Assembly (NCBI RefSeq): GCF_964204645.1
Contig: NC_134028.1
Coordinates: 16,995,653 to 17,059,652 of the forward strand
DNA from: Tubulanus polymorphus
Taxonomy: Eukaryota > Animalia > Nemertea
Reading direction: 5' to 3'
DNA: 64,000 bases
Shown here: in pieces, positions 1-64,000 of the stretch
How positions within the stretch are numbered: position 1 is the stretch's first letter
Layout of the letters: the number at the start of each line of letters is the position of its first letter
Notes under the pieces: generated by a model
What the model was told of the DNA's origin: nothing
What the model saw: the letters and a program-made list of their open reading frames with translations, nothing else
Databases searched by the model: none
Made by a program: the position numbers and the translations under genes

Positions 1-628
1 AAGTGGCTTTAATTATCATCACATGGATGTTGGCAACGATATCAAGTTTAGGGAGACGAGTTTGGAGAACTTTGTTTGTTGCTTATGACAACATGTGTCA
101 TCTTGATCCGATAAGAGCCTTGCGATGCTTGCCATTTGGTGACAAAAGAAAGCACATGTGGAATGACATGAACAAGGTTATTGATGAACTACATATAAAA
201 GTAAGTAGATATTACAATACTCCAACAGTCATTTGAATTAAATAGCAATTTAGTTAAACAATATTTCTAAAAACATCCAAGTTAAACAGTTCATTGTACC
301 CGACTCGCGTGGAGTCTACTGTGGAAAGATGTTCAGTCCCAAAAAAAATTATTTAAATATTCTATTCAACTTTCAGAATCACAAAACTGCCTCATGCAAG
401 GAAATTTATGGTACAGCCAAATTAAGAAAAGAAATACCTTTGGCAAATACTATGAGCTGCGAGCAGACTTTTGTTTGGCTCGGACGATTCAAAAAAATAC
501 TCTGCGCGATGCCAAAAGTACATCACCACTTTTTTCTACATCGGCTGATAAAGCGCAGGAATTCATATAACGAGAGGTGCTACAAAGCAGTCAGAAAACC
601 ACTGTTACCAAGTTCCAAAAAAAATTAA
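1..628 (+). CDS. KDZ (Kyakuja-Dileera-Zisupton)-type transposase, last two exons (5' part outside window)
   Basis: Exon to 200, GT-AG intron 201-376, exon 377-628 join as YDNMCHL...KVIDELHIK|NHKTASC...NTMSCEQTFVWLGRFKKIL...HHHFFLH. This matches the KDZ YDxxCxL, DxxHxxxH and NTxxxEQxFxWL motifs. Confidence 0.75.
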
Positions 629-844
629 TGAAATTCATGATCAAGAGTATATTCAATTGGGCTTAATTCAACTGTATAGCCATAATTCATTAGAATGCAC
701 GTTTGTTATAATAAACACTAGGTATAGAACCTACCATAATATGTTCAAAAATAAAAAAAACATCATTTGAAATTTTAAAACGTCTCTTGATTTTGTTTGT
801 AGTGGCTTTATTATGTTATCGCATTTCGAAATTTGATCTACTTA

Positions 845-1141
845 CAATTGGATTGATGCAGATGCTTGAATATGGATATTGTCTAGACAGTTTGTTTTTT
901 CTTTGAGATGTCATGTTATCTCGCCATAATTAGTGATTTCTGATTGGTACTAAGTGTTACCCACATTACAAAATTTGACCAAGTTAAATTTTGACCAAGA
1001 TATCAATTTGGTTAAATAAACAATTGTGATTGATGCAGATGCTTGAATAAGGATATTGTCTACACAGTTTGTTTCATTTTAGAAATTTCATGTTATATCG
1101 CCATAATTAGTGATTTCTGATTGGTGCTAAGTGCTAACCAC
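845..1141. repeat. Imperfect direct duplication (~120 bp x2) in the intergenic region
   Basis: ACAATTG..ATTGATGCAGATGCTTGAATA.GGATATTGTCTA..CGCCATAATTAGTGATTTCTGATTGGT occurs at ~845-961 and ~1020-1141. Confidence 0.85.
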
Positions 1142-1699
1142 TAATTAATTGGTCTTGCACCTGGTTCATTATCCCAATATGCAATCCCAAATGTAAGGTT
1201 TAAGTTGGGTATAAACGAGTGAATTTGTCAGCATTACAAACATACAACCTGCAAACACCGAACATGAAGTACCTATACGAATCGGATAACGCTCTCTACC
1301 TGAAAAATGGAAAAAGCAGTCTGCAGCTGACAAATCTTACGTTCGAAGTGTACGCTACTGCACAGGGGAAAATAACTTCCACCAATGGATTCATATTTGA
1401 AATCACACGAGATGATAAAGTCAAAAGGTAAGTTGATACACTTATTTTACGTATATAATTCTAAGCGGGTTTTTTATCATTAATATCAGATATAGTTAAT
1501 TTAATCAAAATTATGAAATATATGAATTAAAATTGACTATCTAGGTTAGTATCGATCCAACATTTTAATCAAAATTATGAAAAATATAAAAATATGAATT
1601 GAAATTGCTCTGACTTGAATTTTTTTAGAAATTTAAAATTTTCCTTTGAGCTTGGATTGCATAGATTAAATCAATATGAAAGTATACCTTAAATGAAAT

Positions 1700-3640
1700 C
1701 CATCCTGGCGATATTAAATTCTCAAATGAATTCTTAGAGTTGATAGAAATAATGGAAATAATGGACTTGAACAATATACCAATTGGTTATAATTTTTCTC
1801 TGCTCCATGTAAATATGAGGAGTTGTAACAAAAATTTTGAGCATTTTTACACCGCTTACAAATCTTTCAATTGTAAGTTTGATATTATTGGCTTTGGCGA
1901 AACATGGAACTCCGATTTAGAAGATAATTCATGTATGATATTCATGGTTTTACAAGTAAATTCCTAAGTAGAAAGTGCAAAGGAGGTGGAGGCGTTGCTC
2001 TATATATCAAGAATGATATTTCTTTTCATACTGATAACCAGTTAAATGTACAATTTGACAGTTTTGAACACCTTTTTATTGAACTATCTAATACTGTGTG
2101 TGTATTGGAGTGGTATATCACAGATTAGTATTTTTAAGAAATCATATGATGACTGTCTTTTTTGTTACAAATATTTTAAATTTATATAAACGTTATGTTA
2201 CTCAACGAACTCAATCGTCAAAAGCACGCTTCACCTCCTTCAGAAACTTGTATAATAGGCTTATCATCCAAGCAAAAAGAAATCATTTTATTCATAAATT
2301 TGATCGAGCCGGTAATAACAGTAAATACACTTGGAAAGTTATAAAAGAACAACTAAATAGAAATTCTGATAACAACAAATATCCAGATGATTTTAAAATC
2401 AATAATAAACTAATTTCAGATACCGATGTAATTGACAAATCTTTCAATGACTATTTCGTTAATGTTGGACCTAATCTAGCTAATTGATCAGAAAGTTTAA
2501 TCAATCAGAAAGTTTTGAAAAATTCATGAATCCTCAGCTTGATGATAATTTATTTCTAAATCCAATTCTACCTCACGAAATAGAATTAATTGTCAGAAAC
2601 TTGGAAAGTAATTATCATTAGTCATTTATTTGTACCACGTGACAGTAATTGACGGAGCAAAGCGATTTTATACGAGTTGCTTAAATAAAAACGCCTTTAG
2701 TCCTATACTTTTTCTTTTATATATTAATGACTGTATCAACAGTTCAAAATTGTTTCAGTTAATAATGTTTGCAGATGATACTAATGCCTTCATATTTCAC
2801 AAAGATTTAAAATCTCTACAATTTCTGGTCAATAGGGAATTATCAAATTTAGATCTGTGGTTTCAAGTTAATGGACTTGCGTTAAATTTGAAAAAAAACT
2901 CATTATATGGTTTTCAGTCGAGTAAAAAAGAAAAGTGAATTGAAAATATCTATATGTGGAATGAATATTGAAAGAGTTTGTAGTACAAATTTTTTTTTGG
3001 TGTTCAGATTGATGAAAATCTTAACTGGAAGGAAAATATAATACCTATTTCTAACAAGATCTCAAAAAACATTGGTATTATTCGAAGAATTTCATGTTTT
3101 ATTCCCTCACAACAATTGTTACAACTTTATTATAGTTTGATTCACCCATATCTTGATTACTGTAACATAATTTGGACAAGCACTTATCACACCTATCTTA
3201 ATAATTTGTTTTTACTACAAAAGAAAATTGTAAGAATTATTTCTAGAATGGGCTACTTAGATCATACTTCTCTACTGTTTAAATCCCTAAAAATATTGAA
3301 AGTATCTGATATGTCAAAATATTCAATTGGTCAGTTTTTGTATCTTTACTGCAATTCGAAACTACCCAATATTTTTATAAATTTCTTTAAAAGAAGTTAT
3401 GATTTACGTAACCGAAATTTACGTTCTGCGAACAAAATTGCTATCGGAAGATTAAATACTGTATTAAAATCACAATCTTTGAAAATTAAAGACCCAATAT
3501 TTGGAACAATCTAGATAAAACAACTCAAACTTCGAAATCATTAAACATTTTTAAAAGAAAATACAAAATATAAATCCATTTATTTATTTATTTATTCACT
3601 TATATTGAAATATCTATAATAAAGATGATGATGATGATGA
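1700..3640 (+). mobile_element. Degenerate, internally deleted CR1/L2-group LINE ORF2 in intron 1 of the helicase gene
   Basis: APE motifs (LLHVNMRS, DIIGFGETW, RKCKGGGGVALYIK), RT motifs (SPILFLLYIND, MFADDT), C-terminal YYSLIHPYLDYCNIIW, AATAAA plus (GAT)n tail at ~3619-3640; many frameshifts. Confidence 0.85.
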
Positions 3641-5689
3641 ATATATACTACATTGCAGGAAATGTTATGTACCATCAGAACTCAATACACCAACAGCATG
3701 GTTTACTGAAGTTTGCCACCAATTCCCTTATTTGGTGCTTCTGGCAGAAGGACAAAAATATTTTCGAAAATCGCTGTTTCAAAAGTGCAAGGTAATTTAT
3801 CAGTTCCAATTGAATTATAGTTCCAATGAATTATCATATTGCTTGAACTGATACTTATACGCGTTTTACAATGTACATTTTCAGAGTTTTTTGGCGATTA
3901 AGGATCATAGAGACATGGTACTAGTAGAGGTAATAGGGCAGCAGTCGGTCGAAGATGGTGAAAACCCTGTGTGGGTATTTGGGCCCAACTGCCAGCTCGA
4001 CCACACCGGTACACAGATTCTCGAAGATGAACAGAAATTGTTTTGGTTAAAGTAAGTTCATCGAATAAACAAATAATGAAAAAATTGTAATAATACTGAG
4101 AATAGAAAAAAATTCAAAACTCAATATTTTGAAAATGTATTTCAGTTCAGGAAGCAAATTCTACCGGCAACTGTCATGGACGGATGTTGTCCCAGGTGGA
4201 CTGAAGTCATTCCGTGCACTATGGAAGGTGGCACCAATTGGTCTTAATGGGTGCCATTTCTATTAACACTTGCTGCAGCAGCTACTGCACTGCACGCCAA
4301 ATTGTTCCACGAATATCATCGGGTGCAGCCATCATTCGTGGTATATTCTGAAAAAAGACTGGAACAGGTATATATGGAAAGTCAAATTTGATGCACTAGT
4401 TGTACAGACTACCTCATTTTATACTATGTTAGATTTATATGAACTTCTTCTTACAGGAAAAACAGTTGCAATGACGGCCGGCCTCTCGTTGTGTGGCAGT
4501 CGCCATAACATCTTTAACCATACTTCAAGTCAGGCGTTTGTCACCCAACAGGTTAAGCAAACCACTCTACCTGTAGGGTATGATGACTTGTCGTCAGTGA
4601 AGAGACAAGAGTCAATGACTGTCCAAGTCTTCAACGGGTTCGCCAGCGGGACAAAAGCCGACGGACGGAGTGACGTGAATGCTGGCCTAATGTTCACAAC
4701 AAACATTGAAACCGCTCAAACGCGCAGGTATTTGCTATATCAACTATTTGAAATAATTATGAATATAATAGAACAAATGAATTTCATGTCCTTTTTTTAC
4801 AGGAATTCAGATAGAACGGTGTTCATTCCATTTTTGGATTTAGCAGACATGGATGGAATATCAACCACCAAACTAAATCGTATTATATACAGCAATATAC
4901 AATCTATTGATATGATGGTATCACTGCATGACAAGATTAAGGGTGGCATCGAACGGATAGAGGAACTAGAAAAAATTGTCCTAGCTTCTCTAAAACTGAG
5001 ATCAAGAGTGTGTTTAAACTACGCACTCTTGCTTTTCGTAGCAGAAATGGTGATTATCGTGCATTTTTTATATTATCAAAATGACTTGAGTACACGTGAG
5101 ATGAGTCAATGAAACATTTGAATGTTTTTCTTATAGTTCTGTAGCAAGCTGAAGAAAATACAGTTTGATGAGGTTTTGAAATTTATGTCATCAATCTGGA
5201 TCGAAAAATTATCGACAATCTATAGCAGTGAATCTAACATTGATCACATAATTTTGAGAATTTTAGAGGACAACGAAGCCCAGGTGAGAATAATATGATC
5301 TGTAAAATGGCATAGAACTAAATTATTAAGTGCGAGAATTACATCAAGGTAATAGTTTCTCTTACAATGTTCACTATAATTTACTTTCAGTTGGAGACGA
5401 CTGTCAAAACAGTTGTTATTGGAGGTGTGCCCTCAGTGGCAATTAACTTGAATGACTGTGAGCTGTGCGATGACCCCATTGACCCCATATCATTAAAGAA
5501 ATTGGCAGAAAGTTTGGGTGGTTTTCGCAACCGCGTTGTGCAAATGGCAGGTATGCATGTGTATTACTTGTGGAATGAAAATAGTCAACAGTTGTCATAA
5601 AATGATATCGAGCCATGTATTTTACCAATAAATTATTATAATTATAGGGCCAAATGGAAAGAGAGTTGCTAAAAGGTGCATAACAGTTC

Positions 5690-8073
5690 CGGTTCCTGAA
5701 CTTCGCTGAAAAAGCTGAAACACTGAAAAGCTGAAACGCTGAAATAAAAACGCTGAAATTTCAGGGAATTTCCGAAAAACGCCGAAATTTCAGGGAATTC
5801 CCGAAAAACGCTGAAATCGTGCTAGGTACCGACAATACACGTTTTGAAATGATTTCCGGGCCGGTGTCCGCTGACGAGTCCTGAACCGTGTTTTATGCTC
5901 TACCTTCGGTTACAGAGACATGCCCGAAGGTCGTCGTCATGATCGACTTGATCGATTGCGGATTGCGTGGATTGTTAGATGTGTTTTTTGCCATAGTTTT
6001 ATGTGCATATACCGGTACGATCTAACAATGAAGTTATCACTTCATTTGAATAAATTCTTTATCACAGTAATATTAATTCACAATATTTTTTCTTATGTTT
6101 GGTGATTTCTTGCAACTTATCATTGCCAAGTCTCATACAAGTAGTAGCTGAAAGTACAGTTGAAAGTACAGTTGGGTTATCAGGCTGAACCTGATAACCC
6201 AAATTAAGTGCTAGCATGGAACTAATGATTATTTTGATTCTATTTTCGGTGTCATTGAAATTCGTTAATAAAGGTTCAACCGTCATAGTATACTGTACTT
6301 AGCATTGCTACAATTGGGTGCCATATTTCTACAATTTCTACAAGGAGGAAGGAATCTTTAAGTGTCTTTGTTCCCGGGTAGGGTACGGGGTAAAACCTGG
6401 TTTACTTTCTCTTTCGACTTGCCGGAGACTACTATCTGCAATGTATTGCATGCTTTGATGTGTCTGGCCTATAGGAGTCGAACGATATTTTTTTCCCATA
6501 CACAGGCATGGCTTTAGTGTAGATGAAGGCTAGGCACTGCACATTGTGGATTGACTGGAACTCTTAACTCACAAAATTAAACGAGTCAACAAGAAAGATC
6601 CAATAATTGGACATTTGTCTAACTATATTATTTAACAGCTTGAAATAATACATAACACATTCTGCAAGAGTATACAAAGGAAATCAGTTCTTACATTATA
6701 TCAGAATCAATAGTTCGCTTAAATAGAATTCTGGTTCCATTGCTTCATATTCTAATGAAATCCACTAGTATACCTTAGAATATCGCTTAGCTTAAGACTA
6801 AAAATTTGGTACCAGGAAACAGGGAAGAAAAGTGGGTGTACTGTACATCCGCAATTGACTTATTTCTCTCTGGTTGAATCAAGTTATAATTGAAATAGCA
6901 TTCGAATAGCCATTTTATTTTTAAAAATTGTGTCGTTCAGCTATCCTGCTGCAAATTTCGCAGTTGAAGTTTACTGGTGCCATCTGATTTCTCAGTATCT
7001 CAAAAAATTTGCACATTCTAAGCCTGAATCTAAAAATAGAAAAAGGTGCATTTTAGTCGGATATAAAAGAATAGTGGCTAATACACCCTGGACTATATAG
7101 CCTATGGGGTGGGCCTAGTTTGAAAGCACTGAGGTCCGAGAGAACAGCACTTAGTAAATAAATACTGAAATTAAACTTACAAAACACCCAGTACTTGAGA
7201 TGATGTACTTGACAAGAAGTGTCACCAGCTAAGCAAATCAACTTTGTCTATGACTCCTTTTATAGATTCAGTAGTAGTCTAAAAATAAGAATCGGTACAT
7301 TTTTCTAACAGTTGGTATGTCATTTCTTCAAAAAAACTAATTATTATCACGCCACAGCAAATAAATTATTCACAGTTGTTGAATGGTTAGCCCGATTTAG
7401 ATTAATTGGTTGATGCTAATCAGTATGACCCATACGTAGGGGCCTACTGCATGCCATTGGCGTCAATCCATTCCATTCCATTCCACAGTGAATTAAAAAG
7501 AAATTTAGTTAGATCCCTTTTGTCCAAAAGCTGCATCATTTATATAACTAGCTGTCAAATTTAATTTACCTCCTTCAGAGAATACCATAGTGACATAGTC
7601 CGTCGCCCATCAACGTGTTGACAAAAGAAAAGTTGCTCCATGTTTTATACATGAACGTTCAAATAAGATATTTTGCGTCTTGCAGGGAATATTGAGCATA
7701 GTGTTTAAGTTGGCTTGCACGGTTTGTGAATGGGTTTTCCTCATTATGCTGCCTGTATGCATTAAAAATCCGGATTTCAAGCGAATTAATTTGTCCAACA
7801 AGTGGCCCTCTAAAAGTATACTCCACACATACTGTCCATGCGTGTCTCTGTAACCGAAGGTAGAGACTAAAACACGGTTCAGGACTCGGCAGCGGACACC
7901 GGCCCGGAAAATATTTCAAAACGTGTATTGTTGGTACCTAGCACGATTTCAGCGTTTTTCGGGAATTCCCTGAAATTTCGGCGTTTTTCGGAAATTCCCT
8001 GAAATTTCAGCGTTTTTATTTCAGCGTTTCAGCGTTTCAGTGATTCAGCTTTTTCAGCGAAGTTCAGGAACCG
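5690..8073. mobile_element. Non-autonomous long-TIR DNA transposon (Mutator/foldback-like), 9-bp TSD TAACAGTTC
   Basis: ~231-bp TIRs (5690-5920 / 7843-8073) starting CGGTTCCTGAACTTCGCTGAAA with GCTGAAA subrepeats; TSD at 5681-5689 and 8074-8082; no transposase inside. Confidence 0.9.
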
Positions 8074-8249
8074 TAACAGTTCCATTCAATTCTTTAGCAG
8101 CAGCGACATTGCAAAAAATAAAATTGAAAACTGGAAGTAATGGTAGGTATATTATCATTACATCATCTGCATCATTCAATTTGATGGCGTGAATCTGACT
8201 CAGCATTTCCATTCCAGATATAAACCTCAATTCAGAACGTGTTTGCGAA

Positions 8250-8470
8250 TCTTCAAATGAATCGGAAACTGATGCATCACCCAAACTGCAATCAGATTCT
8301 TCAAACGACAGTGATTTGGAAACTGATGCAGCACCCGAACTGCAATCAGATTCTTCAAACGACAGTGATTCGGAAAATGATGCAGCACCCGAACTGCAAT
8401 CAGATTCTTCAAACGACAGTGATTCGGAAACTGATGTGGCACCTGAAATAGCACCCGAACTGCAATTACA
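8250..8470 (+). repeat. 51-bp coding tandem repeat (17-aa acidic unit, ETDAAPELQSDSSNDSD)
   Basis: About four copies of GAAACTGATGCAGCACCCGAACTGCAATCAGATTCTTCAAACGACAGTGAT in an exon of the helicase gene. Confidence 0.9.
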
Positions 8471-9389
8471 TTCTTTCACCGAAAGTGAATCGGATTCCGA
8501 GTCAGACCTTGAATCTGAAACTGAGGAATCAGTTTCCGAAATTAGTGAAAATGGTAAAAATCGTCTGTTTACTATTAACATTGAATACAAAATGAGTTAT
8601 GATTGAATTGATAATTACAATGAACCTTGGTTAATTCGTATTGCTTTGGATTGTCTTAATTGACATTGAATACAAAATGAGTAATGATTGAATTGATAAT
8701 TACAATGAACCTTGGTTGATTTGTATTACTTTGGATTGTCTTAATTGGTGGTTTTAGGTAGACAATTTAAATATCTGTAAACTACGTTTTATATTAGCCG
8801 GGGTTGTCTGAAAACAAGTATTATGAAGTATTATGAAGTTATATGTATGAAGTCATGTATGAAGTGGATTATACGACCGCGGTTAAATGTAGGGTAAATG
8901 ACTTTAATAAAGATTAGGCCAATTATTCTTTATCTTTTCTAGCTCCTTTGGTCAAAGGAATCAAAGACCTGCAAATCAGAAAAAAAATCGTGAAGGATAC
9001 TTGTCCTCAAGAACTATGCACCAGTTCAACCGGGAAAGGACAGTGGATAGCGTGTGATAAATGCGGCCAATGGTATCACAAAAAATGTGTGAAGTTATCT
9101 GTTTCTTTATACAGACATTTAATCGAAATCGATGAGAAATGGAACCAACCTGTTGAATTAGTAAAGATATTGAAATAAATCCAACCTGTTGAATTAGTAA
9201 AGATATTGAAATAAATCCTACATACCATTATTATTCAATCATTTGTTATTTGCTTATGATAATTATTCCTTGGATTCACTTGATGTCCATTAGTTTATGC
9301 AGCAGACTCACCGGCAGAAAGGTATTGCAGCTGTACAGCGGTTCTGTTACATAGTATAATCATAATTTTATAGTCTATGTAACATTAAA

Positions 9390-9980
9390 AGGATTTTACA
9401 TGGCGTAACAGATATTTCACTTTTAGTTACTGGGGTTTCACATGGTGTTACAGGGCGTTACAGCCTGTTACACCCTTGTTACAGGGTGTTACATAGCGTT
9501 ACACATATTTCACTTTCAGTTACAGGGGTTTCACATGGTGTTACAGGGCGTTACAGCCTGTTACACCCTTGTTACAGGGTGTTACATAGCGTTACACATA
9601 TTTCACTTTGACCAACAGGGGTTTCACAGATTTTTCACTTTTAGTTACACACATATTTCACTTATAGTTACAGGGGTTTCACATGGTGTTAAAGGGCGTT
9701 ACAGCCTGTTACACCCTTGTTAAAAGGTGTTACATAGCGCTACACATATTTCACTTTGACTAACAGGGGTTTCACAGATTTTTCATTTTAGTTACTAGTG
9801 TTTCATAGCGTTACAGGTGTTACAGGGTGTTACAAATATTCACTTACGTTTCACTATGAAGAACAGGGATTACACTCATATTTCACTTTTTCCACATTGA
9901 GATAAAAGGTTATATTTTTTTTATATGCAATATCAGGGGCTGACTGCCCATCATATATAATGTTACAAGTTACATGTAAC
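9390..9980. repeat. GTTACA-rich tandem/subterminal repeat block
   Basis: Many TGTTACA/GTTACAG motifs in 111-153-bp higher-order units; ends TGTTACAAGTTACATGTAAC. Confidence 0.85.
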
Positions 9981-10152
9981 TCGACTAAAAGCTAAGCATT
10001 TTGTGGTCCCATTCTAAGCCACTCATGCCTCCTGATGGTATGCTTGGGACCACCCTTTCTTGCATGATTCGGGTGGTATCTGAATGAATACAATTCTCAC
10101 AATTTAGTCTTGTCGTTGCAGCCAACTCATATTTTGAACTAGTTATCATTTC

Positions 10153-10333
10153 GAGAGGCGCAGTGGCCGAGTGGTTTAAGCCGCCGGTCACTGGTCTCGT
10201 CAATCCAGGGTTTATGGGTTCAAACCCTGGTGGCGACACTTCTCTGGTCTCTCCCCCATTGGGAAAAAGAAACATCGAACCCGCTTATAATGCCCTGCGC
10301 GGCGCTTAGCGGGTTGAGGGTGTTAATAAAAAA
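10153..10333 (+). mobile_element. tRNA-derived SINE, 8-bp TSD ATCATTTC
   Basis: A box TGGCCGAGTGG, B box GGTTCAAACCC, tRNA-unrelated body, AATAAAAAA tail; ATCATTTC at 10145-10152 and 10334-10341. Confidence 0.85.
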
Positions 10334-10345
10334 ATCATTTCTAGT

Positions 10346-11210
10346 ATGGACTGTATCGAGTTAGACCAGTTATCTAGCCTCCACGAGGTGACACAGACCC
10401 TTAAACGGCAGGTCTCGAAAGAAGTTTGTTCCACCCTTCACAGACAGGACAAGACCCTCGGCGAATTGAGAGCAAAGATGGGCAGACTTTATATCTCTGC
10501 CATAGAACAGTCGTTTGTGGAGGATCCTGGTCGCATAGTAACCGGTGCGGTAGTAACCGGTCTCAAGACGACAAAGACCCGACGTTTTCGGCCGAAGATG
10601 AGCGCGTTTGAGTACATCAGCCAGGAACTAGTGAACGCCCTGGCCGAATGTGGTGGCGACTCGTCACACATCTGGCCGAAACTTAAAGACTTGAAATAGA
10701 GGGCAGTCGAGGACCTACCAATCGTGTTGCTGGGAGACTCAATGTTTACGGGGCTAAAGGCCAGCGGCAGTCTGATTCCGTTTTGCCACCCTGGTGAACG
10801 ACTCGGTGATTTGTTGGAGTACCTCCCACATGTATCCTTTAGGGCAAGTGCGATTGTGGTCACGCATTGTATGAACCATGCCAGTGATTATGACAGGACG
10901 ACAGAGGAGTTTGCGGACGTTATGGCGCTACTCAAGGGCAAGCACCCTTGTCCCCCTTTTCCACCTACAGACCCCTGTCCCTCCTTGCTGGCGTGGTGAC
11001 CACAATCGGGTAAACAACATCAACCGGGTTAACGTCTTCGCCCTCCGTGCCGGGTTCCAACAGGCCGACCATCCAGATATCCCGGATTCTGATTTTGTGG
11101 GGATCCACTACAAAAAGTCAGTCATGCACTATGTCTGTCGGGAAATAATCCATGTGGTAGATCGCGTCCGTCGAATGTGTTTCCTTCGGTACCTAACGAT
11201 GGTTCACCTG
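10346..11210 (+). pseudogene. SGNH/GDSL hydrolase-like ORF (LINE ORF1-esterase type) with one stop and a frameshift
   Basis: Helical N-terminus, in-frame TAG at 10697, then block I VLLGDSMF, PGERL, block III-like THCMN and, after a frameshift, DFVGIH (DxxH-like). Confidence 0.55.
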
Positions 11211-11908
11211 GAGTCGCTTATTCTTTGTAATGATAGTGACAAAAAGCCATTCAGTCCAAATACTACCACGCGTGACCCCCCAGATGTAGCACACCCCATT
11301 GTGAACAGTTTCCGTTTTCTTTCGATTATATTTTTCAGCTTCCCAGGATGAGGAACAGTGGCAGAGGGGCAAGCCAAGTGCAGCGTCCATTGGCCGTATC
11401 TACCTTTTGATGGTATAGATATTTTTGGTTAGACGCTACACTTAGGTGCGCCCCGAAAACGAACCACAAACCATAAGTGGAGATCGAAAGCTGCATACAT
11501 CATAATCACTGAGATGCAACCCGAATGCGAAACAACGACTACTAGGGTAAGGTGTCGTGTTAGATATCTGCTGTATCCAGAGCCGAGAAGTTTGGAGCTT
11601 AATATTGTAAAATAAGGACTATCATTGTTTAAATTTGTGTAGATATTTTGACTATACATTCCTGTTCAAATAGGAGTTTGAACAAGTTGAAGGGGGGGGG
11701 GGGGTGATGTGATGGAATATGTCTTCCGCGAGGTGGCGCTATGTACATGTGTATAGTGTAACTCGCTCTGGGAAATATGGTAAAAAAGCAGTAAAATAAT
11801 ATGATTTCAACGACGTGATTTGGCAGCTTTTTCCCTTGATACGACTCCGCCAAGTAAATTCAAACAGTCGTGTCGATACGATTTAGAGATGAGAGAGGGA
11901 AATTCAAA

Positions 11909-14144
11909 ATGGCGCCGACTTCACAGCCCATCGATAACGACGACAATGGTAAGAACATTTCACCCGGGGTGCAGCCAAGATCGACTAGGTGTTGTGAACT
12001 CGAAGAAAGTGATCAGATGATCCAGTGTACTGTGTGTAAGTTATGGATACATTATATTTGTTCCAGACTGCCAAAATATCAACTTTTTAACCTTGTGTCT
12101 ACACAAAGGAAATATCAATGTGCCGCCTGTACGGAGATACCATCTGCATTTGCTAACATCATGGTACATTCTACGCCACGCTCTTGTACTGTCTCAGACA
12201 ACCCCAGATCAGGCCTCTCCGGGAAACAGTGATAGTGATTCTGTCTCGCCGAAGACTAGTTTCTCCACAATTAGCACCCAGACCGACATTGATATCGATA
12301 GTCTGACTGATTGCATCCTGAAATCCAACTCAGTGTTACAATCCACCGTGCGGGATACTGAGCAAAAACTCCTCGATAAGCTTACGCATGCAGGACTTGA
12401 GAACGAGAAGTTGAAACTCGAGCTAGCCAATAAGGAAATTGCTGAACTGAAAACGGGCATCTCGAAGCTGAAATCCGACAGTCGCTCGGAACGTATGAAC
12501 AACCCCTGTTAAGCTGGTGCTGCCCTCTGTGGCATTTCCGGTTAATTTACATAAAGATTGGTGAGAGTTTGGGAAGCCATGTTGCTTTGGATAGTCCAGA
12601 GATCTTGTTAACGTTACGGTTTTGTAAAGACAGGAGCTTTAATGTGTCTGTAAGTAGGCTTAAGTTTATTTCTCTTGTAATTTTTAGCCGGGTCTTTTCT
12701 AAGATTTGTTTTTAACTCTTTTATAGAAACCTCGTTGCTCGTTTGTAAGGTTTATGATGTACTATTAATTCGGTTCAGTATCGTCGATGATTGACGATTT
12801 TAAGCAGATAAGAGTATAAGCTGTAAGATGTCTCCGGTCAAGCCGGTGGTTATGTGTTATCGAAGAAAGTTATGATGATGATGAACAAAAAAGAATCGAG
12901 CGTTTAACTCAGATCAAGCTCCTCCGTTTCGTTTATAAAGTTCCGGATTCGTAGTCAGCAGTCAGTGGTTTGCGGTGTAGCTTATAACCCCTGCACCAAA
13001 TGTGACAAACTGCAAATGACCATCACGGAGATGACGGTTGAGCATACCAGCCAACATGGGAAGAACGCAGCTGAAATCTCGAAGTTGCAAGATGAAGTAC
13101 TCTCTCGTGGCAACGAACTCCTTCAGAACAAAAAGCTCAGTGATGAAGTCTTCTTTGAACTTGTCACTTCCAAAAATTCGAACAAATCACACGTCCAAGA
13201 GTTGAACTCGTTACGTCGTCAAATTGGGTGCATTGAGGAGACCTGTGCGGCCTATCAGAGTGACTTACCTTAGTCAAGACAAACAATCTCGGAGCTCAGT
13301 GATGAGTGCCAGTCGCTTAAGTCGCACTGCGCAGCCTCTGCTGACTCATCCCCGTTTGAACCCGTGCCGACTCAGCGAAAACGTAAGGTGACTTCAACTC
13401 ACGACAGCCGTGAACAACCTCAGTCCCGTAAACTGGCCGATGTTTTGATCCTCGGGAATTCTCACACTAGAAACCTTGTTGCAGAAAAAATGTTCCGTTA
13501 TAAGAAATGTGATATTGTCTCTTTGCGCGATAAGACTATTAAAGGTGCTAACGATTACATTGCTAAGAGTAAGTGCCAAGCTAAAGTGATCGTTTTACAC
13601 GTCGCTGATAACAGCCTGGATTCCCAGAGTGCAATTTCGTGTGTAAATGAAATGTCCGACCTTATCGATACCTGTAAACAGGCAGCTTCGGATGCAGATA
13701 TCTGTGTATCTTTGCCGTTACCCAGAGACTCGACAACCTACATGGATAAATGCGCAATGTTCTTGGTGTCCGTGAAGAATTTCAGTAACGCGCCTCATAT
13801 CATCTCGCATTCGCTGTCGCGTGACATGTTTAGTGACGATCGTGTCCGAATATGGTATCGCAGCTTTCGTAAGGGGGCTAAAAACCGTGTTGAACCCCCT
13901 ACTTGGTTTGGAACCCGTGAACTACTCTGGCAGACCCAAATCTCGGCCTGACCGCAGGCAAACCTCCGACACTCGAGAAAGACGAACCGCGAAACGCGCT
14001 GCACACAAGGACAACGAGAGATCGCTCAGTGGCGAAAAGGCACAAAAGTCACATTTCCGAAACAAGCGACCAAACGTGCGAAACTCTGAAATACATCACA
14101 CTTTGAAGCTTCTTTCGTCGTTTCTTCTACAACAGCAACAGTAG
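11909..14144 (+). pseudogene. LINE ORF1 (PHD finger - coiled coil - SGNH esterase), disrupted
   Basis: MIQCTVCKLWIHYIC..YQCAAC PHD; VLILGNSH and IVLHVADN esterase blocks; frameshifts, a stop at 13271 and a 480-bp insertion. Confidence 0.8.
12507..12986. mobile_element. 480-bp solo-LTR-like insertion in LINE ORF1, TSD ACCCC (alternatively AACCCCTG)
   Basis: Starts TGTTAAGCT, ends AGCTTATA; ACCCC at 12502-12506 and 12987-12991; removal restores ERMNNPCTKCDKLQM. Confidence 0.65.
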
Positions 14145-14185
14145 CGCAAGTACTAGTCTGAAACTTGCTTAAAAGCAGCTCGTGC

Positions 14186-14386
14186 GTGTACATACGTAGT
14201 GCATGCGTGTTCATGTATGTGTATGTATGTATATATATACATATGTATTTGCATATGAATGCGTAGGTTATATGCATTTGTGTGTGTGTATGTATGTGTA
14301 TGTGTGCATGTATATGTATATGTACGTATATGTATTTTGTGTATGTATGTGTGTATATATGTACATGTATTTATATGTACATGCAT
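14186..14386. repeat. (TATG/TG)n microsatellite in the LINE inter-ORF spacer
   Basis: Low-complexity TGTA/TATG/TG run. Confidence 0.95.
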
Positions 14387-14564
14387 GGCGTTTTCACATT
14401 CTGTAGTAAAGAAATTTTATTGTAGGCATCCCAGTATAGTGATGTACCTACCCATATTTTCAATTATATCTAATTTTAGATGGTATGTGCTTAAAAAAAC
14501 AAAAAACTGCTCAACTGTTTACCGTATTAACCCGCACGACATTTTATATCTTTTTCTTCCATTG

Positions 14565-17500
14565 ATGCATAATAATGTATCAATATCTTGCTGGAACATC
14601 GATGGCATGTTTAGAAGGATCGGTGGTCAGCGTACCTGTAAACTGGAAGACCCTGTTTTTATCAATACTGTTAAAAACCTAGACATAATTGGCTTAGTAG
14701 AGACTCACTGTAGTCCAAATGATACTTTCGCAAGTCTACCCGGTTTTATAACCATCTCTAAATGTCGTAAAAAAGCTATAAATGCTACACGATTCTATGG
14801 TGGAATATCAGTATGTATCAAAAAGAATATTCGTCAGGGCATCAAAATCCTAGAATCAAATAGTACCGAAATCTTCTTGGTTAAATTACTAAAGGATTTC
14901 TTTCAACTTGATTACGATTTATATGTTTCTTTCATCTATGTTAGTAACTCTGCATTTGGCAAAAAGAATGAGAATGTCTTCGACTTGCTTGAGAATGACA
15001 TTGCCAAGTATTCCAAACTTGGAAACTGTATGGTATATGGTGATTTCAATGCGCGTACAGATATACAGCCTGATTTTTGTCTAGATGATGCTTCCCCACT
15101 AAGCACATCTCTTCCCAATTATATATCAGATAATTGCGTTCCCAGACAGAATCGCCATTTACGTCCATTTGATGAACGTGGGCTACAGCTATTGTCGCTA
15201 TGTAAAGCTACCGGGCTTCGGATTTTAAATGGTCGCACTCTCGGTGATCATCCTGGACATTTTACGTGGGGTCTCCTAGCGTTATTGACTATGTACTTTG
15301 CCCTTTTGGCATGGTTAATGACATAGACTTACTATTTGTACATTCCCCAACAGATATGTCGATTCACTGTTTGGTTACAACTGTAATTAAAACTGGTCTC
15401 TTTCATAAAACTGAAACTAGATGCTATCACCCTTTGGATCCACTACCTAAATATATTTGGAGGGAAGGTGACTGTGAAAAGTATCGATTTGCACTTCACA
15501 GCCTCACGCTCATCTCTAAACTGTCAGATATAGTTACTGACAACAAAGACGAAGCTGAAACTATTAATGATATCACAACATTGCTTATTACCGCTGCTGA
15601 TATTGCTAAGATAAAATGTACACCTCGTACCTCCAAACTTACCAAGAATCCACAACTCAAAACTCGGAGCAAGAAATGGTTCGACTCAGATTGTGCAACC
15701 CTCAGAAAAGACCTTAGGGAAATTGGTAATAAACTTCATAAAAATCCATTTAATCTTACCTTGCTGGCTGATTTTAAAAAGAAACGCAAACTCTATAAGA
15801 AATTTTTATATAAAACGAGACAAGTTTTCAAGTCAAATATCCTAGAACAGATGGAGAATCTATGTAACCGTAACCCTAAAAGTTTCTGGTCGTTGTTCAA
15901 TGAACTGAAAAACTTAAACAGTTGTAAGACCACTTGTAATGTAACCGCCACCCAATGGGTTGAACATTTCACCTCATTAGTCAACAGTTCTGTACCAAGC
16001 TTACATAAGGTACCTGATGAAGAAATCGAAAACTTTATAACTAAAACCAGGGGCAAAATTTTCTATGAAACTAATTTTTCTATAACTGAATCGGAGATCT
16101 CGCAGAGTATTTGCAAACTTAAGAGTGGTAAAGCTAGTGGCACTGACCCTGTATTAAATGAAATGCTGAAAGCCGGAAACTACATTCTTTTGCCAGCACT
16201 TAAGAAAGCGTTTAATAAAATCCTTTATAGCGGAAAATTCCCTGCTGCTTGGAGATGCAATACTTTAACCCCTTTACATAAAAAAGGTGATGCCTCAAAC
16301 CCTGAAAATTATAGGGGTATAGCAGTTGGGAGCAATATTGCTAAACTTTTTTGTACTATATTGTATAACAGATTATCAGTGTTTGTAGAAAAAAACAACC
16401 TTATACCAAACTGTCAGATTGGTTTCAAGAAAGGTGCTCGTACTTCAGATCATATACTTACTCTAAAAACAATAATTGATAAATATGTTAACAAACTTTG
16501 CAGAACTAATGTATATTGTTGTTTCGTTGATTTCAAGTCAGCATTTGACTCTATCCCTAGGAGAGCTTTAATTTTTAAGCTCCTCAATATGGGTATCGAC
16601 GGTAATATGTTATCAGTTATTGAAAGTATGTACTCGGAGGTGAAATATGCTGTAAAACTACAGGAAGGTATAACCTCTAGCTTCTCTTCGAAAGTAGGAG
16701 TAAAACAAGGTTGTGTGTTAAGTCCGTTACTCTTCAACCTTTTTATATCAGATTTGCCCAAAATTTTTAACGATAGCTGTCAACCTGTTATGTTGTACAA
16801 TAACCCCATCAGCTGTCTTCTTTATGCAGATGATCTAGTTATTATATCAAAATCCAAAGTAGGTTTACAAAATGCACTAGATAACCTTGGAACTTACTGT
16901 GGAAAATGGCAACTAACAGTTAATCTTTCAAAAACGAAAGTGATCATTTTTAATATGCATGGACGTAAGATAGACAATCACGTCTTCAAATATGAAAATA
17001 CACCTATCGAAGTAGTCGACAATTACTGCTACCTTGGAATAATTTTCACTGCCAAGGGTAATTTTAAGAAGGCGTGTGATCACCTAACTGACCAAGCCCG
17101 TAAGGCACTTTTTAAGATTAAAACTTTTGACCTGAGAGATAATGTTGTCATGGCTTTGAAACTGTTCAATATCTCTGTGGTACCAATTCTAACGTACTGC
17201 TGTGAAGTTTGGGGTCCCTTCTACACTGAGAAGGTCAATGATACAAATTTTATGTCTATTTGCAATACTTTACCAGCCGAGAAAATTAATGTAAACTTTT
17301 GTAAATATTTGTTAGGTGTGCATAAGAATGCTACCAACGCAGCAATTATGGGTGAGCTCGGGCAATACCCTATTCTCATCCCTGTCATTTATCTTAGCTC
17401 AAAATTTTGGTTTCGAGTGTATTCGTCTGACATCAATTCCCTGGTTAGGAAGTCGTATTTGGACTGCCTTTCCTCTATACATTTATCACCTAACTGTTAT

Positions 17501-18097
17501 AACTGGGGATTAGCAATGAAGAAATTGATGTTGAATTTTGGCTTCAGTGAAACCTGGGAGAATCAAGGCTCAATTAATTTTTGTAAAACCGCTCGTGAAC
17601 TCAAATTATACACCCAGGCTTTATATAAATATAATTGGACGTCCTTTGTGTTCTCCAATGATCTCGGTAGGGAGAAATCTAAATTAAGAACGTAAAAACG
17701 TTTCAAATATAATTTCTCCCTCGAAAGGTATCATTTATATATAAAAAAATTTCATAAACACAAGGTTCTTGCTAGGTTACGAACAAGCGCACACCAACTA
17801 AGAATAGAAGCTGACAGATATAAAAAGCCTTTTGTTCCTGCTAAGGACAGAATTTGTAGGTTATGTGATTCGGCCCAAATTGAGGATGAGCAACATTTCA
17901 TCCTCCAATGTCAACTATATGACACCGAAGGGAAAAACTTTTTGAATTCGCTCCGATTAATTATGCCCATCGACAATTTTTCCGAGGATGAACTTTTTAT
18001 TCTCCTGATGTCCTATGGTAACGACTTTGAGATCTGTAACCTTTTCTGTAACTATACACAACAAATAACAGACAAAAGAAACGGGTTTTTTTGTTAG
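14565..18097 (+). pseudogene. LINE ORF2 (AP endonuclease + reverse transcriptase + CCHC) with a frameshift and an in-frame stop
   Basis: SCWNIDG, GLVETH, YGDFNAR, IDY; NYRGI, FVDFKSAFD, GVKQGCVLSPLLF, LLYADD; frameshift near 15266; TAA at 17693 followed in frame by LRTSAHQLRIEADRY..RICRLC..EDEQHFILQC. Confidence 0.9.
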
Positions 18098-18100
18098 ATA

Positions 18101-18157
18101 TGCCTGGGAGGTGGGAGTGAACCCTCAACTTGGTTTTTCACTCCCACCTCCCGGGTA
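18101..18157 (+). other. Strong stem-loop in the LINE 3' UTR
   Basis: TGCCTGGGAGGTGGGAGTGAA pairs with TTCACTCCCACCTCCCGGGTA immediately after the ORF2 stop. Confidence 0.7.
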
Positions 18158-18562
18158 GTATACATATGCTTCCTCCAGTTTTCTCATGATGGAGCCCCGG
18201 AGTGTGTCCTCTAAATCATGCTTGTTCCGCAAATGTGTTATCCTGTCTATTTTAAATTGTAATTTTCTACTCTGTAAAATTAATTGTCCTTTTTCTCCTT
18301 TATTGCATTATATACTTGTATGTTTTACTGTAAAACTTTTAAGTTGTAATAAAGTATTGAATTGAATTGAATTGTCATCAGTCTTCTATGTTGTAACTTG
18401 AGGGTGCTGCTCTCTCTCTCTTGATAAGTACAGAACAATAGGTGATTGTGTTAATATCTTTTGTCCGCCTTTTTACTGGTTTTTGGGCTCTCGGAATCGA
18501 TGTTTGGAGGATACTTCTACTGTAGGACGGAGAATAGGACCTCGTTACATACAGATACATAA

Positions 18563-18672
18563 GAGCTCAGTTTTATAGACTGGTATTAACTTTAAGCCAG
18601 GGGCAAACTCAATTGACAATGAATTTAGTTAGCCCCCGGGTAAAAGTTGATACCAGTCTATAAAACTGGCCC
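18563..18672. mobile_element. 110-bp palindromic MITE (Harbinger-like GGGCC terminus)
   Basis: CAGTTTTATAGACTGGTATTAACTTT ... AAAGTTGATACCAGTCTATAAAACTGGCCC inverted repeat. Confidence 0.7.
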
Positions 18673-19106
18673 AGGATATTAAGTATCAATTGCTCATGGC
18701 ATACAAATTAGTATTTCACAAGGGTGAAAACAAAATAATTTATAAAATGATGATTAAGAGAGAAACTACGAATATACCAAAAGTAGAATGAGGGTACATT
18801 AAGTACTATTTGTAACGATAAATGCATTGTACCTTTCTATCGACTCATGCTTTCACGACGTTGCATTAAATATGACGCTCCACTTTCAATATCAATCTTG
18901 TTAAAAATTGGATAAGTGAGTTCATGCGTATCCTTTGAATATCCAGAAAAACCTCCACTTTCAATAAAGAATATTAACTGATGACTGATATTTCATCGTC
19001 ACATTCAGTATCACAGAATGTGAGGAATCGACATATGCAGCCAGATCTAAAATTACATTGCAGATTTGAGTACAGCTGCGATTGCAGTGCGCGTCCAGTA
19101 ATGATT

Positions 19107-19554
19107 AGTAATAGGGGTAATGGGCTTTCAGATCAAAGGTCGAAGGGTCGAGCTCGTAAAAAAATGAAAATAATAATTTACAGTTGAATTAGTCGCGCAC
19201 ACTCCTAATTCAACTGTAAATTATTGTTATTTTCATTTTTTACTCACTCGCCCCTTCAACCTTTAACCTGAAAGCCCATTACCCCTATTACTATTAAAAT
19301 ATTCATATATATATATATATATATAAACATAATTTACATGAATAACATTTAAATTGATAGATTATTCAATATAATGGTGTAAACTCTTACAGAATAGATA
19401 TATAGATATATCTACAACATTATTTCAATATTTATATTTGTATGAGTTAGATTTTAAACATTAAAAGTGTTAGTAAAGTGTGATTGAAATAATACATGAT
19501 ATAAATCATTGAACTTCATAAATCAATTTTAATGAAAAATTTAGTATTAAAATG
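19107..19554 (+). repeat. Left TIR of the Maverick; first 186 bp form a hairpin
   Basis: Inverted copy of 36865-37288; 19107-19292 is self-complementary; homology runs to the polB ATG. Confidence 0.9.
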
Positions 19555-22500
19555 GGAGGAAATAAGTACTACTGCCCAACATGTAATATCAATATAGATA
19601 AATCCCAAAAAGCAAGGCACAATAAAACTAAAACACATTTAGAGAATAAATTGAAACTAGAAGATGAAGATGATATATTAGAAACTAAATTAGATGAATT
19701 AAAGAATGAAAAAGAAACATACAAATGTGATACATGTAATCAATCATTCAGTGATAAAAGATATTATAATGAACATTTAAAATCTAAAAGTCATATTAGA
19801 AATAAGAATAATGATATTTTAGGTGAAGATTATTTTGATAAAGATAATGATAAGAAACAGAAGACAATTAAAAGCATAAAAAATAAATTAAACAATAAAA
19901 GACCATACATGGAAGATGTAAGAAATTATATTAATTCATTAGATAAAAAAAAGATATAGAGATAACCGAAGCATTTAAAAGTGATATTGGCCCAGCAGCT
20001 ATCGAGTTTAAATTTCATAAAGGAAAAACATTAGAAGAAAATAAAAAACATTTAGAAAATATGAAAGAAATAATAAAAATAATAACTGATGTTGAATATC
20101 CTAAAATAAGTATATCTTCTAAAGTTAAATTCATAAAATCTGAAGATAAACTTATATATAATATAAATTCTCATTCACAACATATTATATCTAAACAACA
20201 TATAGATGATAAATTAGATAAATGTTATAATGAAGTAAAAACTAAAATAGACGAGAAATATTTTGAAGGATCTGGTTTAATATTTGATGAAATAATATTT
20301 ATGACTTCACATGTTTATAACACAAAATATAATAAGTTAACTAAATCAAAACCAATAGATGAAAATAATGTATCATATTATAAAGAACCAGATATTGAAG
20401 CATCGAGTTATATTAAACTACCATTTAAAACTAATGCTGTAATAAATGTACAAAATTTTGATGATAAATGTTTTCTATGGGCTATAATAAGTTGTTGACA
20501 TCCTGCAACTTATAATATTTGTAGATTAACTCATTATAAACCATTTGAAAATAATTATAAGATAGATAAGTATCCTGTTATAATTGAAAACATCCCAAAA
20601 ATAGAAAGAGATAATAATATAAAGATAAATGTATTTGATTTAATCAAATTACCAAATACAAAAGGTAACAACATAAAACATTATACATTAGAACCTTTAT
20701 ATCTATCAAAAGATTATGATTCAAACGATGTTATAGATATACTATATTATGAGAATCATTATATGTGGATTAAACAAATCGATTTATTTTTTAAATCAGA
20801 AAATGATCACCATAAAATATATCTATGTAGAAAATGTTTACATAAATTCAGTAATCAAAGTACATTATTAAATCATAAACAATTATGTGAAAATCATGAT
20901 TATTGTAAATTAGTTTTACCAAATGAAAAGGATAAAATATTAGAATTCAAAAAATATGATTACAAAAATAAAGTACCATTTGTAATATATGGAGATTTTG
21001 AATCATTAAATAAAGAATTAACTGATCAAGATAGAAAAGAAATATATTATAAAAGAAAGAAATTAAATTCTAATGACAATGATTTTTCAGATGAACCACC
21101 AAAAACAAATACCATTAAAAAGATTCATCAATATTAAATCTGATTATCCAGAACTTATTGAAAGTGAATATTATGATTATAGAAATGAAAATGTTATCAA
21201 TAATTTTTGTGACTTATTAATTGAATATGAAATAAGATTTAGTAAATTATTGAATACAAATATAGAAATTATAATGACAGAAGAAGATAAAGAAGAATTT
21301 GCGTTTGCAGATAAATGTTATTATTGTGAAAAGATATTTAATTATAAAGATAAAAAAGTAAGAGACCATGATCATTTGAACGGAAAGTTTAGAGGCGCTG
21401 CACATGAGAATTGTAACTTACAAGCTAAGAAAATTAACTTTGTACCAGTTATATTTCATAATCTATCAGGATATGATGCACATTTATTCATTAAACAGTT
21501 ATGTCATAAAATAGAAGAAATTAATAATGAAATAGAAAGATTAAATTCAAATAGATCAAAAGATAAAATACCAACTTATAAATTTAGAATGTTAGCTAAA
21601 ACATCTGAGAATTATATATCATTCCAATTTGGATGTCTAAGATTTATAGATTCATATAGATTTTTAAATAGTTCATTAGATAACTTATCAAAATCATTAG
21701 TTGATGATGAATTAAAGATATTGAAACAACACTATCCAAATAATGATGATTTTCAATTAATGAGATATAAAGGAGCAATTCCATATTCATTTTATAATTC
21801 ACATAATGATTTCAATATAACTGAATTATTGAAAGAACAATTCTATGATGAATTAAAAAATGAATATGTTAAAGATGAAGTATATAATAGAACATTGAAT
21901 ATTTGGAATAATTTTAGAATGAAAAATCATGGACAATTAGTAGATTTATATCTAAAATCAGATGTATTATTATTAACCGATATATTCGAAAAGTTAAGAG
22001 ATGTAAACCTAAAATATTTCAATATTGATCCTTGTCATTGTTATTCTAGCCCAGGTTTAACATGGGATTGTGGATTAAAATTTACAGATATAAAAATGGA
22101 TTTGTTAACAAATATAGATCAATTATTATTATTTGAAAAATCTATAAGAGGAGGAGTTTCAGGTGTATTAGGCGATAGATATTTCAATGTAAATGATAAC
22201 CCTGGATATAAGTTATTATATATAGATGCAAATAATTTGTATGGTTGGGCAATGATGGAACCACAACCTTATGGAGTATTTGAAATAAGTGAAGTTTTAC
22301 AGAGTGAAAATAATGATAAATTTGATTGGAAGAAAAGAATTCTAGATATTGCAGATAAGTCAGATACTGGTTACTTCTTTGTTGTAGATTTAGAATATCC
22401 TGAACATATTAAATTTAAATCTAGAAATCTAGCTTACTGTCCCGAACATAAAACTGTAACTCATGAAGAATTATCAAATTACCAAAAAAGAATTAAACCC

Positions 22501-23558
22501 GAAAAGCATATTCATACAGGAAAGTTAATGGTAACTCAAGAAGATAAATATAATTATGTAGTACATTATAGAATGTTAAAGTTTTATCTAAAACAAGGAC
22601 TGATCCTAAAAAAGTACATAGATATTTTTCATTTAGTCAATCTAAATGGTTAGAAAAATATATAGATTTTAACACCAAACAGAGAACTGAAGCTAAAACT
22701 GATTTCGAGAAAGATTTCTTCAAGTTAATGAATAATGCATTCTATGGTAAGACTTGTGAAAATATTAGAAATAGAAATGATATTGAGTTAGTTAGTAATG
22801 GTAAAAGAATTAGACATTTACAATCATATCCTAAGTTCATTGGTAACAGAATATTTGATGAAAATTTAGCCGCAGTTAAGATGAGAAGAACATCAATGAA
22901 ATTTAATAAACCAATCTATGTTGGCGCTTCAGTTTTAGAATTATCAAAATTACTAATGTATGAATTCTATTATAATGTATTACAACCACCTTTTGGAGAA
23001 AAACATATAGAAATACTATATTTTGATACCGATTCTTACATATTAAAGATAAAAACTGATAACATAACTGATGATTTAAAAACATTAAAACATCATTTTG
23101 ATTTTAGTTATTATCCTAAAAATCATGAATTGTTTAGCAATGATAATAAAAAAGTTCCTGGTAAATTCAAAGATGAATTAGGTGGTGAAGAAATGATTGA
23201 ATTCATTGGTATTAGATCTAAAATGTATTCATATAAAACTAAAGAACATGAAGCTAAAAAGTTAAAAGGAATAACCAAAAGTGTAGTTGAAAAGAATATT
23301 CATTTCAAAGATTACATCAATTGTATATTCAATGAAGAAGTTAGAAAACATAAGATGAGATGTTTAAGATCTGAAGATCATGAAATGTTTATTGAAGAAA
23401 TTGAAAAGATAAGTCTAAACCCATTTGATGATAAAAGATACATTTTAGATGATGGAATTCATACAGTTGACTATGGTTGGAATTTAGATGAATACTTAAA
23501 ATTTAAAAGAGAAGAAACCAAAGAGAACGAGATAATGAAAAGAATTCTAACGTGTTAA
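19552..23558 (+). pseudogene. polB: Protein-primed family B DNA polymerase with N-terminal Zn fingers and an EndoVII-like insert; split by frameshifts and a stop
   Basis: DDKCFLWAI, VIYGDFES (ExoI), VRDHDHLNGKFRGAAHENCN, FHNLSGYD, YLKSDV, YIDANNLYG, KLMNNAFYGK, YFDTDS, KKLKG, FDDKRY across ORFs 19552, 20061, 20763, 21073 and 22728. Confidence 0.93.
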
Positions 23559-23587
23559 TCAAATTTTAATAAAAATATATATTATAA

Positions 23588-23941
23588 ATGGAGAGTAAAC
23601 AAACACACAGTGAGAACAACAAATTATTTCTAGATAGAATTAAAGATATAACAAATGTAAAATCTGTAGATTATAAATTCAAAAAGTTAACAGAATTAAC
23701 AATTCATAAGAAATATCTAATTACAAATATTGATACAGTTACTAATAACTATGGAGATAAATTAGTTATACACTTAGAATATGAAGGATTAAAAGGAAAT
23801 ACATATAAATTCAGAACATATTTACCGGATAGATTCCATAGATTATCAAGTGAAGATCTAGAAGAATTATGTTCTGGTGATTTCTATTTCGTATACAAAG
23901 GCAAGAATGAAAAGGGGCATCATGAAATAGATTTCGAATAA
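23588..23941 (+). CDS. Maverick hypothetical protein (117 aa, beta-rich)
   Basis: Intact ORF with TAAATG start directly after polB. Confidence 0.65.
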   Translation: MESKQTHSENNKLFLDRIKDITNVKSVDYKFKKLTELTIHKKYLITNIDTVTNNYGDKLVIHLEYEGLKGNTYKFRTYLPDRFHRLSSEDLEELCSGDFYFVYKGKNEKGHHEIDFE

Positions 23942-23958
23942 GAAAATATGTAAAATAA

Positions 23959-24719
23959 ATGGCGGAATTAAAAGAATACAGAATATTTGTTGATTCAAGA
24001 AAACTTACTAATTATAAATCTCATAATTTACTAGTTCAATTAGATAGAGAATTTAAGAATTGCGTAGATTTAAAATTAGTTAATATAAGTTTATGTAATT
24101 CTTTTTATAATATATCGGATAAAACTTTTGAACATAGAGGTTTTATGATTTATATGAGAAATAAAGATAAATGGTTTCATATATTTTTAAAACCAGGATT
24201 ATATAATTTAGAATCATTAGCGCAGGAAATTAATAGAAGAGCTCGGTTGAAAATCGGGGGCACTTCTGTATTTGAAATTAAATTTAATAAAATTGCATTG
24301 ATAGTACTAATAAAATTAGAACAAAGATATCTAATTAACAACATAAATTTATGGTAAACAAACCACTGGCTAAAATGTTAGGAATTAAACCGCTTACAGT
24401 TACTGGAAACGCAGAAGGCAGCTCAAATATAATACCTTTTACACACTTTTATATTTATTGCAATTTAATCGAGCCTACAAAAACTTTCGAAGCAACTAAA
24501 GAAACAATTTGTAGTTCTAGTATACTAAATATTTTACCGCTAAAAAATGTTAAACAATTTGGAACTCAAATAAATTATAATTTAACTGAATGTGATTTCA
24601 AACCTTGTATTCCACATTTCAATAATTTTAAATTAGAAATAAGAAATCATAATGGTTATTTAATTGATTTGAATAACTTTCCTGTGATATATGAGTTAGT
24701 TATAAGATGTAGAGAGTAA
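23959..24719 (+). pseudogene. Minor capsid protein (penton-like), one frameshift
   Basis: IFVDSR, NSFYNIS, LKPGLYN, FYIYCNLIE, SILNILP, LEIRNHNGYLIDLNNFP motifs typical of Polinton minor capsids; ORFs 23959 and 24351 overlap. Confidence 0.7.
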
Positions 24720-24795
24720 TTTTTTCACTATATAAATCAATATAACTGTTGGACCGAGTATATGTTTTGGGTTTGATTTTAAACATGAGAAAGAA

Positions 24796-25095
24796 ATGAA
24801 ATTTAACGTTAATGATGTAATTACACATATTAAAAATATTGCATTTTCTAATGAAACAACATTTGAGTATAAAACAACAATAGATAAAGAAACTTTAAAT
24901 GTAGAAAAGATTACTAATTTAATTAGAGAATCTTTAAGATTTAATGAATTAGATGAAGATTTTATCATCGATGATGTTAAAAAAATAATAATTGAAATAT
25001 ATACAAATGAATCTAGTAATGAAATAAATGTTGAATTAATCATAAATAAGTTAACTAAATATTTTGATGATAGTAATTTTTTGATAAATAAATGA
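24796..25095 (+). CDS. Maverick hypothetical protein
   Basis: 99-aa ORF in the co-oriented gene block. Confidence 0.5.
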   Translation: MKFNVNDVITHIKNIAFSNETTFEYKTTIDKETLNVEKITNLIRESLRFNELDEDFIIDDVKKIIIEIYTNESSNEINVELIINKLTKYFDDSNFLINK

Positions 25096-25313
25096 GTGAT
25101 AATAAGTGGATAATAATTGGATTATATAATGAAGCATTACTATCAGTTGGAACTGTTGGTTATTCAATGGTATTAAAAAAAGTATTCAAAATGGGAAGTA
25201 TTAATGTTGATAGATTTGATATAAATGATATTTTAAAATTAACATTAGCAGTTACTTTATCTAATTTAACTATTGATTATTTGGAAAAGCAAAAATATAT
25301 TCCTCCCATATAA
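25092..25313 (+). CDS. Small hydrophobic Maverick protein
   Basis: 73 aa, two hydrophobic stretches, ends DYLEKQKYIPPI; TAAATG start. Confidence 0.65.
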   Translation: MSDNKWIIIGLYNEALLSVGTVGYSMVLKKVFKMGSINVDRFDINDILKLTLAVTLSNLTIDYLEKQKYIPPI

Positions 25314-25337
25314 ATGCATAATTTTTTTGCTAAATAA

Positions 25338-25759
25338 ATGGCTTCTGCAATTATAACTATTATAGGATCGGCAATTGTTAACGCTTTAGCATTTACTGGT
25401 GCATTTATTTATTTAAGCATATTGATAAAAATAGTTCATTAGGAGAACAAAGAAGACATAACTTAGAATTAGAGAAATACAATAAAGCAGCGGAAGAATA
25501 TAGAGAAAAACGACGAAACTATATGGATTACATCAATAAAGAATTATATGATCAGAAGATTTCACATAGAGATTTTCAATCAGTTGATGATGCAATGAGT
25601 TTATATAACGCAGTAACAAATAAAGAAAAATTACATCTATACAAACCTAAATTATCAGATTATTATACCCCAAGTAATGAGCAGAAGAAATATGAAATAA
25701 TATGGATTTTAGGCGGAACTGTTATTGTTATATTTGTAGCATATAAATTTACTAATTAG
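25338..25759 (+). pseudogene. Small membrane protein, frameshifted
   Basis: MASAIITIIGSAIVNALAFTG, frameshift near 25405, EQRRHNLELEKY coiled coil, C-terminal TM IIWILGGTVIVIFVAY. Confidence 0.6.
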
Positions 25760-25778
25760 TAATTTTTTTTCTAAATAA

Positions 25779-26213
25779 ATGGAAGATAAAGTTGATAATA
25801 TTGATATTATTCCTCATGATATAAATAAAACAAAATTAAAAACATATTTAGAAAAACAAATATTAGAATTTGAAAGTGACTTAAAGATAAAAAAGAAAAA
25901 AATATTTAAAAAGTAAAATTATATATTATCTTATTATCAGTGGTTCAGTTACAATTAGTTCTGTAATAACATTTCTAGCAATATTCAGTCCATTAACACC
26001 TTTAGCTATATCAATTGGTGTATTAGGATTAAGTTCAAGTGTATTAACTGGTATAAGTTCAAAATTAAATATAAAAAGTAATAAAGAAAAAATTAAAACT
26101 AATATAAAAGAAATTAATAAATTGAAGAATACACTAGATTATATAATAAGTTTAAATGGTCATATAACAGTTGAAGAACAAGATAAATTATTAAAAGAAT
26201 TAATAAATTATTA
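25779..26213 (+). pseudogene. Small two-TM protein, frameshifted in an A-run
   Basis: MEDKVDN start, shift near 25900, then IIYYLIISGSVTISSVITFLAIF...LAISIGVLGLSSSVLTGIS. Confidence 0.5.
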
Positions 26214-26230
26214 ATTTTTTAATTAAATAA

Positions 26231-27618
26231 ATGGTAGATAGTTTTCCAAAAGCTTTCCAATATAATAAAGCAATTAAATATAATATTCCAGCATTAGATT
26301 TTAATAAAGATATTACATATAGAAATGAAGTTTTAGATTCATTAACTAATTTAGAAATTTATGTTACTGAAACTAATAATTTTAATGCAAAGATGGAAAA
26401 TATATTTCATGTATATTTAATTAATATTAAAAAATTGAAAGATGAAAAACAATGGTTATTAAAATCTAATATGAAGTATTGGCAGAACCAATTAAATTTT
26501 GCTGTTTATTGTGCAACAACAGGTTGTGGAATTAGTTGGAATGATTATTTGAATAATTCTAAATATAAATTAATTCAAAGTTTATTTAGATTTCATACAT
26601 ACTTTCAAATCAGAATAATATTAAATGAATTAGAGTGCGCTTTACCAGGATCTAGGTATTTTAAAGAATTAGATAATAATTTTAATTTATCAAAGTTTTA
26701 TAAAATTTGTAATGAATTTAATATAGATATAAATAATTCTGATTTTAGAACAAAAATTGGAACAATAAGATCACTTCCTTGCCCTAAAAAGATTGCAGAA
26801 TATTGTGCACTTCCCATACCATCTAATAGTTTGTATAATATCTATAGTAATAAATTAGGTTATGGTAAAATAGAAACTAAGGATTTAGAAACATTAAATT
26901 TCAATAAATTACCGACATTTTATGATAATTTAAAACAAGAAAACAATAATGGTTGGGTTTATTTCATTTTAGAAAATAATGAAGGTTTTACAAAATCAGG
27001 TATACAAAGAATAAATCAATCTATTAGAACTTATTTGATATGTATTTTAGGTGCGCAAGTTGAAACAAGATCCCCAATAATTGGAAATTTAAACACATCA
27101 TTTGATACACAGAAACAATTCAAAGTATTATTTGAAGATTCAATTCATAATGATAAAAATAGATCGATTCCAGAAAACATTGTAAGATATCAAAATTATT
27201 TAGATAAATCTCATCTAAGACTAAATTATTGTATAGGCCCTAATCTATTTATTATTTCTAATAATTTAGTATTAAAGATGGGAAACATAATTGGTTATAA
27301 TAATCTAATTAAAACTGCAACAATAAATAATTCATTTGGATTAAATGATATAAATTAAAAGATTATTACTGCTCCAAAATTAATGGAAGGTGAAAAAAAT
27401 TAAAAACACATTCAATCAACAGAAACAAAAACTAATAATATTAAATTAAATAATGATTCTAAAATAAAAGATTACAATACATCAGAAAATATTAAAACTG
27501 ATATTATTCAACATGATATAATGGAACTAAATGATGATAATAAATCCCATGAAAATACTAAATTAGCTTTAACTTGTATAGGAATTGTAATCGGAGGAAT
27601 ATTATATTTTAAATTTTA
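26231..27618 (+). pseudogene. Conserved Maverick protein (YWQNQLNFAVYCATTGCGIS type) with probable C-terminal TM past a disrupted end
   Basis: 375-aa ORF 26231-27358; hydrophobic LALTCIGIVIGGILYF at ~27560-27615. Confidence 0.6.
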
Positions 27619-27634
27619 ATTTTGTATTATGTAA

Positions 27635-29096
27635 ATGGCAGAAGGTGGAGAAGATTATGAAATGGAAGGCATGGGAAATAATATTGAAGGATATATTGAT
27701 GATGATTATAATGATGCAGAATCTAATATTGATGATGGTAATGAATCAGCATATAATTCTAATTTAGCAGATATTGGTTCTAAAGCCCCATCAACAGATG
27801 AATTTGATAGAAGAACTAGGTCGAGAATACCTCCTGAAAATTTAAATCAAGGTTTAGAAAGAGAAAATTTTGAAAATTATGAATGTATGTATGATTTTCA
27901 ACGTGTATTTAAAGATTCTGGATATAGTATAAACAATAGAGGCGCCAGACTTTTAGTACAAGATTTAAAGTTTTTAGATGGTGAATATTATTATAGTTTG
28001 AAAGATAAATCGGATTATTATATTAATATCTCAAATAAAAATCAAGACAAAATAATAGCAAAACCAACTTTGCTTAAGTCTGACTCATTACTATCTAGAA
28101 TTAAGAGAATAAGAAATAGTAATGAAATAGAAGATGTAACACAAGAAAAAATAAATTAAAAAAAAAGAGTTTTTAAAAAAAGAATTAATGAATTATTTGA
28201 AACAATCAAAGATAATCCAGAAACAGAAACAACTTCTGAACAGAATAAAACTTCCAAAACTAGTAAACTTAAATCAAATAAAGTTCCAATTGAAAAACTT
28301 TTACCGAATGGATTAATTGATGCAACAGATCAACAATTAGAAGATTTAAATGATATATTTTCCGATGAAACAATTAGAGAAATTATTAGTATAAGAAATG
28401 AAGCTGATAAAATTGCGCATGATAAAAGTATAAGAGATTAAAAAATTAGAACTTTAGAAGATGAATTATTTAAATCAAGAAAAGAATCGGAACAACTAAA
28501 ATTAGATAGAGATAATAAAGTTATTGAAGAAATCGAATTTAAAAAAAGAAATGCGTATTTAGAAAAAGAAAAAGATGATTTAGAATATAACATAGAATTA
28601 CAAAAAGAAGAAATTAGATTATTATCAAAATCATATGATTATAATATTAATAGATTAAAAGTTATTTTTAAAGATTTGTTGATAAAACCAAATTCTGACA
28701 TATCACTAAAAGATAGAATAAGATTATTATTTAAGTTAGAAGGAATAACAATTCTTTCAATTCTAACAGCTGTAACTATGTTATTTACAACAATTGGTTT
28801 AGCTATATCAAATGCTTTGAAATCTACTCCTACTCCCAATAAACCAGATAAACCCCCGAATGAAAATAATTCTATACAAGATAAAGTTAAAGAAATTAGC
28901 AAAATATTTATGGGAACTATCTAAAAAATCTGCTGCAGCATTACCAGAAATTATTGCATCAATTGTTGGTTTTATATTGAAATCTGCAGGAAACATTATT
29001 AACTTTGCTGCTGAACATATTATTTTATTTTTAATTACAGTTGTAAGTGCAATTATTTTTGGGTTAGTAAATATGATATCAAAAAATATCAAGTAA
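27635..29096 (+). pseudogene. Large acidic/coiled-coil protein with C-terminal TM segments, fragmented
   Basis: MAEGG start, breaks near 28157, 28440 and 28900; GITILSILTAVTMLFTTIGLAI and HIILFLITVVSAIIFGLV hydrophobic segments. Confidence 0.55.
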
Positions 29097-29136
29097 ACAT
29101 GATGAAAAATAAATAATTAATTTTTTTGTTAAATAA

Positions 29137-30384
29137 ATGAGTGGGAGTTATATCAATCCTTCTAAGAATCATAGAATATCTAATGCTATTAAAGCAAAAA
29201 GATCACATCATATAATTACTCATAACCCTTCTAATATTAATCCCGATGAAACTTTATATTTTAGAATTCCGAGATTAACACAAAATACTTTTTATGTTCC
29301 AAATAGTATTTATTTATCAGCCGATATAAAAGTAATCGGTAATAATAATAATTATGTTGTTGATAATGTTGGAAGATATTTGATTAAAAAATTAACTATG
29401 AAGATTGGACCAGAAACAGTTTTCTCATTAGACGATTATAATTTATTTATGCATTATAAAGATTTATGGTTAACTAAAGAAAATAGAAATAATATGATAT
29501 TTCAAGGAATCCAATCAGAAAACCAAAATAAATTAAGATCAGAAGCTAATAGAGCAATATTAACTAATGCTGTAGATAAATTGATAAAAAGTATATATGG
29601 AAGCAAATATAAAATTCCATTAGACTTTGAATTGATAAATAACAATGCGCCTTTATATAAATACGCAATTCAAGAAGACGTTATATTCGAAATAACATTT
29701 GCTCCTGTAAATGAAATTGTAATATCTAGCGTTAATAAAGATATGAGTTATAAATTATCGAATATATGTTTAGAATATGATACAGTAACTGATGAAAATA
29801 TTGCAAGTATAATTCAAACTAAATACAATCAAGGATTTTCATTATTATATGATTATATTGATAAATTTAAAACTGTAACTATAAATGCAAATGATGAAAT
29901 AATTAATGAGAATATTAACTTACCAAGAAGATCTATTAAAGGTATATTAATATTTTTTAACATTGCAGCATATACTAATGGCGCAATAAATGTTGATAAT
30001 TATTATAATCCTGAAATAACAAAAGTAGAAATAACTATCGAAGGAATAGCAAATAAAATATTTTGTCAAGGAATGAGAATGATTGATCAATGGCCAGAAA
30101 TTAGAAAACATTTTATGAATGTAAAGGTAAAATCATCTGAAAATTGTAATATTAATCAAATTGATTATTATACCGGTAATAAATATGCATTATGGTTAGA
30201 TTTTAGAACAACAGAGGATAATTCATTACATGGTTCTGGGAAAAAATTACAAAACACTAAAGATGGAATACAATTATTCATGACAAAGAATAAAGGAATC
30301 AAAAATTTCAAAATGCACATTTATATTATATCTGACGCGCAATTAAATATTGTAAATTCTCAATTAAATAGTGTTATGTATTAA
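29137..30384 (+). CDS. Major capsid protein (double jelly-roll/hexon-like), intact 415 aa
   Basis: HNPSNINPDETLYFRIP, YKLSNICLEYD, NINLPRRSIKGILIFF, YYNPEITKV, YALWLDFRT..LHGSG, YIISDAQLNI; size and position fit a Polinton MCP. Confidence 0.8.
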   Translation: MSGSYINPSKNHRISNAIKAKRSHHIITHNPSNINPDETLYFRIPRLTQNTFYVPNSIYLSADIKVIGNNNNYVVDNVGRYLIKKLTMKIGPETVFSLDDYNLFMHYKDLWLTKENRNNMIFQGIQSENQNKLRSEANRAILTNAVDKLIKSIYGSKYKIPLDFELINNNAPLYKYAIQEDVIFEITFAPVNEIVISSVNKDMSYKLSNICLEYDTVTDENIASIIQTKYNQGFSLLYDYIDKFKTVTINANDEIINENINLPRRSIKGILIFFNIAAYTNGAINVDNYYNPEITKVEITIEGIANKIFCQGMRMIDQWPEIRKHFMNVKVKSSENCNINQIDYYTGNKYALWLDFRTTEDNSLHGSGKKLQNTKDGIQLFMTKNKGIKNFKMHIYIISDAQLNIVNSQLNSVMY

Positions 30385-30416
30385 AATTTTAACTTTAATA
30401 CAAATTTATATAATAA

Positions 30417-31178
30417 ATGGAAGGAGGTAAAGTATATAAACATATTCATATAAACATCGATACACATGAAAATAATGATGGTTTATATTATGTAATACCT
30501 TGTAATATAGCTTTGATATTTGATCCTATTTTCAAAATTTATAAAACTAAACTAATAGAAATCGATAATAATAAAAGTGGTGTTGTTGATAATTTAAGTA
30601 ATGTAATTGATAATAATGTAATACCTTCTACATCTAATAATGTAATACCTTCTACATCTAATACTGTAATACCTTCTACATCTAATAATGTAATACCTTC
30701 TACATCTAATAATGTAATACCCTCTACATCTAATAATGTAATACCTTCTACATCAAATAATGAAATAATATTAAATGTTAGTGAAAATAGAAATTATTGT
30801 GGATATTGTAAAAGTGAATTTTCAAACGCTACATCAAATTGGAATAAACATATGAATACAAGGGTACATATAAATAATGTTATAGAACGTGTTGGTTTAA
30901 AAGAATTTATAGAACACCCATTTAGATATGTTACAAAGTTTGTTTCAAATCAAAAAGTAAATGGTGAAAAAATATATGAAGATTTATTATTAGCAACACC
31001 TAATAAAGATGAATTAGATCTAACCGATGCTAATGAAATATTAGGATCAAACACTGTAAATGAAATATTAGGAGCAAACACTAATAAAGATTCTATGAAA
31101 CATAAAGTAGAAAATAATGATAAATTTGATTGGATGAATAAGCATAACAATGAAACAACTTTTGATGATGCGGTATAA
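30417..31178 (+). CDS. Protein with 8-aa tandem repeats (NNVIPSTS x6) and a C2H2-like finger
   Basis: 24-bp repeats at ~30612-30760; YCGYCKSEF..WNKHMNTRVH. Confidence 0.65.
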   Translation: MEGGKVYKHIHINIDTHENNDGLYYVIPCNIALIFDPIFKIYKTKLIEIDNNKSGVVDNLSNVIDNNVIPSTSNNVIPSTSNTVIPSTSNNVIPSTSNNVIPSTSNNVIPSTSNNEIILNVSENRNYCGYCKSEFSNATSNWNKHMNTRVHINNVIERVGLKEFIEHPFRYVTKFVSNQKVNGEKIYEDLLLATPNKDELDLTDANEILGSNTVNEILGANTNKDSMKHKVENNDKFDWMNKHNNETTFDDAV

Positions 31179-31689
31179 AAGGTGAAAAATAAGTATAGAA
31201 ATAATAGAGAATTTGAAGAAGAAAATTTGGTAGAGAATTTGAATAAATTGTTAGCGAAATAATTGATAGTGAAAGTGATTAAGATATTAATTATATTTAA
31301 CTCAAAAAGTAATAAAGGTTGAAAATTGTATAAAATAATAGTAAATAAAAAAGGGGGTTTTAAGTATTTAAGGTATTTAAGGTATCTAATACATATCTAA
31401 TACATATCTAATACAATCTAATACATAAAATATCTTATTTTATAAACTGATATTCATATGGAAATTGAAACCTCAGTAATAATAAATAACCTTTTTTATT
31501 TTCAAACTTATTCATATATTAGTTGAAAAAATAAAAATAAATTGGTTGAAAATTGTATAAATAATATTCATTTTAAAAAAGGGGGTTTTAAGTATTTAAG
31601 GTATCTAATAGGGTATCAGGTATCAGGGAATATAATAGGGTATCAGGTATTAGGGTATCTAACAGGGTATCTAATACATAGGTATATAA

Positions 31690-32303
31690 ATTTTATTTTA
31701 TAAATTTATATTCATAAGGAAATTGTAATCTCAGTTATAATTTTGAACCTTTATTATTCTTTAATTTATTCATATATTCATCATGTAATTCAGTAGGTAT
31801 AATTTGATTTTCTTCCAATGATTGTTGCATAGATTTTTTATCTTTGTTATAAAATAAACTAGAAATCTTATATTCTCCCTAAAGTCTTTAACAATTGAAT
31901 AATATTTTTGATTTAAAACCCATGTTGTTATCCCAAAATGTCTCCCAGAGAAAGCTAGATAACATAACTCACTTTCTCTAACTTTTGAATCATGTAAATT
32001 TGCGCAATCATCTATAATGAATAATGTATTTGATCCTTTATAAGTATCAATTGCTATTTTAATACAATTATCTAAATTTTCTTTTACTGTTTTAGGATCT
32101 AATATAATAAACTTTTTCATCTTAACTATATCTCTATTATATGTTTTATTCATTTCATAAGTAGGACAAAATAATATTATGTTATCAAAATGATTCTTAT
32201 AAATAGTTTCTAACAAATCTAATATGAAATGTGTTTTACCACAGTTTGTTACACCAGTAACTAACATATTATGCGGTTCGAATATAAATAAATCTTTATT
32301 CAT
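31690..32303 (-). pseudogene. A32/FtsK-type DNA packaging ATPase, frameshifted near the C-terminus
   Basis: Walker A GVTNCGKT, Walker B LFIIDD, GRHFGITTWVLNQ. Confidence 0.88.
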
Positions 32304-33363
32304 TTATTCTTTTAATTTTACTAGATAAAATCCATTCATTAAATTTATCATCGTATCCTTTATATTTCACTAAAGAAATCATTTTTTTCTTAAGAGTTTT
32401 TGTTTTCAATACTTTTTCTATTTTGTATTCTATTTCATCTGGATTTGGTACAAGTGATAATTCTTGTTCATAGAAATAACCTAATATTTCTTCATCTTTT
32501 AGATCTTCTAATTTATAAACAAATGGTTTAGTTAATATTATCTTTTTAATCTTGAATATTTCTTCTGTAAAATTTGGAGTATAACCTTTATAAAAGGTTT
32601 TTCTATATTTAGATATTCTTACGTGTTGTCCATTTTCAAATTTAGGTTCTCCGAAATCATGTGTAACAAACGCTCCGTAAAAATTATTCCAAACTATTTC
32701 TGAATTATCTTCTTTTCTAGCTTGTATAGGTTTCATATTTATAGAACTATGTTTAGAATTATTATAACCTTTCACCAAACACATCGATATATTTATTTGT
32801 TTCATTAGCAGTAAAATATTTCCACATTCTAGTTTTCAATGTTTTATTAAATCTTTCTATAATAGATGCTTTTTTATCTGAGTGTATTGAAAAATAATCT
32901 ACATCGTTATCAGATAATAGTTTTTTAAAATGTTTGTTATAAAATTCCTTACCTTCATCAAATTGTATCTTATCTGGAATAGCTTCTTTAAATATTGATT
33001 TAAAAGCATTTGTTACTTCTATACCAGTTTTATTTTTGATTGGAATTGACCATGCGTATCTACTGAATATGTCTATAACATTTAATATCCAGAAATATCC
33101 TTTGTTGTATTCTTCTAAGTTCTTCATGTCAATTAAATCAGCTTGCCATTGTTGATCGATATATGAAACCATAACTTTTCTTGTTAAATAAGTTTTATCC
33201 ATTTTCTTGTGGATTTGATATGTTGGTTGATTTTGTAACCATGATTTCAATTCGCTATATTTTATATCACCATGTGGGTGCCGTACGGCACCATTTTCAT
33301 TATCAGATTTAATTTTATTCCATAATTCTGAAAATAATCTCTTAAATATTGTTCTTTTTTCAT
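32296..33363 (-). pseudogene. int: Retroviral-like (rve) integrase with C-terminal chromodomain, frameshifted
   Basis: QWQADLID, IDIFSRYAW, IQFDEGKEF, KASIIERFNKTLK, YNNSKHSSINMKP, VRISK, YKIEKVLK..LVKYKGYDDKFNEWI. Confidence 0.9.
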
Positions 33364-33379
33364 CTTATTTTAATCCATT

Positions 33380-34354
33380 AATAATAATTTAGATTTAGTT
33401 TCAATGACTTTATGATTTGACGTATTTTCTGATATAATAGGTTTATTGTCTGTACACGGATAACTAAGTTTCCGATTATCATTGGAATCATCTTTATCAT
33501 CAGATTTGAATTTTGATTTATATATTACACCGGATAATATAATAACTGTTACTAATCCAATTGTAATATATAATTTATAATTACTTCCAGCATTAGAAGA
33601 ATCAGATGGATTGGTATTTGAATCAATATCAGGTGATTCATTTATATCAGTTAATTTCTTTTTCTTAGCTTTTTTTAATTCTGAAGATCTTTTACCTAAT
33701 TCTCTTGCCCATTTAATTTGTTTCTCTGATCTAGCCTTTTTCTTAACTCCATCACTAATTTATTTTAGTTAATTTTTGTTCTGATTCATTTTCTGTTTCG
33801 ACGTTTGGTTGTAGTACATCTGTTTCGTTCTTACCTGATTTATATTCCATAGGCTTGATGTTCGAAAATGTTATGACACCAGTAGAAATTAATGTCATAA
33901 CCGATCCTAATTGAAATGAAGCATAACCAACCCATTTTTGTAATTCAGTCATAACTAAATAGTCATTTTTCAAATCACTATATAATTTATTTTCATCATT
34001 AATTGGTATTAACTGGTTACATAACTTAGAATAACATTTGACAATACCATCTGAAATAGAATCATTTATTCGGACTAATCTTGCTTCTTCATAAATCTTG
34101 AAATATTTTATTACTTTATCGGGTTTCATAGCATCTAATTCTTGAAAAGTTATTATTTTTCCCAAGAAATCCTTAGATTTCCCGCCAGCAATTAGTAATT
34201 CAAGATGATGCTTACAATATAAATAGTATTCATAATCTATATAACAGTTAACTTGAGCACAATTAGTTACAACTGTATCTTTATTATCACTTATACCCAA
34301 AACATCTAATGTCTTTTCAATATCAATACTATTCTTATTAGATTTCTTTGACAT
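33380..34354 (-). CDS. Maverick hypothetical protein(s): 199-aa ORF then, past a stop, a basic region and a TM segment
   Basis: ORF 33755-34354; downstream ARSEKQIKWARELG..YKLYITIGLVTVIILSGVIY. Confidence 0.5.
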
Positions 34355-35352
34355 TTATATTAGAGAAAAAAGCGAAAAAAAATATAAGTATTATAAAATG
34401 ATACCAGCATCTCTTTGGGTTAATACTAGTTAGTTAAAGGTAAAGAATTTTAGTATTAGTTATTGTGTTTTTAGTATTTTTTATTTGCGATATAAAGTAT
34501 TCTCTTTTGAAAAGAATTGTAAAAGAAAATATTAAAAATTAAAATAGAAATAATGGCTAGTTGAAGGTATGTAATTTTTAATATATTTTATTTGAATTCT
34601 ATTTGATATCTCACTACTTTTGTTTATCTATTAGGAGCAGTAATTATAACTGTCCAGATAAGTCATTTCGGATCCTTGGTATCAAATTCCTCAACGTATT
34701 GTTCATTATTTGGATCATTGTTCCATTGATCAATAAATGTCTTTGCCTTTGTTAACTGTTCTAAATATAACTGTAAATCTAGTTTATTAGATTTTATTTT
34801 ATTTTCTTTCTTTTTAAGAGGTCTTAAATGTCAAATTCCAAATAAGTTTTTTATTGTATTCATCATTCCTTTCCATTTATAAATCAAATTTTTAATAAAA
34901 TTTATTAATATTTTAGAATCCTCTTCCATTTCTTCGACTAACGTCATCCTTTTTCATTCCTCGCTGCTTTTGATAAGTCATTTCGGATCCTCGATAATAA
35001 ATCCTCAACTGAAAATCAATTCAACGAAACGACTGGTGGAAATATAATTTCACAAACACATATATTTATTATTTGAATTTTAGCGATCGATAATAGAACA
35101 ATGGAGAACAATAGAAAAGCGGTCCAATCGGACCGGTTATTGCGCAATACTAAGTTAACAGTAAACAATCAATACAGAACAACCGCCGCCATTAACAACG
35201 ATCAATAATAGAACAATGGAGAACAATAGAAAAGCGGTTTAATCGGACCGGTTATTGCGCAATACACAGTTAACAGTAATCAATACAATATTAAAACAGA
35301 TATACACAATCGAGATTACATTTTTGATATCTAAGACCTTCAGTGTTATAAT

Positions 35353-35818
35353 TTATAATTTTGTCCAGAATTCTTTAATTACTGGATTATTTCCAATCAT
35401 TTCTTCAATTTCTGGTAAATATCTGACTACTTCACTAAATGCTAATCCTAATATTTTGAATTTTTTATATTTTATTAATCTACCTACTCTTCTCAGTTTT
35501 CTTTCAAAGCCGGCACTGATATCTCCACTCATTTTCTTAATTTTCGATTCTTTGAGTCCCAACAGCAATTTAAGTCGCGTTGCTGGTAATTTTGGTAATT
35601 GTAGTTCGCGCGGTAATTGTTTATTATGTATTACATCACTCAGAATTTTCACCATTTCTTGATGATAGTCCAAATGTTCTTGTATTTTTGTGAAGTTTGT
35701 TCGTCAATTACGAGAGTTATATCCTCCATCTCTATTGATTCCTGCGTTTCACTATCCATCGTTTCTGGTTCCTCACCCGTTGGTTGGCTTAGAATTGCTG
35801 GTCGATCTCTGTATTCCA
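35353..35818 (-). pseudogene. Maverick hypothetical protein, interrupted
   Basis: MEYRDRPAILSQ start, a stop, then the 106-aa ORF 35353-35673. Confidence 0.4.
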
Positions 35819-36226
35819 TTTTAATCTAAAAGATGTCATGAAAATGAATTACTATACTTAAATATGTTTAAAGGTTTCCCTACTTCATAATATATGTACT
35901 TATATTTAGATTTAGAACTGTAAACTGTGTTTTGAGAGAGAATATCCGATACGTACTATGTGAAAGTTGATTTCTAACTGCCGACGTGGCGCACGTTCGT
36001 CCAAACTAATTACTTCTGCATGTTTGCCTGGATTGTAACAGATGTTCCTTTGTGATGTAATTGATTAATCCTTTTCAACTGAAATAGCACATTCGATCAA
36101 TATTCAAATGAGGTGCGCCCCATTCAACTGAATATGAAATACGGCACAGATGTTTTTCTAAACAACCTAATACAATTACATATAGGCGGTTTGAAATAGA
36201 TCGAGAGTAACCGGTTTTCTAAGCGT

Positions 36227-36867
36227 TTAAGCTTCAACGTATTTTTCATTATGTGTTGAATTCCATAATTCAACAAATGTCTTTGCTTTATCCAGTTGAT
36301 CTAAATATAATTTCATATCTAGTTTGTAAGATTTAATTATATTTTCCTTCTTTTCTAAAGGTCTTAAATTTTTCCAACCCCAAATAAGTTTTATATTGTG
36401 TTAAATTTAGATATTGGTAACACGTGATCAATATGAAAGTATTCACCATAATTATCTATATTCATTTTATCATCGAATTGATATATTATCCATGATTTGA
36501 GAAATTCATCTGAACAACCCAATAAATTAGATAGTGTTTCTGAATGTGTTTCTTTGTTGAATAATTGTGTTAATCTAGTCCTTAAGCATTGTTTCAATCT
36601 AAAATTAAGATCTGTTTGATATCTTTCTCTCATATATTCTGTCATATAATCATTATAAACTCCTCTATTATCTTCTCGGTATTGTTTGGTATATAGTTTA
36701 AAACAAGTTTTACAGCAATATTGAAAACCATCTTTGCTAATCTTACGCTTATTAAATTCTGTTATAGCTAATTTATCTAATTCACATTTAGAACACTTCT
36801 TGTAGTATATGTTTATGACACCAGAGTTATTTGTAATATTGATAGTTTGTGGTTGTTCTGGTTCCAT
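36227..36867 (-). pseudogene. HNH-type endonuclease with N-terminal CxxC...CxxC, frameshifted
   Basis: KKCSKC..DGFQYCCKTC, NYGEYFHIDHVLPISKF, then after a shift WGWKNLRPLEKKENNIKS; this pattern is familiar from large-DNA-virus HNH proteins. Confidence 0.75.
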
Positions 36868-37288
36868 TTATTATACATATTTTTTTACTAAATTGATTTT
36901 AGAAGTTCAATGATTTATATATGTATTATTTCAATCACACTTTACTAACACTTTCAATGTTTAAAAATCTAACTCATACAAATATAAATATTGAAATAAT
37001 GTTGTAAATATATCTATATATCTATTCTATAAGAGCTTACACTTTTATATTGAATAATCTGTCAATTTAAATGTTATTCATGTATATGATTATTTTAAGA
37101 GTAATAGGGGTAATGGGCTTTCAGGTTAAAGGTTGAAGGGGCGAGTGAGTAAAAAATGAAAATAACAATAATTTACAGTTGAATTAGGAGTGTGCGCGAC
37201 TAATTCAACTGTAAATTATTGTTATTTTCATTTTTTTACGAGCTCGACCCTTCGACCTTTGATCTGAAAGCCCATTACCCCTATTACT
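36865..37288 (-). repeat. Right TIR of the Maverick; terminal ~189 bp form a hairpin
   Basis: Reverse complement of the left TIR; 37100-37288 is self-complementary. Confidence 0.9.
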
Positions 37289-37589
37289 ATGATTTGTCGA
37301 TTTCATACACACAAACACGTGCATTTTCCATTTTTGAAAAATCTGTAAGGAAACAACAATAGAAAAAAATAGAAAATTTGCCTAAGATATTTCATCAATG
37401 AATTTCAATAGCCTAGCCCAGTCAATGATCCAAACTATCTTACAGAGCTAGGTCACGTAAAATTTTAGATTGAATAATATCATATCCAAATGAAGTATAT
37501 CGTATAAATAGCTGAGCTATGAATGGAGTTGATTTGATTTAACTTGAGACATGAGCTAGGCCTATATCGATGCAATATCAATATGCTCT

Positions 37590-38063
37590 AATGCGAGTAT
37601 TAGGCTATAATAACGCTGGTATCCGGCTACTAGCCTGCGTGGATATTGAGCTAATGCTCTTAACGCGGTTATCAGGCTACTGCCCTAACGCGAGTATCCA
37701 TGCAGCTACAAGCCTACGTGAGTATTGAGCTACTAGTCTAATGCTGGTATCAGGCTACTACCCTAAGGCGGGTATCGAGCTACTGCTCTAAACACGGGTA
37801 TCCAGCTACTAGTCTAACGCCGGTATCAGGCAACTGCGGCTCTAACGCAGGTATCAGACTACTGCCCTAACGCAGGAATGAGGCGACTGCCTTAATGCCG
37901 GTAATGAGCAACTAGTCTAACGCCGGTATGAGGCAACTGTGGTTAATGCAGGCTACTGCTCTAACGTGGGTATTGACCTACAAGCCTTCGCGAGTATTGA
38001 GCTACTGCCTAACGCAGGTATCAGGCTACTGCCGTAACGCGGATATCAGGCTACTGCCGTAAC
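37590..38063. repeat. 25-bp minisatellite (GCGGATATCAGGCTACTGCCGTAAC), diverged part
   Basis: About 18 degenerate copies, closest to consensus at the right edge. Confidence 0.85.
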
Positions 38064-38953
38064 GGCTGTTCGAATATCACGGATACCGGATACCGGACAC
38101 CTAAATACCGGATACCGGATACTCGAGATTGCGGAGTATATAGCGCATCGGGTCTAATGGTCAGCGGTAAACGGCAGTTCGTCTGAGAACAAGTAAATAA
38201 TAAAAGGCCTAGATTATTTTCATATTAATACATAGGTATATCCTTTTCAAATACAGTAGTAGCATACAAAATGTTACCGGTATAGACAATTCAATTCAGA
38301 TTTATTGCTTCCGAGTAATATCACGATTACATACGACAGACACGGTAACAAACAGTGGAAATATTTTTTATCATTCTGCCAATATGAACGGATTACCGAA
38401 TAGACCGTTACCGTTTTGGGCAGAGCTACTGTACAATACAAAATATCTTTATCATTCAGTTTCACGAAAGAAGAAGGCCATTTTAATAAGGCTAAGCTTT
38501 GACGATCTATATTTTCATGATCTTTAGAATCAAATTTAACATCAGGGTAAATAGTCACTTAGAGGTATGGTAGGTACCGGCATTCGACTAACTGATTTTT
38601 GAAGGTTATACCAAAACAATTGGTGTCCAGGGGTGTTGATTTGCGTTGATTTTCGACGATCGCCATGGACTCAATTTCATTTTTAGGGACATCGTGATTG
38701 AGAATGAAATGTAGACATATCGTCCAATAAATAGAATATTATCCTCCATAAAATAAGAAAACGAATTTTAATTCTTTGTTCTTAAATACTTGTATTTCAT
38801 TGGTGTTCAGCTCAACTATTCCATCGTAAATGAACAAATACAAAATGTAGAGATCTTTAAAACAAACTTTATTAGAAGAAACTTTAGAACTGCCAGACTC
38901 GCTTATGGCCTTCTAACTTGAGATATAGGGCCTAGCAGTATAGCAGTACTCAG

Positions 38954-39807
38954 GGTTAGCGGTAAAAATCCCCTAGGTCAAAATCCCCAATTATTCAAAG
39001 TAGGTAAAAATCCCCCACCTTTTGAATGGAGTCCAGATTAGATACAATTTTAAGGTCAATTTATTTGTATTAATATATTCTATTTAGTTACGTTAAATAG
39101 AAATATCATGAATATAGAAGTTATCGTATTTGAATGAAAAATATAAAATTAGAAGTTAGTTAATTTACAAAATCGCATCACATAGTAAATCACAAAAAAT
39201 TGGTACTTCATTAATACTGTATCGCAGAAAATATAAGTTAAAAAGAAAAAAAGAGGTCATCGCAGAGTTCAAACATATCATGATCTTAAATTTCAAAATG
39301 CACTCCAAATTAAAAGTTCATTGATATCGCACAGCTTAAATAACATATCACAAGTTAAAAATGGCTCATGAAATAGATTTTGAAGTTTAAAAAGTATTGT
39401 CACTTATTAATTGAGTAAGTTAGCTTGTCACTCATTAATTTTGAGTAAGTTAGCTAACCAGTTATTCACAATAAATAGTAACTACGTTTACTAGATTTTG
39501 TTTCTTTATCTTCGTTTTTCCTAAAAATGATTTTTGACCATTGACTTTATTAAGATAAACTTAAATGCTAAACAAAATACAGTTAAATCCATACAAAGCT
39601 ACAAATTTAAGGAAGAAAAAAATTCAATCGCAAAAAGGCAGAAATAATGATAATAAATTTAGTAAAAATGATAATAAATGGATAGTACTTGAGAAATATC
39701 TTGCTTTAAAATGTTCTCTAGATGTGAAGTGGGGATTTTTACCTACTTTGAATAATTGGGGATTTTTACCTGGGGGATTATTACCTAGGGGATTTTTACC
39801 TACAACC
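38954..39807. mobile_element. MITE with GGTAAAAATCCCC subterminal repeats, 8-bp TSD GTACTCAG (Mutator-like)
   Basis: GGTT..GGTAAAAATCCCCTAGG / CCTAGGGGATTTTTACCTACAACC inverted ends; TSD at 38946-38953 and 39808-39815. Confidence 0.8.
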
Positions 39808-40339
39808 GTACTCAGCCCTATTAATGAAAGGATTTTACAGAAAAACCAAAAAGGGCCACCAATACATATCCATCACCAGTGAAGTAAGATAATAAAAAAT
39901 GAATATAACGTTTAACTTCACCTAACCAAAGAAAAACAGTATTCAGAAAGAAATATGTATAATATTGAGAAAGTATGAAGTACAACAGTTTGCATGAAAT
40001 CTAGTGCAGGTCGCTAGAAAATAACAGCTGTGAAAATGCCAGACCTAAATAATACCAGGACAGAATTTTAGAACATTAATTCAAAGCTTATTACACTAAC
40101 TCAAAACTGTAAGCTCAACTAAAAAAAATTTGGGATGTAACATGATGACGTATTTACATATATTATATTATTTTTATACATTTGCGTATTGATTTGTTAT
40201 AACCTTCAACTAGAATTATATCAGAAAATAATGAAATGCGTTTGAAATACAATTCTACCAAATTCCGTCCTGGCATTTTCTAAGTCCAGAATTATCTGTG
40301 GTTATTTTCTGATAAAAATTTAGCTAGGCTTGTTAACGC

Positions 40340-40514
40340 CTACCTAAGATTTCGGAAGGTTAGGCGTACCTCATAGCGCTTTACCTGTAATCTTTTACAA
40401 TTTCGGAAGACGGCTAAGCATACTTCACAACGCTTTACCTGTAATCCTTTATGATTTCGGAAGACGGCTAGGCGTACTTCACAACGCTTTACCTGTAATC
40501 CTTTATGATTATTC
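40340..40514 (-). repeat. 54-bp tandem repeat (~3 copies), possibly a 3' exon of the MULE gene
   Basis: Encodes RNHKGLQVKRCEVRLAVF repeats after a TTTTCAG acceptor on the minus strand. Confidence 0.6.
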
Positions 40515-40613
40515 TGAAAATAGAGAAAATTGTTTAACATTTATGAATTGACTGCAGTAACATCAACATTAGATACGCTAAGTAATCACATTCTTAAGAT
40601 TCTAGAAATGAGT

Positions 40614-43600
40614 TTAACTGAGATATCTGTTCTGGTGACATTTGGTTTGAACCTCTGTACTAACAGAAAGGGACCGAGTTGAAAATGACCGATATTTGTT
40701 TCTAATACAATGCAAATTTAAGTGATAATAGGTTCTTTGGGGTTTATTGGATTTCGTTAATTCACCAGTGTGGGGATGTTTATACGTTCTGAAATCCCAT
40801 TTTCTAACAATAAGGTCACAATTAGTTGATTCTGAATTGCGGAACTCTTTACCGCAGCCATAACATTTTTTTATTAAACCTTGTAAAAAGGTTACTGAAA
40901 AATCATCCAAATTAAGGGAGTCGCATTGCTGCGATGTCGAACCTGAAGAACCACATCTCCTGGGTTGGTTACCTTTGGTTCCACAAGACTGTAAATTTAC
41001 ACTAGATGTTGCAATTTTAAATAAGTTTGTTCTTTTTTTACTACTTTTGTGCCACTTCAAATACTGACCAAGACTTGCTGCTTTTTCGGCAGCTGAAACT
41101 GAATGTGAACAAAGGGAATGGAAGGAAAACTGTTTACACGTACAGAAACAATTGCCACTTTGCACATTAACATTAACCGAATTATTTGTTATCGAAGTAT
41201 CGCTTATAACACTGAACTTCTTAATCAATGGATTATTTGAAGGGGCACAGGCAATAGCATTTGAAGATGACAAAATATTATCAGCTTTTTTCCAAATTGA
41301 AAATAACAATGACTCAACAATCTGAACTCCATATTTATCTTTAGCATCTTTAACGGATATGGATATGTTTGAAGATGGTATAGTAATCAGATTTGAATCC
41401 ACGCGATTATAAAGTTCATGCATCGTTAATGATTGGACCATTTTCAAATGCTCTATGCGCTGTGGGTGCGTCAATTGAAATATATTTTTACAAACAACTG
41501 ATTTAAATTCATCCCTTACGACATATCGTTCGGAAACATTAGAAAACGCTCGGTATAACTCTTCCCTTTCACTCAGAATCATATTTTTTAACGATTTAAT
41601 AAAAGCACATAAACCCAACTCTCTGTTTTGCATCCAGTTCCTCATTCTAGAATTCGTGCTCTCCGAAGAGTTAGTATAAAAGTAGGAAGGTGGATCACCC
41701 ATTCCTGCATTTTGTCTTACATTAGAAATAAAACAACTCTTAATCATGGATAGATTTTCATTCATGTACTTTGAAAATTTTTTAGACTTATCTAATTCAT
41801 TCCAACGAATTTCCAGTTTCTTAAATTGAATATCACATTCATCCGCAGTACGGGAATTAATCAATGCATTTATACTATCATTTCCAAAAATACTAGCTAG
41901 AATTTCATTACTAGAATTTTGATCCAGACCAATACTACTTAACTTACTTATAACATTTTTTTTAAAGTGTCTGGTACAACGTAAATGCAAAGCATTTGGA
42001 AAATAAGACGATACTGCCTGAAAAAGTTCGGTTTCCCCATCAGTACCGAAAGCTATAATGTCTTTTAGATCATGCTTTTCAGTTAATGTTCGAAAAAGGG
42101 TCCCGTAATCGTCTTTTTTCTTAGTGAAATGAAGCAAAACGGGGCCTGTGAATATAGGTGATTCTGCTGATCTTTTACATTGAAGCATTAAATTCTTATA
42201 TGTGATCGGGGTTACATGAAACCTTCCAAATTTAAATGTGGGATCAACTGAAATAGGTGCAAAATCAATTGGATCAGATGAAAACTTAAACATATCATCT
42301 AACTGCTCATTAAAAAAAAGAACTGCAGCGACGTTGGGGTGAACCCCCAAAAACTGAATAAACTCCTTTAGTTCACCCTTAGCCAGGTCCATTAATACTG
42401 CTAATTCATCGTTTTCATGGCAATGAGTAATACCTTTTTTACTTTGTCTAACTTTATAGGATAAACCTCTTGTGGCTAAATCAGCTTGGGAATCAGCAGT
42501 TAATACTGACGATACAGATATAGATTCAGCAGATGTTTGTCCAAGCATATTTTCCTTAGTTGCAGTTACAATAGAGGGTTTAACTCTCGTATGAGGTTTT
42601 TGATTAGTTTTAGAATTTCCATGGGGTCTAGCAGATATCGGATGTTCTTCATTGTCAAATGAATACTGAATTAATACTGAACTGTTGACTATAGTACCAT
42701 TCTTGTCGGTTAAATACATTAGCTTCCTAGAATGGTCTACATCATATTTGTGCCTGTAGTAGGTCTTGTAAAGGTATAAATTACGTTCAATTTTCTGCTT
42801 AGTCATGGAATATTTCTGACCATTGTTTACAATATTTAATTTAGTTTTCCCTTTATGAATATAAACACCATTTCCATCACATTTTATATCAGCAAATGGA
42901 ACTCTTTTTAAATCAATGATAAAAACGACATTTTTATCAACACAATACGGAACTTTGGTACACTTTATAATATTTTCGTTGAGTAAAGTAGTACATACAG
43001 TGTCGATATCCAATTCTTTGCCCTCTTTGAATATGGGTAATTGCTCGTCACCATTGTACAGTTTCATCGGAACAGATCTGTAAAGTTATTCAATTATTCA
43101 TTATTGATGTAAACACAATATATTATGTATATCGTAAGGTAAAGTGACCAATTGTATATATGTATTTACCTTGTATCGTCATTTTCCTCACTGTCATCAG
43201 AGATTACTATACAGTCCGAGACATCTGTGCTATTAGTGCTGTTGGATGGTAAGTTCATAATCCTAAATAGATAAATGAGTTCAAATCAGCAATACCGGTA
43301 TAGCAAATTGGTATTCGGTCAAATAAAAAGATAACTTAAGTTCAGCTGAATAGCGAGAAAATTCAAAGAACTGCAGCTAAATTAAGCAAGCTTACTCGTC
43401 ACTATTTGTTATTCCATTCATAACGTCGTCTGTACAATCATCAGACGATATTTCGATGACTTCCTTTAGATTTGTACTGAAAGTAGGAATTGATAACATA
43501 TTAAAAAAATTATCATCGACTCATAAATCTTCATCAATGACAATAACAAACAAACCCCATCTAAATGTCTGTCATTTACTGATTTTCTTATTCTTCACAT

Positions 43601-43912
43601 GTCACAGAATTTTGATATGATGTTCTAACATAGATATTCTAACATGTTCTAGATATTCTAACATGAAGTGCTTACCTGACATCAACATAACTTGTTAAGT
43701 CATCATCAGATGATGGAGGTTCTGAACTAAAATGAAAGGAAAAAATTTATAACTTCATCAATAAGGTTAGCTATCATAATCAGGGTGTTGTACCTTTCGA
43801 CGCCTATTTCCTCCATGTATTGCTCCAAATGTTTATCGACCTGATGATCTCCCATTGCGGACTGACTGGCGCATTTAAAACCACAAGATATACATTTATA
43901 ACTCCGCTGCCT
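40614..43912 (-). CDS. MULE-type DDE transposase with SWIM finger; 817-aa main exon plus small upstream exons (C2H2 finger)
   Basis: ISVDPTF (D1), FGTDGE (D2), LRCTRH (CxxH), TNSSESTN (E), SWIM CFCTC..LCSH, C-terminal CYGC..YHLNLHC; GT-AG exons at ~43170-43262, 43396-43470, 43676-43726 and 43794-43910. Confidence 0.85.
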
Positions 43913-44675
43913 GAAAAAGAAGTGAATGCATAAGAAAACTGCTACCATTTAAGGGACAACTTATAAGATGGACATTCCCAAAATTGATTAATCATTTTAA
44001 ATGTAAAACCATTTTTTGAATCACATACCTACATACTTTAGATACTTTAGATTTGTTTTTCCTATTATTTCTTGCAGATTCTCCAAGTGAACTATACTAA
44101 AAATGTTGGATAACAATTATGATATAAAAAACAAAAAAACTCAAAGAAGTATTAAATGTTTTTAATTCTGAATGCTAGGAAAGACATAAATTCAATCACC
44201 AAAATCGTTTTTGCAATCTGACCAACCAAACGTATATCTTAGTTATAATGTGGCCTAACTGATATTTTCACTAATAAAATAATTATTTACAACTCTTTTC
44301 CTGGCACTTTCCAGATGGCTCGTGACTATGCCAGGAATAAACTGGCCTTTGAATATAGTATCGCCACATTGTTCGGATGTTGTAGGAAAGTCACTCTGAA
44401 AATAAATAAATAAATAGTACTGAATTTTACAGAAACAAATGAGTAAAAAATAAACAACATTTAATAACTTCCAATTAAAATAAGTAGTTTTATTGGATAG
44501 TTGAGATTCTTTCGTAAATGTCGCACATGTAAGGAGTAAAAATCTGTCAGCAAAATCTATGTTGTGAATAAAACGTTTGAGTTTGTTTTGGCTAAGGATG
44601 TTTTTTTTTCCTTTGGTAACAGTTGCTCTGTCTACCACTAACAACATCATAAAATCTGTATAAACACTTGTATCT

Positions 44676-44915
44676 CTAACGCGGATATAAGGCTACTGCC
44701 CTAACGCGGGTATCAGGCTACTGTCGTAACGCGGATATCAGGCTACTACCGTAACGCGGATATCAGGCTACTGCCGTAACGCGGATATCAAGCTACTGCC
44801 GTAACGCGATTATCAGGCTACTGCCGTAACGCGGATATCAGGCTACTGCCGTAACGCGGATATCAGGATACTGCCCTAACACAGGTATCAGGTTACTGCC
44901 GTAACGCGGATATCA
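44676..44915. repeat. 25-bp minisatellite, homogeneous part (same unit and orientation as 37590-38063)
   Basis: About 9-10 copies of GCGGATATCAGGCTACTGCCGTAAC. Confidence 0.9.
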
Positions 44916-46468
44916 GGAGTAATGGGAAATTGCGGCTTTCAGATCAGAGGTCGTGAGGTCGAGACACCTCATTACCACAAATAATTTTTCCCTAATAAAT
45001 GGCAGATAAAAAAGCATTCTTAGCAATAATAAATAACAGAATAAAACCAGCAAAAAAAAACAATTTGAAAATATAGCTGCAAAGCAGCGATAACGGGTTT
45101 TCTGAGCAGGCGTGCTATTCATAATTTGAAAAGTGGATAATAGAAATATATCTATACGGGATACGCATTTGATGAGTCAAGTCACACCAATGCAGTTTAA
45201 CATAACATAATTTATAGTTATAGTCAAATTGGGGGTTACTCGGGTCGTTTAGTTGTCTGTGGAGTCGAGTAGATTGGTTACCCGTCTGTAACATTGGTTA
45301 TGGAGACTCGTCAGCTTGATGAGTTGTATGTATTATGATTGTGCGCCACCTGCATTTTCCGAAATAATGTTCATATAATTATTTGAAGGGACGATTGAAA
45401 TCAATTATCAACGTACATCTGAATATGTAATAGTCCTTAGTAACTTTCTGTTGCAGAGGGCATAGAAAAGATTTTGAATTATTTAATTAAAATATAAATT
45501 TTATTTACGAAAAATAAACTATTATGGTCAGTACAAATTGAAAATTCATAGTGTATTTCAAAGAACAAGCTTACATAGCTTACAGAATACATCACGTACA
45601 TTTGAATTTTATAAGTGATGGGTAAAAATCAACGTGTGACAGAAAAAAGTGTAGTTAATTATTTAAAAATATCGAAATATGTGCTCTCTTTTTAAACTAA
45701 TGGAGTGATACGCAATTAATCACATGGCCTGTATTAAAAGATAGAACATACAAAATGGATATTTATAAGTCGAAACATGTGAAAAGAAACTAAAACTCTG
45801 ATGTCAGTGACCAGTATGGAATTACACAACGACAATTGGCTTTAAACTCAACAAACATTATTAAAGAATGTTTCAAACAAAATGCTTTATAAAATAACAT
45901 GAATAAACTTGTTTTACAAAACAAGAAAGTACATTTTGAACTTTTGAATCCCATTTATTCACAGTAACCTGTGATGTGGCGATTCTCGGAGCCATCCTTC
46001 TTGGTGACGTCACTAACAAGTGGTCACGGCCGTACGCGTGGACTCATTTCTTTGAAAATCTAGCTTCCTCGCGGAGCGGGACATGGTGACGCTGCGCCCC
46101 ACCCCCTTCGCGCTGAGAAATATCTTATTCCCAGTCAGCAGAGACAGGTTCTAAAGATCATAGAGTGCATCGCTGGAGGGTTTCCGATCCATATAATTGA
46201 ATTTCAATTGGTGCGGTGGCGCTCTCAATGCGGAAGTTTTTGTCATTCCGAAATAAACCGTAAAGTTTCCCAAGACTCTGTTTATAACGCATGCGCATTA
46301 GGAAGTGTTGGGGAAATCAGAAATTGGTCACGTGCGCATGCGTCGCTACATGTGTATTTTTTCCTTAACTGGGTCATGTCAGAACGCTGAAACATAGAAC
46401 TATAACGGAATGAACCTGCGTGAACTTTTGCGCAGCGGGAAGGCGCAGTTTGTTTGGTCACTTAATAG

Positions 46469-47716
46469 TGATCCACAGCTAGATTTTCGTAGTATTTGAA
46501 AATATTTCGTAGTATTTAGAAATGTTCTTAATGTTGTTTCCGTATGCGTAGGGGTTACGTTAAAGTTGTCAGACAAGAACGTAATAGTAGTAAGAATTAC
46601 GAAAGTTCTTGTTCGATGCTTTCATCTACCAACGCAAACCATAAATCAGTCTATAAACAACAATTCTTTCTCGGTTCTTCTGCTGTGAGATCTGGAAACA
46701 TTCAGAAAATCTTTATATAAAACTTTTAAATAGTTGGAACCATATTTGGTTGGGTCGGAACAATGGAGTGTATTTATAATGAGGCTGGTGAAGGGATCAC
46801 GCTGATACTTGATGATATTCCCGGCTACTTTCCGTAAAAGGAAAAACCGGAAGTTTAGGAAGATGTGGTTGTTTTGCTTATCCTGTATTAAAATAGAATT
46901 AGTTAAATTGTAGATAAAATAATTAGTATAAGTATTTCAAATAATTTAAGAATTGATAATCAATCACAATGTATTCCGAATCGTAGTTAATTATAATAAT
47001 TAAAAAAGAAACAATGAATTTGTACTGTAATTAGAAAAGAAAACAAAATTTTGAAAAGATATTTAATTTGAGAAAGATGTTGTTTAAGAACAAATTGTTA
47101 ATAATCGCTAATGTTTTAGAAAAATTAATTTGTGTTAAATGTTAAAACTAGCTGTCTGAAGTTTCTGTTGTCTGTATGCGCTCGTTGGTAATTCACAGAC
47201 AATAGCTGCTCCCTCAACAACGACAAGCAAGGAGTGAGTAAATCACAACGCGTCATGACAGGAGGGTTGGAAGGAAATAGTTAGTTTAGCAAATCAGTTT
47301 TGAAAATAATTTTAGATCAGCAAATCATTAAGGCCAAATTCTATATGACCAAAACAGTAAGGTTGCTGCTCCTTGCCAAAAGTCGAGTGGGAGAGTCGGT
47401 ATTTTAAGAATGCCGATTCTTTCTATAAAAGGGACCCGCATCTTGAGAGAGCAGTCAATCGGGAGAATCTGTACCTTAGTAAGACGAGTGTCGACAGCAG
47501 GACAGGAGAAGCTTCGGAACGATAGGGATTCATATACAATAGGGATTAGGAAAATCATTCTTTGTTCAAGGTAAATAAAATATATTATCTTCAATATTAT
47601 CATCCGGTATTTCAATTTATTTATTCGGATTTGTGCACGGACACGTTCTCTCGCCAGGGCCTTACTCAAGTATTTTATAGATAACGATTAAAGAGAGGAT
47701 TGTGACCGGTGTATCA
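46469..47716 (+). repeat. 5' LTR (1248 bp)
   Basis: Direct repeat of 58760-60012; TATA-like TATAAAA at ~47425, ATTAAA near the 3' end. Confidence 0.95.
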
Positions 47717-47832
47717 CTGGTGCCGAAACCCGGGATATTGGTGTATCACTGGTGCCGAAACCCGGGATATTGGCGTATCACTGGTGCCGAAACCCGGGAT
47801 ATTGGCGTATCACTGGTGCCGAAACCATATTG
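47709..47832 (+). promoter_or_regulatory. Primer-binding site (tRNA-Phe) in four tandem LTR-end+PBS units of 32 bp
   Basis: TGGTGCCGAAACCCGGGA is complementary to the 3' 18 nt of metazoan tRNA-Phe(GAA); units start at 47709, 47741, 47773 and 47805 (last truncated). Confidence 0.9.
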
Positions 47833-47967
47833 ATTAATTATTGTGTCGAGCTTTTATTATTTGTAATTTATTAATTTTAATGGTTCGAATTTTTATTTTT
47901 TCACACTGTGGTGCGAAGAACGCTTTCTCAAAGAAGCGCCGCACTCCAATAAACAGGCCGACACAGG

Positions 47968-48329
47968 CATTGTGGGATTCGAACCCACCCCGTGCACGAC
48001 CATTTCAGATCCCGGAGGAGTTTCGGGAACCATTGTGCGATTCGAACCCATTGCCAACTCCGGTCGTCCCTGTTGAGACATTGCGGGATTCGAACCCGCG
48101 AAGTGCACGACCATTTGAGATTCCGGACACCGAGAGCCGTCGTGGGATTCGAACCCACCACTGCACGCTCATGTGTAATACCGGAGGAGTGTCGGGGACC
48201 TCTGTGGGATTCTAACCCACTCGCCATGCAGGTCGACACCGATGGGGCTGCACTACAGCCATTGAGGGGTTCGAACCCTCCACCTTGTGAATTGCCAAAA
48301 CCGTCCGGCCAGGATGGGGAATCGAACCT
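47968..48329 (-). repeat. Array of seven tRNA T-arm/B-box hairpin motifs with variable spacers in the retroelement leader
   Basis: GNGGGATTCGAACCCNC-type cores at 47976, 48039, 48087, 48146, 48208, 48268 and 48319; the minus strand reads GGTTCGAATCC. Confidence 0.85.
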
Positions 48330-48379
48330 ACATCTGTTTAAAATGTTATTTTAGATTAGTATTCGCTTAAAGATATACA

Positions 48380-49443
48380 ATGTCGACAGGAGGGGAGACG
48401 ACGTACGGCGCGGGTGGCTCACGGGAACGATCCGCTGTAAGCAACGACGTTCTGCAGGCCCTCTCTGGCCTTCGCGAACAGGTGGACACAGCCACGGCGT
48501 TCATGAATTTCTCTTTGCTCCCTAAATTTACGGGACGAGACGACCAGTGCGTCTCTGATTGGTTCAAAGGATTTGACCGTTTGGCCGATCTAAGGGGTTG
48601 GAACGATGACGCTAAAAGGAAACAGTTGTATTGGTTTTTGGCTGGCCCGGCCCTAATCTTATTTAATGATCTTCGAATTGATCAGGGAACCGATGCGGCC
48701 GGTGGCAAAGTTGTCACTCCCTGGGAAAATATTGTCCGTGCGTTTTGCGCGCAATTTAGCCCCACCTCGTGGGCTTTGGTCAAGGAGTCGGCTTTGACGA
48801 CGATGCGACAGGGGGAGACACAACCGGTCGATAGGTTTGCGGAAGAGATTGATCGTGTGGCCTCGAGTTTGAAATTTTCGGACCACCAGAAAAAGATGTT
48901 ACTAATTAACAACTCTCGCCCTGACATCTCTGTCTACCTGTTGTCACAGCGTCCTACGACGTTTAGGGATGCATGGGAAGCAGCCAGAATGGCTGAACAT
49001 ATTGAACAACGAAAGGCTCTGTCGTCTCCCAAGGTATCGCAAATTGGGACCGAACCAATTAAGGCGACAGGAGATGTCATGCTGAGCTACGGGACATGTT
49101 TCGCCAGATCATGGACACTCAAAAATCTACCCGTACTCAGCAAAATGATAGAGGTACCTACTATAGTGAGAACCGTCAATCACAAAGGTCGCAAGATGGA
49201 CAGGTGGTGTGCTATCAATGCCACGCCCCTGGTCATTACGCCAGGAATTGTCCGTCTTGGAGTTACGACCAACAAAGGTCACGGGTCTCGCCAAACCGGG
49301 ACGCATTTCAGCGTGATAGTCGCCGTCCTCGAAATTCTGGTAGGGGTCAGTTTCGGTCACAGAATCTTGGGCGTGATTTCCACCGGATTAGTCGAACATT
49401 TGGTCAGGGAAACGACCGGAGACCTCATCCTATGGACCGATAA
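48380..49443 (+). pseudogene. gag: Gag (capsid + CCHC zinc knuckle), one frameshift near 49090
   Basis: LPKFTG..WFKGF..W..LAGPA, MRQGETQPVDRF; CYQCHAPGHYARNC in the second frame. Confidence 0.88.
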
Positions 49444-49450
49444 GGGTGGG
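49407..49450 (+). promoter_or_regulatory. -1 ribosomal frameshift site G GGA AAC between gag and pol
   Basis: Slippery heptamer 49407-49413 in the gag frame; the -1 frame is open into ORF 49446; GC-rich structured sequence follows. Confidence 0.75.
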
Positions 49451-52400
49451 GTCGCGCAATGAATGGTCAACTGAGCCCTCGCGGGACTCGTTAATAAGGA
49501 GTGATTATTGGTGGGATGACACATATTCGGGTTATCATAGTTATGATAATGACAGTCCGGTAATTGATAATTATATTTTTGATGATGTTGATGATTATTT
49601 TGAGGACGATAGGGATGATATATTTGACACGTCATTTGATCAGGGCAACATGCTAGCTGATTCAGTTGACGATTATTTTGGACCTGAGGAAAACTGTACT
49701 GCGTATTACTTTCATGGCAATGAGTCTCTGAATTTAGATAGGTTTGCCGGCCATCACACTCCTTCGTGGGGTGCTGATGACGTTTGTGACATTCAAGATC
49801 GTAACTTTGGGGATAGCTGGAGGGACAATTCCCAGTTGTCGTTAGATGGAAATTTTTATATGGATCAGGGATCCAATTTTGAGGACATCTGGAGGAACAA
49901 TTCCCAGTTGTCGACTACTTACGAGCATATAAAAAGACACAGGAGGGTTACGTTTAGCGATCCGGTTAAATTGCAGGAGGTACGTGCTGATATGGCGTGC
50001 TCGGGTGACAATATTAGTATTGATAGGTCACACCCTAGAGGGGTTAATGGTCCGACGGATTCGGCAGAAGATGACCTTTTTAGAGATAAGAAGTGTCATT
50101 TAGATTGTCACGAAGGCGCTTTTGATCAGTATAGGTACCCAGCAACCTCCGAATCAGCAATACAATGTGATCTTGTGTCATCAGGTTCAAGTAGTAACAA
50201 TAATTCACGATCGGAATGTCTTAATGATCAGAGTAATATGGAAACTATTTTGTCAAAGATATCTAGGAGTCAATGTCGGAGAATTTGTGTCACTCGTTTG
50301 AAAGAGGACAGAACTTTCCTCTCACCTCAAATGCCAGCAGTTTTCACCATCCAGTTGGGGATGGAATGTCCCATGAACAGGACAGAGGTCAAGTTGTCCT
50401 CACGTCTAAACCGAATATGCCAATCAACGAAAATGTTGGGATAGGAGATTCGAACTCCGAGTTTCAACCTACTATTCACTGTCAGGAACAACTTCCACCT
50501 ATTACGACGACTTTAGGTAACACGCCAACCAACGACATAGGGTCTCTTTCTAGTCAGAATAATCCTATTGAACAAGAGGTTTATTCCCCGTCAATCATGG
50601 CAACTGTCGCTAACCGAGTGACAGGTAGCCATTCGGGGACACCGTTACGTATTTTGATCGACACGGGCGCCGAAATCTCTGTATTATCGAACGATTATTT
50701 TACGACTCATCCTCAGATATCAAATGGCCCTTTGCAGGTCGGTCAATTCCAATCTGCCCGTGGGGAAGATGGGAACTAAATTTGACCTGAGAGGAGTTAT
50801 TTCTGTGGATTTTGTGTTAGGCAATTTGGAAATTACGCACTCTATGTACGTGGTAGACGGTATCACGTCCGATGTAATTCTTGGAGCTGATTTCTTAGAA
50901 CAAAACCAGGCAGTTATTGATTATGCAAGAAAGGCCCTTTTGTTACCAGGGGCCGATGCAATTTACTTCGACAATACTGTCAATTTGGGCAAGTCTTCGT
51001 CCGTCAAGGTTACGCGAATGACTGTCATTCCCCCCTCATGTGAGGTCATCATAGACGGAAAATACTTGATTGACAGGACACAAGCATCGGTGGCAGTCTT
51101 TGAGCCGGCAAATCAATTAAGGGCACATGATCTTATGAGTGCAAGGTCAGTTGTCGACGTTACGCAATCAGGCATTCCAGTTCGGGTCATGAATCCCAGG
51201 TCACGACATGTCACCCTCTATGAGGATATGTGTCTTGGCCACTTATGGACAGATGGGTGGTCACTTGACCAATCCCTGAAGAATGAAGGGAATTCGGGAC
51301 AGCTGACCCGACCTCCAGAGGTGTCTGTCACACATGTAGACTACCCTCAGATATCTGCTGACATTGGGATACCGGAAATAGATATGTCAGACTCGGACCT
51401 TTCCCCATCACAGAAAGCGAAACTTCTTGAACTAATACGATCGTATCGGGACATTTTTGCATGAACACCGGACGAACTTGGTAAAACTGACTTAGTCAAA
51501 CACGTCATATACACAGGGGACGCGGCCCCAATTCGGAAAAGGCCTTATAGAGCCTCTCCGGCCATGCAAGAAGTTATTGACACGCATGTCAAACAGATGT
51601 TAGACATGGGGATAGTACAACGTAGTACTAGCCCATGGGCTGCCCCGGTCGTTCTCGTTCGGAAAAAGAGCCCGGACGGAGAGGTTAAGTGGAGATTCTG
51701 TGTTGACTATCGGGGATTGAATGCTGTCACCCGTTCAGACTCTTTTCCCCTGCCTAGAATCGATGATCTCTTGGCTCAGGTTGGTCAAGCGGCACCTACA
51801 TTCTTTAGCTCACTTGATTTTCTGAGTGGCTACTGGCAAGTTGAAGTTGACGAGGCCAGTAGGGATAAGACTGCTTTTATAACACAGTCGTCTCTTTTGG
51901 AATTTAAGGTACTCCCATTTAGTCTGAAATCGGCGCGATCTACCTTTCAGAGGTTGACTGGTGGTCTGCTGAGAGACTTGGTTGGGAAATTTTGTCTAGT
52001 ATATTTGGACGATATTATCTGTTACTCGAATTCTTTTGATGGTCATTTAATTCACCTGGCTCAAATTTTCGATCGATTTCGTGAGTCAGACCTTCGCCTA
52101 AATCCCAAGAAATGTCGGTTTGCTGTCAAAACCATTGACTTCCTTGGACATCGAATATCCAGGGATGGCATTGCTACTGACCCGGAAAAGGTAGCAGCCG
52201 TACAGGAATGGCCTGTCCCCACGACTTTAAAAGAACTACGAAGTTTTCTGGGGTTCACCAATTATTATCGGCGTTTTTGTAAAGGTTACAGCACTATGGC
52301 GGCCCCCTTACACCAGTTGACTAAGAAAGGCGTGCCATATAGATGGGACGCTTCTTGTCAACAGGCTTTCGACACCCTTAAGCAAGCGATGCTCGAAGCC

Positions 52401-54506
52401 CCAGTATTGGCCTACCCCATTTATGGGGCATCGCCATTTTTATTATATACTGACGCCTCCGATGAAGGTATCGGCATGGTACTGGCGCAGGTACAGGATG
52501 GGCAAGAAAGAGCAATTGCATATGCGGGGCGAGGATTGAATAAAGCGGAGAAAAATTATTCTACAACGGACCGTGAACTCTTAGCTGTTGCAGCAGGAGT
52601 CAAAAAGTTTGAACCTTACTTACGGGGATACCATTTCGAGATTATCACAGACCACAGTTGCCTACGGTATCTTCAGACTATGAAAACCCTTTCGGGTCGT
52701 GTTGGCCGTATTGCACTCTACTTAGAGCAATTTGACTACTCCATATCGCATCACCCGGGCAAGGCAAACGGGAACGCCGATGGGCTCTCTCGTCGCCCGT
52801 ATCCCATTTCTGATAGTATGGAAGACACTATCGACACGTGTGCTCTCGAGGCTGACAATGAGCGGCCTGTGCCCGTCAACATGGACGAGCTCCAGCGGTC
52901 TGAGTTACAATTAGTGTGTCTTATAGACTATTTACTTGATGGTACCTTGCCAGATGATGACAAGGAAGCCCGGAGAATTATCTTGCAGTCAGACTACTTC
53001 TTTGTTGATGATGATGGAGTTCTTTACCATGTAGACTCTAAAAAGAAAATTGAGGCTGATGGGCCTCGTCAGTTAGTCATACCTAAAAGTATGTATGCGG
53101 AAATGTTAGAGGCTGGTCATGATTCAATGACTGGCGGTCACTTGGGTCACAAACGGACCTACGAAACCTTGCGAGCAAGGTATTACTGGCATGGTATGTA
53201 TCGAGACGTTGAAAATTGGATTAAATCCTGTAAGGACTGTGCGACTAAGAATCAGCCAGGGAAGCCCATTAGGGCCCCGGTTAACCCCATAGCTGTCACA
53301 GGGCCGTGGGATAGAGTCTCAATGGATGTCTGTGGTCCTTTTCCAACAACGGACTCGGGAAATAAATACATATTGGTCTTTGTCGACTATCTTACAAAGT
53401 GGGTTGAAGCTTTTGATATGCCTAATCAAGAAGCCACGACGGTCGCTACGATCTTCTATGAACAAATCATTTGTCGCCATGGGGCGCCCTCTGTCTTGCA
53501 GAGCGATCGCGGAACAAATTTCCTGAGTAAATTAGTCATTGAGGTTTCGCGGCTATGTAATACGCCACGGGCACGGTCCAGTGCGTATAGACCACAAACT
53601 CAGGTACAAGTCGAGCACATGAATCTTGTGATTGTCAAGGCTCTGAGCATGTACTGCAATGAACGCCAAACCGATTGGGACGAATACCTTTACCCCATTC
53701 TATTTGCATATCGGGTAAGTCCAGCTTCGGATACGTCGCAATACTCGCCATTCTACCTCACGTATGGCCGAGAACCGAGGTTGCCGATGGACGTTGCTTT
53801 ACTTAATCCGAGGGACGTTTACTTTGATGCAGGAGGCTTTGTCCAAGCAATGTTGCCAAAGTTAAAAGAGGCCAGGAAGTTGGCCAAGGCTAATATCAAA
53901 AAGGCGCAGGAGAAGATGAAGGAACGTTTCGACAGGACTGCCGTTCCTCCAAATTTCGCAGTAGGTGATCAAGTGTTGCTATTCACTCCAAAGAAAATAA
54001 AGAGGCTTAGTAAGAAATTGCTTCATCAATGGACGGGCCCTTATCGAATTGTCCGACAGATTTCTCCTGTATCTTTCATTTTGGAGAATGAGAGGAATCA
54101 AGAGTTGGCCGTCTCAGTACATTGTAATAGAATGAAGCATTTCTTTTCAACGGACATTAGGCCGCTTGAGGACGACATACCTGAGAATCCACCTATTGAC
54201 AAGGAGGACAGGGATAAACCTGAGGAGGGGCCTGTGCTCGCACCGAATGATCCGGGCGATCAAAATCAGCCTGCGAATCCGGTTGAGCCAATCTATTACG
54301 TAGAACGAGTGATTCGTCACAAAAAAGAGAAAGGCATTCTGAAATATCTTATAAAATGGGTTGGCTATGACGATAATGAGAACACGTTTGAGCCAGCCGA
54401 AAACCTGCCTCCTGAAATCATTCGAGCCTATTGGGATGACCATGCCGCTAAAGTGAAGCGAAAAACTCGTAAAAATAAGAGGAGACGTCGAGAAAGAGAC
54501 GACTAG
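49414..54506 (+). pseudogene. pol: Pol: long spacer, aspartic protease, RT, RNase H, integrase, chromodomain; two frameshifts and one stop upstream of RT
   Basis: LIDTGA, VILGADFL, SPWAAPVVLV, RFCVDYR, YLDD, LYTDAS, GHLG..CKDC, VSMDV, LQSDRG, GPY, YYVERV..YLIKWVGY..NTFEPAENL; TGA at 51462. Confidence 0.95.
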
Positions 54507-54552
54507 TACGTGGTTTCGAGATTACTGATTCTTGCTCTCCCTATTTTTCAGG

Positions 54553-57166
54553 ATGCAAATTGTCGTAATCTTGGTGGCCATATGGTCGTCGGCCTATTGT
54601 CTGATGCCCTCGACGGTCTTGAGGCCAAACAATGGTGTCGCCTTTCATCGGATTGGTGGAGTCCATAATGGCGACAGTGCCTGGTTTGACACGTTCGCTA
54701 TACCATGGCTAGTTGTTAATGACCCCCCGAGTAAAGGCTTGCGGCTACGCTGTTCTCTTGTCCAGCCAGAACTTCGTTCTCACTGCTCCGGCTATTTGGA
54801 AATGTTTCGTGAGGCGCATCGCCTACAGTTAGACACGTTGACCCATATCAGGGGACAATTGGCTGATATGAGACAAATGATACCTGATGCTGCAGATACC
54901 GACTCACGAAAGAAACGACACGCCAGTGGGCGCAGGGTCAAACGTGCACCACTTTCATTTATCGGATCGATTTCGTCTTCCTTGTTCGGTACTGCTACCG
55001 AAGATGAAGTTCAGCAAGTAGAAAATCACGTCGAAAAAATAGTCAAGTTGAATTCGGATCAAATCACCCACATACAGGGGACACTCTCTTCATTTATTAA
55101 CGCGACTGACAAACGAATCAGCAGCCTGACCTCTGCATACGTGGCCAATTCAAAAGAACTTAAATCAATTCGAACGACACTGCTAAAGCAAAGTGTCGAT
55201 GCGAGTATGCTAGCATTAGCGTCTGACATGACAATAAGAAATATCATCCTAGTGGAACGACTGACGGCAGTTTCCAGTGAGTGGTTGCAGGGGGTTGAAA
55301 AGTTATTGGAGGGATATTTGCCTAGAGCCCTGGTTAATCCAAAAATGGTTTCGAAGGTTCTTGACGATGTGTCCGAAAAATTAAATAGGATGCATTCTGG
55401 GTTTTCAATAGCTAATAGGGATGTAGGCTATTATTACATAGTTAAGGATGTGTGCTTTACTAAGACCGATAAATTTGTTTACATATCAATCAAAATCCCC
55501 TTGCAATCTAGTCAGACATATTTTGATTTATACTCGGTTGTCTTAATGCCAGTGCCAATAAACGCAACGTCCTATAACACTTCAATGATTGTTGGTACAG
55601 CCCCTTATTTTGGCGCTACTAGGGACGGTAGTTACTACACTGAAATGGGTCACGATATATTTGCTACTTGTCATGTAACCGATGTGATGACTTGCCGGCA
55701 GCGCGTGTCCATGCGCGAAGCAACCGTAGAATCATGCCTGAGTAGCCTTTTCTTCGATAAACCCTCACAGGTGCTAGCATTATGCCACATACGGTATGAG
55801 GTCCAGGGCCTGGCCGAACTGGCAGTCGACGTAGGGGATGGCTACTTTGTTGTTTCAGGCACTGACGATTTTTGGACTCTCGCCTGCCCTGGCAAGTTAC
55901 CAAAAGCAATAAAAGCATGTCGTTTTTTTGGGTAAAATTGGGTGTGCATGTGCATTGCGTGGATCAAAATTTTTTGTGCCCGGTAGAATTAACAAATGTA
56001 TTAACCAAGACACGGTGACCATTGCGCACGCTGTTAATTTACCGGTCCTACATAGTTTCTTTTCAAAGAATGTAGTGTCCAACGTTACTGGAGCAACAAT
56101 GTTCCAGGGAACGCCATACGCACCGCTGCCTAGTCTGGATTTCAAGGCTAATAACTGGTCAAAAGTGGACACAAAATTTAGCATGGATTTCAAAAAGTTA
56201 GCAAGAACCGTTAAAACTGACGCTAAACTGTACCGATCGCAAGCAGACGCTTTATTTGATCATTCTGAACCTGTTATTTCGTCTGGAACCGGTACAGGGT
56301 GGCTCACTTGGCTTGCTATTGGTCTCTCGGCGGGCAGCATGTTGCTCTCGATATTTGTTTTACTTAAGTCGCAAGGATCCTTATCAATTCTGGGAGCAGG
56401 ACTTCTTCCGACCGCTGAGGCCATGGTGACTGTTCACCCCGCTATTCATGATTTACAGCGAGGGGGCTGGAATAATACAGTCATTCGGGAAGTTGTCATG
56501 GCTAAAAATGTGCGCGTCGATGTCGTCCTGTTCTTAGTTATTGTAGTAGGTATAGTTATAATTGTGTTCCGACCTTTATTGCGTGCTATGTGCTACAGGT
56601 GCCGACACTGTTTGCCTGCACCTTGTTCACCGGGAAAATATCCGGTTAGGCTAGCCATAAGGCTTAAGAATGGAATTCAGACATTGGACTTGCCTCTACT
56701 AACATTGTCCGGTTGTGAAACGAGATGTCGTTTTGAACCTCCAGCTCTCACTAAGGTTGCATTACGGGTCATTTGTGGAGTCGCCCGCTTGAACTTAACC
56801 TGGCAGACTAAGCAACTGACTTGTTCGCAAGGAACGATGTACAATCTGCCGACGTCTTGCTCGGTGCCCCTACGGGTTAGTCTTTTCACGATGAGACAGC
56901 TCGTATCAGTTCCGAGTAAGGTAGTGGTTGTCACGGTGTATCGTTGTTTTAGTACTGAATTACGAGAAGCGACTCAGCTGACAGTTTCGTCAGTGGAGCC
57001 CGAGATCGTAGTAATAGATGATGAGGCCCAGACTGAACGTGGGACCGGTGTACTGGCACTCACAGCTCCTCCTTGTGATGGGCTATTGCCTCCGGATTAT
57101 TCGGTAGGAATTCCCAGGAATTCTATGTTGGCTGATACCAGTAGACTGTATCCACATTTGTATTGA
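54553..57166 (+). pseudogene. env: Envelope/fusion polyprotein (class I F-like), one frameshift in a T7 run at ~55923
   Basis: Splice acceptor TTTTTCAG at 54551; signal peptide MQIVVILVAIWSSAYC; furin sites RKKR and RVKR; fusion peptide APLSFIGSISSSLFGTA; heptad repeat; Cys-rich region; TM WLTWLAIGLSAGSMLLSIFVLL; second TM and long tail. Confidence 0.88.
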
Positions 57167-58746
57167 AATTAAAATTTAAATATTATGACGAGGGCGCGCG
57201 GGTGCGCTCCGTGTCAAAATTGAATTAGTTGTATTATAAGTCGTAAGTATAATCTAATTAATAGTTGAATCAGGATGCGTATGTCCTGTTGAATTATCGG
57301 AAAGTTTTGATTTATAGTAGTAAGTGATTAAGATATCATTACATAAGAAATATGAAAATTTAGAATCATAATACTTAGTTCGTGAGTGAACTCATGGCCT
57401 GGTCATGAGTTACGGAAATAAGGATAATCGTGACAATTGCTGATATTAATAATTGTAATTGACATGACATCGGCTTTAGCCTGACTAAGTATCCGGTACT
57501 TATTATCGATAGTTTAAAGAAAAGTCATTAATTATTATTGCGAAAAAAAAAGTTATTGTTAATAATAACAATGAAACAAATACTGTTTGAATAAATACTG
57601 TTTGTTCGTATATGTTTGAATAATCTCTGTATTATTATGATATTAATTGTAGGATACCCGTATCGGATGTGTTGGAATGAGACCGCCGAAGATACGATAG
57701 CACTAAGATGGAAGAATGCCTTCTTCTGTCAACCGCAATAGATGTTGATGGGTACCCCCTGATAGTGACCATATGGAGATGGGGACTTGTTGGGAGGTAT
57801 CCTGAAACTCTATTCGATGCAACTGATAGTTTGAAAAACCAGCAACTGGTATGCTCTGGCCGAGATGGGTGATATTAATTCACCGATTCGTCAATTAACG
57901 AGGAAAAAGGAACAACTATATACAGCCTTCAACAACGATCTAGGGCGTTGCCGTTTCAACGGGATGGAATCATGCTCGATGATTAGTCATGCGATTCTGG
58001 CCATTGTTAGTGGTGTTTGTCACTCTCGAAGACCTGTTATATACTCACAAACTTAAGTGATGAAGGGTGGACAAAGACACCTGGCCAATGCGATACGAAA
58101 TATGATGAAAAGTGATAATTTCCGTAGAAATTTTAGCGGAGTAAAGCCGAGTGTGTTCAAGATGGCTCCCGTGTAGTTACATTAACATTCGATGGAATGT
58201 TGTTCGCTCAAGCCGTAAGATGCGAATACATTACTGTTCCGTTTCTATATTAACTGTGGAGAAAAGACTCCGATATAGTAACCGTAGTACTATAGCGTCT
58301 ATGAATAGCGAGCAAGTATCAGCTGAACATAAATGCGTTTTGCCGTACTATCAACGTAGCAGTACGCGCTGCGAGGAACTGCGGTGGATGACGTCATTCG
58401 TCCGTCCATGACGTACCTTGTTGTGTCTGGTAGCTGTTGCGTCACTTTGCAGTAAATTCTAAACTCAAACTGTGAACTGTTTTGTGCTTAACTTTCGACT
58501 GTTTAGTGTGCGGGGACAGCGGTCTCGAATGAACTTTTTTCCGATTGGGTATCCAGAACTTTAAATGCGGTTTTATGATAACTATATCATGAACTTTAAT
58601 ATGCGTTGTAGTGTCGAACTCTAAGAAATAGTTACTCGTTATAATGAATTGTATACTAATGTTCTTTTTCAGGATTTGTTCTAGAGGTATCAGCGGGATA
58701 TTCACTAGTTGGTTTAAATTCAAAATTTTGGGACGAAATTTAAACT

Positions 58747-58759
58747 GGATAGGGAGTGT
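58747..58759 (+). promoter_or_regulatory. Polypurine tract plus 3-nt spacer before the 3' LTR
   Basis: GGATAGGGAG-TGT|TGATCCAC. Confidence 0.7.
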
Positions 58760-60012
58760 TGATCCACAGCTAGATTTTCGTAGTATTTGAAAATATTTCG
58801 TAGTATTTAGAAATGTTCTTAATGTTGTTTCCGTATGCGTAGGGGTTACGTTAAAGCCGTTAGACAAGAACGTAATAGTAGTAAGAATTACGAAAGTTCT
58901 TGTTTGATGCTTTCATCTACCAACGCAAACCATAAATCAGTCTATAAACAACAATTCTTTCTCGGTTCTTCTGCTGTGAGATCTGGCAAACATTCAGAAA
59001 ATCTTTATATAAAACTTTTAAATAGTTGGAACCATATTTGGTTGGGTCGGAACAATGGAGTGTATTTATAATGAGGCTCGTGAAGGGATCACGCTGATAC
59101 TTGATGATATTCCCGGCTACTTTCCGTAAAAGGAAAAACCGGAAGTTTAGGAAGATGTGGTTGTTTTGCTTATCCTGTATTAAAATAGAATTAGTTAAAT
59201 TGTAGATAAAATAATTAGTATAAGTATTTCAAATAATTTAAGAATTGATAATCAATCACAATGTATTCCGAATCGTAGTTAATTATAATAATTAAAAAAG
59301 AAACAATGAATTTGTACTGTAATTAGAAAAGAAAACAAAGTTTTGAAAAGATATTTAATTTGAGTAATCTAGATGTTGTTTAAGAACAAATTGTTAATAA
59401 TCGCTAATGTTTTAGAAAAATTAATTTGTGTTAAATGTTAAAACTAGCTGTCTGAAGTTTCTGTTGTCTGTATGCGCTCGTTGGTAATTCACAGACAATA
59501 GCTGCTCTCTCAACAACGACAAGCAAGGAGTGAGTAAATCACAACGCGTCATGACAGGAGGGTTGGAAGGAAATAGTGAGTTTAGCAAATCAGTTTTGAA
59601 AATAATTTTAGATCAGCAAATCATTAAGGCCACATTCTATATGACCAAAACAGTAAGGTTGCTGCTCCTTGCCAAAAGTCGAGTAGGAGAGTCGGTATTC
59701 TAAGAATGCCGATTCTTTCTATAAAAGGGATCCGCATCTTGAGAGAGCAGTCAATCGGGAGAATCTGTACCTTAGTAAGACGAGTGTCGACAGCAGGACA
59801 GGAGAAGCTTCGGAACGATAGGGATTCATATACAATAGGGATTAGGAAAATCATTCTTTGTTCAAGGTAAATAAAATATATTATCTTCAATATTATCATC
59901 CGGTATTTCAATTTATTTATTCGGATTTGTGCACGGACACGTTCTCTCGCCAGGGCCTTACTCAAGTATTTTATAGATAACGATTAAAGAGAGGATTGTG
60001 ACCGGTGTATCA
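58760..60012 (+). repeat. 3' LTR (1253 bp)
   Basis: Direct repeat of 46469-47716 with few substitutions and small indels. Confidence 0.95.
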
Positions 60013-60659
60013 ATAGGATCATTTGTGTTTTGGGGAATGACAGACCTGTCATTCCCCAACCTGTGTTCAAGTGGTCTTGCCATAAGCTGAAAATCTAAGA
60101 TATATATCGGTATATTAAAAAAAAGTATGAATGTATTTTTCTGCTACACATTCGGGATTCGAACCTAATAGCACTTAAAAGTAAATCCTGGGGCTATCAA
60201 AGTTCACTGTTTCATATTCGGTATGCTGTAACTTACTCGGCAAACAATAACCCAGCGACACTTTAATCATCAAAGTTCATGTCGTAACGCTTGAAATACG
60301 ACCAGTAATTTTCGGGTTTCGAACCTGCTTATAAGATGAACCAGCGTAAATAAGATCAATATTTTTACGGGATTCGAACCTAATGGAAACTATAGCGACT
60401 ATTAGTCATTAAAGGTCCTATGACCTCTGATTTGGAATTTCCCCTTTTTTGGTATCGATAAACTAAGTAGACACCCCTTTACTACTCAGTGTCACTATTT
60501 CTTATGTTTGCGCGAACATATTCGGAAAAATCGGGTCTTAAAATACTTTACTCGCACATATCCATAAAAACTAGTTCATTTTTTGGCCACTACTCACGGT
60601 GTGGCGCTTTAATTTTGTGACGTAGGTTCCGACAAACTTCATTCAGACTTTCATTACAG

Positions 60660-63600
60660 ATAATGAAAGAATTGTTTCCAACTACGCAGAGCACGAGTAC
60701 GTTCACTATGGAGGAACAGGACACCGCGTCTCGTGATGATGATGATGATGATGATATATTGATACCGTTCTCAAGTCCTGTTACACCACCTGCTATCACC
60801 AAACCTAAAGCAATCTTCAACCCTGACGATTATGCCCTACCAATCCGTACCTTTGGAACACAGACATTAATTGTAAGTTTTTATCAAGCTTTTGTTTCGT
60901 AACAGTCGTAGAAATTCAGTTTTCCTTTCATTAAAAATTTATGAAAAATAATCTTTATAGGAACGTCGTCATACTGCAGTACAGTATGATGCGAGTTATT
61001 TTAGAGCTGAAGCTGATACCCAAACAGAGAGTAGGCCTACCAGTACAACATCTGTTATCCAGTGCGAGCTCTTATGTGACAATAATGAATCGGATGAATC
61101 GGACATGGAATGTGAGGATAATGAGGAAGAATATTTGGATCCAACCTGGAATCCTGATGATTTTAAGTAAGTATATAAATGTTTACCTAACCCTTTATTT
61201 GGAAACGTAAGGCTGAAACACTAGTTTTAATTCTCAAGGAATACTTATGATATTCAATTAATACATACAGCTAGTGAAACTAAAATCATGAATCATTTTA
61301 GATTCTAAAAATTTTTTACAGAGATGACGGAGATGATGAAGAGGTTACGACATACTCAGTATCAGTAGCCGATGATCCACTCACGGAGGCAAAATTTCTC
61401 TGTTTTGAGTCAGCAGTGTTGTCTCTGCTGACTATCTGTACGATCTGCCTGTCACCATGTCAAGTAACGAAACGTTCAGTATCTGGATCAGCCGTGAAGT
61501 ACCAGACAGTCTGTAGTGGTCCCGATTCGCATGTTAGGGAATGGTCTTCACAGCCAGAACATCAACGGATGGCACTAGGAAATTTACTTGCTGCTGCGGG
61601 TGTCTTCTTCAGTGCTCTGAGCCCAAGTAAGTTCTTCACCATGTGCCAAAGTCTGAACATCAAGATGATAAACTTGCGCCATTTCTTCAGACTACAACGG
61701 AGTTACCTGAGTTTGGCTATCTATAATGTTTGGACTCGGAATCAGAAGGTAATGGTGACGGAATTACAGAAGCGAATAAAAAGACGAGAAACAAGCTATC
61801 GCTAGGTGGAGATGGACGCTGCTGTTCACCGGGCCATACAGCAAAGTATGGTTCGTACTCGATCATCGATATGGAGACCCAAAAAATTCTGGACTTTCAA
61901 CTCATTCAGGTAACTCAGGATATCTCAGCTATGTGAAACTCTAACAAGATGTTGAGGTAATTTTTAAACATTCTTAAGGTGAAACCTGATTTTTTATTCA
62001 TTGTTTTTTTTTGTAGAGCAACGAAGTAAGAAGTTCAAATTCAATGGAGTTGGAGGGATTCGAACGATGCATGGCATTTTTGAAAGAAAATAAACTGGGA
62101 GTTAAAGATATTACCACCGATCGTCACGTTCAAATAAAGAAATATTTACGGCAGAAAATGACAAATGTTACCCACTTCTTTGATGCATGGCATATATCAA
62201 AAGGTATTCAATTTGCAGATATGATAATTAGAATTGTCGAGTCGAGAAGATACACAATATCCATGTAAGATGAATAACGAGCAACGTTTTGGCTAATAAG
62301 TAACTATTAGCCATCATCAGGCGTACTGATGATGGCTAATAGTATTTAGCCGAAACGTTGCTCGAAATATATACAATTTACAATAGAACTTTTTATTTTT
62401 GGCTGAATCTATTGTGGGATTTCTCTCACAAAATTTTAATTAAAAGGTACCAGGTTTTGGATAATTACATGTATGATTTTATTTAGGAGAAGTAAAGCAA
62501 CTCGAAAAAGCAGCAAAACAGAAAAAATTCAAGAGTGTTGCAGAGTGGACAAAGTCAATTTCAAATCATCTCTACTGGGTGGCCTCAAGCAGTGAGGGTG
62601 ATGCAGAAATGGTGTTAGCGAAATGGAAGTCAATTGTCAACCATGTCGTTGATAAGCATGACGGACATGGCGAGAAATTTAAACAATGCGAACACGGCGA
62701 TTTGGAGGAAAGAAATTGGCTCAAGTCAGGTTAGTGTGTCTGACAGTATGAAGATTTCTTATCTAGAAGATGTTTGGAGTTATAAGACTGTATACTCCAA
62801 GGAAAATGTTAAAATAATTTTTTCAAAATCTATGTATGATACACAGAATTGGTGTAAGACTGAATATTGAGATAAAAATTAATTGAATATGAAGTTATTT
62901 TGGTCGAGTATGTCTGATATCTAAGTAGCTCCATCTGATGGGATAGCTGGTACCCTATGGTTTTGATATGGAAATCATTACAAATCTGAATAAATTTTGA
63001 AATTTCAGGAGTTTTTACCTCCAAATAAGACGACTGAGTGAATACATGCATTCAATTTTCTTTTTCTCATATCATTATTCGTTTTAGGTTCTGCGTGCCA
63101 CAAACTGCTCAAAGACATTGTCTTAAAACGAAATCTCCTGGCAGATATTTGACAAGTAGCCCCAAGTTCGCAAACATCCGCCTTGGAGTCCGACCACAAA
63201 ATTGTGATATACTTTGCCCCAAAATCGATGCATTTCTTCTATGATTCAATGTTGTCAAGGTAAAGAATTATTTAGTTATATATCAAATATTCGTTTGTCA
63301 ATGTTTACCCAAAATTGTTCATTGTGGCATCCATTTTCAGGCTTCAGCTCTCAGCTATGCACTTTAATGAAAACAGTGTTCGCGAACAGGCAGTTGACAA
63401 ATCTGGCAATCCACAATTCAAATTGTCGTATCCAAAGGCTCGTCATGGTGCACCAGTAGCGAAAGAAGTGAAAGTCCCAATAACCTACTGTGAGTTTTAC
63501 TAAATTTCTATTTTTTGAAAAATGCTGCAACATCTCTTTACAGAAACTGTTTCTGATTTTGAATGCACACTTAATTCAATTTCAGATTATTTGTCCGACT

Positions 63601-63791
63601 GTATGAATGAGGTGATAAGATTAAGAATGGAACACGAGAATCATCAGGCAGCTTCTAGAGCATGGAAGGAAATAAGTGTGGCAAGTGAGAAGGGAAATGT
63701 TGTGGATAAATTTGATCGGACTGATATCGTGAAAGAAGAAGTCGTTTTAGCTCATGTTAGCCGATTTAATCTACCTGTGAAATCTAAGTAA
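60660..63791 (+). pseudogene. Kolobok-family DDE transposase, multi-exon, with a frameshift and a stop
   Basis: WSSQP..GNLL, LGGDGRCCSPGHTAKYGSY, MELEG, TTDRH, FDAWH, SNHLYW, TSALES.H, FAPK, LSAMHFNEN; exons approx. 60660-60872, 60961-61166, 61322-61909, 62017-62203, 62488-62729, 63088-63258, 63341-63490, 63586-63791. Confidence 0.85.
62278..62364 (+). ncRNA. Penelope-type minimal hammerhead ribozyme motif in an inverted repeat (intronic insert)
   Basis: CTGATGA (62326) - stem II GGCTAA..TTAGCC - GAAAC (62352) - GTT; an inverted copy lies just upstream. Confidence 0.55.
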
Positions 63792-63912
63792 AACACAAAG
63801 ACATCTTAACAATGCATAGATCGGATTTATTATGTAATTATACAATGTACAAAAATGATATGGCAAATACAACATTTTATATATAAATCCCTTTTACTTG
63901 TCATCCACGAAC

Positions 63913-64000
63913 CTATAACCTCTCTGGTATAGCTGGATACTCAAAGCCGGTATAAAGTTCATTTGGAGAAGGCCACTTAAGTCGTATTGTTGAGACAACA
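63913..64000 (-). CDS. C-terminus of a KolX (P2X7 C-terminal-like / His-Me finger) accessory protein of Kolobok, convergent with the transposase
   Basis: Reads VVSTIRLKWPSPNELYTGFEYPAIPERL*, matching the CVVxxIRxxFPxxxxxYxGF end of KolX proteins. Confidence 0.7.
   Translation of the reverse strand, partial: VVSTIRLKWPSPNELYTGFEYPAIPERL

What the first reader, a model, noticed from the sequence alone, without database searches (positions are those of the whole stretch)
47968..48329. Repeat-spacer array of seven antisense tRNA T-arm/B-box hairpins with covarying stems in the retroviral leader
Seen: seven cores spaced 63, 48, 59, 62, 60 and 51 bp apart between PBS and gag, with partly unique spacers. 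On the minus strand the best copies are a 5-bp stem with a 7-nt TTCGAAT-type loop, the geometry of a tRNA T-arm. Stems covary (GTGGG/CCCAC, GCGGG/CCCGC, GAGGG/CCCTC), pointing to selection on structure or capture from different tRNAs; no A box or cloverleaf accompanies them. Known: GGTTCGANTCC is the TFIIIC B box and can act as an insulator; Drosophila gypsy has a Su(Hw) insulator array at the same position; HIV-1 PAS pairs with the primer T-arm. Inference: a TFIIIC-based insulator or anti-silencing array, a multi-tRNA/tRF capture platform on the genomic RNA, or a record of serial tRNA capture. With the quadruple PBS it suggests an undescribed tRNA-centred control module.
Basis: partly seen in the sequence, partly recalled or inferred. 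Interest (0 to 1): 0.82.

Follow-up and report, generated by a model that had tools for sequence, protein, structure and literature searches.

The report
tRNA-arm hairpin array in errantivirus leader
An envelope-bearing animal retrotransposon family carries seven mirror-image copies of a tRNA arm between its primer site and its first gene; the hairpin shape has been kept while the spacers diverged, so the array likely works as a genome-pairing and packaging signal on the element's RNA, with a chromatin-barrier role as the close rival.

Summary
In detail: seven 17-nt cores, spaced 63/48/59/62/60/51 bp, lie between the primer-binding site (PBS) and gag of an LTR retrotransposon with a chromodomain integrase and an F-type env (errantivirus-like). 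On the minus strand six match the B box; no A box or tRNA accompanies them. Public reads show the array is family-wide (depth like gag), varies in unit number, and keeps its cores where spacers diverge. It is not coding. Corrections: three of six spacers are diverged duplicates; covariation rests on one base pair; the fourfold PBS is a minority or private variant; the cores do not match the primer tRNA's T arm. All three outer stem pairs, which TFIIIC is not known to need, are intact in 4 of 6 array B boxes but 0 of 19 other B-box matches in the window, so structure is being maintained. On the genomic RNA the loops are self-complementary, as in retroviral dimer-initiation hairpins. Best reading: RNA pairing/packaging array (0.38); rivals: TFIIIC barrier (0.27), tRNA docking (0.15), neutral repeat (0.15). 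No array in 114 distant gypsy loci. Function untested. New variant of a known kind.

The parts
46469..47716 (+). 5' LTR (1248 nt), 4-bp target duplication outside both LTRs
   Evidence: 1236 of 1248 aligned bases identical to the 3' LTR; target duplication and termini
47711..47826 (+). PBS of tRNA-Phe(GAA) type in a 32-nt unit repeated 3.6 times; PBS starts at 47718, 47750, 47782, 47814 (last one short). Minority or private state
   Evidence: type by the 12-nt PBS table of PMC13524379 supplement 1; read depth and skip-96 joints
47972..47988 (.). core 1: 5-bp stem, 7-nt loop; B box on minus strand, 6-nt palindromic loop on plus strand
48009..48032 (+). part of spacer 1 complementary to the PBS (best such match in the element); post hoc, modest support
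   Evidence: -25.9 kcal/mol against -20.0 for the next site among 4459 windows; 6 of 200 and 1 of 200 shuffles reach it
48035..48051 (.). core 2: stem mismatched at two places in this copy, paired in most other copies
   Evidence: 300 of 315 and 256 of 281 reads
48083..48099 (.). core 3: perfect stem with one compensatory pair
48142..48158 (.). core 4: identical to core 1
48204..48220 (.). core 5: perfect stem; loop has lost both the B box and the palindrome
48264..48280 (.). core 6: perfect stem with a second compensatory pair; B box on both strands
48315..48331 (.). core 7: B box intact, outer stem degenerate
48380..49462 (+). gag; capsid-like part and zinc knuckle lie in different frames in this copy
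   Evidence: PF03732 and PF00098; ORFs
50267..54506 (+). protease (in pieces) and RT-RNase H-integrase-chromodomain
   Evidence: PF13650 (weak), PF00078, PF17917, PF00665, PF00385
54529..57166 (+). F-type env, in two frames in this copy
   Evidence: PF12259, E 7e-13; atlas hits at 0.95-0.96 to Baculo_F/Gypsy env clusters
58760..60012 (+). 3' LTR

Best explanation
The seven cores are a family-wide array of tRNA-T-arm-shaped hairpins in the leader of an errantivirus-like retrotransposon, and they likely act on the element's genomic RNA as repeated pairing (dimer-initiation) and packaging hairpins. Shown: position between PBS and gag, family-wide presence, growth by duplication, kept stems, palindromic plus-strand loops. 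Inferred: each hairpin's loop would kiss the same loop on a second genome and then open into a 16-of-17-bp duplex, helped by the Gag zinc knuckle. Inferred origin: a primer tRNA copied past its usual stop would leave an antisense T arm behind the PBS, and that piece was then duplicated; this would explain the B-box match without TFIIIC.
For: Outer three stem pairs intact in 4 of 6 array B boxes, 0 of 19 other B-box matches (p 0.001). Two compensatory double changes: 1e-4 to 4e-4 under random substitution, 10 of 500 shuffles. Cores 1 and 4 differ at 0 of 17, their spacers at 12 of 45 (p 0.026). A lineage seen in 130 reads keeps a unit-1-like stem between unalignable flanks. 5 of 7 loops hold a 6-nt palindrome; intact B-box cores self-pair at -23 to -27 kcal/mol, and the two variant stems pair best with their own kind. 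The three one-sided stem transitions seen (units 1, 2, 7) all leave a G-U pair on the plus strand, not the minus (p 0.125, my count). Spacer 1 can also pair with the PBS on the plus strand. Kissing loops that extend into stem palindromes start retroviral and, by model, Ty1 dimers (PMC5454406 passages; PMC4974528 passages). PBSs that run on through a whole antisense T arm occur in 2 of 114 gypsy loci.
Against: Self-pairing follows for any T arm with this loop and is as strong on the minus strand, so it does not prove use. The plus strand of the array folds no better than shuffles (z -1.1; 13 of 100 as good), and in the whole-leader ensemble the stems have probability 0.00-0.78 on the plus strand against 1.00 for three of them on the minus strand. 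Changes at tRNA position 59 (unit 7 and the 130-read lineage) shorten the palindrome but spare the B box. Within the family, variants are not depleted in cores (9 of 39 shown places against 11.3 expected, p 0.27; 37 further places not shown), and 33 of about 247 reads break the outer stem of unit 3. The unit 1 versus 3 contrast is not significant (p 0.31). No core is preceded by the TGG start of a PBS.
Confidence: 0.38

Rival explanations
1. A DNA-level array of stand-alone B boxes that binds TFIIIC and likely shields the LTR promoter from silencing, or insulates it. The perfect stems would be a by-product of fold-back templated mutation.
For: 6 of 7 cores match GTTCRANNC with no A box, as at extra-TFIIIC sites (PMC5391098 and PMC4228148 passages). 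Five B boxes form the fission-yeast IR-R boundary and three suffice (10.1101/630970 passages). Drosophila gypsy, ZAM, Tirant and Idefix carry repeated protein-binding 5'-UTRs with insulator or enhancer activity (PMC8872304 passages). The integrase has a chromodomain. 5 of 9 loop changes fall on positions the B box leaves free.
Against: Does not explain the outer stem pairs. 5 of 9 against one third expected is not significant (p 0.14); 4 of 9 break the B box, one of them in 76 of 265 reads. Unit 5 keeps its stem but not the invariant C. Templated repair of 5-bp arms is recalled, not tested.
Confidence: 0.27
2. The cores are selected, or repeatedly converted, to stay complementary to T arms of several non-primer host tRNAs or their fragments, which would dock on the genomic RNA.
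For: One constraint would explain stems, covariation and free positions 57, 59, 60. The three pair types at the covarying position are among the four commonest in 136 natural matches from viral contigs, 106 of them inside tRNAs. Ty1 and Ty3 RNAs anneal to the T and D arms of their primer (PMC4974528 passages).
Against: The known cases use the primer tRNA, and the cores match the primer at 1-3 of 7 testable bases. Each core is itself a closed hairpin. Unit 5 is no natural T loop. The host's tRNA set was not available; the natural matches are phage and prokaryotic.
Confidence: 0.15
3. A neutral, self-perpetuating repeat: the cores act as homology islands for template switching, which duplicates and deletes units and keeps them alike.
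For: Reads show skipped and repeated units (joints); the adjacent PBS was also amplified in this copy; no depletion of variants in cores; no array in 114 distant relatives.
Against: Switching between cores would make hybrid, mismatched stems, not compensatory pairs; cores persist beside unalignable spacers across lineages.
Confidence: 0.15
4. Each unit is a degenerate Pol III promoter making antisense small RNAs, as in the bovine leukemia virus miRNA cluster.
For: BLV uses degenerate A boxes with B boxes in a tandem cluster (PMC12498455 passages); permissive A-box matches lie 30-60 nt upstream of 3 of 7 cores.
Against: 0 of 7 cores have a stringent A box; permissive matches sit at no fixed distance; only one T4 terminator lies inside the array on the minus strand.
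Confidence: 0.05

Closest known systems
Chromodomain-bearing F-type 'ancient' errantiviruses of Cnidaria, Mollusca and Annelida (PMC13524379; passages and two supplement searches seen)
   Same: LTR-PBS-gag-pol-env layout, F-type env, chromodomain after integrase
   Different: The main text has 0 occurrences of 'tandem', 'B box' or 'UTR'; leader arrays are not described there. Placement in their clade was not tested.
Repeated 5'-UTRs of Drosophila gypsy, ZAM, Tirant, Idefix, accord (PMC8872304, passages)
   Same: Polymorphic tandem array in the same place in the same class of element
   Different: Those units bind host chromatin proteins (HP1, RpL22; Su(Hw) recalled) and are not described as tRNA-derived or hairpin-forming.
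Retroviral dimer-initiation hairpins and Ty1 PAL / kissing loops (PMC5454406, PMC4974528, passages)
   Same: Hairpins with self-complementary loops near the 5' end that could extend into a duplex
   Different: One to three sites there, six or seven near-identical ones here, and these are exact antisense T arms.
Fission-yeast IR-R B-box boundary and extra-TFIIIC sites (10.1101/630970, PMC4228148, PMC5391098, passages)
   Same: Clustered B boxes without A boxes
   Different: Host chromosomal elements, not inside a mobile element; no stem requirement reported in the passages read.
Ty1/Ty3 multipartite PBS and HIV-1 PAS (PMC4974528 passages; PAS recalled)
   Same: Retroelement RNA complementary to a tRNA T arm
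   Different: Those pair with the primer tRNA; these cores do not match the primer implied by the PBS.

Membership tests
Errantivirus (env-bearing Ty3/gypsy) | Paired LTRs with target-site duplication and tRNA PBS | tested here: met
Errantivirus (env-bearing Ty3/gypsy) | gag, then protease-RT-RNase H-integrase order | tested here: met
   frames are broken in this copy
Errantivirus (env-bearing Ty3/gypsy) | F-type or gB-type env after pol | tested here: met
   PF12259
Chromodomain clade of ancient errantiviruses (PMC13524379) | Position in the RT tree with the published elements | not tested
   Chromodomain present; the published sequences were not in the supplements searched
Dimer-initiation / packaging hairpins | Hairpin with palindromic loop in the 5' leader | tested here: met
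   6-nt palindrome in 5 of 7 loops; between PBS and gag
Dimer-initiation / packaging hairpins | Hairpins form in the folded genomic RNA | tested here: inconclusive
   Stem probability 0.00-0.78 on the plus strand; fold z -1.1
Dimer-initiation / packaging hairpins | Needed for dimer formation or Gag binding | not testable with these tools
   needs in vitro assays
Extra-TFIIIC / B-box boundary array | B-box consensus without A box | tested here: met
   6 of 7 cores; 0 of 7 stringent A boxes
Extra-TFIIIC / B-box boundary array | Variation confined to positions the B box leaves free | tested here: inconclusive
   5 of 9 loop changes compatible, p 0.14
Extra-TFIIIC / B-box boundary array | TFIIIC occupancy and barrier activity | not testable with these tools
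   needs ChIP and reporter assays
PAS / multipartite PBS | Complementary to the T arm of the primer tRNA | tested here: not met
   1-3 of 7 bases at primer positions 59-65
Pol III type 2 promoter (tRNA, SINE, BLV-like) | A box 30-60 nt upstream of the B box, terminator downstream | tested here: not met
Coding repeat | Units in one frame; indels in triplets | tested here: not met
   frames 0,0,0,2,1,1,1; indels of 1, 4, 7 and 16 bases

The most novel reading that the evidence does not exclude
A retroelement has turned over-copied primer-tRNA tails into a two-level switch: as RNA the array pairs two genomes in register for packaging, and as DNA the same bases recruit TFIIIC to wall off the promoter of a chromodomain-guided provirus from heterochromatin. 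This would be the first LTR element with its own tRNA-derived B-box barrier.
Probability: 0.17. Interest if true: 0.8.

Novelty: new variant of a known kind. Interest (0 to 1): 0.5.

Why it matters
Leader arrays of errantiviruses are known only from flies, where they bind chromatin proteins; packaging signals of Ty3/gypsy elements are mapped only in yeast. This array gives a compact, testable candidate for either role in a non-insect-type errantivirus, and the two readings make opposite predictions for single positions (invariant C and position 59 against the outer stem pairs). It also suggests a route, seen in two other gypsy loci, by which a primer tRNA's T arm enters a leader. It is so far known from one family in one host species, which limits its reach.

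Tried and rejected
No whole genome is held for this window, so other copies were seen only through reads. No RNA holder was listed. Gag and env found no homologue at the thresholds used. A single-protein pol scan of viral contigs found nothing. The 114 gypsy loci from alignment A1 are distant (best segment at most 53% identical), 47 of 114 have over 250 nt before a crudely defined gag start, and 1 of 114 has an env match; none holds an array by motif scan (two loci have a pair of weak sense matches), covariance model (best E 0.07) or shared-loop hairpin scan of the 47 leaders. This is weak evidence of absence in close relatives. A two-core pattern in viral contigs gave 17 loci, 13 with tRNA genes and none examined as a retroelement; a three-core pattern gave 0. 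Earlier findings: nothing by sequence, words or relatives; the nine listed notes do not bear. A resemblance of core 1 plus flank to a ZNF143/Staf site is recalled; one search gave an unrelated paper and it was dropped. The plant-virus 'box B' T-arm mimic is recalled and was not confirmed in the passages read; it would need the sense orientation. Host group not established: named hits include a coral and a pseudoscorpion.

Full report
Context. The finding lies in a 13.5-kb LTR retrotransposon. Its LTRs (46469-47716 and 58760-60012) are 1236 of 1248 bases identical and have a 4-bp target duplication. Pfam finds gag, zinc knuckle, protease, RT, RNase H, integrase, chromodomain and a Baculovirus-F env (atlas). 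Gag, protease and env are each split over frames in this copy. This is the layout of the F-type errantiviruses of PMC13524379, which reports a chromodomain-bearing clade in cnidarians, molluscs and annelids (passages); I did not place the element in their tree, and the host group is not established. The PBS is of their Phe-GAA type (supplement 1) and is repeated 3.6 times in a 32-nt unit.

The observation. Seven cores lie at the stated spacings. Five are perfect 5-bp stems with 7-nt loops; unit 2 is mismatched in this copy and unit 7 is degenerate. Six match GTTCRANNC on the minus strand. The 11-base B box occurs 10 times in the window against 0.66 expected. There is no stringent A box, tRNA or Rfam family. 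Spacers 1, 3 and 4 are diverged duplicates; the other 12 of 15 spacer pairs are not significantly alike. The array therefore grew at least partly by duplication.

Other copies. Four public runs hold the stretch, all one study and one species label, and may include the window's source; a raw-read DNA run with the same label comes from a second study. In that run, depth over the array is 130-285, over the start of gag 240-360, and over the extra PBS copies about 32; 53 reads skip three of the four PBS units. So the array is family-wide and the fourfold PBS is not. Joints show skipped and repeated units, and cores joined by spacers unlike those here. Indels between cores are 1, 3, 4, 7 and 16 bases and the cores lie in three frames, which rules out a coding repeat. 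Unit 2 is paired in most other copies (300 of 315 and 256 of 281 reads). A lineage seen in 130 reads keeps a unit-1-like stem, with a change at tRNA position 59, between flanks that no longer align. Against selection: 9 of 39 listed variant places fall in cores against 11.3 expected (p 0.27; 37 more places were not shown), 76 of 265 reads change an invariant B-box base in unit 3, 27 of 222 in unit 4, and about 13% break the outer stem of unit 3. Many genomic copies are probably dead, which blunts this test (inference).

What is being kept. All three outer stem pairs are Watson-Crick in 4 of 6 array B boxes and in 0 of 19 other B-box matches in the window (p 0.001). The covariation is real but narrow: one pair, three types, two double changes, with a chance of 1e-4 to 4e-4 under random substitution. 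Cores 1 and 4 are identical while their spacers differ at 12 of 45 (p 0.026); the same test for units 1 and 3 is not significant (p 0.31). A DNA-only B-box role leaves the outer pairs unexplained unless fold-back templated mutation (recalled) restores them.

Mechanism. On the plus strand, the genomic RNA, 5 of 7 loops hold a 6-base palindrome, and intact cores can pair with a second copy over 16 of 17 bases. This is the design of retroviral dimer-initiation hairpins, and it sits where they sit (PMC5454406 and PMC4974528, passages). Three one-sided stem transitions all favour the plus strand (weak, p 0.125, my count), and spacer 1 is the element's best partner for the PBS (post hoc, 6 of 200 and 1 of 200 shuffles). 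Against it: the self-pairing is a property of any such T arm, the array does not fold better than shuffles, predicted stem probabilities on the plus strand are 0.00-0.78, and two changes at position 59 shorten the palindrome while sparing the B box. I put this reading at 0.38. The TFIIIC barrier reading (0.27) has good precedents: five B boxes at fission-yeast IR-R (10.1101/630970, passages), solo B boxes bound by TFIIIC (PMC5391098, PMC4228148, passages) and insulator arrays in fly errantivirus leaders (PMC8872304, passages); but loop changes favour it only 5 to 4 (p 0.14). Docking of non-primer tRNAs (0.15) fits the pattern of variation, since the three pair types are common among 136 natural matches, but has no precedent that I found; pairing with the primer itself is excluded by the PBS. 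A neutral repeat (0.15) and Pol III units as in BLV (0.05; PMC12498455, passages) remain. The RNA and DNA roles are not exclusive.

Origin. In 2 of 114 gypsy loci (L030, L084) a single PBS continues through a whole antisense T arm. Such an extended PBS, then duplicated as the PBS itself was in this copy, would give this array in this orientation. No core retains a PBS start, so this is inference.

Range and literature. None of 114 distant gypsy loci holds a comparable array; they are at most 53% identical in pol, mostly lack env, and only 47 reach upstream of gag. Ten full-text searches of the open library showed no report of a T-arm or B-box array in an LTR-element leader; subscription papers and Repbase entries are outside that library, five of the seven supplements of PMC13524379 were not opened, and bioRxiv supplements are closed. 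Also read as passages: PMC5006619 and PMC10424219.

Verdict. A real, family-wide, non-coding array with evidence of kept structure, in a known class of element and at a place where repeat arrays and dimer signals are known. The unit, an antisense tRNA T arm, appears undescribed there. Function is untested. New variant of a known kind; interest 0.5.

Noticed in passing
window 60147-60388: Three B-box-like motifs on the same strand as the array, without stems, 140-370 bp outside the 3' LTR, upstream of an intron-broken transposase-like reading (my reading). Could hint at insertion near TFIIIC sites, as for dictyostelid Skipper-2 (PMC5006619), or be chance.
   Followed up: partly
L030 131-158 and L084 965-992: Gypsy elements whose single PBS extends 28 bases through the whole antisense T arm of the primer tRNA.
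   Followed up: partly
window 47711-47826: The tandem PBS unit includes the last bases of the LTR; it is rare or absent in the read set and may be private to this copy or an assembly feature.
   Followed up: yes
window 47991-47998, 48103-48108, 48122-48127, 48232-48237: Further 6-8-base palindromes in the spacers.
   Followed up: no
window 47880-48215: An upstream ATG opens a 112-codon frame through units 1-3; five more upstream ATGs precede gag. No Pfam match.
   Followed up: partly
window 49392-50444: A 350-codon acidic, low-complexity frame between gag and protease with no Pfam match.
   Followed up: no
window 57170-58760: About 1.6 kb of non-coding sequence between env and the 3' LTR.
   Followed up: no
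window 19000-34400: Low-GC block (20-27%) with a protein-primed-type DNA polymerase B match and many ORFs: Polinton-like.
   Followed up: no
window 37611-44917: MULE-like transposase (40614-43085, weak match) flanked on both sides by arrays of a related 25-bp unit.
   Followed up: no
window 14259-17695: Non-LTR retrotransposon with endonuclease and RT in two frames.
   Followed up: no
L099-L131: 33 animal-type gypsy loci sit in contigs filed as prokaryotic MAGs, probably host contamination.
   Followed up: no
L001-L017: Phage contigs with a second T-arm copy 43-68 bp from another, mostly next to a tRNA gene; four have no called tRNA.
   Followed up: no
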